UHGV virus genome: UHGV-1370141
From: a virus
Length of the DNA: 64,000 nucleotides
Direction: 5' to 3' (one strand)
The notes under the pieces are model-generated. The model worked only from the letters and a program-made list of their open reading frames with translations. It had not been told where the DNA came from and did no database searches. This document shows positions 1 through 64,000 of this stretch, one piece after another. Numbering within the stretch: the first letter of the stretch is position 1; each line of letters opens with the position of its first letter. Made by a program: the position numbers and the translations under genes.

Positions 1-417
1 TTGAAAACGATTTGGTTCGCAAGCCGTTTCAACCACAGCGTTCTGGTAAAAGAAACGTGATTTCTCATCGTCCTCTACCATCTTAAAGCCGTAGTTTTCA
101 AACTTACACCGATAAGGTGTTCCCTGCGTTAAGTAATGCTCGTAAAGCTTATACTCAATGCCAAATTCGGTGGCCGTACGATTAATAATAATGCGTAAAC
201 GCTCAGAAAAGTTCCTGTGGAAGATAAACGAGCGGAGAGAAGGTATATGCGCGTAATACGGATCGCCACGTTCAGTGAATATACGACCGTAATGCTTGCC
301 CATCTTAGGAGCGTGCATATGTTCTTCTGCCCACTTAAGTATCGCCGACTCTATCTGTCGGCACGGGACTTCAACCCTCACCCCCATGCTGGTAAAGGTC
401 ATGTGGAATTCGTACAT
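1..417 (-). CDS. hypothetical protein (partial; 3' end beyond left window edge)
   Basis: Minus-strand frame open from an ATG at about 417 to position 1 (hand translation MYEFHMTFTSMGVRVEV...); absent from ORF track because no stop in window; purine-rich SD-like GAGGGGA just upstream. Confidence 0.4.
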   Translation of the reverse strand, partial: MYEFHMTFTSMGVRVEVPCRQIESAILKWAEEHMHAPKMGKHYGRIFTERGDPYYAHIPSLRSFIFHRNFSERLRIIINRTATEFGIEYKLYEHYLTQGTPYRCKFENYGFKMVEDDEKSRFFYQNAVVETACEPNRFQ

Positions 418-420
418 GCT

Positions 421-456
421 CCCCTCTTACAAAAAAAGAGGGGCGCAGGCCCCTCT
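421..456 (-). terminator. intergenic GC-rich hairpin with T-run (minus orientation)
   Basis: Hairpin gaggggc-gca-gcccctc followed on minus strand by TTTTTTT, directly after the stop of the 460..2559 gene. Confidence 0.4.
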
Positions 457-459
457 CGT

Positions 460-2559
460 TTACTCAATAATCGTTGCTGCGACAGAATTGTCGTACAACG
501 AAGCAGGACGTTTACGTGACGTATAGAAACGTACGTTGTCCAAGTTCTTCTGCTGTCCCTCAAACAACAACATCGGGATTGCAGAACGCATCGCAATCAG
601 TGTATTGTGATCTTCGAAGCGTTTTCCTTCTGCGGCATCGGCATCCTCACTGTCAAACCCTACTGCCGGGAATGGGTTAGTAGGTGACTCAACACGAGAG
701 ATTGCCAACATAATCGCGATGTGCGTCATCGGAATCCCTTTGAGCTTACGTTGGATATATTTGAACACGTAGAACAACGCATGAGTACATTGTTTTTCCG
801 TGGCACCACGCATCTGAACGAGGGTAATCGGTTTAACCTTACCACTCTTCTTGCTCAAACGCATTGACTCGTCCGAGAACTGTTCGAAGTTATCTGACTT
901 GTCCGATGCTACCGAACGTAAAATCAATTCCAACCCTGCTACAAACTCCGCCATAGATTCAGACCGATTCGTATAAATTAGGATCGGCCAGGACGGTTTC
1001 CATCCTTTTAGCGGAACACGCACCGTTTTCTTGCTGGGGAATACGAGCTTATCACGATTCTTCAAGAAGAAGCGAAGGAACGACTTAGAGAAGTTACCGC
1101 AGACGCCCATTCGAACGTCAATCGGATCTTCTGCCAGGATGTTCCCTTCTGCATCTAAACGAACAAACGTAAGGTCATTAATTTCCGGGAGTGCCGTTTC
1201 ATCAATATCGTCCAGGTCTTCATGATACGCAATCTGGCTAATCTCTGAATAGACTTCATCCGAAATTACCAGTTGGTATTCATCCCAGGTACCGTATTGC
1301 GGCTTCTCCAGTAAACTAATCCCTTTAACGGAGTTGTGCTTATACTCCGTGAGATAATCACGCATTCTTGGCGACAAGACCAAGTTCAGCAGATAACGCA
1401 GGAAGTCAAGGTGTTTCGTCGACAGAATACCTTGAGTGCCCTTTTCTGAAATTGCGGTTGACGCAAGGTGACCCGGTGATGTGCCAGGTGACAGGTTATA
1501 AATCAAGTCACCCATACACGTTGCACAGATAGTCTGTCGTGACATCCCTTTGCAACACATCGCGGTACGGAACTCGATAGGTTTGTTCAAGACTTTCTCA
1601 AACTCACCGTCTTCGAATCGTAACCACGGACCACCAGTACCTTCGAAGCGATAACGCATTCCTTTCATCGCTTTGAATTTCGCTTCTTCCAACGGCGAAT
1701 TCGTAAAGGTGTGTCTGTGTACGTGATGTGTACCACAGTCTTCGTAATCGAAGAACATCAGCACGTTAGCCGCTAACTGCAACTTACGCGATGCGTACTC
1801 TGCGTCTGCAATCTTGTCGGTATTATACAGGTGAGAACGCGATGTCGCACCTGCTTCTTTCAGTCGACTGATAACAGAATGCAAGCCGGTGAAGAAACCT
1901 TCCCATACCTGGTTAGAGTACACACGGGAGTCAATCTCTGAAGTCTTACCACGAATGTAAGCCTGGAGAATCTGATCCATTTTCAGTGTGCGGTCTAACA
2001 CAGACATGACAACTGGGTTGTTTGAGAGTCTCGGATCTTTAAAGATTTTCTCAATGAGTTGATAGGCTTCTTCTACCTTATCGTTACCTTCCTCATCGTA
2101 ACCCGTCGGATAGAGTTTAGACCATTCGATAATCAGCTTGAAGTTTTCATGCTGATAAATCTCCATCATCGTATCGTAGTCAATGGTAACACAATACGAC
2201 AACAGGTTTTTCACCGTCAGGTTAAACGCGTTTGCATAAACGTGCTGCGATAACAGGTAACGGGTATCGGCCAGATCCACTCCGGCCTTACGTGCTGCTA
2301 CAGCTGCCAACGACATAAAGCGCAGATGCGCATCGTCAGTTGCCGTGTCGCCATGCTTATACGCCATGTTCGACGAGATTGGCACTTGGGGATAAAACTG
2401 GGTTAATCCCCAATACGGCCAGCTCAACTTAATGTGTCGACCAGACATTCTCAACGTGACCCCATCGTCGAAGGACACGTCGTAAACGCCCCGAAGTAGC
2501 CACACCTGATCCGAATTCAACTTGCACAAGTCTCTTACGTGAACCGGAGTCGCCTTCAT
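460..2559 (-). CDS. multisubunit RNA polymerase beta' subunit, C-terminal fragment (bridge helix + trigger loop region)
   Basis: AAVAARKAGVDLADTRYLL resembles the beta' bridge helix (GARKGLADTALKTA..YLTRRL); AISEKGTQGILSTKHLD resembles the trigger-loop segment SIGEPGTQLTMRTFH. Start overlaps stop of upstream gene (TAATG). Confidence 0.7.
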   Translation of the reverse strand: MKATPVHVRDLCKLNSDQVWLLRGVYDVSFDDGVTLRMSGRHIKLSWPYWGLTQFYPQVPISSNMAYKHGDTATDDAHLRFMSLAAVAARKAGVDLADTRYLLSQHVYANAFNLTVKNLLSYCVTIDYDTMMEIYQHENFKLIIEWSKLYPTGYDEEGNDKVEEAYQLIEKIFKDPRLSNNPVVMSVLDRTLKMDQILQAYIRGKTSEIDSRVYSNQVWEGFFTGLHSVISRLKEAGATSRSHLYNTDKIADAEYASRKLQLAANVLMFFDYEDCGTHHVHRHTFTNSPLEEAKFKAMKGMRYRFEGTGGPWLRFEDGEFEKVLNKPIEFRTAMCCKGMSRQTICATCMGDLIYNLSPGTSPGHLASTAISEKGTQGILSTKHLDFLRYLLNLVLSPRMRDYLTEYKHNSVKGISLLEKPQYGTWDEYQLVISDEVYSEISQIAYHEDLDDIDETALPEINDLTFVRLDAEGNILAEDPIDVRMGVCGNFSKSFLRFFLKNRDKLVFPSKKTVRVPLKGWKPSWPILIYTNRSESMAEFVAGLELILRSVASDKSDNFEQFSDESMRLSKKSGKVKPITLVQMRGATEKQCTHALFYVFKYIQRKLKGIPMTHIAIMLAISRVESPTNPFPAVGFDSEDADAAEGKRFEDHNTLIAMRSAIPMLLFEGQQKNLDNVRFYTSRKRPASLYDNSVAATIIE

Positions 2560-4799
2560 TATTCTTCGCCCCTTTTCATTTTCACCAATTCAAACCCTTC
2601 ACAGCTGTGAATGTTTTTCATCATTCTGTCAATCTGCGAATCTCCTAATGGGAGCTTATTCCGGTCTACCAGTACGCCCGGATTGGAAGGAGTTTGAGAT
2701 CGGTACAGCCCTACTAAAATCTCTCGATGCACAGCAGGGTTATTTGCCCTATCGTGAACCTCTTCGTAGTTACCTGGACCATAACCCGCTAATAGTCGTT
2801 CTTCCGAAGGACCAGCCCATTTCAGCGTTTTATAGTTTACCGGATACGAACCACGTCCTTGGTTAGACGCATCAATCGTGCCCAGGTAGTTCAGGTACAT
2901 CGACGAAATACTTGAGAATTCACGTCCCGTTTTATCAAGCCGTAATGTTTCTACACCACCCACGTAAAACTCGTCTTTTGTCCATTCCTGTTTACCATCG
3001 TAATTGGTAATAAGCAGTTTCGACTTACGGGGTTTAAACTCACCTAAACGTTCACTGATTTCCACCGGAGTGTCATCAAGTTCGTGAGGTAAGTAAATGC
3101 GGATGGTGAAATCGTAAATCTCTTTAAAGAGTTCTCGCTGCAAATCCTCCGTAGGATGCGTAGCCTGTAACGTGTTCGCCCATTCTGGATTATAGCGTGA
3201 AAGGTAGTCCATCAGGATTTCCCAACACTCGCCAATACGCCCTTCATCCAGCATCGGTTTAAGACGCATCTTCAGTTGTTCAGATGCTGCTGACCAATAC
3301 ATGTGGAACAGCGCGGCGTAAGTAGAACGACGAATTACGGCGTTCATTGAACGTAGTACGTGAACACGTTCGCCGAACTCGTTAATTGGCATCTGTTCAA
3401 CTGGCAGTACACGACCCACAATCCCTTTCGTACCCGAACGGTCGGTAATCTTAGAAGACACCGTCACCGGGATCGGATAACGTACCGCGATACGAATTGT
3501 GTACGTGTTGATAGGATCGCTTAATCCACGCTGAACAGGTGAAGTCAGTTTAGAGATAATCTGTTGACTTACGTTCTCTTTACCGTATTCGCCGCGACGA
3601 ATTGCATCTTCAATCACTCCGCGAATTTCTTCACGAAACTCTGCGTAGACTTCGTACGTTTCAGATGCGAAAGCTTTCTCCAGCAACACACACGCTTTGG
3701 GAGACCAGATAACGTTTTTATCTCTCGACACGGAGAAATAGAAGCGAACAATCGCATTGTAGTAGTCCTTTAACGCCAATGCGTATTTGTCAAGCTCACG
3801 TTTGTTCTCTTCAGTACAGTTAATGTTATTCGTTCCATTACCGCATGACGTTTCATCACGCCAAACCTGAATATCAACAATGCGTGTTCCGCTACGTTCC
3901 ATCAGTTCGTGGTTGTTTTCCAAACGTGCTTTATAGTGTATCGGATCGGCATCCACGTAATCACAGTTATCGAAGAACGGAGAAACGTGTTGGGTTTCTC
4001 CTAAGGTTGCATCGATCGCTGCGTACAGGTCATCGAAACGACGAGAAGCGATAACTAACCCGTCATCACGAATCGCTTCACCCACGTCTGGGAAATAGCG
4101 CGGTACACGATTCCCCTCGGGATCGTTATAGCCGTAGGTATCCAGCAAGAATTCATCTTCACGTAAGGTTTTCTCAATAACTTTCAACCCATACCCGTGA
4201 AGCTTCTGTGCCGCTTCTTCGGAAATCGTGTAGGAATCTTCGATAATGTCTGGATGTGAAATGGTAACCGTTGGCAGCACCGCACTGTCTGCGAATTCAC
4301 CATCCACCATGCACGGCATTGTCGTCAGGATTTCATCCTTTTCTAACTGGTCGGTTTCACCACGTAACAAACTGCGCAGTTTTGGCGATTCCCATTTCTC
4401 GGAAGAGAACACGTTATCGTGATTAGTATAAAAGTTAATCTCGATAACATCTATCATTGTTTTGCCCGGAATACGGCATTCTGCACGACGGAAGAATATC
4501 GCGTGTTCCAGCGCACGGGAATCCCCACGACGGCCATAACGGGTAAACGTTGCGCGACGTTGTCTACCTTCCTTAGTTGTGTAATGACAGATGCTCCCAC
4601 TGTCTTCCACAATATCGTTAAACAGAAAATCGTGGTAATTGGTATCTGCTCCCGTAAAGTGAGGTGACGGCTCAGGATGATCAATCGGCACCGAGGACTT
4701 CATATGGTTACCTACCATCGATGCCCTTGCACCTGACACCTGTGCGATATTAACTTCACGGTCAGCGACGCTGCTCAATAGCTCAACTGGCGTTTTCAT
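2559..4799 (-). CDS. multisubunit RNA polymerase beta subunit fragment (catalytic region)
   Basis: TDRSGTKGIVGRVLPVEQMP matches the beta motif NRHGNKGVISKINPIEDMP; YNDPEGNRVP resembles ETPEGPNIGL; translationally coupled to the downstream beta'-C gene. Confidence 0.75.
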   Translation of the reverse strand: MKTPVELLSSVADREVNIAQVSGARASMVGNHMKSSVPIDHPEPSPHFTGADTNYHDFLFNDIVEDSGSICHYTTKEGRQRRATFTRYGRRGDSRALEHAIFFRRAECRIPGKTMIDVIEINFYTNHDNVFSSEKWESPKLRSLLRGETDQLEKDEILTTMPCMVDGEFADSAVLPTVTISHPDIIEDSYTISEEAAQKLHGYGLKVIEKTLREDEFLLDTYGYNDPEGNRVPRYFPDVGEAIRDDGLVIASRRFDDLYAAIDATLGETQHVSPFFDNCDYVDADPIHYKARLENNHELMERSGTRIVDIQVWRDETSCGNGTNNINCTEENKRELDKYALALKDYYNAIVRFYFSVSRDKNVIWSPKACVLLEKAFASETYEVYAEFREEIRGVIEDAIRRGEYGKENVSQQIISKLTSPVQRGLSDPINTYTIRIAVRYPIPVTVSSKITDRSGTKGIVGRVLPVEQMPINEFGERVHVLRSMNAVIRRSTYAALFHMYWSAASEQLKMRLKPMLDEGRIGECWEILMDYLSRYNPEWANTLQATHPTEDLQRELFKEIYDFTIRIYLPHELDDTPVEISERLGEFKPRKSKLLITNYDGKQEWTKDEFYVGGVETLRLDKTGREFSSISSMYLNYLGTIDASNQGRGSYPVNYKTLKWAGPSEERLLAGYGPGNYEEVHDRANNPAVHREILVGLYRSQTPSNPGVLVDRNKLPLGDSQIDRMMKNIHSCEGFELVKMKRGEE

Positions 4800-4823
4800 T
4801 TTAATGCTCCTTTAGGTTGATTC

Positions 4824-4845
4824 GGTAGGATAATATCTATCTCAC
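4824..4845 (-). promoter_or_regulatory. recurrent promoter-like motif (coding strand GTGAGATAGATATTATCCTACC)
   Basis: About 30-40 nt upstream of the SD (AAAGGAG) of the beta-like gene; same motif recurs upstream of at least 7 other minus-strand genes. Coordinates approximate. Confidence 0.45.
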
Positions 4846-4862
4846 TTAATTTAGGAACAACT

Positions 4863-5186
4863 ATGCTTGAAGATTTTATTACCCTAAAAGAAATCATACC
4901 TGCGCCCTATACCAGCACCTGGAAAGTGCTGCACGATTACACAGATTTTCTGCGTAAACACCCACAAACTAAAGTAGAAACTGTAGACCCACGATTCAGT
5001 TATCCTGAGATTCACAATTTCTACGCTTATTGCAAACTGAAAGGTTATGCCGAAAACATCATCTACCCGATGATGCTACTCAATAACTTGGAAGACCCTA
5101 TGAACTTCACCCCTGAGATTACAGAGCTGATAGTTCCAGATGCCGGGGTCGTCGCCAGTATTCTTAGCACCATCGTAGACGATTAA
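4863..5186 (+). CDS. hypothetical protein
   Basis: 107-aa ORF on plus strand between divergent region and a bidirectional terminator; no recognisable motif. Confidence 0.4.
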   Translation: MLEDFITLKEIIPAPYTSTWKVLHDYTDFLRKHPQTKVETVDPRFSYPEIHNFYAYCKLKGYAENIIYPMMLLNNLEDPMNFTPEITELIVPDAGVVASILSTIVDD

Positions 5187-5215
5187 AAAAAGAAGGGACA
5201 CTGTCCCTTCTTTTT
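5185..5215. terminator. bidirectional rho-independent terminator
   Basis: Perfect hairpin gaagggacactgtcccttc flanked by A-run upstream and T-run downstream, between convergent genes. Confidence 0.65.
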
Positions 5216-5221
5216 ACTACC

Positions 5222-6601
5222 CTAGTACGAGCTCTTAAACGGACTCGTAGAAGCACTAGCAAATGGGTTGCTTGTACTACTACCAAATCCGCTAGACGAA
5301 CCAAACTGAGGCTGGCTGCCGAAAGAGCTGCCTCCGAATGATGAACCCCCGCCAAAAGAGTGCCCGCCACCAAACGTATTCGACAGCGAGTTCGGTTGAC
5401 CGAATCCACCTACGTCACCAAAACCGCTGTTCTTACGCTCGCCACCGAAAGCATCTACTACAGAAATCCGTCCTACCATTCCTGTACCAGCCAGGTTAGT
5501 TGTGTTGTGTTCTTCCACAAAACGCTGCATTGCTGGAGAAAGATTACCGAAGCTGTTCGTTGGAGTCATCCGTTGCTTACGCGCACGGAAGAACTCTACC
5601 GGATCGTCCAGGTTCGGCTTATCCGCATCAGACGCCTTCTTCGTCGGGATCTGTTCCGTTGCCGACGATCTGTCAATTCTGAACTCACGGGCACTGGTAT
5701 CACGCTCAGGATTGTCTGAACGTGGACCGGTGTTATACGGTAAGGTCTGGATGACATTATCGTAAATCTCCATGTTGTCCAGCTGTGAAATCCATTCATC
5801 GTCCAACGGGCGCAGTGGTGTGTGGTCACGTAGCCCTTTCACTACGTTATTGTAGTTTACCACGTACTGTGCCCAACCGCGTGCTAACGACCCGAAGTAC
5901 GGACGGGAATCGTTAGAACCGGTGACACTTGGATACCAACCGAACACAGTAGTCAGCAGGCGATGAATAATCACCTTATCCTGTTTACGTTGAAGCTTCA
6001 CCGAGAAGTACATTGCAGTACCGTCTAAGGATTCTTCTTCGAACATATGGCGATAATTAGCCACACGGTTAAACTTCACACCGTCGATAACTAAATCAGA
6101 TGCAATAAAGAGCTGGGTAACTTTGTGCTTTTTATCGCGCTCCAATAAGCCATAAACGTATTGTTTAACTGCTTCCCAGGATTTTACCAAACGATCGTCA
6201 AACGTCGGATCTTTCATCCCTTCACAAATCTGTTCCGTTAAGAACTTCTTGTACGCCGCAGAACGAATTGCTTTACCACTGGCAGCCGTTTCCAGAATAG
6301 CGTCAATCAACGCAAAGGAACGAATGAACAAATTCGCATTGATAGATTTCTTCAAGAAACGGATGGTGCCCGATTCACCGGCCAGCACAGATTCACAGAG
6401 AGGATGGAATGCCTGACATTCACGTCCATCGTCATCTTCCATTCCTTTCTTAATCATTGCCGACGTTGGAAGCGCCAGGCGGCGCTTCACTTTGTTGTAG
6501 GTAAATTCTGCTGGCTCACCGTCATCACGGGTAAGCAAATCGTTCTCGAAATCGAATCCTTGTGATTTAAGAAACGATTTATAGAATTCAATAATTTTCA
6601 T
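5222..6601 (-). CDS. hypothetical protein with C-terminal FG-repeat low-complexity tail
   Basis: 459-aa ORF; last ~90 aa contain ~9 FG dipeptides in S/G/N/Q-rich spacers (AFGG, GFGD, GGFGQ, TFGGG, SFGGG, SFGGS, SFGS, QFGSS, GFGSS). Confidence 0.65.
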   Translation of the reverse strand: MKIIEFYKSFLKSQGFDFENDLLTRDDGEPAEFTYNKVKRRLALPTSAMIKKGMEDDDGRECQAFHPLCESVLAGESGTIRFLKKSINANLFIRSFALIDAILETAASGKAIRSAAYKKFLTEQICEGMKDPTFDDRLVKSWEAVKQYVYGLLERDKKHKVTQLFIASDLVIDGVKFNRVANYRHMFEEESLDGTAMYFSVKLQRKQDKVIIHRLLTTVFGWYPSVTGSNDSRPYFGSLARGWAQYVVNYNNVVKGLRDHTPLRPLDDEWISQLDNMEIYDNVIQTLPYNTGPRSDNPERDTSAREFRIDRSSATEQIPTKKASDADKPNLDDPVEFFRARKQRMTPTNSFGNLSPAMQRFVEEHNTTNLAGTGMVGRISVVDAFGGERKNSGFGDVGGFGQPNSLSNTFGGGHSFGGGSSFGGSSFGSQPQFGSSSGFGSSTSNPFASASTSPFKSSY

Positions 6602-6622
6602 TTATTAATCCTTGATATTTTT

Positions 6623-8326
6623 TTACTCGCCGAAAGCGCCGAATACACCGCCTGCGGTGGAAATGTTGTCAGGAGCACCAAAGCTACCGAAAGAACCGAA
6701 GCTATTGGTAGGCGCAGCCGCTGCCGTAGGAATGTTGGACAGGATATTAGTCCGGTTTTGTCCACGGTTGAATTCCTGATAACCTTCTTCTACTTTGTTC
6801 ATCAGCTGTGCCGTTTCAACAGCCAACTGATTGGTGTAGTTAAGGTCAGTTGTCACCCCACTGTGGATACGCGCTTTCATGAACGATGCGAAAGTGTAAT
6901 ACTCAGGCATCTCACCATCGAGTTCAATCTCAATGCGCGTTACCACACCAACGATACAAGTTACTGTCATGCAGCAACGGATACGGTTGTGTTTGGTCAC
7001 TTGTAGCATCAAACCTTGGAGATCGCTCATGAAACGACGTGCTAATACATCCGGCAAACCTTCGTCTGTTAATGCACCGAGAGTGTGGTGAGCAACTTGC
7101 AGCATCGGTTGTGTGGAAATATCCGCCATGCGGTTATCGTAGAAGAAGGTAATCTCACCAATCAAGTTACGGGACACGATTGGGCCGAGTACCATCGCCA
7201 AATCAAACGCAACCAGAGAACCTTGGGTAGAATAGTTATTACGTCCTACCCAATCGTCGGTACGTTCAATCTCACCGAAACCACGGCGGTCAGCTACCGC
7301 TAGAGATTGCGAAATCGCAATATCCAAATCTTGCGGGTTCATGATTGCGTTACGCAAATCAGCTAACTTAAACGCTGCGCGGTTGACTGCGTTCCAACCA
7401 CCAGACACATCCGACGTCGCGTTCGTTAACGCGGCACGGAAAGCACGGATCAGTTCGTAGTTATTGAAATTGCGCATTACCCCGATTTGGTTCAGCTCAG
7501 ATTCCACGCCAAGAGAATGGTCACCTGCAAAGAAGCTGTCTACCGTGCTCAGCTCTGTTTCAATCCCCATCGTGTTGATGAAAGAATTCGCAATCGCTGT
7601 AACAAAAGACTCAGGACGAGTCAGTTGACCAGACATCAGCTGCGGCGCGGATTGACAGTTCGCAGAGATAACCGTTTGGTCATCGTAAGTGAACTTCTCA
7701 CCTGCGTTAATCAGATTACGAATCGTGGATGCTGCTTTTGCAGTAGAGATTGCATCGATGGTGTGTTCACTGTAGCTATCTACTGTCAGAGTTTTAGACA
7801 GCACGTAGTTATCAACCAGACGGAAAGAATCTGGGTTGATACGACGTCCCCCGAACGCATCGGTAATGTACGTACACTGCAAGCCGTAGATTTCATTGAT
7901 GTATAACACCATGTCATCTGGCAGGTGGTTAAATACGGAACGCTCTGCCTGGGAGGTATAACCCGAGACGACATAACGGGTTTCCTGCGTACGACTTTCG
8001 TTAATCACGTTACCTACGATAATCGCAACGAAGTTATACACGCCAGTGTCACGGGAATTATACTGGAATTGTACCGGACGAGATTCATCATCGCTTACGT
8101 TAATCAGCGGAGTTTCAACGCCGGTCGGAGTATTATCAAACCCTACAATCTGCCCTAACGCTTCTTGATAATCTCGAGTCTTGGTCGCATTCTCGCCGTG
8201 TTGCGCCACAACGTTTACGAGTTCATCTAAAGCGTACTTAGATTCAAAGAACCCAATACGACGACGAATCTGTTTAGGAATTTCGTACACTGGGTTGATT
8301 TGAAGCTTTAGAAGTTTCATTGCCAT
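6623..8326 (-). CDS. hypothetical protein with short C-terminal FG-repeat tail
   Basis: 567-aa ORF ending NSFGSFGSFGAPDNISTAGGVFGAFGE; SD AAAGGAG upstream of ATG. Confidence 0.65.
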   Translation of the reverse strand: MAMKLLKLQINPVYEIPKQIRRRIGFFESKYALDELVNVVAQHGENATKTRDYQEALGQIVGFDNTPTGVETPLINVSDDESRPVQFQYNSRDTGVYNFVAIIVGNVINESRTQETRYVVSGYTSQAERSVFNHLPDDMVLYINEIYGLQCTYITDAFGGRRINPDSFRLVDNYVLSKTLTVDSYSEHTIDAISTAKAASTIRNLINAGEKFTYDDQTVISANCQSAPQLMSGQLTRPESFVTAIANSFINTMGIETELSTVDSFFAGDHSLGVESELNQIGVMRNFNNYELIRAFRAALTNATSDVSGGWNAVNRAAFKLADLRNAIMNPQDLDIAISQSLAVADRRGFGEIERTDDWVGRNNYSTQGSLVAFDLAMVLGPIVSRNLIGEITFFYDNRMADISTQPMLQVAHHTLGALTDEGLPDVLARRFMSDLQGLMLQVTKHNRIRCCMTVTCIVGVVTRIEIELDGEMPEYYTFASFMKARIHSGVTTDLNYTNQLAVETAQLMNKVEEGYQEFNRGQNRTNILSNIPTAAAAPTNSFGSFGSFGAPDNISTAGGVFGAFGE

Positions 8327-8359
8327 TTTGTAAATACTCCTTTAGGTTATGCCGATAAA

Positions 8360-10021
8360 TTACTGATTAAACCACGCCACTTCTTCACATTTCTTCCTGT
8401 TCTGAATTAACAGGAATTCTGCTAACATGTTCTGAAGTCGTGGGTGTGGTGTGTAGCCTAACATCACTTCTCCACTCCGAAGCATTCTTGCTGCTTCAGG
8501 TGTTGCCCTGAGATTGAAGTTAAACGGCGCAATATGTTCACGTACCAACAACGTCAAAGACGTCTTCAATGTTGACTGTTCGTAGATATTGCGATTGGTA
8601 CGGTATGCCTGAGGATAAAATCTATCCGATTTTATTTTGATCTCATTATCAATAGGTTCGATTGGATAACCCCCATTGTTGGGATCTAAAACCATTTCAC
8701 AGCTTAGCAACTGTGCAATCTCATGCATTCCGTAGTAGATATAAATCGCTTGTGCGATCCCCATTGCATTCTTAAACGCAGCAGCGTCAATGTCCTTATA
8801 GGTTCTGCGGTCAGCAAAGCGATGCAGTGCGGCTGCAACCAACCACTCGTACAGTTCGTAGAACGGATATTGATGATTCAGGTGAATAGAATCAATCAGT
8901 ACCTTAGCATCCGCAGGAGCGATATCGATCCCTAAGGAACGAACCACACGACGATAATCGTTGAAAAACTCTTGGGTACGAACAAACTCTTTCATCGGCG
9001 CTTTAGAGCGCGCTTGAACCAAGTCTATCGCACAAGTTTTCCCTTTCTCACCGTTAAACATAATCTTTTCAGGATGCGCTTTTAAGATGACGTTCTGTGA
9101 CGAAATCTTTCCTGCAAATCCTGTTTCGATTTCCTGCTTGATATTAAAGTACATCCCTGCAACGATGTTGTTCTCCACCATCGTACCTGGAGGTAACTCT
9201 GCGCCGATGAGTTTCATGGCGATTAAGCGAATCACCGCGAATGCCATGATGTACTCTTCCACCATATCCGTACCGTAACCACAGATAGAGGCCAGCACCG
9301 TTAAGTTCGCACTGTTCGGTCCTTTATTGCCACCGTCCTGTACTTTCGAAATCACCGACACTAAGAAGTCCCGCAATTTACTGATTGCAGGTAGTTGTGC
9401 TATCTCGGTGTCGTAAAGCAATTCCATGCAATGGGTTAAGTTATAAACGCTTTTCCGCTTGGAGTCCACAGCGGCGCGTGTTGTTGGGAAAGCATCCATG
9501 ACCAAGAATACCGGAATGAACGGTTTTACCATCAACGACAGTATGACCAGTTCGTAGTAGTCTTGTACGATATACGTCATCTCTTTCGGATAGTTAGATG
9601 ACATTTCTTCGTAAGTTTCGTGGACGTTTTGAGGAATCCACACGGAGCTTTGTGGATAGAGTTGGCGGAATCTGTCCGCGTGGTGGAATTTGGCAATTTG
9701 TGCAACAATCTCTGGCGCATGTTTACGAATCGTTTCGGGTTCTTCATTACCCAGCATTTCTAACTCTTCGTACGCCGAGAATAATTCTTCCTTTTCCTCC
9801 GACGTTAACGTTGACCAATAACGTTCGATTTCCATGAACATAATTTTGTCATGGGTAACCACTTTGCCGGAGCTATCGCGTACGTCTGGCACATTCGCAT
9901 CTTTGCGTCCATTACGGAATCCGTTAAACCCTACTTCCTTATCACCGTAACTAATAATGAGACGGTCGCGATTTTTCTCAATACGCATTTTAAAATCTCC
10001 AGGGATAACATAGTCGACCAC
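8360..10021 (-). CDS. hypothetical protein
   Basis: 553-aa ORF; track start is GTG at 10021, a more plausible start is the ATG at about 9988 (M12) preceded by GGAG. Confidence 0.6.
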   Translation of the reverse strand: MVDYVIPGDFKMRIEKNRDRLIISYGDKEVGFNGFRNGRKDANVPDVRDSSGKVVTHDKIMFMEIERYWSTLTSEEKEELFSAYEELEMLGNEEPETIRKHAPEIVAQIAKFHHADRFRQLYPQSSVWIPQNVHETYEEMSSNYPKEMTYIVQDYYELVILSLMVKPFIPVFLVMDAFPTTRAAVDSKRKSVYNLTHCMELLYDTEIAQLPAISKLRDFLVSVISKVQDGGNKGPNSANLTVLASICGYGTDMVEEYIMAFAVIRLIAMKLIGAELPPGTMVENNIVAGMYFNIKQEIETGFAGKISSQNVILKAHPEKIMFNGEKGKTCAIDLVQARSKAPMKEFVRTQEFFNDYRRVVRSLGIDIAPADAKVLIDSIHLNHQYPFYELYEWLVAAALHRFADRRTYKDIDAAAFKNAMGIAQAIYIYYGMHEIAQLLSCEMVLDPNNGGYPIEPIDNEIKIKSDRFYPQAYRTNRNIYEQSTLKTSLTLLVREHIAPFNFNLRATPEAARMLRSGEVMLGYTPHPRLQNMLAEFLLIQNRKKCEEVAWFNQ

Positions 10022-10022
10022 A

Positions 10023-10045
10023 AAGATAAAATCTATCTAAGATAA
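10023..10045 (-). promoter_or_regulatory. recurrent promoter-like motif (coding strand TTAGATAGATTTTATC)
   Basis: Variant of the GATAGATATTATC motif immediately upstream of the 8360..10021 gene. Approximate. Confidence 0.35.
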
Positions 10046-10077
10046 CTTCGACTGTGTTCTGCACACATACACGATAA

Positions 10078-10114
10078 GAAGCCCCAGGATTCCCTGGGGC
10101 TGAATTATTGTTTT
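10078..10114. terminator. candidate terminator hairpin
   Basis: Hairpin gccccagg-attc-cctggggc with T-rich flank, just downstream of the 10122..10763 gene. Confidence 0.35.
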
Positions 10115-10121
10115 ACGTTAA

Positions 10122-10763
10122 TTAGATAATGTCGTCAAAACTGCTGTCTGGTGCGGGTGCTTTTGTTGCCTGTTGGTTGTAACCACCGCCGTTATTGTTG
10201 CTATTATAGCCGCCACGACCGTAGCTACCGCCACCAGTGTTGTTGAACTCGCGAGGTTTATAGTTGTCACGGAAATCTTCCAGGAAGATATCAGCATTCT
10301 TAATAAACGCACGCAGAGTACGTTCTGCCAGTTCTAAATCAGAAACCTGTTGGCCATTACGGAAAACACGATAACCTTTCGGATAGGTGAAGTAGAATTT
10401 CTTCTGGCGTGCGCCAGCTCCTGGGATCTCACCACTGATAGCCATGAACGGCGTCAGGTTTTCATCGCGGCCTACGTGCAAGCTAACTGGCGATTTCTTC
10501 CCTTTAGCATCTTCCCATTTGTGAACGATTTTCTCTGCCTTAACCAACACGGTGCGCAGCGTTTCGAAAATGTCCACACAAACGGTATAGCCAGCAGTAA
10601 AATACAAACCTTCGCCTTTACCGAAAGAATAGCTGAACTTCATCAGCTCAACGTCACCGTTGAATTCGTTAAGCTCGATACCCAGTTTACGGGTACGTCC
10701 CTGCTGATCTGGTTCGGTTTGCGGGTAAAGATATTTTTCTTTAAAGAAGTTTTTGTTAACCAT
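10122..10763 (-). CDS. hypothetical protein with Gly/Tyr/Asn-rich disordered tail and acidic tip (SSB-like tail architecture)
   Basis: 213 aa; C-terminus NTGGGSYGRGGYNSNNNGGGYNQQ...SSFDDII resembles the Gly-rich linker plus acidic tip (DDDIPF) of SSB proteins; the N-terminal domain was not recognised. Confidence 0.55.
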   Translation of the reverse strand: MVNKNFFKEKYLYPQTEPDQQGRTRKLGIELNEFNGDVELMKFSYSFGKGEGLYFTAGYTVCVDIFETLRTVLVKAEKIVHKWEDAKGKKSPVSLHVGRDENLTPFMAISGEIPGAGARQKKFYFTYPKGYRVFRNGQQVSDLELAERTLRAFIKNADIFLEDFRDNYKPREFNNTGGGSYGRGGYNSNNNGGGYNQQATKAPAPDSSFDDII

Positions 10764-10821
10764 TTACTTTATCCTATTCTACATTTTCGGAGTGCTCAAA
10801 CTAACAAAACGTTCTGTAAAA

Positions 10822-11658
10822 TTAGCGAGCCAGTCTGTGAAGGAACTCAATTACGAAAGGTTCGTTTACCAACTTCAAGCAACTGTAGATACGATCCATC
10901 GTCGTGTCTTGTCGCCAGTGATATTTTTCAGCGGTCTTTAACACCACTTTACGAACTTTTCTGTCCAGGGGAGCGAACATATACCCGTCGCCAAATAACG
11001 TCAGGAACGCTTTGTTAAACGGGATCTGTTCGGGTTTACCGTTAAGTTTCGTGTACCATTCTAATCGACCTTTAATCTTACCCGTGTGTGACTCTAAGAG
11101 ATTCAGTAACGGGAAATCTTTGTAGGCCAATAAGTCGGCAGGGTAATGGGTTAAAATCAGCGTATCGTGCTGCCCTTTCGGGTATACATCAAAGCTTTCG
11201 AACTTCTCAGCATATTTTTCACCGTACAACTTTAACGTGTCATGTTCTAACGCGTTATAGTGTAACTGGTTGGGCGTCATCTTTTCCTGCCCACCTGCGA
11301 TAGTACGGAACGACGCTTCGGGAAAGATTCTGTTCGCACTTTTGTACGTACAGAGATAAGGGACACATAGCACCGAAGGCGCTACCGCTTTCGCGGTAGC
11401 GTAGATAGTATTGATATCTTCTTCAATCGATGCCAGCATCACTTCAGGCGTTAATCTTTCACGATTTGTCTCAAACGCGTAAAACGCGTTACGGAACAGC
11501 GTCCGTACATTCAGGTAAATTTCCTGATACTTGTGGATAGGGATCGGTCCCTTCCAGTCGGCATACTCTCCTTCATGGAGGAGCCCTTCAAAAGCCAACG
11601 ATGTGGCAATTGACATCTGATAAAACCCAAACGTGCGATCAACACTGATTGGGGTCAT
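10822..11658 (-). CDS. hypothetical protein
   Basis: 278-aa ORF, start overlaps stop of the upstream phosphoesterase gene. Confidence 0.55.
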   Translation of the reverse strand: MTPISVDRTFGFYQMSIATSLAFEGLLHEGEYADWKGPIPIHKYQEIYLNVRTLFRNAFYAFETNRERLTPEVMLASIEEDINTIYATAKAVAPSVLCVPYLCTYKSANRIFPEASFRTIAGGQEKMTPNQLHYNALEHDTLKLYGEKYAEKFESFDVYPKGQHDTLILTHYPADLLAYKDFPLLNLLESHTGKIKGRLEWYTKLNGKPEQIPFNKAFLTLFGDGYMFAPLDRKVRKVVLKTAEKYHWRQDTTMDRIYSCLKLVNEPFVIEFLHRLAR

Positions 11659-12803
11659 TTAATACTCCTGATAATGTCAGTAACAATTTGTGTATCGTAT
11701 TTAAACGGCACAAGTGCTTCTAACATAATCGACTCAACATTCTCTTCAGAGATAGTTTCTTCGACTTCAGCGTCGAGAGCGAAACCTGCTGCGAGAACTT
11801 GCTCTTCTTCAGGCGTACGAATACGCGTGCCTGAAATATGGAAAGAATATTGCGACTTCCATTTAGTAATGGCCTCGGCCAATGGAGAATCAGGATAATA
11901 TTCAATTTCCAACCGCCCTATCTCGTAGGACGGATGAGTATCAATATACTCTAACGCCTTGAGACACTTCGCATACTGCGATTCGTAGTCTTCTTCTGCC
12001 GCAATTTTTATTTGCGGGCAAGCGCGTTCGTTAACCAGGAAATAATCCCTGGCCAACTCAGGAGTGAAATCGACAATAGCAAAGCCTTTGTCCTCTTCTT
12101 CACCCATTACCAGACGATCGGGACTGCCTGGTACACGAATCTTACCCAACTGTTTTCGACGATGATCGTGGTGAATGATAATCAAATGCTTGACTAACGG
12201 TTCCCAAAAATCAGTGTGGAAAAAACGGGTAGACTCAACAGGAACTTGAAACTGAAAACAGCCATGCATAAAGCAGAAGTCCATCTGCTCTATACCGCGC
12301 GTGGCTAAAAGCTCAGCCATTTCCTTTTCCGTTGCGGTGGCGTCAATTGTCTCCGACCCTAGGGCTTTATACTCGTCCTGAACCCACCCAATCGTGGCAT
12401 CAAGTGCCTCGTCGTAGAAAACACCAATCTTATCCAGATACAAACAATCTGCGCCAACGGCTGAATTCAGCTCCTCGACAATTTTTGACTGTTTATGATC
12501 GTGGGACGGTGTTCCCTCCAGGACACGGATTGCCGTATTGGTGCTTTTAGCCCAGAACAACAACCAAGTTAAAAACCCTATGGCTTCTTGAGAATCTTCC
12601 TGCCGCAAGTGCCGGGAATCATCAAATAGATCACCAGCTATATAAATAGCGTCAATCGTGTTTTCAAACTTCACCAACGTCTCTTTCAACACATTAACAA
12701 TGTGCCACGTCGGTACACGGCGATGCAAGAGATGTACATCGCCTGTTGAAAAGATACGTTTAACGCCCGCAGGTTTCGGCGGAGGATTAGTAATCGTAAT
12801 CAT
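11655..12803 (-). CDS. calcineurin-like metallophosphoesterase (SbcD/Mre11-like nuclease or phosphatase)
   Basis: Ordered motifs STGDVHL (GDxH), IAGDLFDD (GDxxD), LEGTPSHD (GNHD-like), FMHG, IIHHDH (GHxH-like). Confidence 0.6.
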   Translation of the reverse strand: MITITNPPPKPAGVKRIFSTGDVHLLHRRVPTWHIVNVLKETLVKFENTIDAIYIAGDLFDDSRHLRQEDSQEAIGFLTWLLFWAKSTNTAIRVLEGTPSHDHKQSKIVEELNSAVGADCLYLDKIGVFYDEALDATIGWVQDEYKALGSETIDATATEKEMAELLATRGIEQMDFCFMHGCFQFQVPVESTRFFHTDFWEPLVKHLIIIHHDHRRKQLGKIRVPGSPDRLVMGEEEDKGFAIVDFTPELARDYFLVNERACPQIKIAAEEDYESQYAKCLKALEYIDTHPSYEIGRLEIEYYPDSPLAEAITKWKSQYSFHISGTRIRTPEEEQVLAAGFALDAEVEETISEENVESIMLEALVPFKYDTQIVTDIIRSIK

Positions 12804-13449
12804 CGAAACGTCTTGTTTTAACGGGTTCGGGTTTCTTCTCTACAACCTGGGCGGGTTTACTTTTACCTTCAATCTGATTGCAAAGTTCTTCCAACCCTTC
12901 TGGATAAGGAAGTTGACCGTTAACTTGATAGCGACGGAAAATCCAGTTTAAGAGATCGATGACTTTTTTTGCCCGCAGTGCATTTTCTTCGTACGACAGT
13001 CTCTCGATACCGTCTAACGTGTAATCGATCATCTGGTGCAACTGCTGCTCACCCACTTCGGAGATAATATCAGCAGTCTGCCGAATAGCTTCCGTCTCCT
13101 CCGTTAATGAGGGTTGACCTTCAACGTGTTGAAGAGAACGACCGGTATTCAGCAACGGTGGGATAGTGAATAACAGTTTAGAATGGTCAGCATCCGAAAC
13201 AATCTGTAACGGAACAAACGCGCTACCGACGTAATCTACCCAAGTGTCTTCGTTAAACGTACCGTCTAACATCCCTGACAACAAAGGTAAGCCCTGACGA
13301 CGGAACATCGATTCTGTAAAAACACTGCACACATTCTGGCCTTGCTGGAGTACGCTCTCCATTTCCAGAAGTTTATCGTATTCGAATTTAGCGCGGCCAG
13401 AAAGTTCATTAATAGGAACCCCATTAAATTTTCCTGGTTCTTGACTCAT
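12787..13449 (-). CDS. hypothetical protein
   Basis: 220-aa ORF in tight minus-strand array. Confidence 0.5.
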   Translation of the reverse strand: MSQEPGKFNGVPINELSGRAKFEYDKLLEMESVLQQGQNVCSVFTESMFRRQGLPLLSGMLDGTFNEDTWVDYVGSAFVPLQIVSDADHSKLLFTIPPLLNTGRSLQHVEGQPSLTEETEAIRQTADIISEVGEQQLHQMIDYTLDGIERLSYEENALRAKKVIDLLNWIFRRYQVNGQLPYPEGLEELCNQIEGKSKPAQVVEKKPEPVKTRRFDDYDY

Positions 13450-13451
13450 CT

Positions 13452-13835
13452 TTATTCGTCCTCAATACGTGAAGTTTCAGTTTCGACATACCGTTCAACA
13501 TCGTACCAAATCCCGCCCGATTTCGCACGAGCTTGAATAATGATACGATAACGAACATCAGTATCGGGGAGATACTCCCATTTCGTTTCGACCTCAACGC
13601 CCTCAGGGAAGATATTCCCGTAAATAGCAGTCAGGTCAGATTTGACTTTGGAAGCAAGACCGTCGGGATCTTGTGCATACATTTGCTGTGCTTTTGCTAA
13701 TGAACGCACATTCCCTTGATAAATCTGCGATTGGCTATACCCTGCTTCTGTATAGTGATTCATTGCCTCACGAATACGTTCGCGGGGAGTTCTGGCCCAA
13801 CCGCGAGTAGAAACTGTTCCTACTGCAATAGCCAT
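13452..13835 (-). CDS. hypothetical protein
   Basis: 127-aa ORF following a terminator. Confidence 0.5.
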   Translation of the reverse strand: MAIAVGTVSTRGWARTPRERIREAMNHYTEAGYSQSQIYQGNVRSLAKAQQMYAQDPDGLASKVKSDLTAIYGNIFPEGVEVETKWEYLPDTDVRYRIIIQARAKSGGIWYDVERYVETETSRIEDE

Positions 13836-13871
13836 CTTACTCTCCTATCACATTGATAGCTCGAGCTGTAA

Positions 13872-13900
13872 TTAAGAAAAAATAAGGGGCCGAAGCCCCT
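13872..13900 (-). terminator. rho-independent terminator
   Basis: Hairpin aggggccgaagcccct followed on minus strand by TATTTTTTCTT, downstream of the 13905..14492 gene. Confidence 0.6.
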
Positions 13901-13904
13901 CACT

Positions 13905-14492
13905 TTAGCAGGACGCACCAAGTTCTGAACAGGGATCTTCATCTTCCCAGTCAAAACTTCGCATACGTGCCCAGTTAATCTGCATGTCAACTTGCTGAAC
14001 GCGAGTAAGTCGATTGGAGCGATCTTCGTTGGATACCCAGTTCCAGATACGATCCTCGTCGTACTCCGTTGACATACCTGACGTAACTTCACGATAGTTA
14101 TCGTCAGTGTGCATGTACGCCGAGCCTCGGAATCGGTCTACCTTAGAGTAACCGTTCTCAAAGCCCGTCGCCATGTTATTGTTGTAGAGCTGTCGGTATT
14201 CCGGCATTGCAATTAAGAACGGTTGTAACGCCTCATTCGCAAACTGGAATTGCCCGATAGTTTCAAGTTGTCTTACTACATTCGTTGCATCGCTATTTTG
14301 AACCTTACGCGCAGCTGCGTACATTTCGCGGAAACGTTGCAATGAGATCAGTTCATTACACTTCTGCTTCACGCGCTCAACCATATCCGGTGCGAAACTA
14401 GACAGGTTAAAGTTCTCTTTGAAATAACGATACATACCGCTATTTTCGTCTTGACGCTGCCAAATAGACCCGCCTAGATTCCACATGCCCAT
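13905..14492 (-). CDS. hypothetical protein
   Basis: 195-aa ORF. Confidence 0.5.
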   Translation of the reverse strand: MGMWNLGGSIWQRQDENSGMYRYFKENFNLSSFAPDMVERVKQKCNELISLQRFREMYAAARKVQNSDATNVVRQLETIGQFQFANEALQPFLIAMPEYRQLYNNNMATGFENGYSKVDRFRGSAYMHTDDNYREVTSGMSTEYDEDRIWNWVSNEDRSNRLTRVQQVDMQINWARMRSFDWEDEDPCSELGASC

Positions 14493-14498
14493 GTTTTA

Positions 14499-14738
14499 CT
14501 ACCCCGCCATTAAGATTAATTCTGAGTCGATGGCGATACCCGCCTCCAGATCTTCTTCGGTATCGCGTAAGAAACGGTTTTCCATGCTGATAAGCTCATT
14601 GTGTAACACCATGCTGCTAGACACTTCGTCTACGTTTGTGCTGGACATAAATCCGTTATCTGGGCGATAAGCCAGCGCCAAATCCATCTCCGTGGTATCG
14701 ACTAAAAGTCTAACCTGTAATTGGTCGCCGTCGAAATC
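14499..14738 (-). CDS. RNA polymerase beta' N-terminal-like subunit, exon 2 (starts at the DFDGD catalytic triad)
   Basis: Frame of track ORF 14499..14783 from codon 16 onward: DFDGDQLQVRLLVD...GFMSSTNV aligns with beta' [15 protein letters not shown]...MMSTNNI. Confidence 0.75.
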   Translation of the reverse strand, partial: DFDGDQLQVRLLVDTTEMDLALAYRPDNGFMSSTNVDEVSSSMVLHNELISMENRFLRDTEEDLEAGIAIDSELILMAG

Positions 14739-15088
14739 CTGTTTGTCCACTCCATTCCTTTTGGAGCAGGTGTGCAATGACACCCTCCCATGTTTTCACA
14801 TGGGCACAGACTATATCATAACCGTAGGTATTGCTACCCGTAGGTCTCCCCCACTTCGCCGCTAAACTAAGCAGCTACTCTACTCGGTTTTACCCTTTCG
14901 ATAGTCGTTGAACGATTTTCATCGCTGCTGGTTATCCATTATCACAACCCTTAGCATTATTGGTTAGCATAGGCTATCTTACGAATTGTTTCTGACTTTC
15001 GCCACCCTGTCGGGATCGTAAGCTTTAGGAGTTTCCAGCAATTCGAGGGATACGCACTAGAGGTTTCCCGTCTAGTGGGCCAAATTTT
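14739..15088 (-). ncRNA. group I self-splicing intron (ORF-less, about 350 nt) interrupting the RNAP beta'-like gene
   Basis: Separates ...KAPNA from DFDGDQ...; 5' exon ends in U, intron ends in G; contains P-like ACGGGAAAC, Q-like AUCCCGACAG, R-like GUUCAACGACUA and S-like GAUAUAGUCU elements with complementary GACUA/UAGUC (P7). Confidence 0.8.
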
Positions 15089-16456
15089 AGCATTCGGAGC
15101 TTTGATGACGCGATCGGAGATACGTAACGAACACTGTGTAACATCAGGGTTAACAGCTGAGATAAATAATGTCTGAATAGACAACTGTACAAGCGTCGGG
15201 TTTCGTAGCGCTGATATCATCAGGCCGTAACCGCCACGAGACTCCTTAATAAGTTCGTTGATAATTTCATGAACCAACGGTACGTACTGCATTGATGCAA
15301 ATGCAATAACACGTTCACACTGCCGTGGTGTGAAGTTCCGTCGACCGAGTTTGTTTTCAATAGCTACAGATTCTAACGTCACTAGCCAACGCCAAGGTGC
15401 AATAACCTTCATAGCGTCATGCGGTTCTGAGATTGGAGAGATTGTTACACGACCACCCCACGGGATGTGTGTTGAACCTAACTTGGCACGATAGAATCCA
15501 GGTTTACCTTCCATCACCTCCTGACGATGGTCAATATAGAAGTACGCTAACTGGCGATTTGCTTTTAATGCGCGACTAATAATGAAATGGGTTGGGATGC
15601 GTCGTGCATTAGTATAAAGTAACGCGATGTTCTTAACCGCGTCTATTGCACCGGTATAAACAGGATCGATAAAGATACCCTGACGTCGTTCCTCCGTAAC
15701 GATCAGTTTGGGTGAAATGATTGGAAGATGAACCGGAAAGAAAGTGTGTGATTGTTCTTCGAAGAACTTTTTCCACTCTAAGCGAGTACGTTCGCTCTCA
15801 TATCGGTTATTTTTCGTTGGTGGATAAATTTCTTTCCAGACTTCAGGAGAAGTTAAGATATTGAATATTGTTCGATGGTGGTCAATAAAATTCCTAATGC
15901 CGCGTGGAACTTGATACTCGCTAAAGATACGTTTGATTATTCGGGATCGAGTACCTTCGTCTTTATCAGGTTTATAGCACGGATCTAACATCCACATCAA
16001 TAAATCAGAACCACGTTCTACGGTCACTTTGTTTCGGTTAAACTTCTTAAGTTTAGAACCGAAGAAAGCGTTAAACATCGACCAGAATCGTGGGTTAATA
16101 AAGTTGCCTATTTCCTCCGGGGCACGAATCCAGACTTCTGAAACAATACGATGTTCTGTCACTACATAGCCGCAGGTAGGACATCGCATACCGAGATTAT
16201 ATCGATGAACGATAGGTGCTTCACAATCAATACTACAAATGGGTGCCGAATTTAGCGTCTCGTCGACTGTCCGGTTCTGTAAGATTCGGTTAATCAACTC
16301 TGACGTCTCAATGGTGTCTTTATATTTCGCAACATCATTGATAATCATCGGCGGTTTATAGCCCTTTTCCTCCGCCTCTTTGAAAGCGTCACGTAACATT
16401 TTATCGTGACTGATTAATCGCCCTGATACACCGAAGTATTGTAATCTGTCTTTCAC
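15089..16456 (-). CDS. RNA polymerase beta' N-terminal-like subunit, exon 1
   Basis: GFYRAKLGSTHIPWGGRVTISPI resembles [32 protein letters not shown] resembles NRAPTLHRLGIQ; Cys cluster CPTCGY near the N-terminus; exon ends ...RVIKAPNA immediately before the catalytic motif. Confidence 0.75.
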
Positions 16457-16469
16457 GCCAAATCCTCAA

Positions 16470-16512
16470 CAAAAAAAGAGAGGGAAGGGACAGGGGGTTT
16501 TTCCCCTGTCCC
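16470..16512 (-). terminator. strong rho-independent terminator
   Basis: Hairpin gggacaggggg-ttttt-cccctgtccc followed on minus strand by a long T-run; lies downstream of the highly expressed 612-aa gene. Confidence 0.65.
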
Positions 16513-16544
16513 TAATTACTACCAATTACGCACTACTACATCTG

Positions 16545-18383
16545 TCAGACAGGGCTGTAGTTACCGGAAGCGAATGACATGTTGTAGTCACTGCCGAAGG
16601 AGTTCGGGCCGTTACCAGACAGAGTGAAGTTTTCACCGCCGTTGTTGAAGAACAACGTATTAGCCAGGCTATTGACTGCGGTAACACCATTCACTTGGAA
16701 GATGCAGTTATCACGCACGTAGTCCAGCAGCGCTTTGGCGAATTTCGGGTTGATTGCCAAATCGGTGGACTCGCCAGTTACGACCGGCTGTTTGCTGCCG
16801 AACAGGGAAGCGGCCAGCTTCAGCAGGTACAAACGCTGTTCAGTCGCGTTGAACTGACGGTGTGAGTAAGATTGCGCGTACAGGTAAGTGTAGGCATCGT
16901 GTTGGTTATCACCAACTTTGCTCAGAACAGACACCAGGTCCTGATCCTGGAAGCTACGTTTCTGGCTGTTGCTGAAATACTGACCGGAAACAGTCGGTAC
17001 GCCAGCGATAACAACGTGGTTGCAGGTGATGGTATTAACTTTCAGCATTTCAGCGAAACGCTGCGTGAACACCGTAGCACCTTTCGGAGCCATGTTGTCC
17101 AGGATGGTCAGGATGTTAGACAGTGTACCAGTGTTACCCTGGGAAACTTCACTGAACATCGTGGAGAGACCACCGATACCGTTACCAGCACGATGGTTCA
17201 CAACCAGCGCAGCTTCTGGGTAGGCGAACATGTTCAGGCACTCTTCGATAGCTTCGCGGTTGCCATCGATTTTGCTCAGGTCCGGACGTTTGTCACCCCA
17301 CTCTACGTATTCCATAACGCGGGAGAAACGACGATCGGTTTTGTTGAGAGAGTGCATGAAGCGTTCACGCCAGCCACCGATAGCGGCGATTTCTGCAAAG
17401 GCGGCCAGTTCAATCAGCTGACGTTCGATTGGTACCATAGCCCCGGAAGACTGAGAGTCCATCAGAGAAACAACAACTTCTGCTTGCAGCTGTTTGTAAT
17501 CCTGTACGCCATTTTCAGGTGCACGGCGGCCAGTGTAACGCAGGTTGATGTAACCCACACCCGCAACGCTCGGATAACCCTGAACACGTTCAGAGGACAT
17601 CAGCGTCGGGTTAGTATCGAAGCTACCGGTCTGAGTGTGTTCAACCTGAACCATCAGGTCAGCACGTTGTGCAGAGCCGTTAACGTCAGTCAGAGAACCT
17701 TCGTCTACCGCAGTTACCTGTGCAACGAAGCGATCGCCACGAGTCAGTTTCAGCTGACCCAGGTAGCCCGGAATACGGCCAAAGATACCCAGAGTCAGCT
17801 GACCCATCAGCTGGATAGCCCACTCTTCGGTCAGCGTTTTACCCAGGTCTGGAATGCAGTTCATTACCATGAATTGCACAGACGACAGGTTCTGCTGTTC
17901 GCAGATTTGTTTGGTGATGGAATCCATTACGCCAGCCTGACCGAACAGAGATGCCAGGGTGTAATAAGTTTCTTTACCGTTGATTTCACGGAAGCGTACA
18001 GACTGACCGTGTTCGAAGAACAGGATACCGTACATCCAGTGGCTGCCGTTTTCATCTGCTGGCGCAGCAACGTATGCCGCAGAACCCATTTCTGGATTCA
18101 CACCATCGATAACACCGCAGCGGAATTTGCTCAGGTACGGGTTACGTTCAACCATCTTCGCAATCAGCGCGGTGAAATGTGAAGCGGCAGAAACGTAGGA
18201 CATATAGCCGAACGCTTTATCGAAAGTGGAGATATTCTTAGACATACCACCGAAAGCATTTGCTGCGTGGGTGTTATCCACACTGCCTGCACCAGCACCT
18301 ACACCACCAAAAGACGGAGCCGGGTCTACACCAGCAGCGCCAGCATTTACGTTGTTAGGAATTTCGTTAAACTCTTTAGCCAT
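16545..18383 (-). CDS. highly expressed major protein; candidate phage-nucleus shell protein (chimallin-like) or capsid protein
   Basis: 612 aa with strongly optimal codon usage (ctg, cgt, ggt, aac), Gly-rich N- and C-terminal extensions, tandem promoter motifs upstream and a strong terminator downstream; no diagnostic motif recognised. Confidence 0.35.
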   Translation of the reverse strand: MAKEFNEIPNNVNAGAAGVDPAPSFGGVGAGAGSVDNTHAANAFGGMSKNISTFDKAFGYMSYVSAASHFTALIAKMVERNPYLSKFRCGVIDGVNPEMGSAAYVAAPADENGSHWMYGILFFEHGQSVRFREINGKETYYTLASLFGQAGVMDSITKQICEQQNLSSVQFMVMNCIPDLGKTLTEEWAIQLMGQLTLGIFGRIPGYLGQLKLTRGDRFVAQVTAVDEGSLTDVNGSAQRADLMVQVEHTQTGSFDTNPTLMSSERVQGYPSVAGVGYINLRYTGRRAPENGVQDYKQLQAEVVVSLMDSQSSGAMVPIERQLIELAAFAEIAAIGGWRERFMHSLNKTDRRFSRVMEYVEWGDKRPDLSKIDGNREAIEECLNMFAYPEAALVVNHRAGNGIGGLSTMFSEVSQGNTGTLSNILTILDNMAPKGATVFTQRFAEMLKVNTITCNHVVIAGVPTVSGQYFSNSQKRSFQDQDLVSVLSKVGDNQHDAYTYLYAQSYSHRQFNATEQRLYLLKLAASLFGSKQPVVTGESTDLAINPKFAKALLDYVRDNCIFQVNGVTAVNSLANTLFFNNGGENFTLSGNGPNSFGSDYNMSFASGNYSPV

Positions 18384-18424
18384 TTTATTTATCCTTTAAA
18401 GGTTTAATACAATTGTAGTGTTGG

Positions 18425-18449
18425 TTCACGTAGATAACATATACCTGAG
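18425..18449 (-). promoter_or_regulatory. promoter-like motif copy 1 upstream of the 612-aa gene
   Basis: Coding strand CTCAGGTATATGTTATCTACGTGAA, a variant of GATAGATATTATCCTAGTGAG. Approximate. Confidence 0.4.
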
Positions 18450-18504
18450 ATATTTTAGAATGCGTCTAGAACACACATAACTCAAAATAGTTAACCACCG
18501 AACC

Positions 18505-18530
18505 ATCACATAGATAATATCATTCTCAGA
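18505..18530 (-). promoter_or_regulatory. promoter-like motif copy 2 upstream of the 612-aa gene
   Basis: Coding strand CTGAGAATGATATTATCTATGTGATG; second tandem copy in the divergent intergenic region. Confidence 0.4.
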
Positions 18531-18589
18531 TATTTTTCAATGTGAGTAGAATGTGACCGTTTCCTATGTGTAACCCCAAGGAGTCAGTC

Positions 18590-19651
18590 ATGTTCAGTCA
18601 AGCCGAGTTAAACCAAGCAGTCATAAAGGGGCGCTACGAAGACCCTTCTGCTATACAATTGGTCAATGCCGTAAAAAATAATAACCAGCGCATTCGCAAC
18701 TATTTAGAATCGATTCAAACCAGCGTTGGTTCTGGTCATCTCGTCCTAAAAATCTTAGCAGCTATCGGCTATGCCGGTGAACCCACGTACGAAGAAATCG
18801 AATGGGCTTGTCGTCGAAAGCTGTCAGATATCGGCAACGCTCTACGCTTAACTTCTGTGGGGGAGTATGGTCAAGTTTTTAACGGCGCTTTTATAGAAGG
18901 TCAGGATGAAATCATCTCGTTAGTTGCGAGACCTGTCGATCCTAATCTTTCTTTCCGTGACTACACACCGGCGGTTTACCTTTATCACGAATACACGAAT
19001 CTTAACTGGACGCTCGGTAACGGAAAACCCCGAGGGATCAGCATTATCGAGATAAATCTGGTTGCACTACTGTGGCAATATGTTCTTGCTGAACAATACT
19101 ACCGAACACAACCAGAACCCATCACGCGCTTGGTATACGCGCAGCGACACATCATTTACAGGATGTTACCCAGTTACATGGATATCGCTTTATTAAATAT
19201 TCATCGTGCGATTGCCTTCGGTAAAGAGATAGAAGAAGAAAACCCGTTACGAGTTATTCCGACTCCGCCTCTACGCGATTTAGCAATCCGTCACGCGAAA
19301 GCGATTTCAAAATCGTTACGTGCTGGTAAACCTCTACCTGCGGTTGTCATGGCTCACATACCTCAGATTTTCGAAGACCCGAATAAACCGTCCACGGCGT
19401 TGGATCGAATTCTGTTTAAAGAACCCGGTTCGACAATTCAAGGCAGTTGGCATCGAAATATCGTCAACTGGTATTGGGCATTGTTCTGCCTGCAATACGA
19501 CAACACGAGCATGGGTAAATACAAATCTAATCTGATGGTAAGGATTGCCCGTTTCGAGGATGCAAAGATTCTGGAGAAACTTACACGTTCGGCAAGAAAC
19601 TACTACCGACACGAGTTAATTCTGCCATTATACAGTGCGCTCGAAAAATAA
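18590..19651 (+). CDS. hypothetical protein
   Basis: Track ORF 18566..19651; ATG at 18590 is preceded by AAGGAG, so used as the start. Confidence 0.55.
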   Translation: MFSQAELNQAVIKGRYEDPSAIQLVNAVKNNNQRIRNYLESIQTSVGSGHLVLKILAAIGYAGEPTYEEIEWACRRKLSDIGNALRLTSVGEYGQVFNGAFIEGQDEIISLVARPVDPNLSFRDYTPAVYLYHEYTNLNWTLGNGKPRGISIIEINLVALLWQYVLAEQYYRTQPEPITRLVYAQRHIIYRMLPSYMDIALLNIHRAIAFGKEIEEENPLRVIPTPPLRDLAIRHAKAISKSLRAGKPLPAVVMAHIPQIFEDPNKPSTALDRILFKEPGSTIQGSWHRNIVNWYWALFCLQYDNTSMGKYKSNLMVRIARFEDAKILEKLTRSARNYYRHELILPLYSALEK

Positions 19652-19705
19652 GACTTACTCTCCCCCGCTGAGGACTCTTTCGAATCCTCATATAATAGAG
19701 TAATA

Positions 19706-19745
19706 ACGTTGCACAAGTGTGCAACGTTACCTCTTTATTTTATCG
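19706..19745 (+). terminator. rho-independent terminator
   Basis: Hairpin acgttgcaca-agt-gtgcaacgt followed by CTCTTTATTTTAT, between convergent genes. Confidence 0.5.
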
Positions 19746-19773
19746 CAAAACGTTAGGGGCTAACGTTGAACGG

Positions 19774-22071
19774 TTACTCCTCATCGAATGTTTCTTCTTC
19801 ATCTTCCTCCTCATCATCCTCACCTGCCCTTTCTGATTTCTTGACATACTGTACTTCCGCAAGCTCTTTATACAATCCTTCGTCTTCAGCGGTTTTATCG
19901 TAGAAATCCGACAGTAAACGCATACGGTTTTTATCCATCATGAACACACCTAAGCATTCAAGGATGTGATAGTACGGTTCTACGGTGGAGAACGCCGTGC
20001 GACGAATGTCCGCAATTTCGATCAATTCTTTAGGAATACCGTAGTTCTCTACTAAGTGCTCTGGCAGAATCAACGTTTTGTATTTACGGAAATTGTTTTC
20101 CTCAAACCACGCGGTTGCACCGTTTCGGATAATCGGATCTTCGATGCTGTCCAACCACTCTTTAATCTTGGTTTTGTTTTCTAAAACCACCGGTAGTTTT
20201 ACAGCGTCGTAAGGCGGTTCTTCCAAATGGCCAAACTTCGGACCAAAGATGGCGTTGTACATTCGATGATAGTGATAGTTTTTCTCGTCCTTCTCGTTAT
20301 AAGCGCTACGTTCCTTAATGTTCGTTGTTTTCAGATAGCCCGGATTACCCGAACGAATGGAATCCATAATGGTGTGTTCAATCTGCGCAACCTTTTCCAG
20401 TAACGGAATGATTTCAATCTGGTCACCACGTGCGACGACTTCACACAGTCCTTTAATAGTATTCTTAAACTCCTTCATGATAATCGGTGGAATGTTCGAG
20501 GTACGTAAAGACACCCCTTTTACTTCCAGCTCGGGATCTTTTTTCAACTGACCTTCCTGACCGGTAATCAGTGAGAAGTAGTGTTTTGCTTTAGTCGTTA
20601 ATGCAAACGAATCGAACTTAAATTCGTTCTTCATCGCGTACAAGAACAGACGTTCTTTCGCTACACCGATATTCGCAGACATACTCGCCATCAGGTGACG
20701 GAGGTGTTGCGTTGCAATATAAATCATTGCATTGGATACACGAGTTGCTTCTTCACCGTAATGCTTACCAGTATACCAAACCGCCCACCATTGTGCAGTC
20801 ATCATTGTAGAGTCGGTATCTGAAACCACACCTACCCGACGAACCACATCCGGCATTCTTGCGATATTAATCGGTAAGTTTTTAGTGGTCAGGATATTGC
20901 GAATTAAAAGTGCGTACTTACCGATGGTTTTCTGTAAGAACAGTGCGGAACGAATCAGCTCCTTATAGTCGTCCTGCTGATCCCACGGTAATGGCTTTTT
21001 CTTATCGTCGAGTTTCTTAACGTGGCTGAACGCTTTGCCCATCGGCACCACGTCAGTACGGAACTGGGAGATGATGATCTGCATGTCACCATCAATGGTT
21101 TTTTCCGCAGCATCCCAGTCTTCGACTTCGTCAATCATCTCACGAGAAATCAACGCGGTAATAAAACCACGCATGAACTGATCGTTGTACTTCGCAAGAT
21201 GATAAAAATCACCCATGTAAACAAATGCCGCGCGAGTGAGCGGAGAAACATTTGATACATAGTGCTCAACAAACTCCATCCCCTCTTCGTTCTTGAAATA
21301 AAAGTCCGCAGAGTAATGAATCACGTCCATCACTTCTTCTACGGTCGGATAATGAAGCTCGTACGTATCCATACATTTCTTGAAGCTATTCCAATCGGTT
21401 AACGTGCCGATGGACAAGAAATGATCGATGATACGTGACGGTGTGTCGTAATGACGATTACCGCCTAATAAACGTTCGTTACCTGCGTTACCGAATGAGG
21501 TTGCAGTACGGCAGGTTGATGTTAAAACAGAGTGTGAAGACTGGTTAAAGATGATCGTGTACGGAGAAGAGAATGCGCCCGACATCCCGTTGTTCAGAGT
21601 CTTGACTGCGTTCTGTTCATTCTTTTTGTTAATCTGTAAAACTCTATTACCTGCTGCTTCGGCAGCAAACATCTCTTTTTTCACCGCTGCACGTTTAGCT
21701 ACGTTAGCGGCAGTGAATTCTGATAGCTTGGAACGTTTGATGTGTTCTGGGATATAAAACGTTAACGACGGTGCGGAGATAATCTGTTTATCGATTACGG
21801 TTTTAAACAGTTTATCAACAGTTGTGTATTTCTCTTCACGGTCTCCTGTTTTCTGATTACGCACCCACATCTTACACAGCGGTGATTCGGTTGATAACTC
21901 ACCGCCAGGTGCCAACATCTCGTCAACTTCTTTACGACATAATTCCAAAGGGTATTTTTGTGCGGTTACGTTGTGAATGTATAGCGCAACCTGTTCACGA
22001 TAAGCATCGTTAATATCGATATCACGATGGTACTCGTCTACCGATAAACGAAAAGGAGAATTGTATTCCAC
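19774..22071 (-). CDS. DNA polymerase-like protein (family B-like palm motifs), acidic C-terminal tail
   Basis: VGVVSDTDSTMM resembles motif C (YGDTDS); KAKHYFS about 55 aa later resembles the KxY motif; EVKGVSLRTSNIPP resembles KIMGLETQKSSTP of T4-family polymerases; ends ERAGEDDEEEDEEETFDEE. Motifs A/B and exonuclease motifs not recognised. Confidence 0.4.
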   Translation of the reverse strand: MEYNSPFRLSVDEYHRDIDINDAYREQVALYIHNVTAQKYPLELCRKEVDEMLAPGGELSTESPLCKMWVRNQKTGDREEKYTTVDKLFKTVIDKQIISAPSLTFYIPEHIKRSKLSEFTAANVAKRAAVKKEMFAAEAAGNRVLQINKKNEQNAVKTLNNGMSGAFSSPYTIIFNQSSHSVLTSTCRTATSFGNAGNERLLGGNRHYDTPSRIIDHFLSIGTLTDWNSFKKCMDTYELHYPTVEEVMDVIHYSADFYFKNEEGMEFVEHYVSNVSPLTRAAFVYMGDFYHLAKYNDQFMRGFITALISREMIDEVEDWDAAEKTIDGDMQIIISQFRTDVVPMGKAFSHVKKLDDKKKPLPWDQQDDYKELIRSALFLQKTIGKYALLIRNILTTKNLPINIARMPDVVRRVGVVSDTDSTMMTAQWWAVWYTGKHYGEEATRVSNAMIYIATQHLRHLMASMSANIGVAKERLFLYAMKNEFKFDSFALTTKAKHYFSLITGQEGQLKKDPELEVKGVSLRTSNIPPIIMKEFKNTIKGLCEVVARGDQIEIIPLLEKVAQIEHTIMDSIRSGNPGYLKTTNIKERSAYNEKDEKNYHYHRMYNAIFGPKFGHLEEPPYDAVKLPVVLENKTKIKEWLDSIEDPIIRNGATAWFEENNFRKYKTLILPEHLVENYGIPKELIEIADIRRTAFSTVEPYYHILECLGVFMMDKNRMRLLSDFYDKTAEDEGLYKELAEVQYVKKSERAGEDDEEEDEEETFDEE

Positions 22072-22124
22072 GGCTGTCCCCGAAAAAGGCAGTTTAACTC
22101 GGCTATAAGGATGGCAGGTAACGT

Positions 22125-22166
22125 GAAAAAAGAAAAAAAAAATAAACCCTCTCCGAAGAGAGGGTC
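22125..22166 (-). terminator. rho-independent terminator
   Basis: Hairpin accctctc-cgaa-gagagggt followed on minus strand by a long T-run, downstream of the 22173..22586 gene. Confidence 0.6.
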
Positions 22167-22172
22167 TTAACT

Positions 22173-22586
22173 TTAACCGGCTTCGTTTTCAATGATTTCG
22201 ATTTCGACGTCATTGAATCCGCGTGCGTTGAGCGCTGCTACCAGATCGTCTTTTTCTTGTTTGTTGTCCAACTGAACCACAAACCGTGCAGTGAGGCTTT
22301 TCACCACACGAACTTCACGTACCCACGCATCCGCAGTGACGCCGATGCGGTTACTGGAGTCCTTAAACAACATGTAGTTGTACGCGGTCAAATCGTTAAC
22401 CGGTTGTCCAACCAAAGACGAGTAAATGTTTTTCTGGATAGCGGCTAAATCTTCACCTGAGTTTTTAGCGAGCTCATAACCCACCTTTGACGCGAGTACA
22501 CGGACTCGCGTTTCGTTACCACGTAACGGGGTATCGTAAACGATGTTTACAATTGAACCCGGTTCGATGTTACTGAAGTCGTACAT
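22173..22586 (-). CDS. hypothetical protein (last gene of a 9-gene array)
   Basis: 137-aa ORF. Confidence 0.5.
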   Translation of the reverse strand: MYDFSNIEPGSIVNIVYDTPLRGNETRVRVLASKVGYELAKNSGEDLAAIQKNIYSSLVGQPVNDLTAYNYMLFKDSSNRIGVTADAWVREVRVVKSLTARFVVQLDNKQEKDDLVAALNARGFNDVEIEIIENEAG

Positions 22587-22589
22587 TTT

Positions 22590-23192
22590 TCACCCTTTCA
22601 TTTTAATCAAGAATGTAAATGACAAGAACAAACTACCCTGACCATAACCCGGATTATAGACTTTAATAGCAAGTTCCAGTCCAGAGACTTTTCCCTTATG
22701 CGCTGTACGAAACAGTTCTAAAGCAGGTCGACATTTCTCGTCAAACATTCTGACCAGCTCCTCACGAAACGTCTCAACAGCGTGCTCACGAAGAACATCC
22801 CAAGAGGAATCGCCTTGCAATTTACAGAACTCGTAAATTTCCAAAAGTGGTTTCATGTCATCGAGAACTGCGTCTGTATAACAGGTCTCCATCATTGACA
22901 TGAAATTCCACTGTCGATATTCCTTATTCAACCCTTTTAGGTATTTATCGAGTTTGGCTAACTCATTCTTGTTACCAGGAAACTTAATCGTACCGGAACG
23001 CTCGTTCAAGCATTTGTTGAAAATGCGCGTGACGTCATCGGGATTTTCAATATCCGTAGGTAATGAAATCGTTAGCTGGTCAAACAAATTCATCGATTTT
23101 ATCAGTAACTCTTTATAGAAGTCACCGCCGGAAACATATTCCAGTAAACCTAAATTCGGCTGAACAAAGTGATCGCCACGCACTTTATACAT
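22590..23192 (-). CDS. hypothetical protein
   Basis: 200-aa ORF; 3-nt spacing to next gene. Confidence 0.5.
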   Translation of the reverse strand: MYKVRGDHFVQPNLGLLEYVSGGDFYKELLIKSMNLFDQLTISLPTDIENPDDVTRIFNKCLNERSGTIKFPGNKNELAKLDKYLKGLNKEYRQWNFMSMMETCYTDAVLDDMKPLLEIYEFCKLQGDSSWDVLREHAVETFREELVRMFDEKCRPALELFRTAHKGKVSGLELAIKVYNPGYGQGSLFLSFTFLIKMKG

Positions 23193-23624
23193 TCAAACCT
23201 CTACTCGAATAAAACCTTTTCCCATCTCTTTCATAAACAAAGAGACTCTCGACCTTTTTGATCCTTCCTCTGCGGTATAGCCGCTTTCTCGCCACAAACT
23301 CTCCACCAACAAACGTATACGATGGTAGTCGATGCCTTTATCAATCTCTTCCCACATTAAAGAATGCGAAAAGATAATAACCTCATCTTCAGGATACATT
23401 TGTGACAACTGGGTGAGAATAAAATAGCGGTTGGGCGGGATGAACGTCAAAAACGTTTCACCCTCGCCCATCCGTTTAACGATAGAGCGTACCGATTCCT
23501 CAGCATACTTCGCCAGAAACAGATACGCCAAATCAGGTTTCACTTTACATTGATCCGCCATTTTAACTCGCGAAAGCAGTTGGTCCCGAAAGAACACTTC
23601 CGAAACTTCCATATAGAGTATCAT
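23193..23624 (-). CDS. hypothetical protein
   Basis: 143-aa ORF; true start may be an internal Met (M22, about 23561) because the track start overlaps the upstream gene by about 60 nt. Confidence 0.45.
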   Translation of the reverse strand: MILYMEVSEVFFRDQLLSRVKMADQCKVKPDLAYLFLAKYAEESVRSIVKRMGEGETFLTFIPPNRYFILTQLSQMYPEDEVIIFSHSLMWEEIDKGIDYHRIRLLVESLWRESGYTAEEGSKRSRVSLFMKEMGKGFIRVEV

Positions 23625-24069
23625 AACAGATAATCACCAATTCGCTAAAAGACTCACCTGACCAGTTTTCTAACTGACCTGGGAACATAGAGTTAATAAG
23701 TCCGGCTAACCCTGTTTGTGTTTCCAATTCACGAATGAGAATATCGGCAGCGGTTCCGATTGCGAGAATATGTTGGTCCTCAGTACCCTGCGTGGAAAGG
23801 AAGCTAATACTTTCTACCGTAGTACCTGGGATGGTATTCTCATCATACGCAACGGACATCACCATTTCTTTAAACAGTTCAGGATTACGGCTTTTCACAC
23901 CGATAATGTACGCAGTTGCAAAGTCCTCATAGAGTCGACGTATATCGTACTCTGATACGGACAACCTGCTTGTTTCGAGAACCTGCACTAAAACTTCGCG
24001 CACGGCGTCGTAGAACTTCAACCTGCCGTAATCAAGTACATGTTGTGCTACGTGAAAGTAGTATCTCAT
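23563..24069 (-). CDS. hypothetical protein
   Basis: 168-aa ORF; start abuts stop of the upstream gene. Confidence 0.5.
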   Translation of the reverse strand: MRYYFHVAQHVLDYGRLKFYDAVREVLVQVLETSRLSVSEYDIRRLYEDFATAYIIGVKSRNPELFKEMVMSVAYDENTIPGTTVESISFLSTQGTEDQHILAIGTAADILIRELETQTGLAGLINSMFPGQLENWSGESFSELVIICYDTLYGSFGSVLSGPTAFAS

Positions 24070-24578
24070 TAGAGCATCTTCCCTGCCAAGTTACCGAGCA
24101 ATAACTCAACAACGCTGAGGAGTCCAACCGACATCGTTTGAATAGCCTCAGGGTTCTCGAATTCGGGGTATTTTACCTGTTCGTAACGAACCAGAAACTC
24201 CACAGCACCAGGCTTATTGGTACAATAACGCGCACCTACCCATGTACCAAAACGGGTGAACCAATGCGGGTGACTAGAGACCGCGAGTAAGTACGCTTTG
24301 GCCACATCTTGAACGGCTTTCACATAAGTGAGCGCTCTTTCACCCTCAATGATATACCCCTGGGCATTTAACTCGCGAGAGATAAATTCAATGGTACCCT
24401 GTATCGCAAAACGATCCAGCTTAGGAAACTCCCCAGTTATTCCATACTGAATCGCATAGTTTAACACTTCGTTAAGATCGGTATTGATTTCTCGCAATAT
24501 CGAGTTGGGATCGAATTCGGTTAATGGACCACAAATGAATTGATAGTCCGGGATAATAAAGTAGCTCTCACGCACCAT
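24069..24578 (-). CDS. hypothetical protein
   Basis: 169-aa ORF, overlapping neighbours by a few nt. Confidence 0.5.
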   Translation of the reverse strand: MVRESYFIIPDYQFICGPLTEFDPNSILREINTDLNEVLNYAIQYGITGEFPKLDRFAIQGTIEFISRELNAQGYIIEGERALTYVKAVQDVAKAYLLAVSSHPHWFTRFGTWVGARYCTNKPGAVEFLVRYEQVKYPEFENPEAIQTMSVGLLSVVELLLGNLAGKML

Positions 24579-24972
24579 AAATCACTCCTGTAGTATACAT
24601 TCGCCATACACCACCACCTACATGAAACAGAAGAAAATCTGATTTCGGTAAGAATGGGACTTCTTCCTCTAAGCGTGCCCATAACGACTTAGAGGCTAAC
24701 AGCTCGGTTTCAATAACATGATTAAGGCAGTAACTGTTCGGTTTCTCCAACTCAACGATGGGATACCGCTTCATTATATCTAAGAACAACTCTTGAACTG
24801 TCCGCTTATCGATTTGGAACTTCCGTCGCATCACTTCCAGTCTTACTAACTGTTCGACATAATAGTCCACAGTATCCGCCACATCGAGGTACTGAAGAAA
24901 CGCTGTCCGTTTAACTACTTTTAGAATCTCTGCGGTTGTCCACGGAAACTCAATAAAGATCGTCATAGGCAT
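24568..24972 (-). CDS. hypothetical protein
   Basis: 134-aa ORF. Confidence 0.5.
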   Translation of the reverse strand: MPMTIFIEFPWTTAEILKVVKRTAFLQYLDVADTVDYYVEQLVRLEVMRRKFQIDKRTVQELFLDIMKRYPIVELEKPNSYCLNHVIETELLASKSLWARLEEEVPFLPKSDFLLFHVGGGVWRMYTTGVIYGA

Positions 24973-25384
24973 CAGTTACCTTCTTTGGAATAAATCGGAG
25001 GAAGTGTCCGTCTAAACGAAAGTAGAAACGCCAGCCGCGTGGAGGAATGCCCATTTCCTCGCACAACGCGTTTCGTACATAACTCGTTATCAAACGAACA
25101 TCTTCTTCCGTTGATTTCGGTCTAAACGACCTGACTATCGTGGTCACACAATGAGTATCCCATAAACCGGTCTCTGTAAAGTTCGGTATGAGATACTCAA
25201 GTAATGACAGAATCACGTACTTCAGTTGTTCCGCATCTGTACCAGAATACGACGACAACCTATCGTCCGCGAGTATGCGTTGGTACGCTTTATACGTCAC
25301 GTGTTCGAGTAGGGTGATTCGGATCGTATCTTTTTTCTGGGAAACAGTTGCGGTAGTGGACAAATCGGATATCTTCTCCAACAC
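24950..25384 (-). CDS. hypothetical protein
   Basis: 144-aa ORF. Confidence 0.5.
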   Translation of the reverse strand: MLEKISDLSTTATVSQKKDTIRITLLEHVTYKAYQRILADDRLSSYSGTDAEQLKYVILSLLEYLIPNFTETGLWDTHCVTTIVRSFRPKSTEEDVRLITSYVRNALCEEMGIPPRGWRFYFRLDGHFLRFIPKKVTDAYDDLY

Positions 25385-25919
25385 GAAGCTCCATCATTGC
25401 AATCTGGCCACGTGGTGTTAAGTGGGGTTCTATCTCAACCGTAAGGTAAGGATTAAACGGTTGGTTTACCGCCTCGAACCCTTGCTTTACTAATTGCTCA
25501 ACCTCACACAACAACACATCGTAACAATCATCAAAAGCCAATCCCAATAGATACGACTTTGGACGTAAAACACAAACTTCACGCTGTTCAAACCCTACGG
25601 GTGTTTCGCCAAACACGGTCTGTTCAATACGTAACCGACGCGTTTGGATCGTTTTCGGTGGGCTCATTTTGCCACTGTTCACCAGAAGGTTCGTCAATAC
25701 AAAAGAATCTGTGTAGTCTTCTAAAAAGTCCGGTAATCGTGTATTAGGCATTCGCGGAATAGAATAAAAAATGTCCTCCAATGCAGTGTGTATCAGTTGT
25801 ACAGTAACGGCCTGTTTCTCCTTTACGGTCATCCGCAAAGCGGGAGCGTAGGTTGTTTCTTCCACCGCTGCCCAGAAGTTATGATAAACTGTAGCTGGAT
25901 TGAAGTGTATTTTGACCAC
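25290..25919 (-). CDS. hypothetical protein
   Basis: 209-aa ORF; N-terminus overlaps the upstream ORF, true start possibly internal. Confidence 0.45.
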   Translation of the reverse strand: MVKIHFNPATVYHNFWAAVEETTYAPALRMTVKEKQAVTVQLIHTALEDIFYSIPRMPNTRLPDFLEDYTDSFVLTNLLVNSGKMSPPKTIQTRRLRIEQTVFGETPVGFEQREVCVLRPKSYLLGLAFDDCYDVLLCEVEQLVKQGFEAVNQPFNPYLTVEIEPHLTPRGQIAMMELRVGEDIRFVHYRNCFPEKRYDPNHPTRTRDV

Positions 25920-26152
25920 GTTTGCACAACTCCGTTTTTGTAAGAAAATGGACTGGAATGGTCACGACCTAAAGCACCAATCATAAACCAAGCGTCCGAA
26001 CCAAAATATCTTTCTGCAATCTTTAAGCAATCGCTGGGTAGGTTGTGTATCCCAGGATAAATCAGTTCCTGCATCGCTGTTAGAATTTCCTCAGGACGAT
26101 AGCGAACTGAATGGCTAGAGTCTGGCAGAAAACCAAAAAGTACGCGCGACAT
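25829..26152 (-). CDS. hypothetical protein (first gene of the 9-gene array)
   Basis: Track ORF 25829..26227 trimmed to the ATG at 26152 (M26), which is preceded by AAAGGAG; promoter motif further upstream. Confidence 0.5.
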   Translation of the reverse strand: MSRVLFGFLPDSSHSVRYRPEEILTAMQELIYPGIHNLPSDCLKIAERYFGSDAWFMIGALGRDHSSPFSYKNGVVQTWSKYTSIQLQFIITSGQRWKKQPTLPLCG

Positions 26153-26179
26153 TAACTTTAAATACTCCTTTAAGGGAAC

Positions 26180-26203
26180 ATCACAGAGATAATATCTATA
26201 CGA
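26180..26203 (-). promoter_or_regulatory. recurrent promoter-like motif (coding strand CGTATAGATATTATCTCTGTGATG)
   Basis: About 30 nt upstream of the SD of the first gene of the small-gene array. Approximate. Confidence 0.4.
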
Positions 26204-26318
26204 AAAAAGTTCGAGTATAGTGCGCACAGGAAGGGCATAGAGTGTATTTTTTAGTAGTGGTGTAGTTACCCATTACCCGATCCTATGAACCGTTTTACAG
26301 AGCTAACAGGAGCACACA

Positions 26319-27131
26319 ATGAGTGTCATCGACTACTGTCTACGGAGAATACGTCGAGAGATTCCAGAACCGATTCTTCGCGCTGCGTTTGTACCCAAAA
26401 ATCTTCGCTATTACGGTGTTGCGTCTTCCTTAGATAACGAGATTACTGAAAAGGTATTTAAAGAATACCTTATCCCAGAAGTTTCCCGTCTAGGTCAATA
26501 CACCGAAATCGACCTCCAAGGTTTACCTTTTGAGAACGACACCCAGGATTACTACTCACGTATCTATTACCTGGATGACATTAAGACCGGGGGTAGACCG
26601 ATACTGGACGTCCACATTGCCGTAACGCCGGTGGCAGGGCAAGCGTACACCTTACCCCCAGCAGGATCTTATTTAGACGGGGCAACTTCAGGGGTGCTGG
26701 CCTCCACGCAACAAGTAGTGGATAGTCAATCTGCAATGCCGCGTATCTCCTCACCCGAAGTTAAGAAACTTGGGCCGAACACCATCAAAATCAAAGACCC
26801 AGGAATGTTCGTCTACGCAACTAAGCTTCAAGTTAAGTTTGCAATGTCTGATGACTTAAACGAAATCAAACCGGCCTTCTATCCGGTAGTTGCAGATATG
26901 GCACTGTACGCCACTAAGCAGGTCATCTACAACAAAATGATTTTCGATATGGATTCAGGTCATCTTGAAAACGGTATGGAGTTCGGGGCGTTTAAAAACG
27001 TTATCGAAGGCTATTCCGACGCCGGGGAAATGTTCAACGACAACCTACCACGCCTACAGCGTGCGATGGTTCACAACGACGACGCAGGCAACCGTTACAA
27101 CTACATGTCTGGCGGTCGTTTCAAATCTTAA
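26319..27131 (+). CDS. hypothetical protein
   Basis: 270-aa plus-strand ORF followed by a bidirectional terminator. Confidence 0.55.
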   Translation: MSVIDYCLRRIRREIPEPILRAAFVPKNLRYYGVASSLDNEITEKVFKEYLIPEVSRLGQYTEIDLQGLPFENDTQDYYSRIYYLDDIKTGGRPILDVHIAVTPVAGQAYTLPPAGSYLDGATSGVLASTQQVVDSQSAMPRISSPEVKKLGPNTIKIKDPGMFVYATKLQVKFAMSDDLNEIKPAFYPVVADMALYATKQVIYNKMIFDMDSGHLENGMEFGAFKNVIEGYSDAGEMFNDNLPRLQRAMVHNDDAGNRYNYMSGGRFKS

Positions 27132-27186
27132 CAAAAAAAGAAAACCTACCCACTACTCCGTTCGAGTAGTGGGTCTTATCGTTTTC
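27131..27186. terminator. bidirectional rho-independent terminator
   Basis: 10-bp hairpin cccactactc-cgttc-gagtagtggg flanked by A-run and T-run, between convergent genes. Confidence 0.6.
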
Positions 27187-27565
27187 ACTGCAACATATTT
27201 TTTAAATGACATGCGGTTCCTGTTGTCCATGCCACACCGTTGCGAATGTTTTCAGGTTGGGCATTCACAAGTCGACGTAAAGAAATGATATTCTCCGCAG
27301 GGCCAGCAATCGGTAAGCTGTACGGAACCGTCATCTCTGCCATATATTGCACGACATCATCGTAACCCTCAGGTACACCCCAGTCGATGACTGAACCTTC
27401 AGCAATATCGCTGTAGCGTGTATTTTTGTATTCGTCAGGATGTAATACAAACCCCCACTCTAAAGACGAGATAAGTTTTTTGTCTAACTCGCACCGTAGA
27501 GTAATTTTACTCAATGCGTCCGGGTGCACCAAAATCACGTCCAGCGGACGCAGTGTAGTATTCAT
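27185..27565 (-). CDS. hypothetical protein
   Basis: 126-aa ORF. Confidence 0.5.
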   Translation of the reverse strand: MNTTLRPLDVILVHPDALSKITLRCELDKKLISSLEWGFVLHPDEYKNTRYSDIAEGSVIDWGVPEGYDDVVQYMAEMTVPYSLPIAGPAENIISLRRLVNAQPENIRNGVAWTTGTACHLKNMLQ

Positions 27566-27584
27566 TTTTCTCTCCCACTATAAC

Positions 27585-27986
27585 TCAATGGACATTAGAC
27601 AGCTTATTGGTTGCCTGGTACTGGAAACTACAGATTGCATCCAATAACACAGAGAAAGCTTCCATAACGGTAATCTGTTGGTTTATAACAGCATGACTGA
27701 TTTCAACCATAAACGACTGTACAAACTTTGATGTTGTAGCACAGACTTCGTTTCGGGTAATGTGATAATTCGTCCTGATAACAGGGACATCTTCATGCAT
27801 TAAAACAGAAGACACATCTTCAGACTCCATGCTATCAAACCATTCTTTAAAAGCAGGGTATTCAGTAATAATCGGCATTAGCATGTAGATAACATGAAAC
27901 CCCAATCGACTACGAATTGCAACTTCGTTCGGAAAACGCTTTTGTTCTAGTAAACTATAAAAATCGTATTGTGGTTGTTCGTTCAC
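27585..27986 (-). CDS. hypothetical protein
   Basis: 133-aa ORF. Confidence 0.5.
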   Translation of the reverse strand: MNEQPQYDFYSLLEQKRFPNEVAIRSRLGFHVIYMLMPIITEYPAFKEWFDSMESEDVSSVLMHEDVPVIRTNYHITRNEVCATTSKFVQSFMVEISHAVINQQITVMEAFSVLLDAICSFQYQATNKLSNVH

Positions 27987-28020
27987 GGTACCACCTCCTA
28001 TAAATACATACCAGTACCGT

Positions 28021-28053
28021 AAAAATCAAAAAAAATGGGGACACGCAGTCCCC
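28021..28053 (-). terminator. rho-independent terminator
   Basis: Hairpin ggggac-acgca-gtcccc preceded on plus strand by a long A-run (T-run on minus), downstream of the 28080..28520 gene. Confidence 0.55.
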
Positions 28054-28079
28054 AAACACCCTCTATAGCTGATTTATAG

Positions 28080-28520
28080 TTATACTAATTCGGCAACGTG
28101 TCGTTCGTGGTAGAGCTCTGCTAACTGCTTCGTTTTAATACGTAACTCACCTCTGTCGTAAACTAATACCCGACCTGCCCCGTTTGTTCCTAACTCGGTA
28201 TAAATCGCTAAACCGTACCGTCTTACAAATTCAATTGCCGGGAACGTAAATTCTTCACCGTCACAACGAAACACCAACATACACCACGGATTAGGGTTTA
28301 GGTGCTTACGCTCTTTCCCGTCCGCCCACCGTAAACTAAATTCATTCCGATTACGATTCAACACACGTTCAACGAATCGCTCTACTAACTTACCGGTTGG
28401 CCCATCTTCAGGTAACGCTTGCCACACGGAGAAATGTCGTGACAGAAACGGACGAATAACCGCCGCTTCTTCGAATGAATAACCCATACCCATTAATCCT
28501 TCAATCGCATCTAATTTCAT
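28080..28520 (-). CDS. hypothetical protein
   Basis: 146-aa ORF with promoter-like motif upstream. Confidence 0.5.
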   Translation of the reverse strand: MKLDAIEGLMGMGYSFEEAAVIRPFLSRHFSVWQALPEDGPTGKLVERFVERVLNRNRNEFSLRWADGKERKHLNPNPWCMLVFRCDGEEFTFPAIEFVRRYGLAIYTELGTNGAGRVLVYDRGELRIKTKQLAELYHERHVAELV

Positions 28521-28564
28521 TTTATCAGTTCCTAAAAAGTCGAAGTAAACGTTTCACGCGAACA

Positions 28565-28587
28565 CTCACTAAAATAATATCTATCTC
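28565..28587 (-). promoter_or_regulatory. recurrent promoter-like motif (coding strand GAGATAGATATTATTTTAGTGAG)
   Basis: About 50 nt upstream of the 28080..28520 start. Approximate. Confidence 0.45.
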
Positions 28588-28599
28588 TAAAATTTTGCG

Positions 28600-28637
28600 A
28601 TAAAAAAGAATATACCTACCTCCTTTCGGAGGTAGGT
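28600..28637 (-). terminator. rho-independent terminator (ACCTACCTCC/GGAGGTAGGT stem family)
   Basis: Hairpin acctacctcc-tttc-ggaggtaggt with T-run on minus strand, downstream of the 28741..29388 gene; the same stem sequence recurs near 45825. Confidence 0.55.
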
Positions 28638-28740
28638 ACGTTCCCTGGCATCGGCATGAAACTACAGGATTAAACCCTTCAGGGCATGAGAATGGGCATT
28701 CTCGAAGGGCGGGCTTTAGCTTTCGGCAGAGCTAAACTGG

Positions 28741-29388
28741 TTATCTCAGGTTATCGATGGTTTTACCTTCACTGTTCATGATGTAAACCGCATCACCTGG
28801 ATAGAAAAATTCGTAAGCATCGTCGACATGTAACACGCCGATAGCCTCGTCAACAGAGTGCTTACCGCTACGGAGCTGATTCTGATAGAAAGTATCACCG
28901 TCTTCGTTGATCAACTCGCGGACTAATTCGACTTCTTGAGATGGAATTGCAAAAGACATCTCTTCTAGGGTAAACCCTACAAAACGGCACACAAAGTCGA
29001 CTGTTACCCCAGGAACATAAATTTCATCGACGGACGTTTCTCCGGTATCCGGATTAAACGGTCGAATAAAAACGACACGTCCAGATGGTGAGGTAGCTTT
29101 CTGTCCTGGAAATGCCCAGGCCCAACCGTCGGTGTTTTTCAGAAATGGGTAAATGGCAGTCAACGTTGACGCTATAAGCAGAGGATCTAACCCTATCAGG
29201 GTCTCATACTCAATCCGAGTGGGTTTTCTCGGCAAATCGATGGCGCTGTTAAAACATAATTCGTTATTTTCGCCGTTAACGACTTTAAGTGCTTCTTTGT
29301 AAACACGGGACATTTTGTCACCTAAACGTACACGTTCGTGTACAGTGATGACTCGATCACCGTTAATGATACGTTTAACTGTAAGCAT
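28741..29388 (-). CDS. hypothetical protein
   Basis: 215-aa ORF. Confidence 0.55.
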   Translation of the reverse strand: MLTVKRIINGDRVITVHERVRLGDKMSRVYKEALKVVNGENNELCFNSAIDLPRKPTRIEYETLIGLDPLLIASTLTAIYPFLKNTDGWAWAFPGQKATSPSGRVVFIRPFNPDTGETSVDEIYVPGVTVDFVCRFVGFTLEEMSFAIPSQEVELVRELINEDGDTFYQNQLRSGKHSVDEAIGVLHVDDAYEFFYPGDAVYIMNSEGKTIDNLR

Positions 29389-29828
29389 TTCTGTTACCTC
29401 GTTCTGTTACTACTACTCGTTCTGTTGTACGTCGCTATACCCCGACGTGTGGGTTAATGGGACGCGTTGAACGTCTGTTGAGGCGCAGCAGGCAGTGGCA
29501 GCAATGACAGCAAGGGCAGCAATGGTACAAACGCCAACGCGAATAAAAAACGCTACTGTCACTGAACACAGCTTCAGAATACTGACAATAACGCAAAAAG
29601 GGTGTCGCTAACGGGTGTCGAGCCCCAGCCTCGGTGTGTAGCCACGTCACCAGGCATAGCGACAAAGTTCGGTACTGGTCAAACACAGCATGACATGGGA
29701 CGATGAAGGTTTACAGGTGATCATCGACCAGTACCGTCGAGTTAACACGTAACTCTCAATTCACATTACAGGGTATTCACGTTACACTTAGGGGAAATAC
29801 CCAATAATTAAATTCTTGGTGGGTGCAG

Positions 29829-29894
29829 GTGGGAGGTTTTATCCTCCCACCGTACAACCGTTTAGGTGGTCTAACCACCAGGGTCTCACGACCC
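29829..29894. other. cluster of three consecutive perfect stem-loops (structured RNA or processing site candidate)
   Basis: ggtgggagg-tttta-cctcccacc, ggtggt-ctaa-accacc, gggtc-tcac-gaccc; no flanking T-runs; non-coding context next to the tRNA-like element. Confidence 0.35.
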
Positions 29895-30042
29895 TAACGT
29901 AAGTCCGAACTTAATCGGTAGGTGTTTACACGTTTTTAAGGAGCTTTCTACCCGTGAGCAAGAGCAGAAGTTATCAGAACAACCGACGCTCAGTTGAAGG
30001 CTGACGAGTTTGTAACTCTTGTTCGATTGCTCTAATCTGGGC

Positions 30043-30115
30043 GACCAATGGCAGGATTCGAACCTGCGAAATAACCGATTATTAGTCGGGTGTTAATTCC
30101 TCTAACTTCAATGGT
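30043..30115 (-). tRNA. tRNA-like element (about 73 nt; anticodon uncertain, possibly pseudo-tRNA)
   Basis: Perfect T-arm GCAGG-TTCGAAT-CCTGC, 7-bp acceptor stem with one mismatch, anticodon-like stem-loop CCGA-CTAATAA-TCGG; D-arm weak and no encoded CCA. Hand-folded only. Confidence 0.4.
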
Positions 30116-30124
30116 CTAAATCCA

Positions 30125-30625
30125 TCAAAACAGCTTAAGTGATTGCGTTTGTCCGCCGCTGTACAGGTCGTAACGTTTCGCCACTTCCACCGCAGTGGGG
30201 GCGTCAACGCCAGCGCCTAATGCACCCAGGGCATAGTGAGCACCTGAGCCTATCGCATACGGTGGCTCTACAAACACGTAACTGGCGTATTTGTTGTCTT
30301 TGCACTTCGAGGCATCAATAACACGCCCGTCTGTCAAAACAGCAAGTACGATAAATTCAATCTGTTCGGGATACGTCGTTTCAAAACGAACCCCACCCCG
30401 TTCGATACCGCCGAAACGTTCAAGCGTGAGTTCTTGACGCACGGATTGCAATGCGGCGACATCACCTGCCAAACCAATCGCTTTCACGTCCTCACCCAAA
30501 AGCTTCCACGTCGTACCCTCAGGCGGCGTGTGAATCTTACGGTATTGCGTAGCAGCGCTTCGCTCTTCCACGGTGACTTGGCCATCGCAAGCTAACGTCT
30601 TTCCGTCAAAAACAATCGTGGTCAT
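30125..30625 (-). CDS. HslV-like peptidase (proteasome beta-type Ntn hydrolase)
   Basis: From the internal ATG: MTTIVFDGKTLACDGQVT resembles HslV MTTIVSVRRNG..IAGDGQ.T (Thr nucleophile after Met); YAIGSGAHYALGALGAG resembles IAIGSGGPYAQAAARAL. The track ORF 30125..30736 extends upstream, but the HslV-type N-terminus and the TAATG overlap with the upstream ORF favour the start at 30625. Confidence 0.6.
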   Translation of the reverse strand: MTTIVFDGKTLACDGQVTVEERSAATQYRKIHTPPEGTTWKLLGEDVKAIGLAGDVAALQSVRQELTLERFGGIERGGVRFETTYPEQIEFIVLAVLTDGRVIDASKCKDNKYASYVFVEPPYAIGSGAHYALGALGAGVDAPTAVEVAKRYDLYSGGQTQSLKLF

Positions 30626-30969
30626 TATGGCGAACCCCAATCCATGATGAACGTAGCCATGCACTGCTCGGCGTGTTTCATGATAGCTTTGTGCAAGCAT
30701 CTCTGAACCGCTGAGAACAGGTAAGGCCGATAACACACATGCGACTCCTTGGGAGACGGGGTGTGAGTAACCAACTGACCATCGGTGAGTTTAACACAAA
30801 CCGTAACAAGCTCTGTGTTTCGCCAATGGTTCACTGACACTGTCTCGATGCAGTTTAGCAGCGACGAATCATAACAACCCCAATTCTCGGGCGCTTTTAG
30901 CAGCCTGCCCAATTCATCGAGTCGGTACGGGACATTCGAACCGATGTTCGGAACGTCTTTGGAATCCAT
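30625..30969 (-). CDS. hypothetical protein, translationally coupled to the HslV-like gene
   Basis: Track ORF 30625..31065 starts with GTG and no SD; ATG at 30969 (M33) is preceded by AGGAGA; its stop overlaps the HslV-like start (TAATG). Confidence 0.45.
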   Translation of the reverse strand: MDSKDVPNIGSNVPYRLDELGRLLKAPENWGCYDSSLLNCIETVSVNHWRNTELVTVCVKLTDGQLVTHTPSPKESHVCYRPYLFSAVQRCLHKAIMKHAEQCMATFIMDWGSP

Positions 30970-31619
30970 ATTAAAATCTCCTGCCGTGGTTTGTGTCACA
31001 CCAACAGGAAACTCTGTAAAAAATAATTCAGCTGCGTACCGGCGTTTCTCAACGGGAGTACGCACCCCTCTCGTCTTTGCGAGCCGTCAAGCTAGAGGAC
31101 ATCACACTGCCAGCGCTACCTGGAGCAGGGTTGTTTCGACGCAACGTCGTAATTCGGATTCTGGCCGCACCTCTGGGAGCGCATCCCACCGTCGGCTGCC
31201 CGCAGGTAAGTTCTACGGACCTCTCGCCAACGTCGCCCCCAGAGGCTGCCACGGTTCACTCGGATTTTCTCATGTCGGCCACGCGTCGCTGATAGCGCGG
31301 CTTCCCCCAAACTTCGTAAGTCGCGGGAACGGTACCGAGCACCTGAATTCGTGGGGTTTACCAACCCCTGAGGTTTTTATCCGAAGTCACGGAAACCCCA
31401 TAGTAAAACAAACCGCCAGTGTTAGGCCGAACGTTTTGTTTTTCCCAGCACACGGTGAACTAAAATCCATGCACTTGAAAAAACACCCCTGGCCAATAAC
31501 CAACCAGGGGGTTCGAGCTCTGCTGAATCATCGCAGACAGTAATCGTGTTGAGCTGTGAGCAGTAATACCTGAACTCCGAAAAATCTTCGTGGTTGTAAA
31601 TCAACCCCACGCAAATCCT

Positions 31620-31857
31620 CCGAACATACCATAGGGTTTTAACGTTCGGAAAAGGGGAATGGGGGTTTACCCCTTGGGTCAGGTGTTCAGGATCTCCCCG
31701 GAAGGGTAACCCCTACCCGATCCCCCAGGTGGGGATTTTACCCTGGCGAATTACCCCGGGTACGATTTTCGGTTTTTCCGGAAAATACCGCTCACCGATC
31801 CCCACCCCCTCACCGGGGGTCAGAGCGAGATCAGATCTCATAATAAGGATCGCGCGC
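31620..31857. repeat. G-tract / C-tract rich structured flank of the AT-rich core
   Basis: Runs such as ggggaatgggggtttacccc, ccccggaagggtaacccctacccgatcccccaggtgggg, ccccaccccctcaccggggg; non-coding. Confidence 0.4.
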
Positions 31858-32270
31858 GTTTTATATATATTTATATATAATATATATTATATATAATAAT
31901 TATATTATTAATATATTTATTTAATATATTTATATTTATTAAAATAAATATATATTAAAATATATAATTAAATAATACCAAAAGGTATTATTATTTTGAT
32001 CCTAAAGGAATAATATATTTATAAATAAATATATTATACTATACGTGTGCGCACGCACACGCGTATAAGGAAGAGATCTTGAGATCAGGTTTTTGAGAGA
32101 GTTAAATTTTTAAGATCGATCCGAGAGACTTGAGGTCTCTCGAGAGTATTTAAAAAACCAAGCAAGATAACTACTCAACTTGAATCTTCAGTGTGTGAAG
32201 ATTCAAAACGTTGATCCAATCACTTGATCCGTTAGTACGCGAAGCGTGAATGTTTTTTTGATCGGCACGG
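31825..32270. promoter_or_regulatory. GATC-dense, palindrome-rich region around the AT core (candidate replication origin / DNA unwinding element)
   Basis: About 11 GATC sites in about 440 bp (expected 1-2), including agatcagatct, agatcttgagatcag, agatcgatcc; palindromes cgagagac-ttgag-gtctctcg and gaatcttca-gtgtg-tgaagattc. Confidence 0.4.
31858..32045. repeat. about 185-bp almost pure A/T tract (TATA/TAAT-rich) bounded by alternating GC elements
   Basis: tttatatatatttatatataatatatattatatataat... bounded by gatcgcgcgcg on the left and gtgtgcgcacgcacacgcg on the right; extreme compositional outlier in a ~48% GC genome. Confidence 0.8.
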
Positions 32271-32659
32271 CGGCTGGCCGTCGGGTGGCAGGGTCGGGTC
32301 TCACCCACCCCCGGCAAGGGGTCGTACGCTTTCTCAATCGCTCCACATCGCGCTAAACGGGGTCAGGTAACCCAAGTGTACTGGGTAGGGGTAAAAACCG
32401 CGTTAAAATCGTTTCTAGAGCGTTTTACGAAATCCGGTTAAAAAATCACCAACCGGATAGGGTTTCCAGAGACAATCCAGCACCCGGTTTTGGGGTTTGT
32501 TGCGGTTTGGGTTAAAATAAATTCTTCGACAGGGAATAAAACCCCGTCAAATTCTTCCTGAGAAGCTCTCTAACGAGAAAAACTCACCCAGGGTATACGA
32601 ACGTACCACCTCGACCTAAAAATGCGTTAGAATCGCTCTGAGGAGGTCGAAGTTTTTTT

Positions 32660-32711
32660 GGCAAAAAAAAAATAAAAAAAAACAGGTGGCCGAAGCCACC
32701 CGATATTTTTT
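32660..32711. terminator. bidirectional rho-independent terminator
   Basis: Hairpin ggtggc-cgaa-gccacc flanked by an about 20-nt A-run and an 8-nt T-run; immediately downstream of the 32712 gene on the minus strand. Confidence 0.6.
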
Positions 32712-33836
32712 TTACGGACAGACCTGTTCTTTCTGAGGGTAGTGCAGTTTTACCTCCAACAGGCTGTAGCCCGTGGCGTAGAAAATCTGACTCCCCACTG
32801 AAGCCACAAAGCCTTCAGGGTCAATCACCTCAACGGAGAAATCCGATTCGAAAAGCCAGGTTTCTTGCTTACCGTCTCGTTCGAATACCGCTGCATAGCG
32901 ACCGTACTCCGCACCCCGTCGGAAGCGGAAAAGCGTTAACCCTGTTTCACGTTCGTAACCGGAAATCACACCCCCTTCCTCGAAAATCTCGGCACGGTTA
33001 CAGCGGGTAACGGTCAATAACGCCGGTCGTTGTGTTGGAATGGTTTTGAACGGGGAAGGCCCTTCGTATGTCGTTGAGACCCAGTCTCCCATGTTGTCCA
33101 GCGCTAACGCTCGGTATGCGATAGGGGACTTGTAATTACACAGCCGATTCCCTTCCGTGTACATCGTGTATTCGATACGTAACGTCGTACCGACGATGTC
33201 TTCCAGGGAAAGTTTGTAGTGTTCTAACTGTGCCTGAATACGTCGTGAGAGTATCGTGCACAGGAAGGTGTGTCCTTCGGAAGAACGACAAACGATTCCG
33301 TAATCCGTTACGGCCAAAAGCGTCGCATCGGTTTTACGGACAGGTTCTAATCGGAATGTGTGTTCACCCGTTTCGATGATAAACTGGGAAACGGCTTGGT
33401 TACGGGATTTGACTTTAATCATGTCAAATACGTCACCGGCTTTTACGATTAATGGCTCAACAACGTTCACCTGGAAAGGCAAGGGTTTCGTGGGATACTG
33501 GCCTAGTGTGGTAATCGTTACCGAACTGAGTTCGGGGTCTGATGCGTCAGGGTCACTAGACAGCCAGTACGTTAACCACTTAGACAGCGTTTGTGGGATA
33601 ACACGGGTGGTGTAAAATAACACCTCGCCTTGTAACCCTGCTTCCGCCAGTTCTCGTGCTAAGAACGAGTTGACGGCGTCGTAAGTACCGTTACGCAGGA
33701 TGTCCATCCCACCGACTCTGTCCAGGTCACAAATCACGCCGTGAGGAAGCACCCACATCTTGACTTGTTGTTCGCGGTCGATGGTACCTTCACGCAACAT
33801 CTTGTGCCAAGCAGGTTTGCGCAGATAATTTCTCAT
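32712..33836 (-). CDS. hypothetical protein
   Basis: Track ORF 32712..33869 trimmed to the ATG at 33836 (M12), which is preceded by AAAGGAG; promoter motif upstream. Confidence 0.55.
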   Translation of the reverse strand: MRNYLRKPAWHKMLREGTIDREQQVKMWVLPHGVICDLDRVGGMDILRNGTYDAVNSFLARELAEAGLQGEVLFYTTRVIPQTLSKWLTYWLSSDPDASDPELSSVTITTLGQYPTKPLPFQVNVVEPLIVKAGDVFDMIKVKSRNQAVSQFIIETGEHTFRLEPVRKTDATLLAVTDYGIVCRSSEGHTFLCTILSRRIQAQLEHYKLSLEDIVGTTLRIEYTMYTEGNRLCNYKSPIAYRALALDNMGDWVSTTYEGPSPFKTIPTQRPALLTVTRCNRAEIFEEGGVISGYERETGLTLFRFRRGAEYGRYAAVFERDGKQETWLFESDFSVEVIDPEGFVASVGSQIFYATGYSLLEVKLHYPQKEQVCP

Positions 33837-33863
33837 GGTAAAAACTCCTTTAGGTAATAAGAC

Positions 33864-33888
33864 TCTCACTAGGATAATATCTATCCGT
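33864..33888 (-). promoter_or_regulatory. recurrent promoter-like motif (coding strand CGGATAGATATTATCCTAGTGAGAG)
   Basis: About 25 nt upstream of the SD of the 32712..33836 gene, in a divergent intergenic region. Approximate. Confidence 0.45.
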
Positions 33889-33908
33889 AATAATTTCGAG
33901 GTTCACTG

Positions 33909-35285
33909 ATGGCTGAACTGGTTTATGATTTTACCTCCGGTTGTTATCAAACCACCGGAACCCGCGTTGCTCAGGAATCGTTCGGTCACGACCCGTACTT
34001 CGACGACGCGGAAACCTCACCGGGTTTGTACTACGACTACGGTTTTGGTGGCTACGTACCGATGGGATTCTCCGTCGCTCACGAAGCCCGTCACGACGAC
34101 CGTTTACGTAAAGCGTTTGACAGCGTGTTTAACAAACTCGTGATTGATCGCAAGCTGGCGTCTAAGCTGCGTCACTACGTAAGCGGGATACTCTCTCGTG
34201 AAGGCAACGTGGAGTGGTTAGGGTCGAACCTCCTCGGTGTCCACAGCATTCGTTTTTTCGATTCTGACCGTAACCGTCTGTTCGATGAGGTGATTAACAT
34301 CGACGAAGACTATCTGTCAGAGTTGATTAAAGAGTCGCATTCCATCAATACCGATTGGCAGGTGGCGGGTGACACGTATAACCTGACCATCGTGTATCTG
34401 TTGCACCTGATGATTCCGAAGTTCGGTGACAAAGAGATTCTCGCTGCGGCTATCGACCTGGTGACGATTCTTCAGTTCAAATTTTACTCGAGTATTTACT
34501 ACCACTTCTTCCCGAAGCCGGTAGACTTACCTGCTGCCGAAGCCGCGTACTCGATGTTGTCGATGAAATTCGATATTCGTCGTTTAGGGAACTGGGGGTT
34601 GCACATGGCAGAACGTGCAACGTATTTCTGTTCTCCGGAATACCCTAACTACGATGCGGTAAAACGTTTCGATGCGCCGGATATGGTGTTGCGTTATATC
34701 ACCGACCTGAATACCCGTACGAAGCAAACCGTGAAAGACTACTACGCGGTGCTCGACCGTGTACGTCGTGAGAACGCTCGTGTGGTCAGCCAGTCGGCAC
34801 GTGTGGAATTAGACGGACAGTCGGTGATTCGTGACAAAGTCGGTGCGTTGGAAATCGCAAAACAGAACCTGTTTGATGCGTCTTACGATATCAACAATTT
34901 GTACAAAGAAGAGTTGGCGCGTGTGGTGCTGGAGATGGTACCGAAAGCGTCACCTGCGGCACTGAAAACGTTGCTGACGTATATCGCAGGACTCCCCATC
35001 GGGAAGAAACGTGATGAAGTTAACAGCATCATGGAAGACACGTTGTCTCACGCTTTTGACGAAATCGTTACCAACCGAATTAACTTCAATGATGCGGTCA
35101 CGGTATTACAGCGTATGCGTGCGTTGTACCAGGCGTCGAAATCGCCTAACCCGTATGTGTTGTCGTTGCGTTCTCGCATTGAGAAACTGGCAGCGAAAGA
35201 GACACACATTCGCCACGAGTCTGCGTTAGCTGCACTGCGTAACGCGCTACTGCTTTACTTCCTGATTCGTTCGTTACAGAAATAA
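33909..35285 (+). CDS. hypothetical protein
   Basis: 458-aa ORF with optimal codon usage (cgt, ctg rich); followed by a bidirectional terminator. Confidence 0.6.
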   Translation: MAELVYDFTSGCYQTTGTRVAQESFGHDPYFDDAETSPGLYYDYGFGGYVPMGFSVAHEARHDDRLRKAFDSVFNKLVIDRKLASKLRHYVSGILSREGNVEWLGSNLLGVHSIRFFDSDRNRLFDEVINIDEDYLSELIKESHSINTDWQVAGDTYNLTIVYLLHLMIPKFGDKEILAAAIDLVTILQFKFYSSIYYHFFPKPVDLPAAEAAYSMLSMKFDIRRLGNWGLHMAERATYFCSPEYPNYDAVKRFDAPDMVLRYITDLNTRTKQTVKDYYAVLDRVRRENARVVSQSARVELDGQSVIRDKVGALEIAKQNLFDASYDINNLYKEELARVVLEMVPKASPAALKTLLTYIAGLPIGKKRDEVNSIMEDTLSHAFDEIVTNRINFNDAVTVLQRMRALYQASKSPNPYVLSLRSRIEKLAAKETHIRHESALAALRNALLLYFLIRSLQK

Positions 35286-35335
35286 AAAAAGAGTTAGCCT
35301 GAGACCCCGGTGGGTCTCAGGCTAGTTTATTTTAA
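35284..35335. terminator. bidirectional rho-independent terminator
   Basis: 12-bp hairpin agcctgagaccc-cggt-gggtctcaggct flanked by A-run and T-run. Confidence 0.65.
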
Positions 35336-35341
35336 AAGGCT

Positions 35342-35581
35342 TCAATGGGCCCCGGATACCGCTAATAGGTGGATGGTGTACACCAAGTTTAGAGCGTAAG
35401 TCGTTGATGTCCCTGCCACCATTAATCCGAATACTGCTACCGCCTGCGCATACCGCGTCGTACGATGACACACACCGTGCGATGCACCGTATCGTTCTAT
35501 CGATTGGTAACTGTGTCTAATCATTTTGTACGTCGCGATCCACGAAAAGAACACGAGCAAATAGTAAATTGGAGCCATCAC
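35342..35581 (-). CDS. small hydrophobic (probably membrane) protein
   Basis: 79 aa with two hydrophobic segments (IYYLLVFFSWIATY, AVAVFGLMVAGTSTTYALNLVYTIHLLAV); start overlaps the terminase stop (ATGA). Confidence 0.4.
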   Translation of the reverse strand: MMAPIYYLLVFFSWIATYKMIRHSYQSIERYGASHGVCHRTTRYAQAVAVFGLMVAGTSTTYALNLVYTIHLLAVSGAH

Positions 35582-37686
35582 TTCATCCTCTGGCGTTGGA
35601 GAAGCTCTCTCAAGCTTTCCATTGACGCCACGTTTTGTGTATCAGTGTTAAGTTGAGAGATGAGGGCCTGAAGTCGGTTACGAGCGGCCATTGCTTGAAC
35701 CGGGTCGAGTAACCCGTGAGTCGTTCTCACTAACTGCTCAATTTCCCCCATCAGTTTTTGCTGTCGCGCTTCCTCTTCGAGCTGTAACTCTTCGTCCACC
35801 CCTTCCCGGTTTTCTGCCAAGTTACGATTACGCATCATCAATCGGCTGTTGTTGATCTCGTAATGTCCTAAGTTATTCCCAAGTAGCAATAACCACATCG
35901 CAAGTAACCAAGAAATCACAAGGTCATCGTGACCGGATGCTTTGTGGTCGATACGACCATTTTTCTCCACGAGGTTAAGAATTTGGTCGATGAGCTCTCC
36001 ACAACGGAGTTTATCGGCAGACAAGCGCAACGCGGTGGTGAATACCTCACCGTACAGTTTACGACGTTTCTCCTGGTCGGTTGAGAACCCGATGTATTTG
36101 CGGAATTTATTCCAGAATTTCTCTGCGCTCCCCACTGGGCCACGGTGATACTCTTTGTAGAGATCGTCCGTACGCGAGTAGTCCTGGGTGATTCGCACAA
36201 ACAAACGACGGTGTAAATCGGGTACCCGTGATTGCAATTGCAGGATAACCGCATCTGCAACGGATGAGCCTGTTGAGCGTCGTTCCAGAATCAGTACCGT
36301 GTTCGGATATCGCACCATAAAATCCGCTAAATGGATCGCGAACGAAATAACGTTGGATTCATTAACGGTAAGCTTACCGGCGTACTCGGCCGTGACTGAG
36401 TTGACGATGGACATGGCGATCGCATCTCGACCTACGGCTTCGGAGGTATCCAAACCGATGACATGACGATCTTTGAGTTTCATCATCATTTCTTCTTCGG
36501 TGTAGTACCAGTCGGTAACGTAGTTTTGTGGCGAGATATCTTTGAACACTGCACGCATTCGTGAAGCATTCATACGATCTGCATCTTCCGCTGAGAACGG
36601 CTTGTTCAGACCACCGGTCGTCCATTCGCCACCGAAGTCACGACGGATCTGGTCAGGGGTACCTTTGGCGTTCGCAATCATTGCCGCTAACTGTTCATCT
36701 GTGGTCCCGAGCTGACGGTGGTTGTACTTCACGTAGAACATGATACGTGGGACTTCTGCCGTGGAGTTAGAACGGATGATGTCAATGAGCTGTTTACGGG
36801 TTGGAATGTCGATATAGCGCTCATCCCACATAATCCCTGACGTCATCAGCTCGTACATGTACTTGCCTTCTTCCGTCGCTAAGTCACCAGGGGTTGTTGC
36901 GAATACGTTACCGTAAGGAACACCTTCCGCTTCGTTAATACGACGTGCCGCTGTACCGGATGCCAGCGCTGCCGGTAGAATGTGGTGTACGTTTTTGGTA
37001 AAGGGGCCTTCGTCCGAGAACAGACGACCAGCAGTAAGTCCACGACCGATACCGTTAGCGGACTCTGGGTCGTTTTGGCCGATACCTGTAATCAGTTTAT
37101 TACCCTGAGCTAAACACGCAAAGGTTTCTCGGTTATCTGGGTCATCAGGATGCGCTGGCCAGAGGTAACTCGGTAAACCGTTACGAAGTTGTTTCAGTTT
37201 GTTGATAGTTTCTTCACGCAGTGCCGGGCCTTTTGTGATAAGAATTGTTCGGGAGTTTTCTAAGAAACGAATCAACCACAGCAGTAAACCACTCATCCCG
37301 ACGGTTTTACCGTGCTGACGCAAGAACTCGACAGCAACGTCGATGTTGTTAAAGAAAATCCAGTACATCGAGAAGTTACCACGGTCGATACGGAACGGGG
37401 AACCGTACTTCATACCGTCCGCAGGCACCCTGACACATTCCCTGAACCAGTACCACGGGTTCTCAGCACATTCGATGGCGATGTATGCCTTCATCTGTTC
37501 TGAAAGGTTTTCATCGAACGGGTCTACGCCCTGCAACAGTGGGTTATGCAACGCCAGGTGAATATACCAGTGTTTGACACCCAGTTTTTTCAGTAAGTTA
37601 GCAAACTTGATAAAGGATTTGTTTGTTGTTTTATCGTCAACAATAGCGCCTGGATAATAACGCCAGTCCGATTCACGTAGTATCAT
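35578..37686 (-). CDS. terminase large subunit
   Basis: Deviant Walker A LRQHGKTVGMSG as in T4 gp17 (SRQLGKT); nuclease-domain-like IGLDTSEAVGRDAIAMSIV; 702 aa. Confidence 0.6.
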   Translation of the reverse strand: MILRESDWRYYPGAIVDDKTTNKSFIKFANLLKKLGVKHWYIHLALHNPLLQGVDPFDENLSEQMKAYIAIECAENPWYWFRECVRVPADGMKYGSPFRIDRGNFSMYWIFFNNIDVAVEFLRQHGKTVGMSGLLLWLIRFLENSRTILITKGPALREETINKLKQLRNGLPSYLWPAHPDDPDNRETFACLAQGNKLITGIGQNDPESANGIGRGLTAGRLFSDEGPFTKNVHHILPAALASGTAARRINEAEGVPYGNVFATTPGDLATEEGKYMYELMTSGIMWDERYIDIPTRKQLIDIIRSNSTAEVPRIMFYVKYNHRQLGTTDEQLAAMIANAKGTPDQIRRDFGGEWTTGGLNKPFSAEDADRMNASRMRAVFKDISPQNYVTDWYYTEEEMMMKLKDRHVIGLDTSEAVGRDAIAMSIVNSVTAEYAGKLTVNESNVISFAIHLADFMVRYPNTVLILERRSTGSSVADAVILQLQSRVPDLHRRLFVRITQDYSRTDDLYKEYHRGPVGSAEKFWNKFRKYIGFSTDQEKRRKLYGEVFTTALRLSADKLRCGELIDQILNLVEKNGRIDHKASGHDDLVISWLLAMWLLLLGNNLGHYEINNSRLMMRNRNLAENREGVDEELQLEEEARQQKLMGEIEQLVRTTHGLLDPVQAMAARNRLQALISQLNTDTQNVASMESLRELLQRQRMK

Positions 37687-37698
37687 ACAGACTCCTAA

Positions 37699-37737
37699 CC
37701 TCCTACCCTTGCGGGTAGGAGGTCTTTTATTTTTTAT
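37699..37737 (+). terminator. hairpin with T-run in plus orientation, between two minus-strand genes
   Basis: cctcctaccc-ttgc-gggtaggagg followed by TCTTTTATTTTTTATT; sits just upstream of the terminase SD on the opposite strand. Confidence 0.4.
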
Positions 37738-39374
37738 TCGATGTGATGCGCAAGCATCGGTGACGCTGCAAGGTTAAGCGTATCGGTTGGAGTACGACGA
37801 ATCCAACGGATCACCAACGGTGCGTCTAACGGGACGCGGTAATCGATAACTTTCTTATCTAACCACTCGTCCACGCTGTAGGTGTAAACTTTACCCCCAA
37901 CGTGAATTTCGAAATGGGTAGGTTCAGGCGGTTCCGATTCGTTACGGCGATCGTACAACGGATAAATCGGTTCGTACAGCAGTTTAAGCCACTCTGCTTT
38001 CGAGCTGACTTTGTTACTGACGTCGATTTCCGAGTAGTTAACGTTGGAGTATTTGAATTCCGCCCATACGTTTTCACCGTATTTCTCACCGTCAGGCAGA
38101 TACTCCAGAATGAAGTTGGTGTTCAGTTCGTTACCTGGATTTACCAGTGTAATCGCAAAGGACTGCGACTGGATAAACGCACGGAACTTACTGTCTACCT
38201 TGCTGATGTCAACCTGGACGTTTAGACGCTGTTTCACACCCATCAATAGCGGGTCAAACGTGGTGCCCGTTGTGTAGTTGACGTGTGCTGTTGCATCGTA
38301 AACCTTACCACGCGTCAGGTTATACAACAGGAAGTCCAGACGATAACCACGGGTAGCATCCAACCATCTCGGTACCACAAACAGTTTCATGGAGTAAGCC
38401 CCATCAACCTGTTCGGTGACAGCGGTGTAGTTCTTCACGATGGTGTCACCAACGATATCCGTACCACCGTAAGTTTCCCCTTTCGAGAGTTTGTAACTCA
38501 GTACGCAAGGGAGACTGTTACCGGCGTTAGACGCGATGTAGAAGGTGTCATGAGAACCGGCGTTACGTAAACCGTTGAATTTCACACGCGCCTGGTCTAT
38601 CGGTAAACGTTTGGTACCGTCACTGTAAATCACATCACACCACAACGGAATAGAGTCGATAGGCATGTTGATAGGCAGTGTCAGCGTGGTACCGTCGTTG
38701 TCCACCAAGAACGGAGAAACCAGCTTAATGCCCAATACTGTACGAGCCGGTGTTTCCTGTGCCATCACCAGGTTGGTTTTGATGATGTGGGCATGGCCGA
38801 TTTGTACCACGTTACCTACGTCCGAGTACACGGCAAACATACACGCTTCACCGTTCTCAACGTCGGCTAAGCACGCGCCAGGTAGCGTTTGTTTAACAAC
38901 ACGTTCAGCGCCTTCCACCGAGATGGTCTGTACGGGCAGGTACGTGTATTTGAGTTTACCGTCTTTGTAATACCCCGACAGGATTTCTGCGTGGTCATCT
39001 ACGGTGCTCCCACGGAAGACACGTACACCGTCTACGTCAGGTCCTTCAAACGTCAACGCGTTATCCAAGACCATCGTTGCAGGCAGTTTTGAACTGTCCA
39101 CGTAGACACGGTATTTGTCACTTCGTAATGGGTAGTGGCCATTCAGACGTCCGTCCTGGTTGGCAACACCCACCCCACCCCACGGTTCAGTTTCCCACGA
39201 GGGTTTCGCGTAGTTAACGCTTACGACGATATCAAAACCAGAGGTGATATCGTTAACGATCAGATCTTTCGGGTTCGGTACGTAACCGGTAGGTCGTTCC
39301 GCCGCGTAAAGCTCCTCAGGACGCCATACACGGAAACCGCGATCCTTGTTGATAATGTCAGTTGTTAAGGCCAT
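37734..39374 (-). CDS. hypothetical protein (possibly virion structural)
   Basis: 546-aa ORF immediately upstream of the terminase gene. Confidence 0.55.
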   Translation of the reverse strand: MALTTDIINKDRGFRVWRPEELYAAERPTGYVPNPKDLIVNDITSGFDIVVSVNYAKPSWETEPWGGVGVANQDGRLNGHYPLRSDKYRVYVDSSKLPATMVLDNALTFEGPDVDGVRVFRGSTVDDHAEILSGYYKDGKLKYTYLPVQTISVEGAERVVKQTLPGACLADVENGEACMFAVYSDVGNVVQIGHAHIIKTNLVMAQETPARTVLGIKLVSPFLVDNDGTTLTLPINMPIDSIPLWCDVIYSDGTKRLPIDQARVKFNGLRNAGSHDTFYIASNAGNSLPCVLSYKLSKGETYGGTDIVGDTIVKNYTAVTEQVDGAYSMKLFVVPRWLDATRGYRLDFLLYNLTRGKVYDATAHVNYTTGTTFDPLLMGVKQRLNVQVDISKVDSKFRAFIQSQSFAITLVNPGNELNTNFILEYLPDGEKYGENVWAEFKYSNVNYSEIDVSNKVSSKAEWLKLLYEPIYPLYDRRNESEPPEPTHFEIHVGGKVYTYSVDEWLDKKVIDYRVPLDAPLVIRWIRRTPTDTLNLAASPMLAHHIE

Positions 39375-39376
39375 GA

Positions 39377-41893
39377 TTAACCCTTGATTTTCAGATACTG
39401 GTTCAGCTGAACTTCACCGTTCAGGTACCGTTCGTTTACGCGGTCTAAGAACGCAAAACCGAGTTCGTTGATTTCCACCGTCTCGTATTTGACGTGTGGG
39501 TGGAGTTTGACGAACGCTTTATCGTAGCCGATATACGCCGGGTCGAAGGGAAGCAGATCTTTGTAACGTTCCATGATCTCATCCAACTGAGTCGTTGAGA
39601 TACGGTAGTCAGGATCGTCTTCTCGCAGGATTAAAATACCGTTTAGGTAATCCCACATGATTTTGTTCAGTGTCGGCGAATACAGGTGGTATAAGTGCGG
39701 TAGCGGTACCGGGTTTTCAGGCGGTGGTGTTGGGAACCAGTGTGTCATGTAATTCTCAACACGCGTGTCCAGGTCTCGGGCAACGTCACGCAATTCGTAC
39801 GTGTCCCCGGTGACCATCGTCAGTAACGGGATAGTCGGGTCGTCAACCGAGTACGGATAACCGTCGTCAACGATATTGACCCCAACGGTGTTGTCTTCAC
39901 GGAACACCACTTCATCACGCAGCAGTAAAGAACCGCCAGCCACAACACGAATGACTTTGTCATCACGACAATCGAATTGGCTGTTGTTAGACAGTAAGCC
40001 ACTGGAGACAAACCCGTGTTTCGGTATACGCAGCATACCCGTTACTCCACGGCAGCGTACGGCGATATGGTTGTCTTCGTCGTCACTTACCCAGGACTTA
40101 CACACCACGACGATTTCAGGCCAAATAACGTGATAGTCGATACCGTGTACCAGCGGGTGGCCGTTTAACCACACTTCAACGGTTTCCATCGGAATCCACA
40201 GCGTACGCTGGTTCCCTTCCTGGTTACGTGCCATAATCGGAATACGGATTTCCCCTTCCCGTACTGCAAAGGTGGTCTCGAAGAACAGATGACGGTCGTC
40301 GTAAATCACCGTTGGATGACGTCGCGTTCTGTCTACCGACCAGGTAATCTTGTTCCCGTCCCGTTCGTAGTCCGTCCCTTCTACCGCTTCGATATACTCG
40401 TCACGAGGAATATCGTCAATGACTTTACGTAACCAGAGGTTAACGTTTTCACCTTCGTTAATCACGAAGTCATCGGCGTTATCGACAATGGTCACCGCGT
40501 CGTCTTTTGCCCCCGCAATCGCTTCGATAATGCGTGCGTTGGGATTACGAGCTTGGTAAACGTCATAACCTGTGTTTTGATGCGCCTCTAACAGTAAACC
40601 ATCACCGTCGTATTCGTATACGGTGGAGTTAACCGCCAGTAACGCAGGGAGCGTTGCACGATAACCACCTTCGGTTAAGGTCAGGCGCTGCGGTGTGTCA
40701 GCTGCGTAACGCGTAACGGCATTATAACCGTAAGCGTCAGTGCACAGGTCACGGTTAATGTTTTCCAGCTTAGCCGCAGCCAAACGGTTAAACGCAGCCT
40801 GTTCTAAGTTAGCCGCTTGCCACTCCGTTACGTTGGCGTTAGCGCCAATCATCGCGTCGATAATCAGCTCGTCAGTGAGACGATACAAATCGTGGACGTG
40901 GGACGAGTTATACAGCGGCGTAATGTCCAGATAGTCGTCACGGATAATAAGACGAATGACCAGTTCATCTAAGTCGGTGATAGACTCGTTAAAGACATTA
41001 CGGTATTTCGCAATGCGTTCAGTCGGGATTGCCAAATCGTTCCACGTTAGCTGACGCATCGCCTGGTGACGATGACGGTGGTAATAACGACCGCGACCTT
41101 TCCAGAACAGCTGAATTTCGGCGTCGTTGTTGAAAATCCAAATCCCGTCTTTTTTCGGAATGTGGAGCAAATACTTACGCTTGCTGTCGAGCGTAGACAT
41201 AAACGTCGGTAAGTCGCCACAACGGAATTCAACGATGCGGCGTACACGACCGTCAACACGAATGTCGATGTCGTCCCAGACTTTAATGTCTTGCGTTTTC
41301 GGTGAGTCGATTAATTCACCGTTTAACCAGAACTCAACGTAACCTTTATTCTGTTGCTTAAGTAGGTTATACCGATCGACGACTCTCTGAACCTGTTCGC
41401 GGTTAGGCGGTGAGAAATACTCAACGGTGGTTGGGTTAATATACGGTGCGTTTTCACCCCCACTGTAACCCGGATAAATTCGCAGGTAGCAGATGTCTTC
41501 TTCTAACCAGCTATAGCGATCGGATTGTGGGATAGCCATGTAAACCATCCCAGAGCTGGTGCGGTAAAAGTAGACGTACTCAGAGGGGATCGAAACTCCG
41601 CTCTCGTTGTAGACCAGCATCCAGGTACTGAAGCCGTTCACACACGTTGAAAGCTTCTTCCAACGGTTTAGGGGGATGGCTAAGTTCCCCCAGTTTACGT
41701 GAAGTTTATCAATAGCGAATGCGTGCCACCAGGTATTTTCTTTCGGTAGCGCTACCGGTGTCCGACCGTGTTTGAAAAAGCCGATCGCCCCGGTCTTGGG
41801 TGAAAGACGGAAGGGTGCAATGTTCAACACCCCGTCGAGATATGGACGCTGCCACGCTTTTTGGATGGCGTGGGCGACCAGCCAGTTCTCCAT
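39377..41893 (-). CDS. hypothetical protein (possibly virion structural)
   Basis: 838-aa ORF, 3 nt from the next gene. Confidence 0.55.
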   Translation of the reverse strand: MENWLVAHAIQKAWQRPYLDGVLNIAPFRLSPKTGAIGFFKHGRTPVALPKENTWWHAFAIDKLHVNWGNLAIPLNRWKKLSTCVNGFSTWMLVYNESGVSIPSEYVYFYRTSSGMVYMAIPQSDRYSWLEEDICYLRIYPGYSGGENAPYINPTTVEYFSPPNREQVQRVVDRYNLLKQQNKGYVEFWLNGELIDSPKTQDIKVWDDIDIRVDGRVRRIVEFRCGDLPTFMSTLDSKRKYLLHIPKKDGIWIFNNDAEIQLFWKGRGRYYHRHRHQAMRQLTWNDLAIPTERIAKYRNVFNESITDLDELVIRLIIRDDYLDITPLYNSSHVHDLYRLTDELIIDAMIGANANVTEWQAANLEQAAFNRLAAAKLENINRDLCTDAYGYNAVTRYAADTPQRLTLTEGGYRATLPALLAVNSTVYEYDGDGLLLEAHQNTGYDVYQARNPNARIIEAIAGAKDDAVTIVDNADDFVINEGENVNLWLRKVIDDIPRDEYIEAVEGTDYERDGNKITWSVDRTRRHPTVIYDDRHLFFETTFAVREGEIRIPIMARNQEGNQRTLWIPMETVEVWLNGHPLVHGIDYHVIWPEIVVVCKSWVSDDEDNHIAVRCRGVTGMLRIPKHGFVSSGLLSNNSQFDCRDDKVIRVVAGGSLLLRDEVVFREDNTVGVNIVDDGYPYSVDDPTIPLLTMVTGDTYELRDVARDLDTRVENYMTHWFPTPPPENPVPLPHLYHLYSPTLNKIMWDYLNGILILREDDPDYRISTTQLDEIMERYKDLLPFDPAYIGYDKAFVKLHPHVKYETVEINELGFAFLDRVNERYLNGEVQLNQYLKIKG

Positions 41894-41903
41894 AGTGGAC
41901 CTC

Positions 41904-42809
41904 TTACTGGATATTTAAGGGTTTGGTATTCTGGTTCAGTAATGTATCGTAAGCGATGGTAAACGCATCTTTACGTTTTGCTACGTCACATTTCTTAATC
42001 AGCCCACCCAAACGTGAACGGTTGAACACCGAGTTTTCTAAACAGGTGCGGACAATCACAAACAGCGATGGCGGATATTCGATGGCGCTCGTTACCAACT
42101 GGCGGTCGTAGCTGATGTAGCTGCCTAAGCTGGTCGCCAGCATTGACTGCAAGCTAACCACGCTCAGTTCATTAAGACGTGGGATGCCTGCTGCTTTAAC
42201 CATCTCAACGAATTCACCGATATTACGCGGGAACAGAAACTCGGTATTACCGGTGACGGTTTCGAAAAACTGTGGCGAAAGTCGCAGTTCACGTTCCAAC
42301 TGCTGCTGCATACGCAGCATTTTTACTTCATCTTCGAAGTTGTTATAGAACTGTCCTACGGAAAACAGCGCTGCGAGTGCCTTGACTTGACCGCTTTGAT
42401 ATGGAGCAAGTGCATAGGTGTGTTCAATCGCATCGCTAATCCACCTGCTGAAGATCTCATGGTGATAAGACATTCGGGCCATCAACGCACCGAGCTTATC
42501 ATTGTTCCGTTTCCACACTAATTCCCAACGTGCTTCGTCTAGACGTAATTGGTGCTCAATGGGGTTACGAATTTTTAACTCGCCGTTTTTATCGAGCGTC
42601 GTAAAAGTTCGTGCGTCAACGTACACGTCATCACCAATGACGATAGGTAACGGGAACGGTTTTACATCGGCTGTTTCGATAACGTAATGGACTTCTTCAG
42701 ACTGAGCAACAGTTTGGTTAACCTTACGAGCCAATTCCAAGTCCGCGTGTAAGCGGGTAAGGTCTATGGTATTAAAGGGAGTGCCGTTGTAAGCGTTTTT
42801 GAGTGCCAT
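41904..42809 (-). CDS. hypothetical protein
   Basis: 301-aa ORF at the head of the minus-strand block. Confidence 0.55.
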   Translation of the reverse strand: MALKNAYNGTPFNTIDLTRLHADLELARKVNQTVAQSEEVHYVIETADVKPFPLPIVIGDDVYVDARTFTTLDKNGELKIRNPIEHQLRLDEARWELVWKRNNDKLGALMARMSYHHEIFSRWISDAIEHTYALAPYQSGQVKALAALFSVGQFYNNFEDEVKMLRMQQQLERELRLSPQFFETVTGNTEFLFPRNIGEFVEMVKAAGIPRLNELSVVSLQSMLATSLGSYISYDRQLVTSAIEYPPSLFVIVRTCLENSVFNRSRLGGLIKKCDVAKRKDAFTIAYDTLLNQNTKPLNIQ

Positions 42810-42871
42810 GAGTATGATACCTTAGTATGACCCTTTTTCAAGGTCTTAAAGACTGAATATGGAGACGTTCC

Positions 42872-44929
42872 ATGAGTTTTATTCCACGAAACGGCGCGCC
42901 GTTGAATAACAAGCAGGGGTGGCAGGACAATTCTGTCCCTGAGCTTGTTCGGACCCCCACGGGTGATCCGATTCATAAGCCGCTGATCTTCACCTTTGCT
43001 TCACGCGGGGTAGACGACGAGGCGTTCCCGTTATCCGGGGATAATGCATTGTCTCTGCTTGGTCGCGATCTGTTCGACCTGCGTGGCGATTACGCGACGT
43101 TTAACACACCTTTCCAGGCGATGTTCAACGCTAACGGTAACGATTGCATGTATCAGCGCCTGGTACCGGATGATGCGAAAACCGCAGCTATCCGTCTGGT
43201 TGCTGACGTACTGGAAACGAAAGTTCCCGCTTATGAGCGTGTGAACGGCGTGATTCAGTACGACGTAAGCGGTAAGCCGAAAGTCAGAGAACAGGTAGAC
43301 GGTCTGAAAATCGTCTTCCGACTGTCCGTCATCGAAGATGTCAGCAACGTAAAAGCGGGCACCGTCACCGAAGGTACGATGACTGATACCGAGACTCAGG
43401 CGAAATCAAAACTCTATCCGATTTTTGATATCAAAGGTCCGTACGCGGGTGCTGATGTCAACGGATTTGGTTTCAAACTGGTTCCGCTGAACGAAAAATC
43501 CAGCCCGTCTATTGCGTCTGCTTATCAGACGAATGTAGGCGGACGTATGTACGCACTGCAATGGTTTGAGACCTTAGCAGGGGTAACATCACCGGTGATT
43601 TGGAAGACCCTCAAAGGTCTTAGCAGCATCAATGTTAGCTTCAAGCCCGATGCATACTATCAGCCGATGAGCACCCAGCTGGACTTCGAAGTCGTCGTTC
43701 CAGATGCGTATCGTCAGACGATGCCGGATATCGGTGGTCTGCCGGATTACGGCCCGTTCGAAGAGTTTTACATCTACCGCGAAAACCTGGAAACGGTGCT
43801 GAAACTGGCCCAATCTAAGATTCAAAACGCAAAACCGGCAATTACCGATCCGTATATGGTCGATATTTTCGGTGGCGTTGACTTAACCGGTCAGCTCTAC
43901 GACGGTTTACAAGTTAACCCGTCTGAAGAAGTAGGTAAAATTGTTTTCTCTGCTTCGAATATCCACTACCTGCAAGGCGGTAGTAACGGGACCATGAACA
44001 ACGATGTTTACGACGAACTGGTTCGCCGTGAAATGTCTCTGTTCCCGGACGGTGGTAAAGTCCGCTACGATAACGAACTGAAATACTCTCTGGGTTGCTT
44101 CTGGGACTCCGGCTTCAGCATGGATACCAAGAAAGCCCTGACGAACTTCATCGGTCGTTCTCGTAACACGTTCCTGACTCTTTGCACTCACGTTTACAAC
44201 CAAGGTCGTAACGATCTGCAAACGGAAGAGAACGTGAAGACAGCGCTGATCGAAATGATCACGTCTGTACCTGAATCGTCTTATTACGGTACCCCAGCGT
44301 GCCGTGGGATGATTTGTGGTCAGGACGCCTACATCCGTAACTCCTCTTACAAGAAACCGGTTCCGATGTGTTACAGCATCGCGAACTTCTTCTCGAAGTA
44401 TCTGGGTTCCGGTGAAGGTCGCGCTAAACCTGCTTATCGCTTCAGCCGTGGTGAAGAGACGATTATCGAAGATCTGTACGATCTGAGTATGCCGTGGAAA
44501 GGTAACGAGATTTACGCATCCGACTGGGATGTGTCACTGGTTACTGCACGTTCCCGCGACTACTATCGTTTGTTCATCCCAGCACTTCAGTCCATCTATA
44601 GCGAAGAACGTTCAGTGCTGAATAACGCACTGTTTAACTTCATCATGACCTACGTTTATCGTGTCAGTGATCAAGTTTGGGCAGATATGTCCGGTGAGAG
44701 CCGTATGACGGACGACGAACGCGCGAAAATGATTGAGAACAAAATCACCGAGCGTTTGGAAGGTCGCCTGGATAGTATTGCCAACATTACTCCGAGTGCG
44801 TACATGACAGCGGATGACAAAGCTAACGGCTATTCCATCACGCTGGACATTAAAGCTGAAGGCGGTGTACTGTTGACGCAGTTCAACACGACGATCAAAG
44901 TTTATCGTCGCGACAGTACGGAGAGCTAA
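42872..44929 (+). CDS. candidate tail sheath protein
   Basis: 685 aa with optimal codons and an SD, immediately followed by a 291-aa gene and a strong terminator (sheath-tube-like arrangement). No motif-level evidence. Confidence 0.35.
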   Translation: MSFIPRNGAPLNNKQGWQDNSVPELVRTPTGDPIHKPLIFTFASRGVDDEAFPLSGDNALSLLGRDLFDLRGDYATFNTPFQAMFNANGNDCMYQRLVPDDAKTAAIRLVADVLETKVPAYERVNGVIQYDVSGKPKVREQVDGLKIVFRLSVIEDVSNVKAGTVTEGTMTDTETQAKSKLYPIFDIKGPYAGADVNGFGFKLVPLNEKSSPSIASAYQTNVGGRMYALQWFETLAGVTSPVIWKTLKGLSSINVSFKPDAYYQPMSTQLDFEVVVPDAYRQTMPDIGGLPDYGPFEEFYIYRENLETVLKLAQSKIQNAKPAITDPYMVDIFGGVDLTGQLYDGLQVNPSEEVGKIVFSASNIHYLQGGSNGTMNNDVYDELVRREMSLFPDGGKVRYDNELKYSLGCFWDSGFSMDTKKALTNFIGRSRNTFLTLCTHVYNQGRNDLQTEENVKTALIEMITSVPESSYYGTPACRGMICGQDAYIRNSSYKKPVPMCYSIANFFSKYLGSGEGRAKPAYRFSRGEETIIEDLYDLSMPWKGNEIYASDWDVSLVTARSRDYYRLFIPALQSIYSEERSVLNNALFNFIMTYVYRVSDQVWADMSGESRMTDDERAKMIENKITERLEGRLDSIANITPSAYMTADDKANGYSITLDIKAEGGVLLTQFNTTIKVYRRDSTES

Positions 44930-44932
44930 TAG

Positions 44933-45808
44933 ATGTCCATCAAAGAACGCATGATTTTACCTGACCAGGGCTTGCATGTTGACGGTGGTCAGTACGACAT
45001 GGTCAACCCGTTCAGCTCGGGTCAAAACGGTCCGGTCGGACAGGTTGGTAAGTTTGTTACCAACGCCCACCGTCTGCGTCGTAACGTAATCGCCCGTGTG
45101 ATGGAATTCCCTCGCTGGGTTGATTACATGCCGAACCCACAATTGTGGCGTCAGGCAATCAAATCGTTTATCGAGGTTCACACCACGATTACCGGTTTGG
45201 ATAAATCCCTGAGTGCTGAGTACGTGCAGACCCAACAGGGTCGTAACAACCGCGTCCAGTATGAAGCTGGTCTGGTAACGGAAGCTCTGTCTTCTGTTAC
45301 GCACACTACCCCGGATAAACTGGGTAAAGTGTATCAGAACATGCTCTGGGCGTGGCTGGTATACGGTGTTTGTGACCCGCACACAGGCCACCCTGGTCTG
45401 GCGGCAATCAACCCGAACGTTCCTGACCACCTGCCGGATATGTATAGCATGACTGTGCTGTACTTCGAACCGGATGCGTATCAGCGTAAACCGCAGAACG
45501 CATGGTGGCTGACCAACATGGCTCCTGAGTCTAACGGTCAGGATATCGGTGAACGTGACCCGAACACTGGTCCGCAAACTAACGAACTGTCCATCACCTT
45601 TACCTCCCAGCAATGGACAGGTTGGGGCCCGATGCAGGCAGCGCAGAAGGAACTGGAACGTATGAAACTGTACGGTCTGCGTCCTTACGAGCGCAAACTG
45701 TGGCTCACTCCGTCTCAACAGACCGACGGTATCAACCCAGACGTCGATGCTACGGCTGGCGGTTATCGTTCTGTGTCCGACGAGCAGATGGCCAATCAGC
45801 TTCGTTAA
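44933..45808 (+). CDS. candidate tail tube protein
   Basis: 291 aa, 3 nt downstream of the candidate sheath gene, GGAGAG SD; size and position only. Confidence 0.3.
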   Translation: MSIKERMILPDQGLHVDGGQYDMVNPFSSGQNGPVGQVGKFVTNAHRLRRNVIARVMEFPRWVDYMPNPQLWRQAIKSFIEVHTTITGLDKSLSAEYVQTQQGRNNRVQYEAGLVTEALSSVTHTTPDKLGKVYQNMLWAWLVYGVCDPHTGHPGLAAINPNVPDHLPDMYSMTVLYFEPDAYQRKPQNAWWLTNMAPESNGQDIGERDPNTGPQTNELSITFTSQQWTGWGPMQAAQKELERMKLYGLRPYERKLWLTPSQQTDGINPDVDATAGGYRSVSDEQMANQLR

Positions 45809-45856
45809 GAAAAAAAAATAAGTTTACCTACCTCCGTAAAGGAGGTAGGTACTTTT
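45809..45856. terminator. bidirectional rho-independent terminator (ACCTACCTCC/GGAGGTAGGT stem family)
   Basis: Hairpin tacctacctcc-gtaaa-ggaggtaggta flanked by A-run and T-run between convergent genes. Confidence 0.65.
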
Positions 45857-46417
45857 TTATTTTTCTTCCGTTCCCAGGACTTTCGATGCGGATGCACGGA
45901 TGATTAAGTTTTTCATTTGCATCAACAACAGGAAGGTTGAAATTAAATCGTAAGTGGTCGGTGGGGTGTTGGTGATATCGTCAGGATAAGCGAGTTTCCA
46001 CAGCGTTAATTCGTTGGAACCCTCACCTTTTTCGTTACGTACGATTTCGTTGTCGTGTAACGAAACCAGTTCACGTTCAAGGGAATCGATAACATCTTTA
46101 CCGAATTCGATTAACAGTAACTGTTTGAAACGAATAACAAAACCGGCGATAACGTTACCTGAAGCCGTTGATCTGATTTCAGTTAGGAAACGTTGATATC
46201 CGTTGATGGTGTGGGGGATGGTTTCAGCAGGCCAGCCTGCAATGTGTGGGAACGCATCTTCCAACACAGATTTCATTGACAGCGTAAAGACTTCACCGAT
46301 TTGGTTTAGGCGATTAATAACCTCAGTGCGCGTCATGACGTTAGGTAACGGTTTTACATCATCGACAATCTGATGTCCTGGTGTAACAGGCCCACCAAAA
46401 AGGTTAGGATTTGACAT
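45857..46417 (-). CDS. hypothetical protein
   Basis: 186-aa ORF with AGGAG SD. Confidence 0.5.
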   Translation of the reverse strand: MSNPNLFGGPVTPGHQIVDDVKPLPNVMTRTEVINRLNQIGEVFTLSMKSVLEDAFPHIAGWPAETIPHTINGYQRFLTEIRSTASGNVIAGFVIRFKQLLLIEFGKDVIDSLERELVSLHDNEIVRNEKGEGSNELTLWKLAYPDDITNTPPTTYDLISTFLLLMQMKNLIIRASASKVLGTEEK

Positions 46418-46434
46418 TTTATATCTCCTGAGAT

Positions 46435-46470
46435 CAAAAAAATAAGGCGGTCATAAAACCGCCTTAACTT
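46435..46470 (-). terminator. rho-independent terminator
   Basis: Hairpin aaggcggt-cataaa-accgcctt with T-run on minus strand, about 20 nt upstream of the next SD. Confidence 0.5.
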
Positions 46471-46621
46471 TTATTTTCTCCGTCGATGCGACAGATACAC
46501 CAAACCGTCAATCGGTTTAGGTAACCCTAACGTTCTGGAGAGTGGGTTCTGCCAGGCCGTAGGGTTAATCGGTGTAGGAGGGATATAGGTACGTTTTACC
46601 TTCCCTCCGAGTATCGCAACC

Positions 46622-47104
46622 TTATTCGTCGTCTTCGTCATCGGAAGCCATCATGTCCGCAGCGAATTGCTTACGAAGTTTGCCTTCCAGTGCTTTAGAC
46701 TTCGGCACACCGTAACCGAAACCGATGGATGCAGCCCATTCTTTCTGGCTGATGGTGTCCCCGGTCGGGCGAGAGAACACCGTGGAGAACGATGCGTTGC
46801 CGATTTCGGTGGTGATGTTCATCGCGGCCAACTCAGCATCGGCTTTCGCTTTTTCCACAATCAGACCAGAAGCGACTTTCCCGTACACTTCCAGGAAGTT
46901 AGCATCGTGTTGACGAACCGCGTCGGCGTCTTTCAGCGTTAAGCGATAGTCAGTATCGTTAACTTTGATAACCGGCAGCGTTTCTTCATAAATTTTTACC
47001 ATCGGGTCAGCGTTGACCACCAGGTCGTCGTTCATGGTCATTGCCGGAGTTTCCAGTGCATCGATCATTGCAGCCAGGTCTTTGATAGAAGTTACTTTAG
47101 CCAT
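46622..47104 (-). CDS. hypothetical protein with acidic C-terminal tail
   Basis: 160 aa ending MASDDEDDE. Confidence 0.5.
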   Translation of the reverse strand: MAKVTSIKDLAAMIDALETPAMTMNDDLVVNADPMVKIYEETLPVIKVNDTDYRLTLKDADAVRQHDANFLEVYGKVASGLIVEKAKADAELAAMNITTEIGNASFSTVFSRPTGDTISQKEWAASIGFGYGVPKSKALEGKLRKQFAADMMASDDEDDE

Positions 47105-47125
47105 TAGTTTTATTCCTTCAGGTTA

Positions 47126-47797
47126 TTACTGGTTTTGGATACGACTTTCTAAGTCGTTGGTGATTTCAAAAGTAAAGTGCTCGAGGCTGAGCATCTCTAC
47201 GTACTCTTGACGTTCCAGAATCTCTTTCGCGAAGAGTTTCTCGTACCACTCTGGAACGCGAGATTTGCCATTACGACCGAACTTTTCTTGTACGTGACGA
47301 ATCGCATGGAACTTCGAATCGGTAACGGATTTTCCATGGTCACGTGCGTATAAGTAAGAGCGGTACATGTAATTTTTCACTTCATCGATAGAAGGGATAC
47401 CACGATCCGCAGCCGCGACAATTTCGGATACGATAGAGTTGTACCCGCCTTTGTGTGAACTGCGATGTTCTAGTACCGCGTAAGCTATCTCGGTAACGTC
47501 ATCACAGGTAAGCTTAAAGCGACGTTTTAGAATCGGTGCAGAATCCAGAACGTAGTTGAAGGCTTTGATGTGATGGGAAGCACGATCGGCTTTAGTTGAG
47601 AAAATGTCATGTGCTGCCACAGCGACCAGGATATTTTTAAGGTGCTTAGACTCACCCAGCAGATAAGCAATGCGAATGGCATTAGACTTCACTGACTGGA
47701 TGTGGTCGATACGGTGGGCGCTGTCTGTGTAGCGATAGAAATCGCGGAATTGAGCAATGACTTGTTCCCAGAATTTGTTAATTTCGATAGCTTCCAT
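47126..47797 (-). CDS. hypothetical protein
   Basis: 223-aa ORF. Confidence 0.5.
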   Translation of the reverse strand: MEAIEINKFWEQVIAQFRDFYRYTDSAHRIDHIQSVKSNAIRIAYLLGESKHLKNILVAVAAHDIFSTKADRASHHIKAFNYVLDSAPILKRRFKLTCDDVTEIAYAVLEHRSSHKGGYNSIVSEIVAAADRGIPSIDEVKNYMYRSYLYARDHGKSVTDSKFHAIRHVQEKFGRNGKSRVPEWYEKLFAKEILERQEYVEMLSLEHFTFEITNDLESRIQNQ

Positions 47798-47818
47798 TTA
47801 TAAAACCTTACATGTCGA

Positions 47819-48208
47819 TTAGGAGAATGTGAACTGGCAGCGGATTAACATCAGACGTAAGTCGTGCCAACTGTCAGGTTGTTGAATGATATTCCGATAG
47901 AGCAGATGGTCAGAACTCACCGCTCGGGCAAGTTCTTGTACCATGTCTGCTAACGTCGGTGCCTTTAACCGATGTGTTTTACGCCACGTAGGAGACATCA
48001 TACGGACATAAAACGCATCAGCTGGTTCTAGGGTATTACTTTCCTCTTTAAGCGTCTCTAAACGCGTCTCCTCACGTTTTACGTGATTGCTCAACGCTTG
48101 TGGGTCTTTGACGAAAGTATAGAATCTGTCGTCTCGCCGTAGGCTGCACAGCAACCACAGTGTGAACGGGTCACGACAGACCTCGATAAGTTCTTTTGAC
48201 CATTTCAT
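47819..48208 (-). CDS. hypothetical protein
   Basis: 129-aa ORF. Confidence 0.5.
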   Translation of the reverse strand: MKWSKELIEVCRDPFTLWLLCSLRRDDRFYTFVKDPQALSNHVKREETRLETLKEESNTLEPADAFYVRMMSPTWRKTHRLKAPTLADMVQELARAVSSDHLLYRNIIQQPDSWHDLRLMLIRCQFTFS

Positions 48209-48209
48209 C

Positions 48210-48599
48210 TTAGCTACCTACGCTAGAAAGCATCCAATTGTTTCTGATGGCGTTAATTTGTTTAACGGATTCCCGAATACCTTCAAATAGTTCGATGCGT
48301 TCCGATGTGGAAAGACACTGTTTAAGATCTTTATCGAGAGAGAACAGCATCGCCAGTTTTGCAAGCGAAACACTCAAGATATCAGACAATTCATTGTTTC
48401 TACGCCACTCGGGATTACGGAAGATAGTCACCAGACGTCCGATGCTTTCGCAAGGACATTCTTTGTTCAGTAGTTTGTCACGTTGCTCGCACAGATAAGC
48501 CTCATCTGTAATTAATCGTTCCAGGTCATCTGGACGCATGATTGCACGAGTAGAAATCATTAGTACAACAAACGGGTCTTTGAATAATTCGTTTTTCAT
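48210..48599 (-). CDS. hypothetical protein
   Basis: 129-aa ORF with AAAGGAG SD and promoter-like motif upstream. Confidence 0.5.
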   Translation of the reverse strand: MKNELFKDPFVVLMISTRAIMRPDDLERLITDEAYLCEQRDKLLNKECPCESIGRLVTIFRNPEWRRNNELSDILSVSLAKLAMLFSLDKDLKQCLSTSERIELFEGIRESVKQINAIRNNWMLSSVGS

Positions 48600-48650
48600 C
48601 TTTAATACTCCTTTAGGTTAACAAGTCGAATAGCGTGTAATTCTACAACG

Positions 48651-48675
48651 CTCACCTAAGTAATATATATCTAAG
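48651..48675 (-). promoter_or_regulatory. recurrent promoter-like motif (coding strand CTTAGATATATATTACTTAGGTGAG)
   Basis: About 50 nt upstream of the 48210..48599 start. Approximate. Confidence 0.4.
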
Positions 48676-48741
48676 ATATTTTTCAATAGGGCTAAAAATA
48701 AGTAGGGTAGTCTATCCAATGGATAGACTACCCGAGAGGTT

Positions 48742-49293
48742 TTACTGCACGCACAAAATTTGACCTGAGTATTCTAAGGGACTTTCTGCAAACGTCCTGA
48801 TTTGTCGGCAAATCACATCGACTTCAGGTTCGTTCGTCCGCGTATAAATTGCGGTCCCGCCCTTTAACACCCACTCACGGCAATTACGACCATAATCGTC
48901 AACCAACAATCTTCCCTTCTCCGCGTAGGTCGCTTTCTCCGCAGAGGAAGTTGTCACGATGACTTTATGGCCAGGGATACCGAAGTGTTTTTCGAAGAAT
49001 AATTTTTTGCTTTCTACAACACGGTCGTGGTCGAAATGATCTTCTGAACCTGACGTTAAAATCGCCCAACATTCTCCCAGACTTTCTACTGTTTCGAGGA
49101 TTTTAACGGCCTCGGGTATCGGGTCTAGTTTATAAAAAAGATCCGGGTCGTTTAAATAGATTTCCCGCATCAAAGCACGACGATGCAACTCTGGCATTCC
49201 GTGAAATTCTTCTATACTCATTCCTTTAAGGTGGTGTTCCAAAACGTAACCACGCCAGTTTGCGAAAACGCCGTCGCTGTCTAAATTAAACAT
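48742..49293 (-). CDS. HAD-superfamily hydrolase, 5'(3')-deoxyribonucleotidase-like
   Basis: N-terminal FNLDSDGVFANW (DxDGV motif I), AILTSGS (motif II-like), LLVDDYGRN (motif IV-like). Confidence 0.5.
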   Translation of the reverse strand: MFNLDSDGVFANWRGYVLEHHLKGMSIEEFHGMPELHRRALMREIYLNDPDLFYKLDPIPEAVKILETVESLGECWAILTSGSEDHFDHDRVVESKKLFFEKHFGIPGHKVIVTTSSAEKATYAEKGRLLVDDYGRNCREWVLKGGTAIYTRTNEPEVDVICRQIRTFAESPLEYSGQILCVQ

Positions 49294-49350
49294 ATTTGGT
49301 TATCCTTTGTAATTTTCCTCCGACACAGTAAACGGTAGAAATTGTAAAAA

Positions 49351-49650
49351 TTAAGACTGCTTAATCGAAAGAATGAACCGACAAGGTTCAGTTAACAAGA
49401 GATACGTACGCGCAAAGTCGATTTCGGTTCCAGCTTTACGGACGTCGCAATAAAATTTTGCGATATCTTGTTGTGAAATACCTGCGACAATGTTGTTTAC
49501 TTTACGTTTGGTGTCGAAACGTTCAGCGAGTATTTCGGAAAGCACCTCCTTTCCTGCACGTCCTTGGACGGCAAAGATTGTTAGTGCTTTCAATTCCTCA
49601 GGCGTTAAAGTTTGCAAAGTCGGAGGTATGGCAATGTTAACCACTTTCAT
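49351..49650 (-). CDS. hypothetical protein
   Basis: 99-aa ORF. Confidence 0.45.
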   Translation of the reverse strand: MKVVNIAIPPTLQTLTPEELKALTIFAVQGRAGKEVLSEILAERFDTKRKVNNIVAGISQQDIAKFYCDVRKAGTEIDFARTYLLLTEPCRFILSIKQS

Positions 49651-49699
49651 GCTTCCCTCACAATCGACAAATTCGGGTTGCAGACCATGAACTGGGCGA

Positions 49700-50338
49700 T
49701 TATGGAGTTACAGTGTATTCGTTTAACGCAGCGTCAAAAATACCACGCGAGATTTCTGTCGCATCACTAACAGCAATCAGCGGTTCCCGTTCAGAGATAG
49801 TCACCGTGATTTCGTAAAACTTACCTGCCTTTAACAGCTGGTTATTGTTTAAACGAACGTCTTCGTGTAACGCAACAGCGAGTGTGTGTTTATATCCGTT
49901 ATCTGCTAATCGAACTAGGCGCAACTCACCGATAACGGTGGGTTTGATTTCCCAGTTCGATAAACGATGTGGAACAATCCAAACCTCGTTCGCACGGAAA
50001 GGTTCACTTGAGAGTTCTACCGATGGTTGAACAACGTCACGCTCATCAAATGCATGAAGATAGTAACGGTGTCTCAGGTCCTCATAAGGACTCGGTACGA
50101 AGTAACGTCGAACGCCGCGCAAACATTTTTCTAAATCGACAGAACAACAAATACGAGGAACCGTTTTGTCTTCGTCGCTGTAAACGCTATGAGGAATCCT
50201 GGGCGTAAAGACCGGGATTTTTTTATCGCTGATGTGGAGTGGAGCGGTATCCAGTTTTTTCAACGAAACTTTTTTCGCGGTACGTGGCAACTGTTGCTCC
50301 AACCACTTTACCAGCGAAGGTTCGACATTATCAGCCAT
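49700..50338 (-). CDS. hypothetical protein
   Basis: 212-aa ORF. Confidence 0.5.
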   Translation of the reverse strand: MADNVEPSLVKWLEQQLPRTAKKVSLKKLDTAPLHISDKKIPVFTPRIPHSVYSDEDKTVPRICCSVDLEKCLRGVRRYFVPSPYEDLRHRYYLHAFDERDVVQPSVELSSEPFRANEVWIVPHRLSNWEIKPTVIGELRLVRLADNGYKHTLAVALHEDVRLNNNQLLKAGKFYEITVTISEREPLIAVSDATEISRGIFDAALNEYTVTP

Positions 50339-51142
50339 TTACCACTTCCCGTTCCCTAAGCCCATAACACGCAGGTTGGTGCGTTTGTTGGCAATTGCCA
50401 GATACTCCTGAGCTAAAGCACGGACTTCACCACGACGGGATTCCGTTGCGATAGTTGAAGTGGTGTTTGGATTACGCAGGATGTCTTCCAGCGCCTGAAG
50501 CGACACACGGCGGTCCAGCAGGACACGGGTAGATTCCTGAGCCACTTTGCTACCACGCTGAATCGCGGAGTATTTGTTGCAAATCTGAAGCCCATCTTCG
50601 ATAACCCAGTCGAAGGTGACCAGACGATCCAGACGACGCGTTTTCACCCCACCAACATACCCTTCACGTACGATAGCACGCAGAGAGAAGCAAACGTTTT
50701 GATGTGGATTCTCTAACGCTTCTGCCAGATACGGACCACGTTCACGGTTCGGTTTAATCCAGCCCCAGATTTCCATTACCGGCAAACCATTACAGGTCTG
50801 GTCGGTCGGAATAACTTCAACTTCACGAATGTGCATACAGACGTTTTTCGTCTCAATCCATTCGTTACGGTCAATCCACTGCGCTTCGGTCATTCCCGGT
50901 TCTGGTGCAGGGTGGTCTTCTTCCCCGAACAGGTTACCGGCTTTTACTTTACGCATGAAAATGTTAGAGCGTTCGAATACGTGCTTAGACTCGTTATAGG
51001 CGTAGAAAATCCCTTCCGAGTTAAAAATATTCAGAGCACCCAATAATACGCGGTAATAACCATCCGCGTCTTTCTCCAGAGTAGCTGGAGCATTAACACC
51101 GGCTAACGCTACGCAATTGTAACGTAGGGTCAAGTTGTCCAT
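50339..51142 (-). CDS. hypothetical protein
   Basis: 267-aa ORF, directly abutting the downstream gene. Confidence 0.5.
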   Translation of the reverse strand: MDNLTLRYNCVALAGVNAPATLEKDADGYYRVLLGALNIFNSEGIFYAYNESKHVFERSNIFMRKVKAGNLFGEEDHPAPEPGMTEAQWIDRNEWIETKNVCMHIREVEVIPTDQTCNGLPVMEIWGWIKPNRERGPYLAEALENPHQNVCFSLRAIVREGYVGGVKTRRLDRLVTFDWVIEDGLQICNKYSAIQRGSKVAQESTRVLLDRRVSLQALEDILRNPNTTSTIATESRRGEVRALAQEYLAIANKRTNLRVMGLGNGKW

Positions 51143-51173
51143 TGTTTTCCCCGAGTGAAAGTAAAAAGGTAAA

Positions 51174-51908
51174 TTACCTCATAAACAAATCTTCGAGCGG
51201 TTCGGCACGTACCGGGTCAACTTGTAGCGCAGAACGAATACCACGTTTCAGTTCTACGTCAGCAAGCTTCGCCAGTCTCGACGTTTTGTTAAGAGACCCA
51301 CTACGTAGTGGGATGAATTGGACAGGGTTGTTTAAGTCACTGTCTTTTTTCAGTGTATAACGGAAAAACGTTTTTGGATCACCCACTTTACGCTGCGTGT
51401 GTGCAGCATAAACGTCAGCGGTAATCTGGTCGGCAAATACAGTAAAACCGTTCCATCGCTTTACCTTATCCGGTGCTAATAGTTCAGCATCGTCGTAAGC
51501 GGTAAACCAGAAAGGACGGTTACCAAAGTCGTAAATATACGACGCAATGTTGTATATCGGTGCGGACAACACCTGTAAATTGCGGTTGGGGAAAACCACT
51601 GTGCCGGGGTCAAAACGAAATTCGTAATAAGGGACGCCAAAGACGTCAATCTCTTCAAACGCCGTTGGGGTAATCTCAATCAGTGTTGTGACACTGGAAA
51701 CCCCGTAAGTTTTACGGTCCGTTGAGATAGCAAAAATACCTACAATCGTTACCGTAGAAGAAATAACCGCCAACTCTTTCGCCACAAACCCAACGGGGAT
51801 GTAAATGTAACATCCCCCTTTGGTAGTGGTGACCGTGCCGTTATTTACCAAGTCCGCATGAATCTTAGTGGGATCACGACGGGCTGTTTCAATCGCACTC
51901 ACGATCAC
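51174..51908 (-). CDS. hypothetical protein
   Basis: 244-aa ORF. Confidence 0.5.
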   Translation of the reverse strand: MIVSAIETARRDPTKIHADLVNNGTVTTTKGGCYIYIPVGFVAKELAVISSTVTIVGIFAISTDRKTYGVSSVTTLIEITPTAFEEIDVFGVPYYEFRFDPGTVVFPNRNLQVLSAPIYNIASYIYDFGNRPFWFTAYDDAELLAPDKVKRWNGFTVFADQITADVYAAHTQRKVGDPKTFFRYTLKKDSDLNNPVQFIPLRSGSLNKTSRLAKLADVELKRGIRSALQVDPVRAEPLEDLFMR

Positions 51909-51919
51909 CTCCTATTGCA

Positions 51920-53380
51920 TTAGAGTTTGTCAACAAACACAGAACCTGAAATCCAGTCCAGAACGTAGTCAATCATCCAACTGGTTGCTGCTTGTGACGG
52001 GTCTTGATTATCCACCATCGCCTGGTGAATCGTCCGCATCAGTGGGGCAATTTCCCATACGCGGAACACGTCATTACACGCGGTCTGGATAATAAAGAGC
52101 GTGATGTCATCATCAGCACTGCTAAAGAAGGCGTCACAGCTTGCCATGACCCAACGTTTCACGTCTTCACGCGTACGCTGGTCTTCTCCGTTATCGAAGT
52201 AGCCCTGATCGAGTTGGTCAATAGCCAGTGAGAACGCCGTTTTCAGTGACTGACGGTTACGTGTTACCCAGTCCTGTTCGTTTTTCTTCTGCGTGATAAT
52301 CGCACGACGGTTATAAGCGTCGACGTACGCATTCTGGTTTTCCAGCAGTGCAGGAACACGTGCAGAAACGTTATAGTCGCCTTCGTCCATCAGATAGATA
52401 GCGCCCAGAAGACCTTCAACGATACCACCTTTAGACAGATAGTCATCCATCGTTTCCTGACAGATGTACACGTCTTTCTTATCGGTGTCGTAGCTGTAAA
52501 TAATGTTACCTGTCGCGACACGGTTCAGGATTTCTTTTTCGAAACCGTAAACCCAACCGATAGAGGTGTAGTAAGCACGACCCATCTCTGCTTTCCACTT
52601 CAACGCGTCAACGCCAGAGTCAGGCCAAGGACGTTCGATGTAGTAGGAAGACAGCAGCAGAACCAGCACACGCTCTTTCAGAATCATCGGTGCGTTGCTT
52701 GCAACCGGTACGGTGTTGTTACCGGCCAGGATCAGTTTAGCCGCATCGTAAATGCTAATGCCTAAATCGTTAAGCAGGCTACGTACTAACTCGTCGTACG
52801 CCTTAACACCGGTTTCTGGGATTTCGATGTTGGTTGGAACGTCGAAATTAATCGGGTCGTAAGTCGTCCCGTTGCCCATCGGGTTAGCGATTTCCTGAAT
52901 CAGTGCCTGGACAACTGGAGAATCAACACAGCTGTCGATACCCACCGGAATCAGGTTCCAGTCTTCTACCAACGGTTTAACTTCGTCGATAACGTTGTTC
53001 TGAATAACCAACTGAACGAACGGTTGCACCACGTTACGGGCGAAATCAAGCATCCCGTTGCAGCGTTGAATTGCCATGTTCTTCAGTTCGAACAGCGTAG
53101 TTTCATGATCGTCAACACGCAGCGCTTCTGGCTCAATGGCACCGTCACGGATAACGGACGCTTCTGACGTTGCCTCCGTCGGACGTTTCAGCTGAGTGAT
53201 TGCTGGCAGTTCCTGGAAGAACTGTTCGTCAGTAATGGTGGTATCAAAAACACGAGATGGATCTACCGCACGGTTCAGCAGGTCAACCGGAGAGTCAACG
53301 TCGGTGCCGAGTTGAATGTTGTGCTGTTTGCACAGCTTCATGGCGTTGGTAACTGCGTTCAGCGAGTATAAACTGATCAT
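51920..53380 (-). CDS. hypothetical protein
   Basis: 486-aa ORF. Confidence 0.55.
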   Translation of the reverse strand: MISLYSLNAVTNAMKLCKQHNIQLGTDVDSPVDLLNRAVDPSRVFDTTITDEQFFQELPAITQLKRPTEATSEASVIRDGAIEPEALRVDDHETTLFELKNMAIQRCNGMLDFARNVVQPFVQLVIQNNVIDEVKPLVEDWNLIPVGIDSCVDSPVVQALIQEIANPMGNGTTYDPINFDVPTNIEIPETGVKAYDELVRSLLNDLGISIYDAAKLILAGNNTVPVASNAPMILKERVLVLLLSSYYIERPWPDSGVDALKWKAEMGRAYYTSIGWVYGFEKEILNRVATGNIIYSYDTDKKDVYICQETMDDYLSKGGIVEGLLGAIYLMDEGDYNVSARVPALLENQNAYVDAYNRRAIITQKKNEQDWVTRNRQSLKTAFSLAIDQLDQGYFDNGEDQRTREDVKRWVMASCDAFFSSADDDITLFIIQTACNDVFRVWEIAPLMRTIHQAMVDNQDPSQAATSWMIDYVLDWISGSVFVDKL

Positions 53381-53670
53381 TGTTTAACCTCATTATTGGT
53401 GGTGATGGCGTCCTGAAGCTTCGTGTACAAACGAGCTCCCACCAGGTCAGCGATATCGCGTTTCAGCAGTTTCTGATCGCCGATACGGTCAGACATTCCA
53501 GAATTGCCACGAATCAATCCGTGCACGATTTCGGTCGTCAGTTCAACCGTGTTGCCCAAAGACACGTAGTTAGTACGTTGGATAGGGCTATAGCCTTCCA
53601 CGCTTTGCTGGGTAATATTTTTCCCAGTCGGAATACCGTGTCGCTGTTTGATTTTATCTAAAATAGACAT
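53377..53670 (-). CDS. hypothetical protein
   Basis: 97-aa ORF overlapping the downstream gene by 4 nt. Confidence 0.45.
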   Translation of the reverse strand: MSILDKIKQRHGIPTGKNITQQSVEGYSPIQRTNYVSLGNTVELTTEIVHGLIRGNSGMSDRIGDQKLLKRDIADLVGARLYTKLQDAITTNNEVKQ

Positions 53671-53691
53671 TCTCTACTCCGGAGTTTATCA

Positions 53692-53710
53692 GGGTGGGAG
53701 CGACCCACCC
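53692..53710. other. intergenic stem-loop between the beta-like gene and the next gene
   Basis: gggtggg-agcga-cccaccc, no clear T-run; possible processing or attenuation site. Confidence 0.3.
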
Positions 53711-53717
53711 CTTGAGA

Positions 53718-56700
53718 TTATTTAAGTGTCGCTGGTAACTCAGGCACGGACTCGCCGTCGAGGATACGACCGATAAGAATCCCTGCTTGTTCACCCACAG
53801 CATTTGCGGTACCGATTCGTTGGATAGAACCTACGATACGTGCGTCGACAGAATCACGACCGAACAAAATGTCAATGTCATCGCCATCTTCTGTTTTGTT
53901 TTCCCCGTACATCACTTCTTGTACAGTGGTTTTCAGCTGGTTAGCAATAACCATCTTATCCGCTGCGGCCATTTCCACTTCGTGCGTAATAAAGAATCGA
54001 ACACAAAGCGAGTTAAAGGCTAACGGTACACCCTCTACACGGTAATCCCCATTAACACTCCCTGATACCGGATCGCCACGATTAACAGCCAATGCTGCTT
54101 TACGACGAATGCGATCGTATTTACGTACCAGTTCTGCCAGTGAAGGCGTCATGTCTTCGGTTTCACCGTGATATACGACTTCGATTTTATCCACGATACC
54201 ACGAACCCCAGCACGAGGCGCGTACGAACTTAAACTTTGCAACGTTTGTGCTGCTTCCTTACTAAAGGTACTCATATCCCCCGTAAGGTCGTCAGTAAAT
54301 GTGCATAGGATTGTGTCGACGTCAACGTGTTCCCCTTCGTTAACGATTTCCAGGAGCATCTGGTTGCTGTTAATCACCACTTCTTTCAGCTTAGTAACCT
54401 GCCCAACCATTTTCTTCGCGAACCGTTCAGAAATAGCATTGGAGTCTTCGATTACTTCTTCAGCTTCGATTAGAGCGACGGTAGCCAGCACCCCGTTTTT
54501 CCAGGAAACCTGAGTAGGGTCGTAGATATCGGGTTCAAAGTGTTGCTCGTTATAGGTGATGACTGCCCCGGCCGGGAGTTTGTCACCGGCTTTCCAGCGA
54601 GTCACCAGGGTGTGCGGATAGAAGGTACCTTCGTGGGGGCCGAACCAGCGCCCTAGAGGAAAGGCTTCTTTACTTCCATCTTCGTACGTAATTTCGATAT
54701 GGTCTTTAGACAGACCGGTGATTTTACCTGCTTTATCAATAACGCGTGCGTGTTTCACCGATGTACGGTGAGCGACAAATTTCTCCTGTTCGGTACGATA
54801 AGGGGTAGTGGTAGCGCCGTTGCAACTGGTGGCAGAACCTAACTGAATCCCAACGAAGTTTTGACGTTTAGCGTCGTCCATCAGGGTATCCGGCACGAGA
54901 CCGTCAATAAATGACAGAGTGTCGCTCGGCTTCAGTTTCTTTTCATCCCGTTTATAGGTTGTGCCGTCAACGGTATCAAAACGCGGGTTGTTGGTGGCGA
55001 AAGCAGTAATACCTACGTCACCGTTATCCACCGTGTTACCGGATACAATACCCAGGTCACTCGGTTGGAACTCACGCGTGTGATAAACCATTGTTTTACG
55101 GTTACGGCCACCCGTACCACCCATGGTGATAACGTCTTTCTCTTTAATCGACTGGATAGGGTTAGCACCCGGCGCTAACAGAACAGACGGGTCGGAGTTA
55201 ATTGCGCCCCAAATCATGTCCTGAGTAAGCTCGAACTTACGGTTACTGTTCGGTGCGTTGTTGTAGTTACGCATCGCCCTGACCATCGCAGTGTAGATGT
55301 GGTAGGAAATACGTTGGTTCCCTAAGAACATCATTTCATCACCGTTAATCTCCGGTAAAGAGTGGTCGGTTTGTAACAGTTCGTTAGAACGTTCCAATAG
55401 CCCGATAAAGGTTTCCGGTTCACCCATTTTCCTGAGGATACGTGCGTGCATGTCATCAACAAACGCGGCCCGCATTTGTTTCAGCTCGTTGATGTAGCGT
55501 GGAGTTAGCCCATCTGCATCACGTATTAAGTTCAGGTAAATGTCTTCGCGGTCGACTTCGGACTCGGTATAAGCTACCAGGTGTTTCAGGTACTTATCCA
55601 GACCGTGTAGAATCATTCGTTGCTGATCGTTATCACACGTTACCAGGAACTTACTGTCCTGGAGACGAATAATAGAATCGTACGTGCTCTTATCTACACG
55701 TTGGCCAACAGGGACGATTTCGTACTGAATACCGAAATGTTTAAGCATCCCTTGCAGACCTAAATAGAACGAGAAGATGAAGCCCAGTGAGAGCGATTTG
55801 CCCATCAGTGAAAGCTCGGTCATTTCTCTTGGCGCTTTCTGGCTACTGAAGCCAAGCACTTCCGAGATGGTACCCAGTGGTGTACACTCTTTACCCTTAA
55901 CGGTATAGAGCATGGACTTGGTATCCATCACCACAATAACTTCACTGCGCGGACGTTTCGCAACCGGCAACATCTCAACGTTGTTTGCGTCAGTAAGCTG
56001 TTCGTCATTAAAGAAGTTAACCGCTTCTTTATAATCGAAGTTCCACATATACCCGCCTGCATTGAAGCTGGCGATACGGCGTGCAATCTCCGTGTACTGA
56101 CGAGGAAGTTTCTCTGTAGGATCGAAAACGTTCGCGAGACGTGCGTCGGTGATCTCCGTGTTGGTCGGGTCTACGGCACGCGTGATAATCGCGTTCGTTA
56201 ACCAACGGCCGTAGTCGTTTGCGACTTTGTCACTACGACGTACGAAGTTTTTACCGTAAGCGGTAGTTAACGCTACGGTGTCTGGGGCGACCTTACGAAT
56301 CGGAACGTCTACACGCTGACGACGCATGGTGTATTCAACACCGTTTGCTACCCAGGTACCGTCTTCGGTTAAACCAGGGATAGAGAAACGCACTGTCGTC
56401 GGTTCACCACCAATCGGTTGAACACGCAGGGTGTGGTGTTCGATAGTTCCCGTAACGGAAACCTCTTTCTCGATCGTGTGGTTGTGAATAGCTAAACCAA
56501 GACGCTGCGAGCTGGCGACTGCTGCCAGCACGTCTTTACTCATCATGGTCTGGTTGTATTGTTTCACCATTTGGTCGGTGACGTTTTCTGCCCAACCTTC
56601 ATCCGTAACCAGTCGCTGGACTTTCTTCGGTTCCGCTTTCACGGCAATGTCTTTTTCGTGAATGGTTAATGCTTCACCGTAAGTCTCTTTCGGGTTGTAC

Positions 56701-57884
56701 GGGTTTGGTAACTGAACGAAACGTTTGGTCGAATCAGACAGGAATTGATACGCTTTGGAGCTTAAGCGGCCCGCCTCAGCCAGTTTCTGCGCTTCCTGTT
56801 TGATAATGTCATCGTGAGCAATCGTTTTTTCGATAACGATAGTCGTCGGCTTAACGTCTTCTTTCGGCTCCTCAATAACGAGGTCTTCTTTTTCATCGAA
56901 AGCGTTATCCGATTCAACCACAGCGTCGTTAACAACGTCTGTATCGTCAACGACGTCAACGGTATCCTCTTCGATGTCCTTAACAAAGATACGTTCATCA
57001 CCTTCCGGTGTCAGGAATTCAGCTTCGTAAGCATTAGACGGTGCTTGAGTCATTACACGCACTAACGTACGATAGAACATCCTGGCCATCTGGTCGTCAC
57101 TTAAACGGCCACCGGACGATTTACGCATCTTCTCCACGACACCCATGTTCATCGACGTAAAGCCGCCGTTGTGGGTGAAGATGAAGTTCATTCGAGACAG
57201 TTGCGTTAAGTCCATTCCCGCAAACAGAGAATCGGACTGTTTACCGTACGCCCAAGCGAACAGTTCCAATAACCACAGCAGGTTAAAATCCTGGAACTTT
57301 TCAATCTTGCTTTTAACACGATCGTTATACGTCGTTTGGAACTTCTGGAAAGACGGTAACGTTGACCCCAGCTCAATCACGAAGTAGTTCTGACGCATGT
57401 ATTCTTGCGTGTCGTATTTGAACTGGTTAGTCATTAACAGCTGGATGTTACGCAGTCTGTCGTACCAGGCTAGTTGAGTGTCTGGATAATAGTAGTGCGA
57501 TAACATCGGTGTATAGTTCTCAATAAGGAGAACTTTTAAGTCTTTACGAATCAGGTCATCTGAAGTCAGACGACGAATTGGACGGTTAGCGCGATGATAC
57601 GCAAAGATAGCACGTTCTTGCCCCTGCACAGGTTTGTTACGTGGATGCCCACTGATCCCTTCTTCGGGAAGTTTAAAGTGGTGGCGAATTTGTGCAGGTT
57701 TTTCCAACGGCTGGATGATTTCCAGCGTAGCAGGTGGCGCTAAGACCACCTGATCGAGATCCACGACGTGCAGTATGGAGCCTCGTGGTATCTGGAGCTT
57801 CTCGAGCGGGATAATCCTCGGATTACCAAACTCGTCTGTTTTACGCACAGAGAAGCGTTGGTTAAACTGTTTAATGAGCAGCAT
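53718..57884 (-). CDS. large RNA polymerase beta-like subunit (second RNAP set), 1388 aa
   Basis: Weak but ordered beta-like motifs in the C-terminal half: QPSDLGIVSGN (EGPNIGLI-like), KAGKITGLSKDHIEITYEDG (NRHGNKGVISKI..YDENG-like), LGRWFGPHEG (GGQRFGEMEV-like); immediately downstream of a beta'-N-like gene. Confidence 0.45.
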   Translation of the reverse strand: MLLIKQFNQRFSVRKTDEFGNPRIIPLEKLQIPRGSILHVVDLDQVVLAPPATLEIIQPLEKPAQIRHHFKLPEEGISGHPRNKPVQGQERAIFAYHRANRPIRRLTSDDLIRKDLKVLLIENYTPMLSHYYYPDTQLAWYDRLRNIQLLMTNQFKYDTQEYMRQNYFVIELGSTLPSFQKFQTTYNDRVKSKIEKFQDFNLLWLLELFAWAYGKQSDSLFAGMDLTQLSRMNFIFTHNGGFTSMNMGVVEKMRKSSGGRLSDDQMARMFYRTLVRVMTQAPSNAYEAEFLTPEGDERIFVKDIEEDTVDVVDDTDVVNDAVVESDNAFDEKEDLVIEEPKEDVKPTTIVIEKTIAHDDIIKQEAQKLAEAGRLSSKAYQFLSDSTKRFVQLPNPYNPKETYGEALTIHEKDIAVKAEPKKVQRLVTDEGWAENVTDQMVKQYNQTMMSKDVLAAVASSQRLGLAIHNHTIEKEVSVTGTIEHHTLRVQPIGGEPTTVRFSIPGLTEDGTWVANGVEYTMRRQRVDVPIRKVAPDTVALTTAYGKNFVRRSDKVANDYGRWLTNAIITRAVDPTNTEITDARLANVFDPTEKLPRQYTEIARRIASFNAGGYMWNFDYKEAVNFFNDEQLTDANNVEMLPVAKRPRSEVIVVMDTKSMLYTVKGKECTPLGTISEVLGFSSQKAPREMTELSLMGKSLSLGFIFSFYLGLQGMLKHFGIQYEIVPVGQRVDKSTYDSIIRLQDSKFLVTCDNDQQRMILHGLDKYLKHLVAYTESEVDREDIYLNLIRDADGLTPRYINELKQMRAAFVDDMHARILRKMGEPETFIGLLERSNELLQTDHSLPEINGDEMMFLGNQRISYHIYTAMVRAMRNYNNAPNSNRKFELTQDMIWGAINSDPSVLLAPGANPIQSIKEKDVITMGGTGGRNRKTMVYHTREFQPSDLGIVSGNTVDNGDVGITAFATNNPRFDTVDGTTYKRDEKKLKPSDTLSFIDGLVPDTLMDDAKRQNFVGIQLGSATSCNGATTTPYRTEQEKFVAHRTSVKHARVIDKAGKITGLSKDHIEITYEDGSKEAFPLGRWFGPHEGTFYPHTLVTRWKAGDKLPAGAVITYNEQHFEPDIYDPTQVSWKNGVLATVALIEAEEVIEDSNAISERFAKKMVGQVTKLKEVVINSNQMLLEIVNEGEHVDVDTILCTFTDDLTGDMSTFSKEAAQTLQSLSSYAPRAGVRGIVDKIEVVYHGETEDMTPSLAELVRKYDRIRRKAALAVNRGDPVSGSVNGDYRVEGVPLAFNSLCVRFFITHEVEMAAADKMVIANQLKTTVQEVMYGENKTEDGDDIDILFGRDSVDARIVGSIQRIGTANAVGEQAGILIGRILDGESVPELPATLK

Positions 57885-57887
57885 TGA

Positions 57888-59513
57888 TTAGCCTTTTGGA
57901 TTCTTTAATAACGCTTGCGTCGCACGTTTAATCACGTTGTTGACAGGATTGATTTTGAAATTCCCGTCTGAATCGAACCAGTAGTTCTTCGAGTGTATCC
58001 AGTTACGGTTTTCCTCGAGTGCTTCTTGCGACATAGGCGCGTTAAGTGAACCGGTGTCACCATCGTAGTCACCCCCTAAGCCACCCAATCGTGACGGGTG
58101 CGGTGCCATCGACTCGACAAAGGTTGGAACCGACCTGTCAGGATAACTGATAGCTCCGTGTGGCTTTTCAGTCTCCCAGTCATCTTCCAGTTCTTTTAGG
58201 TATAAAGATGACGTGGTGGTCTCCAATCTTATGGTCGATGAGTACGTCGAGCCTCGACCGGTGACGGGATAACGTGTAACGAAACCGAAATAATTGTTCC
58301 ACAGTTCGTAACCCGATAAATAGAGTAATTCTACCAGGGTCATTCCGTGGACGTTTTTACGGTCAAACGTTTTAGGCAGTTCGTCGATATCGTAGAACAC
58401 CTTAAAATGTTTGTTGTCTTGGTAGACCAGTGCGACATAATGGGTATCGTTAATCATTAACGGTTGATGACGAAGCTCGCGAGCTTCCATCCGGTTAATT
58501 AATGTTTCGATGCCATCGTCCGTGGTAAAGGTGTCGTAAACACGACCCCCAACCTCCAAGAACTCACGTTTAAGCGTTTTGGTGTTCACGCCATAAAGGT
58601 TGCCATCGCCAGCACGAATGTTACCGAGGTAACGTTCACGTATCTGGTATTGCGCAACAGGTAGCAACGCTTTCAGACCCTGATACAAACCAATTTTGGT
58701 GTCGGTCGGTCGAATCGCATCCTCACGTCCCATGCATTTAGAGCCTGTGGAGAATGAGGACAACACGTTACGTGTCCCGTTCATCAGTTTACGCGACGTC
58801 ACTTTACGACGTTGGAAACCTCCTTTACCGTCCTGGATGTTAAAGAAGTACATCCAGATTTCGTTAAAGGTTTGTTGGAGTTTCCATCGTACAGGGTTCG
58901 TTAATTCAACCCGTGTAGCACGGTCAGGAATCGCCCTGGCCAAAGAAATCAAACGACGATATAACCCACCGATTTCCTCTTCCTGTTCCCTACCGTCTTG
59001 TCTAACCACCAAATCACGTAAACCCGCGGGTAATACGAGAACATAGCGGCTAAGACTCACGGGACGGAACTTCTCGAAGAAATCCACCGTTTCGTCACGT
59101 TGTAACGATTCGTTACGTCCGGGTTTTAAGTCGTTGTAGTGACTAAGGAAAAAGTTAAAACCGGTATCTGCGCCAGCGTCGCCAGGCAAAGCCGGTTCAA
59201 AATCTTTTTCTTTTTCGCTCCAGGTTGCGTAGCGTTTTCCAGAACAAATTTCTTCGTAGAGTTGTTTTAGTTGGAATAACGCCAAACACACCGTCGGCGA
59301 AATGATATCTAATTTAATATCAATGTAAGAAAACGTTGAGTCTCGGGCTTCACTTCCCGTAAGACCGAATATCTCCGTGGAGTACAACCCTTCAGGGTGA
59401 AAGTTTTTTGTCAACCCTTGAAAAGTATCTGTGGTCGTGACGGGTCGTAATCGCGACACAAGAGACTTGTTTACATTGAGCAGATAAAAGTCAACCCAAT
59501 TAAGTTTATTCAC
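57888..59513 (-). CDS. RNA polymerase beta' N-terminal-like subunit (second RNAP set)
   Basis: [10 protein letters not shown] resembles [33 protein letters not shown] resembles [45 protein letters not shown] resembles [23 protein letters not shown]; GTG start with AGGAG SD. Confidence 0.7.
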   Translation of the reverse strand: [541 protein letters not shown]

Positions 59514-59542
59514 GCTAAATCTCCTGATACGGATTAAACGTT

Positions 59543-62500
59543 ATGGCTAAAAAAGGTAAAGACGATTTCGATGAAATCGATCTTGATAACATGGACGACT
59601 GGGACGATTTTGATGAGCCCCCTCGTCAACAAGACCAATCGCGTAACCCGGTCATGGACACATTTCGTGCTGCCCGTAAGTCGGCATTGTCGACTATCTG
59701 GCCCGAAAATAAACGTGATCAGGTCATTTTAAAAGGAATGCCAAAACCGGCGTCTGACGCTTATGAAGGTTATAAGAACGTCAAAGCCGCAGGTCAAGAC
59801 ATTCTGGCCCATACGAAAGACGAGATTGAAAAGACCTCCCGCGTGGTGAAGGCACAAGCTCGTCAATTAGGCCCAACCCTAAAACGGTATTTGCCTGACA
59901 GCGTAACCCGTAAGATCGATAAATGGGCGAAAAGCGACCAGTACGATTACGGGAATTACGATCCTAAACAAGCATTAATGGATCGTGAGTTAGACACTGT
60001 TTTTGCAGGTACCCCACAAACACCTGAACAACAACGTGAAGTTCAGGAAGGAATGGTAGAAGACCGTCTTCGTGACACCATCAAGGACATGAAGTCTGAT
60101 GCGCTGTTCCAGACGGTTATCGGTATTGCGAAAGACGTTAACCTGACGACCAGTTTAAGTCGTGGGGTGATGCTTAACGTTCAGCGTAAACAGTTAGAAC
60201 TGCAATACCGTACGTTATTCGCGTTGCAAGATATTGCTAAACTTAAACAGGATGAGTTTAGCCGTAACACCCCGGCACTTGAAGCGATTGTTAAAAACAC
60301 CGCGTTGCCGGACTACGCAAAAGAGGAATTCTCTGAAGTTCGTTGGGCTAACGTAAAACGTAAAGCTGCCGAATGGATGAACCCCTTGCGTTACGCGGAT
60401 AACTTTATTGATCAGATTCGTGAGAACGCGAAGAAAAAGATTTCGAATATCTTCAGCGACGGACGCGGGATATTAGAACAAGTTCTGTCAATGGGTCAGG
60501 AAGACGACTTTGGCATGGATGACAGTTCTACACTGTCGCCAGAACGTCGTCGTACGAATAGCCGAGGTAAAGTCGCAGGGTTTGCCGGTGGTTGGTTAGC
60601 AAAACGATTCTTACAACCGCAAGTAGAACGTTTACAGAACTGGACACGCAGTGAGTTAGAAAAGAACCCTGAAGTCATGAAACGGCTTCAGTTGGCACGC
60701 TACGGGTTCGGTAACTTATCTTCTATCTCTAACTCGGCGATTGCTGGTGAGATAGACGGCCCACTGGCCACCGTCTTCCGTTTAATGCACGAGTTGGGGT
60801 TAGTGACACCGCTGCGTCGTGAGGGATTAGCTTTAGAAGAACGTTCAGCAGAAGCGTTATCCGCTGCCGCGAAGTTCGACCGTAAAGCGTATCTTAGCAT
60901 CACGGAAGTCATCCCGACTTTGCTGACGGAGATTAACAAATCTATTCGTCGCGGGTACGGCGAACACCACGACCAGGTGTACGATTTAACCACGCGTGGG
61001 ATGATTGACCGTAAAGTCATCGGTAACCGTGTCCGTAAAGCGGTTGCGAACGATGAACAGCGGAAGCGTTTACAGCAGTACATTAACGAAACCGTTGACT
61101 TTATCGACAAAGACAAAACCCTGGATTCGAAAACTCGCCAGGCGCTGGCGGACTATATCGAATCCCGTGCGTCTGAAGGTAAGGCATTCGACGTAGGCAG
61201 TCTGCTGAAAGACCCGATGCACATGTATCGTTACATGAATGCAAACGCGGTAGAAGCGATTCAGGCGGTCTTAGAAGCACGGTCTTCAGAACTGACAGGC
61301 GGTCATCACGAACTTAGCAATGAGATTGCTAGTAAGATTTCAGCCATTCAGTCAACGATACGTGCACGTCAAAACACGGTAGACGAAGCTTCAATTATCT
61401 ACGGTGAGAATGCGTTACGTGACGCAGGTATCTTTAAGTACGATGCGAAGAACGATCGGTTTGATGTAGATAAAGACATTAACGATCCGTATACGCTATA
61501 CAACGACCTGGCCATGGGGAAAACCCGTTCCGGTCGTTCGTTAACGCGTGAACAAGAAATCCAGCGCAAACTGAAAAACGGTTCTGCGCTAGGTGACTAC
61601 TTACGTCGTTTAGGGGTAGACGCTTCCGTAACCGGTGACGAGTCGACTATTGACACCGTTAAAGGTAAAGGTGGACGTGGTGGTCGTGGGCTGTCGGCAC
61701 GACAACTTGCTGCTGTCCTCTACGGTGAAAAATCCACCAACTTTGTTGAACTGTTAAGCGAACGGCCTGACACTAATGCGGGTTTAGAGCAACAGTTTGA
61801 TAGAATCGTTGATGCTATCCGTAACAAATCCGAATCCAACACCGTGCAGGAAATTCTGAAACATGTTAAGAACATGGATGAGGAAGGCATCCTGCTGGCC
61901 AGCTTAGGTGGTGGTCGTGACGGTGAGGGTGACGCATCTGAAGACGCGGGTAGTACCGGTAACAAACGCAAACGTAAGCGCATTGTGCTTGGTGAAAGTG
62001 GGCTGTTCCGTCGTTGGGCGGGCGTACTTTGGGACACCGGTACGGGTGCTGGTCGTTTTGCGAAGAACATGTTCCTGAGAGGAAAAGGGCGTTTACAGTC
62101 ACTGGGCAGTTTTATCCGTGGGAAGTTCTCCGGTGGGTCTTCTGACGGTCCAGGTGTTTTTGAACGACTGAAAGGTTTAGTTACTGGTACGCTGTCCACA
62201 GGCTGGAATTCAGCAGTAGCGTTCGGGAAAGGCGTTCTTGGTGTTCGAGACATCTACGACGAGAAAGGCAATGTTGTTTTACAAGGTAGCCGTTTAGAGG
62301 CAGGTGAGTATTATCAGGCTGACCCTAAAACCAACAAGTTGGTACAACTCCGCTCGTTAGACGACATTAAGCTGGGTCGTGATATTGTTGACGAAGCCGG
62401 GAACTTGATTCTCGCAGCGGCGGACTTAGCGGCTGCGGGTAAACTGCGCTTCTATAAAGGTGGTAAGCTCCAGGCCCTGTTCCAGTATATCTCTGGTAAA

Positions 62501-64000
62501 GCAGGTACAGCGGTAAACAAAGCTGTTAACTTACCGAAGAAACTGATTGGTCTAATCTCACCAAGAGCAGCGTCTATCTTCGAGAAAGCACGTGAGTGGC
62601 TTAACGAGATTCCCGAGGGTAGTGAGAAAACGCGTTTACAAAGCATGATTTCTCGCGTAACCGGAATGCCTGCTCGTTTGTGGAACAATGCAAAACGCGG
62701 CTTTGAGAAATTCAAAGAGTTAGCGACTGACAACCCACTTACCCGGTGGTGGCAGAATCGTAAGGACGGTGGTTCTGGCGGCGGTTTCAGCATGTTCTCC
62801 TGGTCGAATGGCCGTAAGACCAACCATATCCTGATTCGTATCTATAAACTCCTTAACCGTCGTTTAGACGGTGAGCCTGAAGATGAATCCTGGACGGAGC
62901 AACTGGAGAAAAACGTTGGCTCGAAATCTATCAAAGGGATGCTTAACCGTGTTAAGGATTTCCGCGATGGGTTTAAAGACTATTTCCAGAATTTCCGGGA
63001 TTGGCGAGGCAGACAACGTGACCGGTTCTCGCGTTTCCGTCATGGTGTTGGCGATAGACTGTCACGTTGGGGTGCTGCGGGTAAAGGGTGGTTTGACCGT
63101 TTCCGTGGACGCTTTGGCGAAACGGTAGATAGCTTCCGCGATCCACGCTACGACATTGCCACACGTTATCGGACGGAGTCTCGTTTAGCAGGTCGTGACG
63201 ATGACGTTGCTGAGTTTTACCGTCAACACTTATACGCCCGTGGTAAGGTTTCTCCAACACGCGTGATTAACGCAGCGAAGGAGGATTTCGAAACCGCAAC
63301 GGATAGCGCAGGACGCGTTATCAACAAAGGTAAGCAGAAAGCGAAGAGTGTTGGTTCAGCATTACTGGAACGTTTAAACCGGATGGTTAACCTCCAGGAA
63401 ATGTCCTGGTTTAACACCATGCGTGACTCTGCGGAACGTGCTGGTGCGCCAGATGGCTTGATTCGTACGATGTTCAGTAAATTCGGACAACGTAACAAAC
63501 CGGCAGCCAATGATGAAAAACGCGACTACTTCCAATTCTTCCGTCGTCGTAGACGTTCTAAGGAAGAAGAGAAAGCCAAGAAATCCGCCGAACAGAAAGG
63601 ACGTAAAGGCGGGGTGATGGACTTCCTCAAAGGGCTACCGTTAGTAGGACCAATCGTGAGTATCTTAGGTACGGTGGGTTCCATACTGGGTAAAGTTGCG
63701 AAGTGGGGTATTTTTAAACCTACCGGGTTCCTTGGTAAAGCAGTGTGGAACGTTGGTAAGTTTGCCGTCCAGCGTTTAGCGGTTCCGGCGGTGACTGCGG
63801 TAGCCTCGGCTGCGTCTACGGTGGTAGCAGCGGTGGGATGGCCCGCAATTGTGATCGGTGCGACTGCCGCCGGTCTGGGTTATTGGGCGTATAAATGCGC
63901 TACCCGTGTGAAAGCACAGTACCTCGACTATATGCGTCTGGCACAATACGGTTTCCGTGACTACGACCAGTGGTCTTCTGAAGACGGTATGAAAGCCCGT
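59543..64000 (+). CDS. giant protein (over 1486 aa, partial; candidate virion internal / tape-measure-like or ejection protein)
   Basis: Frame open from an ATG at about 59543 to the window end (no complete plus ORF in the track across 4.4 kb); Gly/Arg-rich repeats (GKGGRGGRGL), KRKRKR, and a hydrophobic Gly/Ala-rich C-terminal region (PIVSILGTVGSILG..., AVASAASTVVAAVGWPAIVIGATAAGLGYW). Confidence 0.55.
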   Translation, partial: MAKKGKDDFDEIDLDNMDDWDDFDEPPRQQDQSRNPVMDTFRAARKSALSTIWPENKRDQVILKGMPKPASDAYEGYKNVKAAGQDILAHTKDEIEKTSRVVKAQARQLGPTLKRYLPDSVTRKIDKWAKSDQYDYGNYDPKQALMDRELDTVFAGTPQTPEQQREVQEGMVEDRLRDTIKDMKSDALFQTVIGIAKDVNLTTSLSRGVMLNVQRKQLELQYRTLFALQDIAKLKQDEFSRNTPALEAIVKNTALPDYAKEEFSEVRWANVKRKAAEWMNPLRYADNFIDQIRENAKKKISNIFSDGRGILEQVLSMGQEDDFGMDDSSTLSPERRRTNSRGKVAGFAGGWLAKRFLQPQVERLQNWTRSELEKNPEVMKRLQLARYGFGNLSSISNSAIAGEIDGPLATVFRLMHELGLVTPLRREGLALEERSAEALSAAAKFDRKAYLSITEVIPTLLTEINKSIRRGYGEHHDQVYDLTTRGMIDRKVIGNRVRKAVANDEQRKRLQQYINETVDFIDKDKTLDSKTRQALADYIESRASEGKAFDVGSLLKDPMHMYRYMNANAVEAIQAVLEARSSELTGGHHELSNEIASKISAIQSTIRARQNTVDEASIIYGENALRDAGIFKYDAKNDRFDVDKDINDPYTLYNDLAMGKTRSGRSLTREQEIQRKLKNGSALGDYLRRLGVDASVTGDESTIDTVKGKGGRGGRGLSARQLAAVLYGEKSTNFVELLSERPDTNAGLEQQFDRIVDAIRNKSESNTVQEILKHVKNMDEEGILLASLGGGRDGEGDASEDAGSTGNKRKRKRIVLGESGLFRRWAGVLWDTGTGAGRFAKNMFLRGKGRLQSLGSFIRGKFSGGSSDGPGVFERLKGLVTGTLSTGWNSAVAFGKGVLGVRDIYDEKGNVVLQGSRLEAGEYYQADPKTNKLVQLRSLDDIKLGRDIVDEAGNLILAAADLAAAGKLRFYKGGKLQALFQYISGKAGTAVNKAVNLPKKLIGLISPRAASIFEKAREWLNEIPEGSEKTRLQSMISRVTGMPARLWNNAKRGFEKFKELATDNPLTRWWQNRKDGGSGGGFSMFSWSNGRKTNHILIRIYKLLNRRLDGEPEDESWTEQLEKNVGSKSIKGMLNRVKDFRDGFKDYFQNFRDWRGRQRDRFSRFRHGVGDRLSRWGAAGKGWFDRFRGRFGETVDSFRDPRYDIATRYRTESRLAGRDDDVAEFYRQHLYARGKVSPTRVINAAKEDFETATDSAGRVINKGKQKAKSVGSALLERLNRMVNLQEMSWFNTMRDSAERAGAPDGLIRTMFSKFGQRNKPAANDEKRDYFQFFRRRRRSKEEEKAKKSAEQKGRKGGVMDFLKGLPLVGPIVSILGTVGSILGKVAKWGIFKPTGFLGKAVWNVGKFAVQRLAVPAVTAVASAASTVVAAVGWPAIVIGATAAGLGYWAYKCATRVKAQYLDYMRLAQYGFRDYDQWSSEDGMKAR

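Follow-up and report, generated by a model that had tools for sequence, protein, structure and literature searches.

The bacterial peptidase HslV (ClpQ; 1m4y, 1e94, 1g3i) has an Ntn fold and a Met-Thr-Thr start with no propeptide, features that it shares with the phage protein described here. Its apical helices, together with Lys28, presumably contact the ATPase HslU, and we take these helices to be the docking face. Proteasome β subunits, unlike the phage protein, need removal of a propeptide as well as α rings. BPH, the proteasome homologue of beta-proteobacteria, is a proteasome-like peptidase for which no ATPase partner is known. Among phages, a 'peptidase HslV family' (PHROG 1040) is already annotated, with members in SPN3US (gene 1, YP_009153295), pSal-SNUABM-04 (ORF 1), Pseudomonas phage EL, Xanthomonas phage Xp10, phAPEC8-like phages and Jedunavirus phages. 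The absence of an HslU linked to a phage HslV-like gene is also in print (PMC7823757).

We analysed a stretch of 64,000 nucleotides from the virus genome UHGV-1370141 (the window), in which an HslV-like Ntn (Thr1) peptidase gene occupies positions 30125–30625 of the minus strand and encodes 166 residues plus a stop. Its translation, MTTIVFDGKTLACDGQVT...AIGSGAHYA..., agrees with the MTTIV start and the HslV/proteasome-β signature reported in the first-pass annotation. The protein matches the PHROG 1040 profile over its full length (residues 1–165; E = 4.2e-35, 122.7 bits). A tblastn search retrieved 65 phage records at E ≤ 1e-3 and at least 80% of the length, many of them annotated as 'peptidase HslV family'; at the looser E ≤ 1, 190 records match. 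Homologues at E ≤ 1e-10 form 7,346 clusters at 50% identity, and the dN/dS against three close relatives (0.03–0.20) indicates purifying selection. The PHROG match, the low dN/dS and the number of clusters together place the gene far from a chance open reading frame. It belongs to a large phage family that is already annotated and most of whose members, at 135–150 residues, are even more reduced, and it sits where SPN3US-like jumbo phages have gene 1. Remote homology could be detected only with family profiles, single-sequence searches being uninformative: Pfam gave no family at E ≤ 1 and phmmer against the PDB gave chance matches only. A megablast of positions 29000–33000 against phages gave no match.

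A profile of 74 family sequences, when searched against the PDB, reached HslV, BPH and proteasome β5 at E-values from 2e-11 to 2e-9. The best match was HslV 1m4y (2.4e-11), and E. coli HslV followed at 1.5e-10, the MTTI start falling on its residue 1; BPH (1e-10) and β5 (2e-9) scored nearly as well as HslV. Residues T2, D14, K30, G54, G126, G128 and D153 are invariant in the 74 members, M1 is nearly invariant, and S127 is kept in at least 90% of them. The catalytic positions agree with the HslV profile alignments, so that HslV Thr1, Asp17, Lys33, the GxxG glycine and the GSG serine all have equivalents in the phage peptidase, and Thr directly follows the initiator Met with no propeptide, as in HslV. 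The AlphaFold2 monomer model (pLDDT 92.1, pTM 0.87) has the Ntn-hydrolase fold, an alpha-beta-beta-alpha sandwich. Its top Foldseek match in the PDB is HslV (E = 7e-7), the top matches are all HslV, proteasome β or BPH (probability 1.00, TM-score 0.59–0.64), and 38 phage proteins in BFVD have the same fold. The proposal in the first-pass annotation of an N-terminal-Thr hydrolase of the HslV/proteasome-β superfamily is thus borne out by the profiles, by the conserved Thr2, Asp14, Lys30, Gly54, Ser127 and Asp153, and by the model.

The peptidase nevertheless falls far below the curated HslV models (12.8 bits with TIGR03692, whose cut-off is 157.75; 12.7 with NF003964, whose cut-off is 137), and Pfam PF00227 (Proteasome) gives no match at E ≤ 1. 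These failures place it in a separate phage branch rather than in HslV proper, and docking to HslU is therefore not to be assumed. The model has a single helix (residues 58–67) where HslV has two, followed by a low-confidence hairpin (70–90). A hypervariable stretch (residues 61–90; 30356–30445, minus strand) lies at the position of the second apical helix of HslV, and within it pLDDT drops to 54–78. Among four close relatives, 15 of the 20 sites in residues 61–80 vary, against 0–3 variable sites per 20 outside residues 61–120. In the profile alignments HslV chains carry roughly 20–25 extra residues relative to this region. HslV Lys28 is aligned with Ala25.

On balance we favour, with somewhat better than even confidence, an accessory, non-virion Thr peptidase of the phage HslV branch that would form rings, would receive substrates from an unfoldase in trans or from none, and would be separate from the upstream ORF A. 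Translation would start at the ATG at 30625, and Met1 would be removed by the host methionine aminopeptidase, since residue 2 is Thr as in HslV. Its removal would bare the Thr nucleophile without any propeptide processing, and Asp14, Lys30, Gly54, Ser127 and Asp153 would complete the active site. By analogy with HslV and BPH, the enzyme probably assembles into stacked rings that, during infection, would degrade peptides or unfolded proteins inside the host cell. Where a phage carries the HslU-like ATPase of its clade, that unfoldase may feed the peptidase in trans; otherwise, as is probably the case here and in SPN3US, host HslU may do so, or the enzyme may act without an ATPase.

We found no gene for an AAA+ ATPase anywhere in the 64 kb, which is as the first-pass annotation had it. 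A Walker A motif (GxxxxGK[ST]) is absent from the window ORFs of at least 100 residues, the sole P-loop-like GKT being in the terminase, and the flanks of the peptidase in relatives also encode no ATPase. To this extent the earlier description of the peptidase as an orphan holds; it needs qualifying for the clade, whose gene pool includes an HslU-like AAA+ ATPase (PF07724 and PF00004, about 580 residues) about 100 kb from the peptidase, a distance that no 64-kb window spans. Of the phages with a gene-1-type peptidase, SPLA3, phage 1252, MET_P1_082_240, SPAsTU, pEa29 and most of the Erwinia relatives also carry this ATPase, and the frequent co-occurrence makes the ATPase the natural candidate unfoldase. 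A profile scan beside the ATPase in SPAsTU and in the P0165 contig found no second HslV-like gene; in Machinavirus-type phages the ATPase has its own HslV-like paralogue nearby. In print, pSal-SNUABM-04 is said to lack HslU; this seems to be an oversight of annotation, as its ORF 121, labelled DnaA, is an HslU-like ATPase. SPN3US, however, keeps the peptidase while the HslU-like gene is precisely missing, and no such gene was found in near-complete contigs of close relatives of this phage, one of 222.8 kb and those of 225 and 221 kb from IMG/VR. A phage unfoldase is therefore not required. An IMG/VR scan with a single ATPase protein returned nothing, and an alignment-based scan returned eight jumbo-phage contigs, none of the window type; three ATPase clusters of roughly 50% identity came from samples unrelated to those that contain relatives of the window. 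Judged from these genomes, the HslU-like gene is probably absent from the phage under study.

If no phage unfoldase is present, the peptidase might work entirely alone. On this account, an ATPase-independent enzyme would recognise host or defence proteins through residues 61–90 and serve host takeover or counter-defence, with its small, variable neighbours belonging to the same arms-race hotspot. We regard this as a possible but rather doubtful alternative. It is consistent with the apparent shortening of the presumed HslU-contacting apical region in favour of a hypervariable stretch, with the rapid gene turnover and mosaic recombination of the upstream slot, with the persistence of the peptidase in phages that lack any phage HslU-like gene, and with the occurrence of the family in many unrelated phage types and varied neighbourhoods with no ATPase nearby. 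Against it, PADLOC finds no known defence or anti-defence family, and the whole-gene dN/dS is well below 1. Moreover, the dS rankings differ between neighbouring genes at the locus, so the amino-acid variation comes partly from recombination between lineages and not from diversification in place.

A less probable alternative, which we consider unlikely, is a split phage HslUV-like machine, in which the peptidase would be the proteolytic half and its ATPase, of the RAY gp116 type that localises to the phage nucleus, would be encoded about 100 kb away and be gained and lost among strains. Residues 61–90 together with the interchangeable cassette proteins would be the substrate or adaptor determinants, directed at host defence or takeover of the host. 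RAY gp116 is recorded as a 569-residue HslU-like ATPase and is not an HslV homologue; neither of the adjacent gp117 and gp118 is matched by the peptidase profile. If the split arrangement were true, it would amount to a phage-owned, compartment-resident and tunable protease system of an undescribed kind.

Returning to the favoured accessory peptidase, its separation from the upstream gene is suggested by the comparison of relatives. ORF A (114 residues; 30625–30969, minus strand) fills a variable slot upstream of the peptidase, and the overlap of its stop with the peptidase ATG, noted in the first-pass annotation, can be read directly in the minus strand: at the junction CATAATGACC, TAA (30627–30625) and ATG (30625–30623) share one base (TAATG). 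A Shine-Dalgarno sequence, AGGAG (30978–30982, minus strand), lies 8 nt upstream of the ORF A start and is kept at the related loci L004, L005 and L006. Only three homologues of ORF A were found in 5.8 billion clusters, and its dN/dS of 0.21–0.59 marks it as coding but fast-evolving. Searches of Pfam, PHROG, NCBIfam and PADLOC returned nothing significant. The AlphaFold2 model, built from a four-sequence alignment, is poor (pLDDT 66) and has no Foldseek match at E ≤ 1e-3; a ribosome hibernation factor (E = 0.013 only) and the anti-CBASS protein Acb4 (E about 0.3, TM-score 0.5–0.6) were considered from this low-confidence model and rejected.

The translational coupling described in the first-pass annotation, which calls ORF A a partner, suggests a dedicated two-protein system, in which ORF A would be a regulator, adaptor or assembly factor for the peptidase. 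The one-base overlap, the weak Shine-Dalgarno sequence of the peptidase itself, and the retention of an overlap with the peptidase start in L004 (ATGA), L005 (TGATG) and L006 speak for it. However, such an overlap persists whichever gene precedes the peptidase, and genes in phage operons normally overlap by four bases, so the TAATG junction reflects the usual tight packing of phage genes. Four close relatives differ in what occupies the slot: A, a 42%-identical A′, A″ with an unrelated ORF C, or C alone. The window, L004 and L006 have ORF A; L005, L044, SPN3US and all more distant relatives lack it. C replaces it in L005 and separates it from the peptidase in L006. Unrelated ORFs of 56–191 residues fill the slot in other relatives, ORF A being so replaced in Proteus phage 7, SPAsTU, pEa29 and IME346, and in SPN3US the slot contains no gene. 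Three homologues of ORF A also stand against more than 7,000 clusters of the peptidase. The partnership thus finds no support in a slot whose content changes among relatives. The comparative data appear largely to refute the two-protein system, which we now hold to be very improbable, and ORF A would seem to be a separate accessory gene, an interchangeable neighbour whose slot is prone to recombination, and neither a subunit nor an obligate cofactor.

Equally hard to sustain is a catalytically silent decoy that would titrate or poison host HslU. Phages commonly inhibit host proteases, and an HslV-like fold without a linked ATPase would suit such a role; yet a decoy would not need a catalytic set that is invariant or nearly so in 74 diverse members, and conservation within the peptidase is lowest in the region that would face HslU. 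In SPN3US the prohead protease is gp245, a serine protease of MEROPS family S80, as established by genetics and mass spectrometry (PMC7411985, PMC5694885). The virion-maturation (prohead) protease suggested earlier is therefore scarcely credible here, even though structural genes are also in the window: SPN3US already has gp245 for the task, the peptidase matches neither S80 nor any other Pfam family at E ≤ 1, the fold is Ntn and not herpesvirus-protease-like, phages of 40–50 kb with their own head proteases also carry the family, and the catalytic half of the protein is missing from one natural relative. In that relative, a fusion ORF lacks the N-terminal 99 residues of the peptidase, Thr1 included, and the gene thus appears to be dispensable there.

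A tRNA gene with anticodon AAT (30040–30116, minus strand), called by both ARAGORN and Rfam (40.1 bits), begins 8 nt past the peptidase stop and accounts for the tRNA-like element of the first-pass annotation. Its counterpart in SPN3US and pEa29 is a tRNA-Ile2(CAT)-like gene, and a tRNA lies downstream of the peptidase at seven loci (L001, L002, L004–L007 and L010). From SPN3US to the Erwinia phages, the peptidase keeps its place between a leader element and a downstream tRNA. The 'non-coding island' described earlier is also real, as 29389–30039 and 30970–32711 contain no conserved ORF; the latter region is nevertheless highly conserved, with 94–96% identity to a relative, although the peptidase genes of the two share only 78%. 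A recurrent motif, AGATAGATATTA, occurs at 6 sites where 0.4 would be expected. It precedes five of the neighbouring genes and, in keeping with the first-pass annotation, is not found upstream of the operon. A different promoter-like motif, TTTTACAG (31014–31021, minus strand), lies about 45 nt upstream of ORF A. Its TTTAC core is conserved in all relatives in the alignments, and the same motif occurs 45–60 nt upstream of three other window genes. Since the enrichment of TTTTACRG in the window is weak (13 sites against 6.5 expected), the motif can only be called a putative promoter.

The leader element is a conserved RNA of 70 nt (31025–31094, minus strand), in which an invariant core of 30 nt leads into a long hairpin capped by a GNRA loop. 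It lies 40–60 nt upstream of the operon's first ORF at every jumbo-phage locus examined, and a search with its covariance model gives a single copy at each jumbo-phage locus. In an alignment of nine lineages, 98.8% of the cells at paired positions pair, compared with 34–46% in slid controls; five pairs have double changes, and G-U pairs are present on the minus strand only. An intrinsic terminator was rejected because the downstream U-run is not conserved (AAAAUUUAC in SPN3US), and a known ribozyme or riboswitch because Rfam gives no match at E ≤ 1. This structured element is the most novel by-product of the analysis.

The locus alone adds little, because the family is already annotated and the missing linked HslU is already published (PMC7823757). 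Thousands of phages, however, carry reduced HslV-like peptidases without an assigned substrate, partner or phenotype, which is a real gap. The question has become more testable now that the upstream 'partner' can be placed outside the system and the hypervariability confined to one surface stretch. Natural contrasts are offered by SPLA3, which has the HslU-like ATPase, and SPN3US, which does not, as well as by the strain with the truncated peptidase.

Compared with HslV, the phage peptidase is about 10 residues shorter, has a variable stretch where the second apical helix would lie and no adjacent hslU, and superimposes with a TM-score of only about 0.6. BPH (5ovs, 5ovu) and the 20S β subunits are larger (185–220 residues). 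Examples of the phage HslU-like ATPase, RAY gp116, SPAsTU AXF51070 and pSal-SNUABM-04 ORF 121, come from the same jumbo-phage clade. The closest likeness is to PHROG 1040, with which the MTTI N-terminus and the GSG motif are shared and whose jumbo-phage members are 31–39% identical to the peptidase. In SPN3US-like phages the gene likewise lies downstream of the leader element and upstream of a tRNA. Relative to SPN3US, with whose gene 1 it shares 34% identity, the peptidase of the window has a lineage-specific hypervariable stretch (residues 61–90) and another upstream cassette, and the downstream tRNA is Ile-like (AAT) instead of Trp.

The window belongs to a phiKZ-like jumbo phage, encoding a split RNA polymerase (β/β′), a DNA polymerase, a tail sheath and a large terminase. 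Its gene order follows that of the start region of Salmonella phage SPN3US, and the proteins of the two share 34–55% identity. The peptidase gene (30125–30625, minus strand) gives a 166-aa translation that starts with MTTIVFDGKTLACDGQVT and contains AIGSGAHYA. Directly upstream lies a 114-aa frame, ORF A (30625–30969, minus strand), and a tRNA gene (30040–30116, minus strand) is located 8 nt downstream of the peptidase. None of the window ORFs of at least 100 aa contains the Walker A pattern GxxxxGK[ST], the sole P-loop-like GKT of the window sits in the terminase, and no second peptidase copy was found in the window by a family-profile search. The first-pass annotation, which had described an HslV-like ORF with a TAATG overlap, an adjacent tRNA and no AAA+ protein in the window, is borne out as written; at the ORF A/peptidase junction, CATAATGACC, the TAA stop and the ATG start have one base in common.

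Single-sequence searches of Pfam and the PDB with the peptidase were unsuccessful. The protein matches PHROG 1040, the phage 'peptidase HslV family', end to end (E = 4e-35). With tblastn, 65 phage records passed E ≤ 1e-3, and relaxing the threshold to E ≤ 1 raised this to 190; many already bore one of the labels 'peptidase HslV family', 'putative 20S proteasome' or 'HslV'. When 1.84 billion cluster representatives were searched with a profile, 11,453 proteins matched at E ≤ 1e-3, of which 7,346 still did so at E ≤ 1e-10; the members are mostly 135–150 aa long. Among solved structures, a 74-sequence profile matched Thermotoga HslV (2.4e-11), the beta-proteobacteria proteasome homologue BPH (1e-10) and proteasome β5 (2e-9), as well as E. 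coli HslV (1.5e-10), in whose alignment MTTI falls on residue 1. T2, D14, K30, G54, G126, G128 and D153 are invariant over the 74 sequences and S127 is nearly so; they are the counterparts of the Thr1/Asp17/Lys33/Gly/Ser set in HslV and the proteasome. AlphaFold predicts the structure with confidence (pLDDT 92.1, pTM 0.87); the best PDB matches of the model are all HslV, proteasome β or BPH (top 1m4y, E = 7e-7, TM 0.64), and the same fold was found in 38 BFVD phage proteins. The recognition of the protein as HslV-like was right. Against the curated HslV models the peptidase scores only 12.8 bits, below the cut-offs of 137–158. It thus falls outside HslV proper, in a phage-specific branch of the HslV/proteasome-β superfamily. 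Its dN/dS of 0.03–0.20 against three close relatives indicates a working gene. The finding is real. It adds a member to a phage family that is large and already annotated, and the separation of this family from HslU has been remarked in print (PMC7823757).

ORF A is a real gene, with AGGAG 8 nt before its ATG and a frame that is intact in four phages (dN/dS 0.21–0.59). Only three homologous clusters were found in 5.8 billion, and structure prediction with a fold search gave no recognisable fold. The slot occupied by ORF A in the window holds in the close relative L004 a diverged copy, A′, of 42% identity, despite flanks that are 94–96% identical in DNA; in the relative L006 it holds another copy, A″, and then ORF C (104 aa, unrelated), which is all that the relative L005 has there. 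SPN3US has no ORF at this place, and ORFs of 191, 129, 56 and 94 aa are present in Proteus phage 7, SPAsTU, pEa29 and the 49-kb Klebsiella phage IME346, respectively. In a comparison that took in the close relatives of the window, pEa29, Proteus phage 7 and IME346, the peptidase start is overlapped by whichever gene adjoins upstream (TAATG, ATGA, TGATG), and start/stop overlaps of such a kind are the rule in phage operons. The dS rankings differ from gene to adjacent gene around the peptidase, and the region is therefore a recombination mosaic. Given the variable slot, the ordinary overlaps and the mosaic, a dedicated two-protein system of ORF A and peptidase, as the reported coupling had implied, is not supported. 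In one natural variant (locus L044, 4001–4480), the first part of ORF C runs in frame into the last 67 peptidase residues, with deletion of Thr1, Asp14 and Lys30; the peptidase is dispensable if this single metagenomic assembly (Logan SRR19505508, 105.9-kb contig) is correct. Recombination apparently took place at a short motif, (T)DG, that both ORFs share.

The motif AGATAGATATTA, presumably the phage promoter class meant in the first-pass annotation, has six matches in the window with at most one mismatch (0.4 expected) and stands upstream of five minus-strand genes (4831–4842, 10027–10038, 28575–28586, 33875–33886 and 48661–48672, all minus strand). It was not found upstream of the peptidase operon, so the absence reported there is real. 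About 45 nt before ORF A lies TTTTTTACAGAG, whose TTTAC core is kept in all relatives; this motif is common to three other window genes, with weak overall enrichment. Immediately upstream of it is a conserved 70-nt RNA element (31025–31094, minus strand), made up of a 30-nt core, CTTGNCGGCTCGNAAAGACGAGAGGGGTG, invariant in Seoulvirus, Erskinevirus and Wellingtonvirus phages, and a long hairpin (8+4 bp and 2 closing pairs) that has a 2×2 internal loop and a GNRA tetraloop. In a nine-lineage alignment 98.8% of pair cells are paired and five pairs have compensatory changes, and pairing falls to 34–46% in a control with the partners slid. The G-U pairs make the element strand-specific to the transcript running towards the peptidase. 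With a covariance model, every jumbo-phage locus yielded exactly one copy, and the small phages carrying the peptidase yielded none. SPN3US-like phages, Erskinevirus, Wellingtonvirus and related jumbo phages have the element once per genome, 40–60 nt before the first ORF of the HslV-like operon, and it is present in 12 IMG/VR contigs of 18–248 kb (most >150 kb). An Rfam search gave nothing at E ≤ 1. The element could act as a leader or bind a protein, or it could be the 3′ end of an RNA coming from upstream.

The surrounding 1.7 kb (30970–32711) has no conserved ORF and is better conserved than the flanking genes, being 94–96% identical to L004, whose peptidase gene is only 78% identical. Colinear blocks at about 32454–32213, 32080–31823, 31448–31406, 31274–31136 and 31094–31013 are shared with SPN3US and Erwinia phages. 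A pure A+T tract of ~170 nt (about 31860–32030) is bordered by CG/TG alternations and by GATC repeats, within which GTGATCCTTATTAnGAGAT is nearly invariant. The GC-skew regime shifts near 32 kb. A conserved intrinsic-terminator-like hairpin (31476–31510, minus strand; CCCCTGG...CCAGGGG then TGTTTTTTC) has a covarying stem, its sequence differing by lineage with pairing kept, which suggests that a discrete transcript of ~350–400 nt ends inside the region. The region may include an origin of replication, carry strong promoters or encode one or more non-coding RNAs.

On the other side of the peptidase, the tRNA is the counterpart of the tRNA-Ile2(CAT)-like gene of SPN3US (2998–3077) and pEa29. 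Its anticodon is AAT, not CAT, and the acceptor-stem changes are compensating; an Ile tRNA with A34 is unusual in bacteria and phages. A tRNA-Trp(CCA), which comes after the peptidase in every relative examined (L001, L002, L004–L007 and L010), is missing at this place in the window. Downstream of the tRNA, a non-coding segment of ~220 nt (29825–30042) shares 92% identity with L004 and contains many short GC hairpins, e.g. GGTGGGAGG...CCTCCCACC; the 105-aa ORF adjoining it in L004 and L006 is deleted from the window. Elsewhere, a group I intron (14787–15099, minus strand; Rfam RF00028, 63.7 bits, gathering score 50) falls in the gap between ORFs 13905–14492 and 14957–16456, which may therefore be two exons of one gene.

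The peptidase had been called an orphan, which holds for the window, in which no ATPase is encoded, but not for many members of the clade. HslU-like ATPases of ~580 aa (PF07724 and PF00004) are encoded ~100–105 kb from the gene-1-type peptidase, the type to which the window's protein belongs, a spacing that is beyond the reach of a 64-kb window in any case. The carriers are SPLA3, phage 1252, MET_P1_082_240, SPAsTU, pEa29, pSal-SNUABM-04 and most Erwinia relatives. RAY gp116, according to its record, is also an HslU-like AAA+ ATPase (569 aa), placed in the phage nucleus by a preprint (bioRxiv 10.1101/2023.02.24.529968). Phage pSal-SNUABM-04 was published as having HslV but no HslU (PMC7823757); its ORF 121 (L027 2501–4234), labelled 'putative DnaA protein', is an HslU-like ATPase with PF07724 and PF00004 domains and 50% identity to P0165, so the published remark seems to reflect a missed annotation. 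A second HslV-like paralogue, of ~175 aa with an MTT... start (family-profile E = 1e-8 to 1e-10), occurs in Machinavirus-type phages; it lies 1.8–2.5 kb upstream of the ATPase in Huxley (L029 28–561) and at two further loci (L038 7258–7779; L040 7722–8246), its pSal-SNUABM-04 counterpart being ORF 116, annotated PF00227. These phages thus encode two distinct HslV-like proteins and an HslU-like ATPase. In SPN3US the ATPase is precisely missing at the corresponding site, gp150 abutting gp149 (L042 7094–7185), whereas SPLA3 has a 586-aa HslU-like ATPase gene (L043 7001–8761) between the same two flanking homologues. The two phages form a clean natural presence/absence pair on the question of whether the phage HslV-like peptidase needs an HslU-like ATPase. 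The 222,841-bp contig of L005 is the source of none of the phage-type ATPase clusters, and the window-type 225-kb and 221-kb contigs are not among the eight jumbo-phage contigs matched in an alignment-based IMG/VR scan. Judging from these searches, the ATPase is probably absent from the window's own lineage.

The alignment and the model show the catalytic machinery and the fold of the peptidase; the further mechanism we infer as follows. Host methionine aminopeptidase would remove the Met and expose Thr1, Met removal before Thr being an established rule that holds for HslV. The peptidase would then form rings and degrade peptides or unfolded proteins, fed in trans by an HslU-type unfoldase, phage-encoded where present and otherwise from the host, or it would act alone. 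We lean slightly towards this overall picture, and its uncertainty is mostly about ATPase dependence. The main rival, a stand-alone protease in which the variable stretch would choose specific targets, seems to us rather unlikely. Within that stretch, 15 of 20 positions at aa 61–80 vary among four close relatives, and most of the protein elsewhere has 0–3 variable positions per 20. The virion-maturation role also proposed in the first-pass annotation is very unlikely, since the prohead protease of SPN3US is gp245 of family S80 (PMC7411985, PMC5694885), a Pfam search found no S80 signal in the peptidase, and small phages also carry the family.

The apical region of HslV is part of its HslU-facing surface, and this region is shortened and hypervariable in the phage protein, so canonical HslU docking is not to be assumed. 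In HslV, two helices separate the GxxG motif from the core strand that comes next, whereas the phage profile is ~20–25 residues shorter there, and the peptidase model has in their place a single helix (58–67) followed by a low-confidence segment (70–90).

Follow-up and report, generated by a model that had tools for sequence, protein, structure and literature searches.

A conserved single-copy A/T-rich locus as a candidate replication start of SPN3US-like jumbo phages

Introduction

Where do nucleus-forming jumbo phages start to replicate their genomes? For the family to which SPN3US belongs, neither an origin nor an initiator nor a packaging site has been described (PMC13282480), and in the literature on SPN3US-like phages no publication was found that mentions the locus treated here. 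The window analysed, a stretch of 64,000 nucleotides (virus genome UHGV-1370141), comes from an SPN3US/phiEaH2-like jumbo phage and contains a long non-coding gap with an A/T tract at its centre, which raises the question whether this is an origin, a packaging site, a control region for transcription or simply a junction made by assembly. The locus is the best candidate yet for the replication start of SPN3US-like nucleus-forming jumbo phages, and as a single conserved candidate in the genetically tractable SPN3US it makes the question testable. If it is a true origin, marker-frequency, deletion and plasmid-recruitment work would become possible, and it would offer a handle for the engineering of jumbo-phage replicons.

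Extent and setting of the locus

The gap (Table 1) is bordered on the left by a minus-strand operon with a 114-aa ORF, an HslV-like gene and a tRNA gene, the neighbouring gene of which starts with the ATG at 30969, and on the right by an early gene, also on the minus strand, whose product has a DNA-ligase-like fold and which carries a promoter of the early type. The DNA polymerase gene is found 10 kb to the left, and the gene of the large terminase (35578-37686) is 2.9 kb away. No tRNA or tmRNA was found within 30970-32711. The original prediction had placed a non-coding locus at 31600-32700, which is correct as to the lack of coding but too small in extent, because the 199-aa ORF at 30944-31543 (plus strand) that seems to limit it has no homologues (no Pfam or PHROG match) and overlaps a conserved RNA of the minus strand, and is thus regarded as spurious.

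Table 1. Features of the non-coding locus and its right-hand neighbour (window coordinates)
Feature	Position	Strand	Description	Basis
Entire conserved non-coding module	30970..32711		1742 nt	ORF lists and sequence
Conserved structured RNA	31020..31528	-	about 500 nt, 10 helices	RNAalifold, 13 sequences
Lineage-specific spacer	31560..31825		rich in G- and C-tracts	repeat search
Left boundary	31826..31857		palindrome GAGATC-A-GATCTC (31826-31838), conserved motif TAATAAGGATC, (CG)4 clamp; 3 GATC	
A/T core	31858..32045		188 nt, 93% A/T; candidate DNA unwinding element; like a degenerate (TA)n repeat	
Palindrome inside core	31971..31992		AATAATACC-AAAA-GGTATTATT; candidate site of a dimeric DNA-binding protein	
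Copy of the conserved GATCCTnnAGGA motif	31998..32009		GATCCTAAAGGA	alignment A1 and 17 loci
Right alternating purine/pyrimidine tract	32040..32067		TATACGTGTGCGCACGCACACGCGTATA; 28 nt, GC-rich, Z-DNA-prone, nearly palindromic	
Right boundary	32064..32090		TATAAGGAAG (direct repeat of left-boundary ATAAGGA), then GAGATCT-TGAGATCA	
Hairpin/palindrome	32123..32141		GAGAGAC-TTGAG-GTCTCTC	read in sequence and relatives
10-bp hairpin	32181..32205		TGAATCTTCA-GTGTG-TGAAGATTCA	covariation
Small covarying hairpin	32236..32248		TACGC-GAA-GCGTG, then conserved TGATCG and a GC-rich stretch	
Conserved hairpin	32370..32386		ACCCAAGTGTACTGGGT; nearly invariant	alignment A1
Two GGTTAAAA motifs	32436..32517		at 32436 and 32510	
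Bidirectional intrinsic terminator	32663..32714		A run, hairpin 32683-32702, T run; predicted on both strands	
Flanking early gene	32712..33869	-	phrog_8136, 385 aa, ATP-dependent DNA-ligase-like fold	

Anatomy of the core and its boundaries

The core is the compositional extreme of the window. It consists of 88 A, 87 T, 6 C and 7 G, and its longest pure A/T run covers 119 nt (31859-31977), followed by a second one of 30 nt (32009-32038), while the longest such run elsewhere in the 64 kb has 14 nt and a content of at least 85% A/T over 100 bp is reached nowhere else. By nearest-neighbour stability the core is 8.8 standard deviations below the mean of the window, where the second-ranking site is at 3.6; its equivalent in the SPN3US genome reaches 8.6 standard deviations of duplex instability, with the runner-up sites of the window and SPN3US at 3.6-4.6, so that the least stable 100 bp are those of the core in both. 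Within the core, the palindrome differs in sequence between lineages, being kept as ATACC-TAAA-GGTAT in the SPN3US and SPLA1a lineages and found as ATATC-TAAA-GATAT (twice) or ATCCC-TAC-GGGAT in others. The GATCCTnnAGGA motif to its right is present in 17 of 17 loci and invariant apart from its spacer (columns 1-12 of alignment A1), and its inverted repeat TCCT/AGGA is a mirror image of AGGATC in the left boundary.

The motifs of the boundaries are nearly invariant. On the left there is a gcgcgcg element, the motif AAGGATC[AG][CT]GCG was present in 10 of the 10 loci of the first round, and the pattern GATCTCNTAATAAGGATC retrieves homologous loci from IMG/VR. On the right, CGCG-T(A/C)TAA(G/T)(G/A)GAA is conserved, and the TATACGTGTGCGCACGCACACGCGTATA tract, which may serve as a GC clamp, is the longest alternating purine/pyrimidine run of the window, the next having 16 nt; its counterpart of 23 nt holds the same rank in the entire SPN3US genome, and alternating runs of 15-28 nt were found in 15 of 17 loci. 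The TAAGGA of the boundary motifs could be taken for a ribosome-binding site like the family's TTAAGGAG, which was rejected, as neither a conserved start codon nor an ORF comes after the motif. The tract TATACGCGCG...CGCGTATA recalls protelomerase target sites; also this was set aside, because the genomes are reported to be circularly permuted and assemblies cross the site.

The left spacer contains palindromes of the form GGGG-N3-4-ACCCC at 3-4 sites of 14 nt (31660-31673, 31730-31743, 31744-31757) as well as CCGATCCCC twice, and it is unalignable between genera. To the right of the core, the hairpin at 32123-32141 is replaced in relatives by ATCCCC-TAAG-GGGGAT, CCGGCC-TTAAG-GGCCGG or GCCAGC-TGGAG-GCTGGC. 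In the 10-bp hairpin that follows, alignment columns 46-53 pair with 60-67 and five of the eight pairs show two-sided changes; all pairs are Watson-Crick, and the opposite strand gives the same helix. The small hairpin next to it (columns 101-104 with 108-111) shows AU/GC/CG exchanges, and the one at 32370-32386 allows two additional G-U pairs on the minus strand only. These three local hairpins are all that is supported in the right block (32144-32476), for which a global fold was rejected as weak on either strand (-13.7 and -14.7 kcal/mol). An equivalent of the terminator hairpin at the right end is found in relatives.

Several elements of the original prediction are thus borne out: the almost pure A/T tract at 31858-32045; the alternating purine-pyrimidine GC elements that bound it; the perfect palindromes around it, which were recovered at 31826-31838, 31971-31992, 32123-32141 and 32181-32205; and, roughly, a count of about 11 GATC sites in about 440 bp, for which 14 sites between 31691 and 32263 were found.

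Conservation and uniqueness

Seventeen loci from at least seven lineages share this layout and the syntenic position: AAGGATC with a CG clamp is followed by an A/T core of 70-150 nt that contains short palindromes, then by GATCCTnnAGGA, by an alternating GC tract and by TATAAGGAA. A near-identity DNA search against GenBank phages had no match, and a distant search matched the core region only. SPLA1a, phiEaH2, pEa_SNUABM_29 and SPAsTU have a syntenic non-coding gap of 1.1-1.75 kb, that of Caitlin extends past the end of the record, and in the outgroup EarlPhillipIV (Derbicusvirus) no such core was found at the syntenic position, where a gap of just 495 nt contains a stretch of 76% A/T with another design. 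The flanking protein of the locus-bearing lineages has just 41-63% identity, with boundary motifs that are nearly invariant, and the cores vary between 79 and 147 nt among the 17 loci. Judged from these alignments, selection is on composition and framing and not on the core sequence, and the core behaves as a (TA)n microsatellite. A conserved layout around a core that is free in sequence and length is consistent with a DNA unwinding element between binding sites of proteins.

The locus is also unique. In the complete genome of SPN3US (240 kb) no other 100-bp stretch reaches 80% A/T and no other place 7 GATC per 600 bp, whereas the early promoter of the family occurs about 27 times in this genome. 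A single copy per genome is as expected of an origin or a packaging site. The locus is therefore regarded as a single-copy site that acts on its own genome, most likely, though with somewhat less than even confidence, as a replication origin, be it the sole one or one of several, or as an unwinding element. The early-type promoter and ligase-like fold of the adjacent gene and the nearby DNA polymerase gene speak for this reading. Uniqueness and conservation would speak in the same way for another kind of single-copy DNA site, such as a site for tethering or recognition within the phage nucleus, or a hotspot of recombination or nicking, and the locus has no defining feature of the known classes of origins, pac sites or promoters. 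There is no positive evidence for such a site and we know of no precedent in the family, which makes it distinctly unlikely.

It could be argued that so odd a sequence is an assembly artefact, a chimeric junction or the boundary of a terminal repeat, as the original prediction had allowed. Three metagenomic contigs from IMG/VR indeed break in or at the core, and the GenBank records of the group start inside the gap; in that of SPN3US the locus is at the extreme ends (240413/1), so that the record start cuts the gap in two, which may explain why it has not been annotated. However, the architecture, the flanks and the synteny recur in independent assemblies, from metagenomes as well as from cultured phages, of at least seven lineages, and no repetition of the flanks was observed. 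An artefact or physical end was thus rejected as scarcely credible.

GATC sites, Dam methylation and packaging

GATC sites peak within the locus at 12 per 500 bp, where about 1.3 are expected (the window mean is 2.6 per kb), and other 500-bp segments of the window have at most 6 each. In the loci of Caitlin and ChrisDB the number goes down to 4-5 sites, and the enrichment is therefore not an obligatory feature. Every locus-bearing GenBank lineage encodes, at a conserved position, a Dam-family methylase (TIGR00571, 241 bits, the cut-off being 115); in the window phage's own genome such an enzyme was not confirmed by a peptide-pattern search, the reach of which is limited to close relatives of the SPN3US enzyme. 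Of the Dam/SeqA-regulated GATC cluster that had been predicted, control by Dam is made plausible by this methylase, whereas SeqA is a host protein for which no possible substitute was found.

GATC sites and a phage Dam are known also from packaging. In phage P1, hexamers with GATC flank the cleavage region of pac, the cutting is methylation-dependent, and P1 encodes its own Dam. The locus might likewise be a Dam-controlled pac site, with a terminase that recognises the motifs flanking the core and makes a methylation-timed first cut in or near it. It resembles P1 pac in its GATC groups left and right of a central region, the phage-encoded Dam in all locus-bearing lineages, the single site per genome and the proximity of the terminase gene, and among the three IMG/VR contigs that end in or at the core there is one of 220,786 bp with its start about 30 nt to the left of the core and its end at the right edge of the core. 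There are also differences. A single one of the 14 GATC sites stands in the P1 context TGATCA/G (TGATCG at 32260), the others being preceded by A, G or C (AGATC, GGATC, CGATC) or followed by C, and the central A/T tract with its variable length fits poorly to a cleavage site. The terminase is T4 gp17-like, and for the phages of the group, headful packaging of the T4 kind and circularly permuted genomes have been described (PMC5694885, PMC6614189, PMC6256631). For 21 SPFM isolates, Illumina assemblies are opened at many different positions, the window's own contig (224,831 bp) and three others run through the core unbroken, and contig breaks in a low-complexity run of 119 nt of pure A/T are expected from assembly alone. 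To our knowledge there is no known small terminase subunit for the group. A packaging site of this type is thus unlikely.

Comparison with known replication origins

The original interpretation finds support in part, but the specific oriC type that had been predicted does not hold. Like oriC of E. coli, the locus combines an easily melted A/T-rich region with a dense cluster of GATC sites beside it, in a single copy and with Dam available, but it has neither DnaA boxes nor the organisation in 13-mers and 9-mers nor a switch of the GC skew, and its core is 3-4 times longer than the unwinding element of oriC and has GC clamps. DnaA boxes (TTATNCACA, at most one mismatch) are absent from 30970-32711, and the 56 of the window equal the 56.2 that are expected by chance. 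The cumulative GC skew of the complete SPN3US genome, which had been proposed as a check, has no turning point at the locus and tracks the orientation of the genes, and in the window its slope shifts near 32-33 kb without a change of sign. As the phages of the SPN3US group have been reported to be generally without a replication-type GC skew (PMC12625630), the missing switch is weak evidence against an origin.

Iteron origins such as lambda ori or plasmid oriV likewise have an A/T-rich region beside short repeats, to which the 3-4 copies of GGGG-N3-4-ACCCC left of the core could be compared, but these are lineage-specific and palindromic instead of direct, and no initiator gene overlaps or adjoins the locus. 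Direct-repeat iterons (at least 3 of 17-22 bp) that are conserved between lineages were not found, only short lineage-specific palindromes, and no initiator-like neighbour was identified around the locus. The iteron-like GGTT(T)AAA motifs of the original prediction did not hold up either: GGTTAAAA occurs just twice in the locus and 1-3 copies of (T)GGTTAAAAAGTGTACAA are found in relatives, and two copies are too few for iterons. The motif was considered also as a genome-wide promoter and rejected, as SPN3US has just 6 GGTTAAAAA, 2 of them in the locus.

A further comparison is with phage origins that need no dedicated initiator. In oriF and oriG of T4 and in the primary origin of T7, a promoter is followed by an A/T-rich unwinding element and replication is primed by RNA. 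The locus shares with them the lack of a dedicated initiator and an A/T-rich element beside transcribed non-coding sequence, and the replication and packaging enzymes of these phages are T4-like; it differs in that no recognisable promoter of the family leads into the core and the RNA that is supported reads away from it. T4-like phages can replicate mostly by recombination, and therefore a strong unique origin is not required.

From the anatomy we infer how such an origin might work. The duplex would open at the near-pure A/T core, and the alternating GC-rich tracts on both sides would limit the spread of melting and could also absorb negative supercoiling. The ATAAGGA on both sides, the AGGATC and GATCCTnnAGGA motifs and the one or two palindromes of the core are putative sites of a phage protein that would position the replication machinery. 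Methylation of the GATC sites in and around these motifs by the phage Dam could mark whether the site has been replicated or not yet, and transcription of the flanking non-coding RNAs may aid the opening of the core via supercoiling.

The structured RNA and transcription at the locus

Directly left of the core is the conserved structured RNA. The RNAalifold consensus has 65 pairs, of which 27 are compensatory, and 95.8% of the alignment cells pair, compared to 85.0% in shuffled alignments (none of 500 shuffles attained 95.8%) and 38-45% in slid controls. The conserved G-U pairs exist on the minus strand only, which assigns the RNA to that strand. A hairpin at 31486-31510 was considered as a minus-strand terminator and rejected: its T run pairs within helix 2 of the RNA, and it more likely belongs to the RNA fold.

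The RNA offers an argument for the view that the locus is only a control region of transcription, in which the core is the shared upstream element of two outward promoters and has no part in replication or packaging; one promoter would serve the minus-strand RNA and the HslV-like/tRNA operon, the other a non-coding RNA of the plus strand that ends at the terminator. The strongly supported RNA reads away from the core, and hexamers resembling -10 elements point outward at the boundaries (TATAAG/TATAAT on the right; on the left TTATTA, minus strand), the right one being followed by a hairpin in most lineages. As the terminator is predicted to be bidirectional, something would be transcribed toward 32683-32702 on the plus strand, and the left operon needs a promoter past this terminator, there being no early-type promoter between 33886 and 28586. 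Yet the sole recognisable promoter class of the family is absent: the early-type promoter AGATAGATATTAT-6N-G has 11 matches in the window against a chance expectation of 0.93; the locus contains none even if 2 mismatches are allowed, and the closest sequence within the core deviates at 3 positions, the G and the C included. Matches to sigma-70 promoters inside the core were discarded as a trivial result of the A/T content. The boundary hexamers are not conserved as sigma-70 -10 elements (variants GTAAAG and CTAATA) and have no conserved -35, the right block lacks a supported global fold on either strand, and a promoter leaves unexplained the only A/T tract of its kind in 240 kb, the alternating GC tracts and the palindromes of the core. 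A role in transcription alone is thus rather unlikely.

If the locus is a replication origin, the RNA could have a function in it. A specific form would be an initiator-independent, GC-clamped A/T element whose firing is licensed by the phage Dam, with the RNA of about 500 nt contributing to initiation or to the control of initiation, for instance as regulator, scaffold or precursor of a primer; so detailed a combination is quite improbable.

Whatever the role of the core, the RNA merits study in its own right. GOLLD and ROOL are large structured non-coding RNAs of phages that are often found beside tRNA genes, and the RNA described here is similar in being large, multi-helical and phage-encoded and in sharing a transcription unit with a tRNA gene. 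In contrast to them it has no match in Rfam up to an E-value of 5 that could identify it: there was none at gathering level in the locus, the best ones at E-values up to 5 reach 13-18 bits and belong to unrelated families, and the models of GOLLD, ROOL, tmRNA, RNase P and group I introns did not match the RNA. On the comparative evidence it is a well-supported new phage RNA family, which is found in SPN3US-like jumbo phages only. A bacterial origin was considered and rejected, as a screen of 185,579 genomes gave a single match, a nearly identical phage fragment that had been binned into a Bacillota MAG.

The non-coding gap and its A/T core

The window encodes a divergent family B DNA polymerase (PF20286), a T4-like large terminase and virion proteins of the types typical of phiKZ-related jumbo phages, and it is included in the IMG/VR contig 3300045988_078609 (224,831 bp), which runs uninterrupted across the locus. 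The closest cultured relatives are the Erwinia phages phiEaH2, Stratton and Asesino, followed by the Salmonella phage SPN3US, with 57-63% identity in the flanking protein. As the left-hand gene starts with an ATG at 30969, preceded by an AGGAGA ribosome-binding site, and as a 199-aa ORF (30944-31543, plus strand) is without homologue, a non-coding gap of 1742 nt results (30970-32711), with the DNA polymerase gene 10 kb to its left and the terminase gene 2.9 kb to its right.

The almost pure A/T tract seen in the original prediction is indeed there: positions 31858-32045 comprise 188 nt with 13 G or C, including pure A/T runs of 119 nt (31859-31977) and 30 nt (32009-32038), and the longest such run elsewhere in the window has 14 nt. 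This core is the only place within the 64 kb with at least 85% A/T per 100 bp, its nearest-neighbour duplex stability lies 8.8 sd from the window mean (second-ranked site 3.6 sd), and Tandem Repeats Finder describes it as a degenerate (TA)n array. Also the predicted palindromes are present, as is the alternating purine-pyrimidine GC element on the right, TATACGTGTGCGCACGCACACGCGTATA (32040-32067), which at 28 nt tops all alternating runs of the window (runner-up 16 nt). The GATC sites are clustered as had been proposed, and the count of about 11 in about 440 bp was roughly right: there are 14 of them (31691-32263), with a peak of 12 per 500 bp, compared with an average of 2.6 per kb over the window and at most 6 in all other 500-bp windows. 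The supposed iteron-like motif, GGTTAAAA, has only two copies in the locus, which is too few for iterons.

Conservation and uniqueness

The locus was compared in 17 homologous loci of at least seven lineages, sampled from Seoulvirus, Erskinevirus, Machinavirus, Wellington-like phages and metagenomic lineages. All 17 keep one order of elements between the HslV-like/tRNA operon and the phrog_8136 gene: (GATC)n, TAATAAGGATC, a CG clamp and the A/T core from the left, and then GATCC(C)TnnAGGA, an alternating GC tract and T(A/C)TAA(G/T)GAA. The core has 79-147 nt in these loci, with one or two short palindromes (ATACC-TAAA-GGTAT, ATATC-TAAA-GATAT or ATCCC-TAC-GGGAT). The frame motifs are nearly invariant and the core drifts in sequence and length; the comparison suggests that selection maintains composition inside the core but sequence at the edges. 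In the complete SPN3US genome, which was used for uniqueness tests, no other 100-bp window reaches 80% A/T and nowhere else are there 7 or more GATC per 600 bp; of the GC-rich alternating purine/pyrimidine runs of this genome, the longest lies in the locus as well. GATC sites number 14 in the lineage of the window but as few as 4-5 in Caitlin and ChrisDB, so that the cluster is no mandatory component of the element. In the next outgroup, EarlPhillipIV, the core design is absent at the syntenic place, and the element as described here is specific to the SPN3US-like clade. The A/T-rich stretch of the EarlPhillipIV gap is almost free of C, a different design at the same place. A near-identical copy of the locus on a 13.7-kb contig labelled 'Bacillota bacterium MAG' (GenBank JAEWFE010000254.1) is almost certainly a fragment of the window's phage that was misbinned into a bacterial genome.

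An assembly artefact or a physical genome end can be rejected, as the core is crossed by four metagenomic contigs and by all cultured-phage assemblies examined, barring records that begin or stop within the gap. The GenBank records of the group start within the gap, with the SPN3US core at bp 109-205, so that the locus is divided between the file ends, which may explain why it has not been annotated. SPFM isolates have been reported to be circularly permuted (PMC6614189), and their assemblies open at many and varied positions. Three IMG/VR contigs terminate in or at the core, and one of 220,786 bp begins some 30 nt to the left of the core and stops at its right-hand boundary; such stops are most simply explained by assemblies dropping out within a long repeat of pure A/T.

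Structured RNA in the left flank and local hairpins in the right

In the left block (about 31020-31528), conservation exceeds that of the neighbouring proteins, and indels are not multiples of three. Its fold, computed with RNAalifold on 13 sequences, has 10 helices with 65 pairs, 27 of them with compensatory changes; 95.8% of the cells are paired, a value that none of 500 column shuffles reaches (85.0%), and slid controls give 38-45% with at most 11 covarying pairs. Many positions are conserved G-U pairs on the minus strand that would be A-C mismatches on the plus strand. The left block is a structured RNA of about 500 nt on the minus strand, which reads away from the core toward the HslV-like/tRNA operon. 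It has no counterpart in Rfam; among 185,579 genomes there was one match, a misbinned fragment, and in IMG/VR there were 15 matching stretches. It is a new conserved RNA confined to SPN3US-like jumbo phages, recalling GOLLD and ROOL by its size and tRNA context. In the Wellington-type lineage (L033, the Wellington copy, and L038), about 0.5 kb of additional sequence seems to break up the region some 450-950 nt right of the CCCCTCTCGTCT motif, and the conserved 'ctgccacgg...cctgaa...cgaaaaag' blocks follow only beyond it; the RNA gene may thus have received an insertion.

The right block (32046-32711) retains conserved sequence blocks and three covarying local hairpins and is closed by a bidirectional terminator, and a global fold has no support on either strand.

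Coordinates of promoters, RNA elements and the outgroup gap
Feature	Position	Strand	Remark
Family promoter	4830-4842	minus	
Family promoter	10026-10038	minus	
Family promoter	18514-18526	minus	
Family promoter	26189-26201	minus	
Family promoter	28574-28586	minus	
Family promoter	33874-33886	minus	early type; serves right-hand neighbour 32712-33869 (minus)
Family promoter	48660-48672	minus	
Covarying local hairpin	32181-32205		
Covarying local hairpin	32236-32248		
Covarying local hairpin	32370-32386		
Group I intron (Rfam RF00028, 63.7 bits)	14787-15099	minus	between ORFs 13905-14492 and 14957-16456
tRNA called tRNA-Ile, unusual anticodon AAT	30040-30116	minus	tRNA-Trp(CCA) at syntenic place in relatives
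EarlPhillipIV syntenic gap, 495 nt	L060 (EarlPhillipIV record) 13440-13940		two AAGGGGGGAT repeats, then 76% A/T stretch

Possible functions

Being single-copy, with an easily melted, composition-constrained core and borders like protein sites, the locus has the look of an origin or a packaging site. The oriC type originally proposed does not hold, as the locus has no DnaA boxes, and the suggested GC-skew check, run on SPN3US, gave a cumulative skew that rises with gene orientation and has no turning point at the locus; phages of this kind have been reported without replication-type skew (PMC12625630), and the test thus has little power. An origin or unwinding element is the reading that is favoured here, if tentatively, because the constraint falls on A/T content and not on sequence, because the GC-rich borders would fit a delimited melting bubble, and because headful packaging with sequence-independent cuts has been reported for the group (PMC5694885). 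The latter speaks against a Dam-controlled pac site, a serious rival though an improbable one, and also the GATC contexts differ from those in P1, where the pac site has TGATCA/G hexamers, which only 1 of the 14 sites fits. SPN3US encodes a Dam-family methylase, gp161 (TIGR00571, 241 bits at a cut-off of 115; PF02086), and all GenBank lineages with the locus have a homologue in a conserved position, so that the GATC sites could, as predicted from the relatives' genomes, be methylated by a phage enzyme.

The other serious rival, a locus that acts solely as a hub for transcribing the RNAs on its flanks, appears unlikely, as a promoter would not be expected to be unique in the genome like this locus. 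The abundant family promoter derived here, aAAAnnTTTc-AGATAGATATTAT-CTnaGT-G, parallels the early promoter AAATATATATTAT-6N-G used by the virion RNA polymerase of phage AR9 (PMC5312081). SPN3US has about 27 copies, all on the coding strand, and the window has 11 matches where 0.93 are expected, with 9 of 10 minus-strand matches looking like real sites and none lying inside the gap 30970-32711. Transcription and the favoured origin are compatible, because transcription running outward from the two borders would make the core negatively supercoiled, and judged from sequence, origin, pac and transcription functions are all candidate readings.

A second promoter variant reads AGATATATATTAC-ctaGGTGAG. 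G+C content is about 0.45 with a skew near -0.08 left of the locus (1-31000) and about 0.49 with a skew near 0 right of it (33000-59000); minus-strand genes predominate on both sides, and the step may reflect gene class (replication/transcription versus structural) rather than replication. The group I intron probably splits a gene.

Follow-up and report, generated by a model that had tools for sequence, protein, structure and literature searches.

A genome-unique non-coding locus of SPN3US-like jumbo phages as a candidate replication-initiation region, with G and C tracts that mostly act as hairpin stems

Closely spaced G and C runs on both sides of an A/T core in the virus genome UHGV-1370141 raise the question of whether such tracts could work as telomere-like repeats, G-quadruplexes (G4) or i-motifs, as a preliminary description had proposed for positions 32270-32520 and the left flank 31620-31857, or whether they belong to a locus of another kind. 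We addressed this question computationally over the whole stretch of 64,000 nucleotides, referred to here as the window, and in syntenic relatives. The runs lie in a non-coding gap, whose features are given below with coordinates, strand where one applies, and description.

30970-32711, no strand: non-coding gap of 1742 bp between two minus-strand genes
31027-31525, minus strand: Block A, candidate conserved structured RNA, 13 helices and 82 pairs
31478-31510, minus strand: terminator-like hairpin CCCCTGGTTGGTTATTGGCCAGGGG followed by a U-run
31526-31826, no strand: Block B, variable, rich in G/C runs and hairpins, includes the left-flank strings
31827-31858, no strand: left border module GAGATCAGATCTCATAATAAGGATCGCGCGCG with three GATC sites, TAATAAGGATC and (CG)4
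31859-32039, no strand: AT core with pure-A/T stretches of 119 nt and 30 nt
32040-32067, no strand: alternating purine-pyrimidine tract TATACGTGTGCGCACGCACACGCGTATA, 28 nt, perfect alternation
32068-32270, no strand: GATC and hairpin array with seven GATC sites
32283-32321, plus strand: G tract 1, in the MFE fold GGGTcGGGT-ctc-ACCCACCC plus CCCCC-ggcaa-GGGG
32370-32386, no strand: conserved hairpin ACCCA-AGTGTAC-TGGGT, with its CCCAAGTGTAC core in most relatives
32434-32456, no strand: hairpin CCGGTT-aaaaaatcacc-AACCGG, from MFE fold and alignment
32486-32513, plus strand: G tract 2, GGTTTTGGGGTTTGTTGCGGTTTGGGTT, with the top G4Hunter score inside 32270-32520 (1.28)
32683-32712, minus strand: predicted intrinsic terminator of the 385-aa gene, GGTGGC-UUCG-GCCACC and a U-run

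The gap is bordered on its left by a 114-aa minus-strand gene (ATG at 30969, with the ribosome-binding site aggagat upstream) and on its other side by the 3' end of a 385-aa minus-strand gene. It holds no conserved ORF, relatives being annotated with non-homologous small ORFs or with nothing, and the indels in its alignments are not multiples of three. A 199-aa ORF at 30944-31543 on the plus strand and other small ORFs of the gap were rejected as coding, since they have no family hits, are unconserved and are broken by frame-shifting indels.

All four strings quoted in the preliminary description were found at their given positions (gggtggcagggtcgggtctcacccaccccc at 32283-32312, ggttttggggtttgttgcggtttgggtt at 32486-32513, ggggaatgggggtttacccc at 31654-31673 and ccccaccccctcacc at 31800-31814), and the enrichment of closely spaced G/C runs is real when counts are set against expectation and shuffles. 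The gap contains 26 G/C runs of at least 4 nt compared to 4.4 expected (Poisson 2e-12), the left flank 11 compared to 0.6 expected, a number reached by none of 5000 mononucleotide shuffles, and 32270-32520 just five compared to 0.64 (P 5e-4; shuffle P 0.03). In the right flank, a complementary run lies 3-9 nt away for 11 of 19 G/C runs of at least 3 nt, while shuffles gave 2.6 (P 0.003); in the left flank this holds for 11 of 20 G/C runs, compared to 6.7 in shuffles. With more than half of the runs having such a partner, the tracts fit hairpin stems. The extensive hairpins that had been offered as an alternative to quadruplexes are supported by complementary-run pairing, by RNA folding of both flanks beyond shuffles (z -2.7 to -4.5) and by several hairpins that keep their position among relatives with differing stem sequences. 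Folded as single-stranded DNA, 32270-32520 is not better than shuffles (z = -0.27). In the MFE fold, the G runs of G tract 1 pair with adjoining C runs, and Block B, which is G-skewed on the minus strand, carries hairpin seeds of the GGGG-N3-9-CCCC type at 31661-31673, 31722-31734 and 31805-31819. As minus-strand RNA, Block B of the window folds with z = -4.15; it aligns poorly between genera and yields no consensus structure. We regard the G and C tracts as mostly GC-rich stems of short hairpins together with fast-evolving spacer.

The proposed telomere-like repeats could not be found, neither as a periodicity nor as a tandem array. Self-identity at periods 5-12 is flat (0.25-0.30) with no repeat period, TRF returned a (TA)n-like array within the AT core and otherwise only a weak two-copy 10-mer (score 33), and a head-to-tail array of a short G-rich unit was seen by neither approach; the resemblance to telomeres goes back to a single TTTTGGGG unit. 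A likeness to protelomerase sites (TATACGCG...CGCGTATA) was likewise set aside, since the tract falls short of a true palindrome and genomes run through it without a break. A site of the N15 telRL type, namely a long perfect palindrome centred on TACGCGCGTA, is not present, and the 28-nt purine-pyrimidine tract sits to one side of the AT core, where genome-length contigs are uninterrupted.

That the G/C tracts form a G-quadruplex or i-motif acting in origin or packaging function is, in our judgement, highly improbable. The enrichment of runs speaks for it, as does the left flank, which carries the highest G4Hunter score of the window (|1.8| at 31785-31814, G-rich on the minus strand), three G4Hunter hits of at least 1.2 (P about 7e-4) and one of the four motifs that the window contains if loops of up to 12 nt are allowed (31696-31726, minus strand). 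Moreover, the minus strand of the 60 nt adjoining the AT-core border is G-skewed in 9 of 10 relatives, with a GC skew of 0.12-0.45. However, the canonical motif (G3+N1-7) does not occur once on either strand of the 64-kb window, nor in the gaps of 10 relatives, the relaxed-loop motif is lost in two of the relatives (L006 and L017), and the 31785-31814 site has only two long runs, overlapping a CCCCC/GGGGG hairpin. At 32270-32520 itself, the G4Hunter maximum is 1.28, below the value of at least 1.5 taken as a clear signal, and its one hit of at least 1.2 is not significant, as such a hit also turns up in 7.9% of 251-bp regions picked at random from the window. A scan of the opposite strand for i-motifs (four C tracts of at least 3 nt with short loops) gave no match, the long C runs of CCCCACCCCCTCACC numbering two. 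In addition, the complementary C runs beside the G runs would compete as hairpins.

In the 11-way and close-clade alignments the G tracts are gapped or replaced: at the columns of G tract 1, 4 of 11 relatives have gaps and the others carry unrelated sequence, and within the close clade this tract is among the most diverged stretches. At G tract 2, the alignment is gapped in 5 of 11 relatives; SPLA1a, SNUABM29 and SPAsTU carry C-rich sequence there, and L006 and L007 unrelated sequence. Even in a relative that is about 70% identical over the flank (88% in the neighbouring protein) the tracts are unconserved. The G tracts are the least conserved parts of the locus. Absence of the tracts from syntenic relatives was what the preliminary description itself had named as refutation, and since they are gone or replaced there, the quadruplex reading of the sequence is largely refuted. 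Its further guess of a role in origin or packaging is plausible for the whole locus, which is genome-unique and conserved across genera, but does not rest on the G tracts.

The layout of the locus is conserved across at least four genera of SPN3US-like (Chimalliviridae-type) jumbo phages, with identical module order in Seoulvirus, Erskinevirus, Machinavirus, Wellingtonvirus and metagenomic relatives. The two pure-A/T stretches of the core are divided by the palindrome AATAATACC-AAAA-GGTATTATT (31971-31992) and by GATCCTAAAGGA (31998-32009). This arrangement, with a short palindrome between two AT blocks, is kept in relatives, in which the palindrome arms covary (AATACC/GGTATT, AATATC/GATATT, ATCCC/GGGAT) and the AT-block length differs even between close relatives (119, 96 and 51 nt). 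The left border module is found in nearly all relatives. On the other side follows the alternating tract at 32040-32067, quasi-palindromic and predicted to be Z-DNA prone, which is the longest GC-containing alternating tract of the window; tracts of 15-28 nt with differing sequences occupy the matching position in 11 of 12 relatives. The adjacent array contains palindromes at 32074-32086 and 32122-32142, a conserved-loop hairpin TTGAATCTTC-AGTGTGT-GAAGATTCAA at 32180-32206, for which both-side changes were observed in 5 of 8 stem pairs across relatives, and a GCGAAGC-type mini-hairpin at 32237-32247. Further to the right, the position of the 32434-32456 hairpin is taken in L006 and L007 by GGGTGGG-ttttcgt-CCCACCC. 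GATC is strongly clustered, with 14 sites in the 573 bp of 31691-32263 compared to 1.36 expected (P 2.5e-10) and 6 in the next-best interval, and individual sites are conserved across genera. In the 243-kb genome of phiEaH2, the locus holds the sole pure-A/T run of at least 25 nt, the AT-richest 200-bp stretch and the top GATC bin, GATC being otherwise scarce (1.44/kb). The border motifs GATCCTTATTA, GATCCTNNAGGA and TGGTTAAAAA are found in phiEaH2 only at the locus, GATCCTTATTA as a single copy. Among the genes of the phage lineage is one for a methyltransferase of the D12 class (Dam family; PF02086 at 5.7e-59). Viral-contig hits L016, L021 and L022 and about 20 metagenome pattern hits were discarded as unrelated chance matches.

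To the left of Block B, the minus strand of Block A appears to encode an approximately 500-nt, strongly covarying structured RNA of these phages that has not been described. RNAalifold gave -76.1 kcal/mol for the minus strand and -32.9 for the plus strand, and each sequence contains 8-15 G.U pairs, whose plus-strand equivalents are A.C mismatches. Of the cells, 93.5% are paired compared to 85.7% in shuffles and 37-47% in slid controls, and both-side changes occur in 30 pairs compared to 17.1 in shuffles (0 of 500). In a held-out Wellington-like lineage, 55 of 64 pairs form, 11 of them compensatory. The stem of the hairpin at 31478-31510 covaries beside an invariant TCGAAAAA, helix 2 showing CG:5 and UA:4 at pair 52/101 and CG:6 and UA:4 at pair 54/99; the U-run of this hairpin also pairs with the downstream A-rich strand in the consensus fold. 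Rfam scans of the gap gave no match at gathering scores, and by E-value a best hit of 17 bits (E = 0.35). For 31470-31861 and the whole right flank, we found no consensus RNA structure past local hairpins. At the far right, the stem at 32683-32712 covaries around a CGAAG/UUCG loop invariant in 11 relatives, and this hairpin is terminator-like on the plus strand too.

Such a well-supported minus-strand structured RNA, located directly upstream of a minus-strand operon, suits an explanation by transcription alone. According to this, the AT core and its borders would be a dedicated promoter or regulatory region of phage RNA polymerase with no role in replication, driving a leftward operon in which a structured leader RNA or ncRNA is followed by the 114-aa gene, an HslV-like peptidase and a tRNA, and the flanking hairpins would be RNA structures or terminators. 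We consider this explanation possible, albeit rather unlikely. The terminator-like hairpins on both strands are in line with it, the AT-rich core matches the AT-richness reported for early promoters of jumbo phages (PMC7598289), and the minus-strand border motif TCCTTATTAT has TATTAT in common with a promoter-like consensus of the family, ATAGATATTATC. However, ATAGATATTATC, which always lies in sense orientation upstream of genes in its 10 copies in phiEaH2 and 4 in the window, is absent from the gap, and the border motifs are unique to the locus. The right-flank hairpins show no RNA strand preference, and an A/T core of about 180 bp with a central palindrome, Z-prone tracts and a 10-fold GATC cluster far exceeds the needs of any known phage promoter. 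A sigma-70 promoter scan was disregarded, as its hits within A/T stretches are trivial and these phages transcribe with RNA polymerases of their own, and a TTTTTTAC-type motif was dropped as a general promoter with only 4 copies in the window.

We propose, with roughly even confidence, that the locus is a replication-initiation and control region of the phage. The pure-A/T core with its central palindrome would constitute an element that unwinds easily and can form a cruciform. Alternating purine-pyrimidine (Z-prone) tracts and locus-specific motifs containing GATC enclose it; GATC sites and covarying hairpins follow on the right, and a variable segment G-skewed on the minus strand and then the structured RNA on the left. 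Negative supercoiling or leftward transcription could open the AT core, hairpins could extrude from the exposed strands, and the clustered GATC sites could confer methylation-dependent control. The sequence comparisons show the anatomy of the locus, its uniqueness and conservation, the covariation of its hairpins, the minus-strand RNA structure, and G tracts that are unconserved and score low for G4; origin function, transcription start sites and any role of methylation are what we infer from these features. Two hallmarks of known origins were found at the locus, namely a genome-unique AT-rich unwinding element, here of 119-nt and 30-nt blocks, and clustered GATC of the oriC or P1 oriR type. 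In phiEaH2, the detrended cumulative GC skew is lowest about 2 kb away from the AT core, a position confounded by gene orientation; GC skew at third codon positions does not clearly flip at the phiEaH2 locus and shifts only weakly in the window. A search for iterons revealed no clear array at the locus, where direct repeats are short or two-copy only, such as TGGTTAAAAAGTG, whose 2 copies in phiEaH2 both lie there. Both flanking gene sets run in the same direction with no strand switch at the locus, and no initiator gene could be identified beside it, the neighbours matching no Pfam, NCBIfam or PDB family. The label of a neighbour as "putative DNA ligase" in two records is unsupported by family or PDB matches. 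Recombination-dependent replication may be the main mode in large phages of this kind, which counts against an origin, and identical anatomy could serve transcription alone.

The other function raised for the locus was packaging, in which it would be a terminase-recognised pac site like the methylation-controlled, GATC-rich pac of P1. The GATC cluster and the large-terminase gene, located 3 kb away (TerL at 35578-37686), could be read in this way, as could several GenBank records and three IMG/VR contigs whose first or last position falls within or next to the AT core. However, the genome-length metagenomic contigs L042, L044 and L050 cross the core uninterrupted, and breaks in sequence of 100% A/T are an expected artefact of assembly and coverage. 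SPN3US and phiKZ are furthermore thought to package by a T4-like, sequence-independent headful mechanism (PMC5694885), and we deem packaging an improbable function of the locus. The ends of records and contigs were also rejected as physical termini, given that bp 1 is set by convention, other contigs cross the core and A/T breaks arise as artefacts.

The initiation region proposed above could also be drawn more narrowly as a transcription-coupled replication origin of SPN3US-like nucleus-forming jumbo phages, a version that we put forward as a long shot. A leftward transcript would start from the conserved GATCCTTATTA border, with its first approximately 60 nt G-rich in 9 of 10 relatives, and would remain as a persistent R-loop, or as a hybrid G-structure, next to the pure-A/T core; this would supply the primer in the manner of ColE1 RNA II or mitochondrial CSB II. 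The selected feature would be the G-richness beside the core and no specific G tract, and the downstream structured RNA would be part of the primer or a regulator.

Taken as a G-quadruplex or telomere-like element, the finding is ordinary and has been essentially refuted, and the surrounding locus matters more. In the literature searched, we found no description of how nucleus-forming jumbo phages start DNA replication, and replication origins go unmentioned in a 2026 review on the biology of jumbo phages. A genome-unique, cross-genus non-coding module of AT core, Z-prone tracts, GATC cluster and covarying hairpins provides a concrete and testable origin candidate. The locus or the RNA could become useful for the engineering of jumbo phages or for replicons working inside the phage nucleus.

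Known systems resemble the locus in part. With E. coli oriC and P1 oriR it shares an AT-rich core and strong local clustering of GATC, a site that is scarce elsewhere in the genome, along with Dam+ Enterobacterales hosts and the D12-class methyltransferase of the phage lineage. Unlike these, it has neither DnaA/RepA boxes nor a recognisable iteron array, its core is far longer and purer in A/T and contains a palindrome and alternating purine-pyrimidine tracts, and the phage replicates inside a phage nucleus. T4 oriF/oriG, the T7 primary origin and ColE1 RNA II are transcription-primed origins, in which an AT-rich unwinding element lies beside a transcribed, highly structured or G-rich RNA, an arrangement that the locus would share. 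An R-loop could then form, or transcription could activate the element, and the phage has genes for RNA polymerases of its own and for an RNase H-like protein; in contrast to those origins, the AT core lies upstream and not downstream of the putative leftward transcript. The herpes simplex virus origins oriS/oriL consist of a palindrome with an A/T centre that extrudes hairpins, and GCGAAGC-type mini-hairpins have been reported at some viral origins. The phage locus likewise has an A/T-centred palindrome with conserved short motifs on either side, and, at 32237-32247, a mini-hairpin of the GCGAAGC / GNA-triloop kind with a variable stem and a loop type that is kept in relatives; it differs in having no sequence similarity and no known UL9-like initiator, and in being far larger and including an RNA gene. 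P1 pac also has GATC motifs clustered near a terminase gene, but the phage locus is without TGATCA/G hexamer symmetry around a cleavage site, is crossed by contigs and belongs to a family thought to use sequence-independent headful packaging. To canonical G4 motifs and the ciliate telomere repeats (T4G4)n, the likeness is one TTTTGGGG unit and several G3-5 runs, whereas the phage sequence forms no tandem array and has no four G3+ tracts with loops of up to 7 nt, and its tracts are unconserved, with G runs that pair with neighbouring C runs.

The window comes from a jumbo phage that is kin of Salmonella phage SPN3US and of the Erwinia phages phiEaH2 and Asesino, with about 75% nucleotide identity to these relatives in the structural genes, and a 224.5-kb metagenomic contig matches the region at 96% identity. 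The G/C tracts on both sides of the AT core lie in a non-coding gap, one flanking 385-aa protein of which shares 63% identity with its phiEaH2 homologue and 57% with that of SPN3US.

Gene neighbourhood, from left to right
Beyond the 114-aa gene on the gap's left: HslV-like peptidase gene, then a tRNA gene
Left of the gap, minus strand: 114-aa gene, likely start at the ATG at 30969
30970-32711: gene-free gap of 1742 bp, holding the tracts
Right of the gap, minus strand: 385-aa gene, its 3' end nearest
3 kb further right of the gap: large terminase gene

ARAGORN reports a tRNA-Ile with anticodon AAT at 30040-30116 (minus; Rfam tRNA, 40.1 bits), an anticodon unusual in bacteria, and relatives carry a tRNA-Trp at the matching position. 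Elsewhere in the window, a group I intron at 14787-15099 (minus; full-length match to the Rfam RF00028 model at 63.7 bits) is located between ORFs 13905-14492 and 14957-16456 and presumably interrupts a phage gene.

All four sequence strings quoted in the preliminary description were found in place, and enrichment of G/C runs could be confirmed, while nothing telomere-like was observed. Runs of G or C of at least 4 nt number 26 in the gap (4.4 expected). Since 11 fall in the left flank 31620-31857 (0.6 expected, a count reached by no mononucleotide shuffle) and 5 in 32270-32520 (0.64 expected, shuffle P = 0.03), the enrichment is strong in the left flank and modest within 32270-32520. Self-identity is flat at periods 5-12 and TRF returned no G-rich array, its only calls being a (TA)n-like repeat within the AT core and a 10-mer in two copies (score 33); the telomere-like impression stems from one lone TTTTGGGG unit.

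The proposed folding of the tracts into G-quadruplexes or i-motifs is likewise unsupported. The G3+N1-7 motif is absent from both strands of the whole 64 kb and from the homologous gaps of ten relatives. With a 25-nt window, the G4Hunter maximum within 32270-32520 is 1.28, a value matched by 7.9% of random regions of that size. The left flank contains three hits of at least 1.2 (P about 7e-4), including the top value of the window, 1.8 at 31785-31814, where the minus strand is the G-rich one; this site has two long runs only, and these make up half of a CCCCC-TCACC-GGGGG hairpin. Single-stranded DNA folding of 32270-32520 is not better than that of shuffles (z = -0.27), and the left flank gives z = -1.17.

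For comparison, the homologous gap was gathered from SPN3US-like Salmonella phages, phiEaH2 and Asesino (Erskinevirus), pEa_SNUABM_29, SPAsTU, Huxley and Caitlin (Machinavirus), Wellington, and IMG/VR and metagenome contigs. Persistence of the tracts in syntenic relatives, on which the G-quadruplex proposal had been made to depend, was not found among them. In an 11-way alignment of the right flank, four relatives have gaps in the columns of tract 1 (32283-32312) and the others carry sequence unrelated to it; at tract 2 (32486-32513), five relatives are gapped, three have C-rich sequence and two an unrelated one. Within the close clade, divergence is highest in the tract-bearing stretches 32280-32325 and 32440-32516, which are set between near-invariant blocks. 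Common to all relatives is a higher density of G/C runs, 2-8 times background, at positions that are not shared.

The extensive hairpins which had been offered as an alternative are supported by adjacent complementary runs, stem replacement and RNA folding. In the right flank, 11 of the 19 G/C runs of at least 3 nt lie within 3-9 nt of a run of the opposite letter (dinucleotide shuffles 2.6 +/- 2.1, P = 0.003), compared to 11 of 20 in the left flank (6.7 in shuffles, P = 0.08), and 17 of 20 flank segments across relatives exceed their own shuffle mean. Of the window's nine distinct GGGG-N3-9-CCCC-type seeds, the gap contains five. Tract 1 folds as GGGTcGGGT-ctc-ACCCACCC, and where the window has the hairpin CCGGTT...AACCGG (32434-32456), relatives about 70% identical over this flank have GGGTGGG...CCCACCC instead. 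RNA folding of both flanks on either strand is better than shuffles (z from -2.7 to -4.5), as expected because the sequence is dense in inverted repeats. These runs, seeds and folds make GC stems of small hairpins, together with variable spacer, the best description of the tracts.

Further left, the segment 31027-31525, about 500 nt long, located upstream of the leftward operon and conserved in all genera and relatives examined, is a candidate conserved structured RNA on the minus strand. This strand folds at -76.1 kcal/mol with 82 pairs, compared to -32.9 kcal/mol and 56 pairs for the plus strand. Paired cells amount to 93.5% (85.7% in shuffles), two-sided changes occur in 30 pairs (17.1 in shuffles, reached in 0 of 500), and sliding the partners reduces pairing to 37-47%. 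Each sequence contains 8-15 G.U pairs, equivalent to A.C mismatches on the other strand, and many are invariant, on the minus strand only. In a Wellington-like lineage, left out of the derivation of the structure, 55 of 64 pairs are formed, 11 of them compensatory. No Rfam family matches this RNA. A 199-aa ATG ORF overlapping the region (30944-31543, plus) is almost certainly spurious, since it gave no family hits and relatives have no conserved counterpart. Between this segment and the AT core, 31526-31826, which is the left flank of the tracts, aligns poorly between genera and yielded no consensus fold; over its first 60 nt beside the core, the minus strand shows a G skew in 9 of 10 relatives.

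What merits following up is the conserved AT-core locus with its neighbouring structured RNA rather than the G tracts. The order of its modules is identical in every relative.

Modules of the AT-core locus, in order
1: border with three GATC sites, TAATAAGGATC and (CG)n
2: pure-A/T block
3: short central palindrome with covarying arms (AATACC/GGTATT, AATATC/GATATT or ATCCC/GGGAT)
4: second A/T block with GATCCTNNAGGA at its end
5: perfectly alternating purine-pyrimidine tract of 15-28 nt (28 nt in the window, the longest of the 64 kb)
6: GATC and hairpin array, with one hairpin of conserved loop AGTGTGT and covarying stems, another a GCGAAGC-type mini-hairpin
7: conserved motifs ACCCAAGTGTACTGGGT and GGTTAAAAA
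8: UUCG-loop terminator

In the window, the locus holds 14 GATC sites in 573 bp (1.36 expected, P = 2.5e-10; 6 in the runner-up stretch). Across the complete phiEaH2 genome, no other pure-A/T run reaches 25 nt, no other 200-bp stretch is as AT-rich and no other bin is as rich in GATC. The locus is the exception to a strong genome-wide under-representation of GATC, which occurs at 1.44/kb in phiEaH2 and 2.6/kb in the window where base composition would predict about 3.9/kb. A D12-class (Dam-family) N6-adenine methyltransferase is encoded at phiEaH2 23062-23880. Even close relatives differ in the length of the first A/T block (31859-31977): within the window's clade it measures 119, 96 and 51 nt, and two SPN3US-like phages have 54 versus 71 nt. 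Breaks inside or next to this block are seen in three IMG/VR contigs, one metagenome contig and several GenBank records. Slippage, together with drop-out in assembly or coverage, is the probable cause. In phiEaH2, TGGTTAAAAAGTG occurs in two copies 22 nt apart at the right end of the locus (164709-164731, genome piece L026) and nowhere else; similar GGTTAAAA units recur in other relatives, with the 32434-32456 region as the window's counterpart, and these units could be iteron-like protein-binding sites. At 32683-32712 and at the homologous positions of 11 relatives, the terminator of the 385-aa gene combines an invariant UUCG tetraloop (minus) with a freely covarying stem, a clean case of a conserved intrinsic terminator in phages with their own RNA polymerases.

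The main alternative to a replication origin is that the locus serves transcription only. The family's general promoter-like motif ATAGATATTATC, however, is not in the gap, and the border motifs, unlike ATAGATATTATC, are unique to the locus, all three being absent elsewhere in phiEaH2's 243 kb. ATAGATATTATC (11-12 nt, often after an A-rich stretch, 40-50 nt upstream of start codons, identical in two genera) is probably a phage RNA-polymerase promoter consensus of SPN3US-like phages; its 10 copies in phiEaH2 and 4 in the window (33884, 28584, 26199 and 4840, minus) all precede genes and point in the sense direction. A role as a pac site is less likely, since record starts at the locus are conventional, the core is crossed by genome-length contigs, and the family is thought to use sequence-independent headful packaging (PMC5694885).

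An origin of the oriC or P1 oriR kind is suggested by analogy, a reading we hold to be possible, if just short of probable. The locus coincides with no strand switch of genes and no clear flip of third-position skew, no initiator is recognisable among the neighbouring genes, and in phiEaH2 the cumulative GC skew reaches its minimum 2 kb from the core, a position confounded by gene orientation. Like such origins, the locus combines a unique, easily melted A/T core and palindrome with torsion-sensitive flanks, clustered conserved GATC sites, locus-specific motifs and dense hairpins, while the candidate structured RNA beside it, if transcribed as proposed, would resemble the arrangement of transcription-activated origins.

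Follow-up and report, generated by a model that had tools for sequence, protein, structure and literature searches.

Small membrane proteins encoded near phage terminases

In phage T7, genes for membrane proteins of the lysis pathway lie among the terminase genes, in the order holin 17.5, TerS 18, spanins 18.5/18.7, TerL (terminase large subunit) 19 and 19.5, the last encoding a 49-aa predicted membrane protein. Mutations in gene 19.5 compensate for the loss of the holin/endolysin, and its product is viewed as a candidate secondary holin or lysis-timing factor, a role that is itself only proposed (PMC2680503). The gene analyzed here is located at 35342..35578 (minus strand) of a viral DNA of 64,000 nt (UHGV virus genome UHGV-1370141), referred to as the window. 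Like T7 gene 19.5, it encodes a small predicted membrane protein and is the last gene after TerL in a late unit. The likeness concerns position and composition and does not extend to the sequence (hhalign probability 0.11%, E 0.5); gp19.5 has one TM segment, not two, and its gene lies 259 nt and a promoter past gene 19, not in a stop/start coupling. The T7 order, with the holin, the spanins and 19.5 among or after terminase genes 18 and 19, nevertheless contradicts the view, expressed in the original prediction, that such a protein is unusual for a packaging module.

Class II holins and pinholins (e.g. T7 gp17.5 and phage 21 S21) also resemble the present protein, in having 65–90 aa and two hydrophobic helices, in being expressed late and in possessing a helix whose many small or polar residues could line an oligomeric pore. 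They differ by an N-in/C-in topology, instead of the N-out/C-out topology predicted here, and by a charged tail, a dual start and an adjacent endolysin gene, of which the tail, a conserved dual start and the neighboring endolysin are missing at this locus; no similarity links the protein to T7 gp17.5 (hhalign probability 0.05%). Small TM ORFs trailing an enzyme gene have been proposed to encode membrane anchors, namely T4 gp47.1 after gp46/47 and SPN3US gp187 after SbcC (PMC5105663). Both T4 gp47.1 and SPN3US gp187 (171400-171591) are unrelated in sequence to the present protein and have a single TM segment, and their anchoring function is itself only a proposal.

Direct relatives are found in family phrog_8972, which includes SPN3US gp261 (ACQ60_gp005), Asesino gp282, ChrisDB gp282 and Huxley gp272, with CR5_225 and Derbicus gp233 as positional and profile homologues. 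The gene of the window is a further member of this catalogued but uncharacterized family, which it matches over its full length (E 9.7e-20, 71.9 bits, residues 2-79 versus profile positions 1-78 of 79). It shares with the other members its length, its position after TerL, the stop/start junction and the terminator, and nothing essential differs. The closest identities are at most 96% to a metagenomic protein and ∼45% to Asesino gp282. The protein joins the many conserved small membrane proteins that databases already list as hypothetical, and nothing in it points to a new mechanism.

Start codon and junction with TerL

The minus-strand ORF spans 35342..35581; to reach 79 codons, translation would have to start at a GTG (35581..35579), as in the ORF list. 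This in-frame GTG (35579..35581, minus strand) lies one codon 5′ of an ATG (35578..35576), from which a CDS of 78 aa (35342..35578, minus strand; stop TAA/TGA codon at 35344..35342) is delimited by the ORF list, the PHROG match, the homologues and dN/dS. The ATG is invariant in 16/16 homologous junctions compared, and database homologues are all called from ATG. The GTG at –3, on the other hand, is replaced by GTA in Huxley and by ATA in CR5 and Derbicus, and differs in the metagenomic loci L017 and L019. Because the ATG is invariant and the GTG is absent from several relatives, the protein most likely has 78 aa and starts at the ATG, the GTG being probably not a start. The interval 35342-35581 given in the original prediction is thus exact, but the 79 aa assigned to it need the non-conserved GTG, and the coding strand is the minus strand. 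A dual start of the lambda S type (GTG-ATG, ‘MM’) is rejected, since several relatives lack the GTG, which moreover would contribute no charge.

TerL (702 aa; 35578..37686, minus strand) is identified by matches to phrog_2 (E 6e-62) and phrog_32359. Its stop TGA occupies 35580..35578, so that the final base of this codon is also the first base of the ATG of the small ORF. On the coding strand the junction reads ...AGAGGATGAAGTGATGGCT, also given as ...CAGAGGATGAAGTGATGGCTCCA. At its core, GTGATGG, the overlap is GTGA (4 nt) with the GTG start or TGATG (1 nt) with the ATG start. The ‘ATGA’ overlap on the terminase stop that had been described for this locus is therefore incorrect, while the tie between the start of the ORF and the TerL stop, noticed at the same time, exists in every relative compared. 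Indeed, a stop/start overlap or a gap of ≤1 nt next to TerL is seen in 16/16 junctions compared, with the final base of the TerL stop serving as the first base of the ORF in SPN3US, Asesino, ChrisDB, Huxley, Caitlin, pEa_SNUABM_29, SPAsTU, CR5 and Derbicus. A Shine–Dalgarno sequence AGAGGA (35586..35591, minus strand) is located within the final TerL codons, 7 nt 5′ of the ATG; the corresponding junction cAGAGGATGAAgtgATG is kept in 15/16 loci, with caaAGGATGAAttcATG in L017. A programmed frameshift joining TerL to the small ORF was also considered and rejected, no slippery site being evident at the junction (by inspection only).

Distribution and selection

The window can be assigned to a jumbo phage of the SPN3US/phiEaH2 group, because its TerL is 81-85% identical to the SPN3US and Asesino TerL; the DNA identity to any sequenced phage is only ∼77%. 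Full-length homologues of the small protein are detected by tblastn in 49 phage genomes of the genera Seoulvirus, Erskinevirus and Machinavirus, and a query with CR5_225 (Derbicusvirus type) adds nine phage records. When all phage records with a TerL ≥60% identical to that of the window are considered, at least 58 of the 61 jumbo-phage records have the small gene directly 3′ of TerL, which bears out the conservation downstream of the terminase that had been put forward as a check. The nearest relatives, 72-96% identical, come from metagenomes or from contigs labelled ‘E. coli’, in which the synteny is the same, and the genes of two distant homologues (P0026 and P0030, 21-23% identity) also follow TerL, in one case through an ATGA overlap and in the other after a gap of 1 nt.

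A profile (HMM) search of 1.84 billion representative proteins gives 15 matches, 14 of them of 75-84 aa, and no relatives outside the clade; the 15th match, P0024 with 1684 aa, is an artefact of translating tandem repeats and not a homologue. Six relatives that encode chimallin and share the ‘structural - structural - TerL’ module (phiKZ, 201phi2-1, LucasX, Deimos-Minion, RSF1 and PhiEaH1) have no hydrophobic ORF after TerL. For this reason, the phrog_8972 gene is an invention of the SPN3US-like clade, not a general need of this terminase type.

Many spurious ORFs of similar size occur in the window, and a length of 79 codons alone is not beyond chance. One explanation to be weighed is thus that the ORF itself is spurious and that its conservation comes from a 3′ untranslated or regulatory RNA of the TerL transcript. 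The shortness of the ORF and its absence from the annotation of some records (phiEaH2, SEGD1, SPLA1a and JN03, where it is nonetheless present) would fit, and we know of no proteomic detection of the product. The pattern of substitutions, however, is that of a protein. In pairs with unsaturated dS, the dN/dS of the small gene is 0.09-0.23 (Nei–Gojobori), as compared with 0.03-0.08 for TerL in the same pairs, so that the small gene evolves 3-4 times faster, and values so well below 1 effectively refute the RNA explanation. Further, dS is near saturation in the most divergent pairs, yet the reading frame, the length (75-84 aa) and the pattern of hydrophobicity have been maintained. The alignment of the family (37 distinct sequences; the copy of the window is 17-96% identical to members) is almost gapless down to 17% identity, its sole insertion being one residue in Derbicusvirus-type sequences, and the Shine–Dalgarno sequence and the ATG are conserved. 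A spurious ORF is accordingly hardly credible. Collectively, conservation, dN/dS, the full-length PHROG match, the conserved Shine–Dalgarno sequence and a strong terminator establish that the small ORF encodes a real protein and is subject to purifying selection.

Predicted topology and fold

Residues M1, W13 and H70 are invariant in the family, and H22, G56, T60 and Y67 nearly so. Hydropathy and charge counts predict a first TM segment at codons 4-20 (35519..35569, minus strand), which holds W13. It is followed by a basic, partly amphipathic loop or helical extension at codons 21-46 (35441..35518, minus strand), predicted to be cytoplasmic and opening with the conserved R21-H22. A second long charge-free helix covers codons 47-78 (35345..35440, minus strand); it is hydrophobic throughout residues 47-58, contains H70 and leads to the C-terminus ...LAVSGAH. 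The partition of charges is pronounced over the 37 sequences: K+R per sequence amounts to 0 (residues 1-3), 0.16 (4-20), 4.24 (21-46) and 0.05 (47-78), and D+E to 0 (4-20), 1.35 (21-46) and 0.05 (47-78). Loop 21-46 therefore holds almost all charges of the protein, family-wide. Averaged over the family, the Kyte–Doolittle (KD) value reaches 2.19 in the stretch 4-20 and 1.99 in the stretch 47-58. The stretch 56-75 is amphipathic but carries no charge, and has a polar stripe made of G56, T57, T60, N64, Y67, T68, Q71 and S75.

The copy of the window is the weakest of the family in this respect. Its best 19-residue KD means are 1.29 and 1.35, below the classical cut-off of 1.6, whereas the maxima of relatives reach 2.26 and 1.94. 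The two hydrophobic segments announced in the original prediction are thus present, and charge-free family-wide, but stay under the cut-off in the very copy for which they were described. The wider claim of a small two-helix membrane protein fares better, being supported by the charge-free segments, the basic loop and the AlphaFold2 (AF2) model. The latter, computed from a 22-sequence alignment, is an antiparallel helical hairpin (pLDDT 88) with helices at 2-34 and 38-76 and a turn at residues 35-37. From hydropathy, charge partition and the positive-inside rule, we infer that the product is a 78-residue helical hairpin of the inner membrane, with N-out/C-out topology and a basic cytoplasmic loop. 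Both termini would be periplasmic, because the positive-inside rule places the basic loop 21-46 in the cytoplasm.

Searches against known families (Pfam, PHROGs, NCBIfam and PADLOC), with this protein and 20 diverse members, give no match other than phrog_8972; the other matches are scattered, single-member and sub-threshold, and concern unrelated membrane proteins. A profile search of PDB sequences yields only a TM helix of fumarate reductase cytochrome b (E∼0.1). In a Foldseek comparison of the AF2 model with the PDB, no match is below E 0.6, and those obtained are generic hairpins (MscS TM1-2, coiled coils, TerS cores and the ATPase c-subunit).

The mention of TerS cores brings in another explanation, namely a soluble oligomeric helical hairpin that binds TerL as a minimal TerS-like or regulatory subunit. 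To our knowledge, no TerS has been identified for phiKZ-like phages, and the small gene adjoins TerL and is coupled to it. The long two-helix hairpin of the AF2 model recalls the T4-type TerS core, also a helical hairpin ring; 44RR gp16 (E 6.6) and T6 TerS (together E 4.7-6.6, probability 0.13) are among the Foldseek matches, all of which are non-significant, and the KD values below 1.6 in this copy would suit a soluble protein. What speaks for the membrane is family-wide: 17 + 32 essentially charge-free columns in 37 sequences, with a mean KD of ∼2, are not seen in soluble coiled coils. The composition is membrane-like, no TerS match exists in Pfam, PHROGs, NCBIfam or PDB sequences, and no DNA-binding domain is detected in Pfam, PHROG or NCBIfam. 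Moreover, the gene is absent from phiKZ and other relatives that would need the same subunit. A soluble TerL partner is, on these grounds, very improbable, and the membrane hairpin is retained below.

Operon, terminator and possible partners

An intrinsic terminator (35285..35324, minus strand), with a 13-bp stem, a 4-nt loop and a U-run, is found by a terminator scan and RNA folding. It starts 18 nt past the stop of the small ORF and is bidirectional, its GC-rich stem being common to a convergent 458-aa gene (33909..35285, plus strand; phrog_2921, function not assigned in PHROG) that ends there. The fold has an energy of –26.3 kcal/mol and a z value of –6.6, with 0/200 shuffles equally stable. 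An equivalent hairpin exists 3′ of the phiEaH2 homologue, and the convergent-gene arrangement is the same in all Seoulvirus, Erskinevirus and Machinavirus loci compared.

Upstream of TerL, the ORF map gives, on the same minus strand, a 301-aa gene (41904..42809), an 838-aa gene with DUF7193 (39377..41893) and a gene for a 546-aa virion structural protein (37734..39374; phrog_3430 virion structural protein). The gene order is identical in SPN3US, Asesino, ChrisDB, CR5 and metagenomic contigs. The series 301 aa - 838 aa - 546 aa - TerL - small ORF (upstream genes 37734..42809) has the appearance of a late operon. The small gene is the last cistron of the TerL transcription unit, closed by the strong terminator, and is probably expressed late.

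This context brings to mind a membrane-bound morphogenesis or packaging factor, made in step with TerL, whose hairpin would tether head assembly or TerL at the inner membrane. It could, for example, help to nucleate or to release proheads, whose assembly in SPN3US takes place on the inner membrane. The TerL stop/start junction, strictly conserved at protein identities of 17-96%, and the location within a structural/packaging operon are in keeping with such a function, for which T4 offers a precedent in gp40, a membrane-associated head-vertex chaperone (by annotation). Several facts go the other way. The present protein has no homology to gp40 (hhalign probability 0.06%), its cytoplasmic loop has only ∼26 residues, and no hydrophobic ORF follows TerL in the relatives phiKZ, 201phi2-1, LucasX, Deimos-Minion, RSF1 and PhiEaH1. 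Phages that form a nucleus package their DNA at the nuclear shell. SPN3US encodes a chimallin homologue (PMC9365700). Therefore, the shell, not the cell membrane, is the expected site of packaging in SPN3US. A literature search, finally, retrieved no SPN3US paper naming gp261. Taken as a whole, a role in morphogenesis or packaging is rather unlikely, although it is the strongest rival of the lysis role considered below.

The same terminal position could be that of an accessory gene riding the end of the TerL operon, with a host-directed membrane protein as product, involved in superinfection exclusion (as T4 Imm) or in the inhibition of a host membrane or defence function. T4 Imm is close in size (83 aa), has two hydrophobic segments in a two-TM layout and comes from a large virulent myovirus. 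The limitation of the family to one jumbo-phage clade and its evolution 3-4 times faster than TerL, as is often the case for accessory genes, agree with this explanation. On the other hand, Imm has a short loop and a charged C-tail that finds no counterpart here, and is encoded by an early gene unlinked to terminase; homology is lacking (hhalign probability 0.4%). Superinfection-exclusion genes are normally early, whereas the present gene closes an operon for structural and packaging proteins. It keeps a fixed position in the ≥58/61 clade members, unlike typical morons, and the PADLOC defence-system scan yields no match. A host-directed function is thus improbable.

A possible role in lysis

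When a virulent phage makes a small membrane hairpin late and in multiple copies, the function of such a hairpin is most often lysis. Annotations of the present phage group include no holin (PMC11180984). For these two reasons, participation in lysis, as a timing factor that either is of holin type or modulates a holin, is ranked first by analogy, as a leading but tentative guess that may well prove wrong.

The comparison with holins gives a mixed picture. Small size and at least one TM domain are holin traits that are present (75-84 aa with two charge-free hydrophobic segments, as judged from hydropathy only). The charged hydrophilic C-terminal domain of holins is absent, given the 0.05 K+R and 0.05 D+E per sequence in residues 47-78, and the predicted N-out/C-out topology is unlike that of holin classes I–III. 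With cut-offs as permissive as E≤10 for Pfam and E≤1 for NCBIfam, none of 20 members matches a holin model, nor does any match the ‘lysis’ category of PHROGs; no homology tying the small protein to lysis is found, and its tight coupling to TerL would suit packaging or assembly just as well. The ‘holin-like’ character suggested in the original prediction is consequently acceptable for size and hydrophobic helices, but does not extend to holin models, to a charged tail, to topology (opposite to that of class II) or to proximity of lysis enzymes. The membrane-anchoring function suggested alongside it is neither strengthened nor weakened by these comparisons.

Linkage to endolysin or spanin genes, another holin trait, is likewise absent in SPN3US, where the map positions are 236.5 kb for gp261, 135.4 kb for the GH108 endolysin (which has no membrane-protein neighbor), 175 kb for an SLT transglycosylase and 180 kb for a spanin-like pair. 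Such linkage is not obligatory for holins, as seen in T4 and T7. Two genes past the SLT transglycosylase, SPN3US has a more holin-like ORF of 86 aa, which combines hydrophobic segments with an Arg-rich tail, and ∼3 kb beyond it the pair made of an i-spanin-like protein (TM and Pro-rich tail) and a lipoprotein. From its gene content, this SLT/86-aa-ORF cluster would be a better place for the canonical SPN3US holin. The 86-aa ORF is found only in Seoulvirus, whereas the gp261 family is clade-wide.

It is tempting to go further and to propose that the family is either the missing holin or lysis clock of the clade, of a new topology (N-out/C-out and tailless), or a TerL-coupled tether joining prohead assembly to packaging. 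This proposal is unlikely as it stands. In both readings, coupling to TerL would fix the amount of the hairpin relative to the packaging machinery, so that events at the membrane would be linked to the completion of packaging. In jumbo phages of the phiKZ/SPN3US type, little is understood of how lysis is controlled or of the steps of head assembly that involve the membrane; the strictly conserved TerL-coupled hairpin is a well-defined candidate that could be studied at little cost with the genetic tools of SPN3US.

Putative mode of expression and action

Because the TerL stop and the ATG share one base and a GAGGA Shine–Dalgarno sequence lies within TerL, two routes of initiation can be envisaged: ribosomes ending TerL could re-initiate on the ATG of the small ORF, and free ribosomes could also start there via the Shine–Dalgarno sequence. 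The product would insert in the host inner membrane as a hairpin, with a 3-residue N-terminus and the C-terminus in the periplasm. TM1 would correspond to residues 4-20, the loop or short coiled extension 21-46 would be cytoplasmic, and TM2 would begin at residue 47 and run into the uncharged amphipathic stretch with G56, T60, Y67 and H70. By analogy, oligomerization in the membrane may occur via the Gly/Ser/Thr-rich polar stripe and the conserved polar and aromatic residues. Action in the lysis pathway as a timing factor, also proposed by analogy, would be the final and weakest step.

The subclade to which the copy of the window belongs comes only from metagenomes and E. coli assemblies (P0001-P0005). 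Besides being the least hydrophobic of the family, this copy has a lysine, K18, and keeps H22 like P0001, versus E22 in P0002-P0005.

Putative lysis genes in SPN3US

In SPN3US, genes with possible lysis roles appear to be dispersed. The section of its genome spanning positions 150001–195000 (L029; coordinates count within the section) encodes an SLT transglycosylase (25058–25780), a holin-like ORF of 86 aa that combines hydrophobic segments with an Arg-rich C-terminal tail (26428–26688), a Pro-rich protein with a transmembrane segment (phrog_8719; 30017–30487) and a lipoprotein whose lipobox reads LLLTGC (phrog_8165; 30497–30976). The last two resemble an i-/o-spanin pair, and no PHROG was found for the 86-aa ORF. 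Together, the four genes constitute a putative scattered lysis cluster; none of them (25058–30976) is labelled with such a role in the SPN3US annotation. In another section (L028), a predicted lipoprotein of 163 aa (MKRLFIVFAIINLLAGC...), annotated as hypothetical, is encoded on the minus strand at 37623–38114, ∼1.6 kb from the GH108 endolysin gene.

Small hydrophobic ORFs also occur elsewhere in L029, where three in a row (63, 67/82 and 43 aa; 21400–21997) lie immediately downstream of the SMC/SbcC-like gene. The first, gp187, is a possible membrane anchor of SbcCD according to Thomas et al. (PMC5105663).

The terminase gene and its upstream hairpin

The C-terminal ∼110 residues of the terminase large subunit TerL (residues ∼593–702; window 35578–35910) are aligned by tblastn exclusively in the SPN3US clade and in phiKZ-type phages. 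For the remaining relatives, the alignment stops at residue 592, and these proteins have C-terminal extensions of their own, which are charged and coiled-coil-like. Upstream, TerL is separated from the 546-aa structural gene by 47 nt, which contain a GC-rich hairpin of 11 bp (window 37698–37723). Read on the coding (minus) strand, an A/U-run precedes the hairpin and none follows it, and the Shine–Dalgarno sequence of TerL (AGGAG) adjoins its 3′ arm. The hairpin looks like either a plus-strand terminator or a translational or RNA-stability element for TerL.

Possible non-coding region and tRNA gene

No convincing ORF is found over ∼2 kb at window 30740–32710, where short ORFs overlap on both strands. 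GC content is 0.55 at 31000–31500 versus 0.39 at 31500–32000. Patches of the region match, at 75% identity, the unannotated SPN3US positions 56–1145 as well as the equivalent regions of 42 further relatives; an Rfam search of the region gave no match. This stretch may represent conserved non-coding sequence at the conventional genome ends, with an origin, a pac site or an ncRNA as candidates. A 169-aa gene of SPN3US (239373–239882), which there follows a 377-aa gene, is seemingly absent from the window and its closest relatives. The single tRNA gene, a tRNAIle with anticodon AAT called by ARAGORN at window 30040–30116 (minus strand), was confirmed as a tRNA by Rfam (40 bits).

Uncultured close relatives

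The closest relatives of the window, represented by two homologues of the 78-aa membrane protein and their contigs (P0002 on L024 and L025; P0004 on L022 and L023), are uncultured. Among their proteins, one carries the database title ‘hypothetical protein BHS87_25810 [Escherichia coli]’, so that an E. coli assembly includes jumbo-phage contigs. The index of the assembly collection lists P0004 in 264 blocks, and the metagenomic contigs reach ∼228 kb. This spread and the E. coli deposit suggest that this lineage of SPN3US-like phages, from the gut or the environment, is common and has yet to be isolated.
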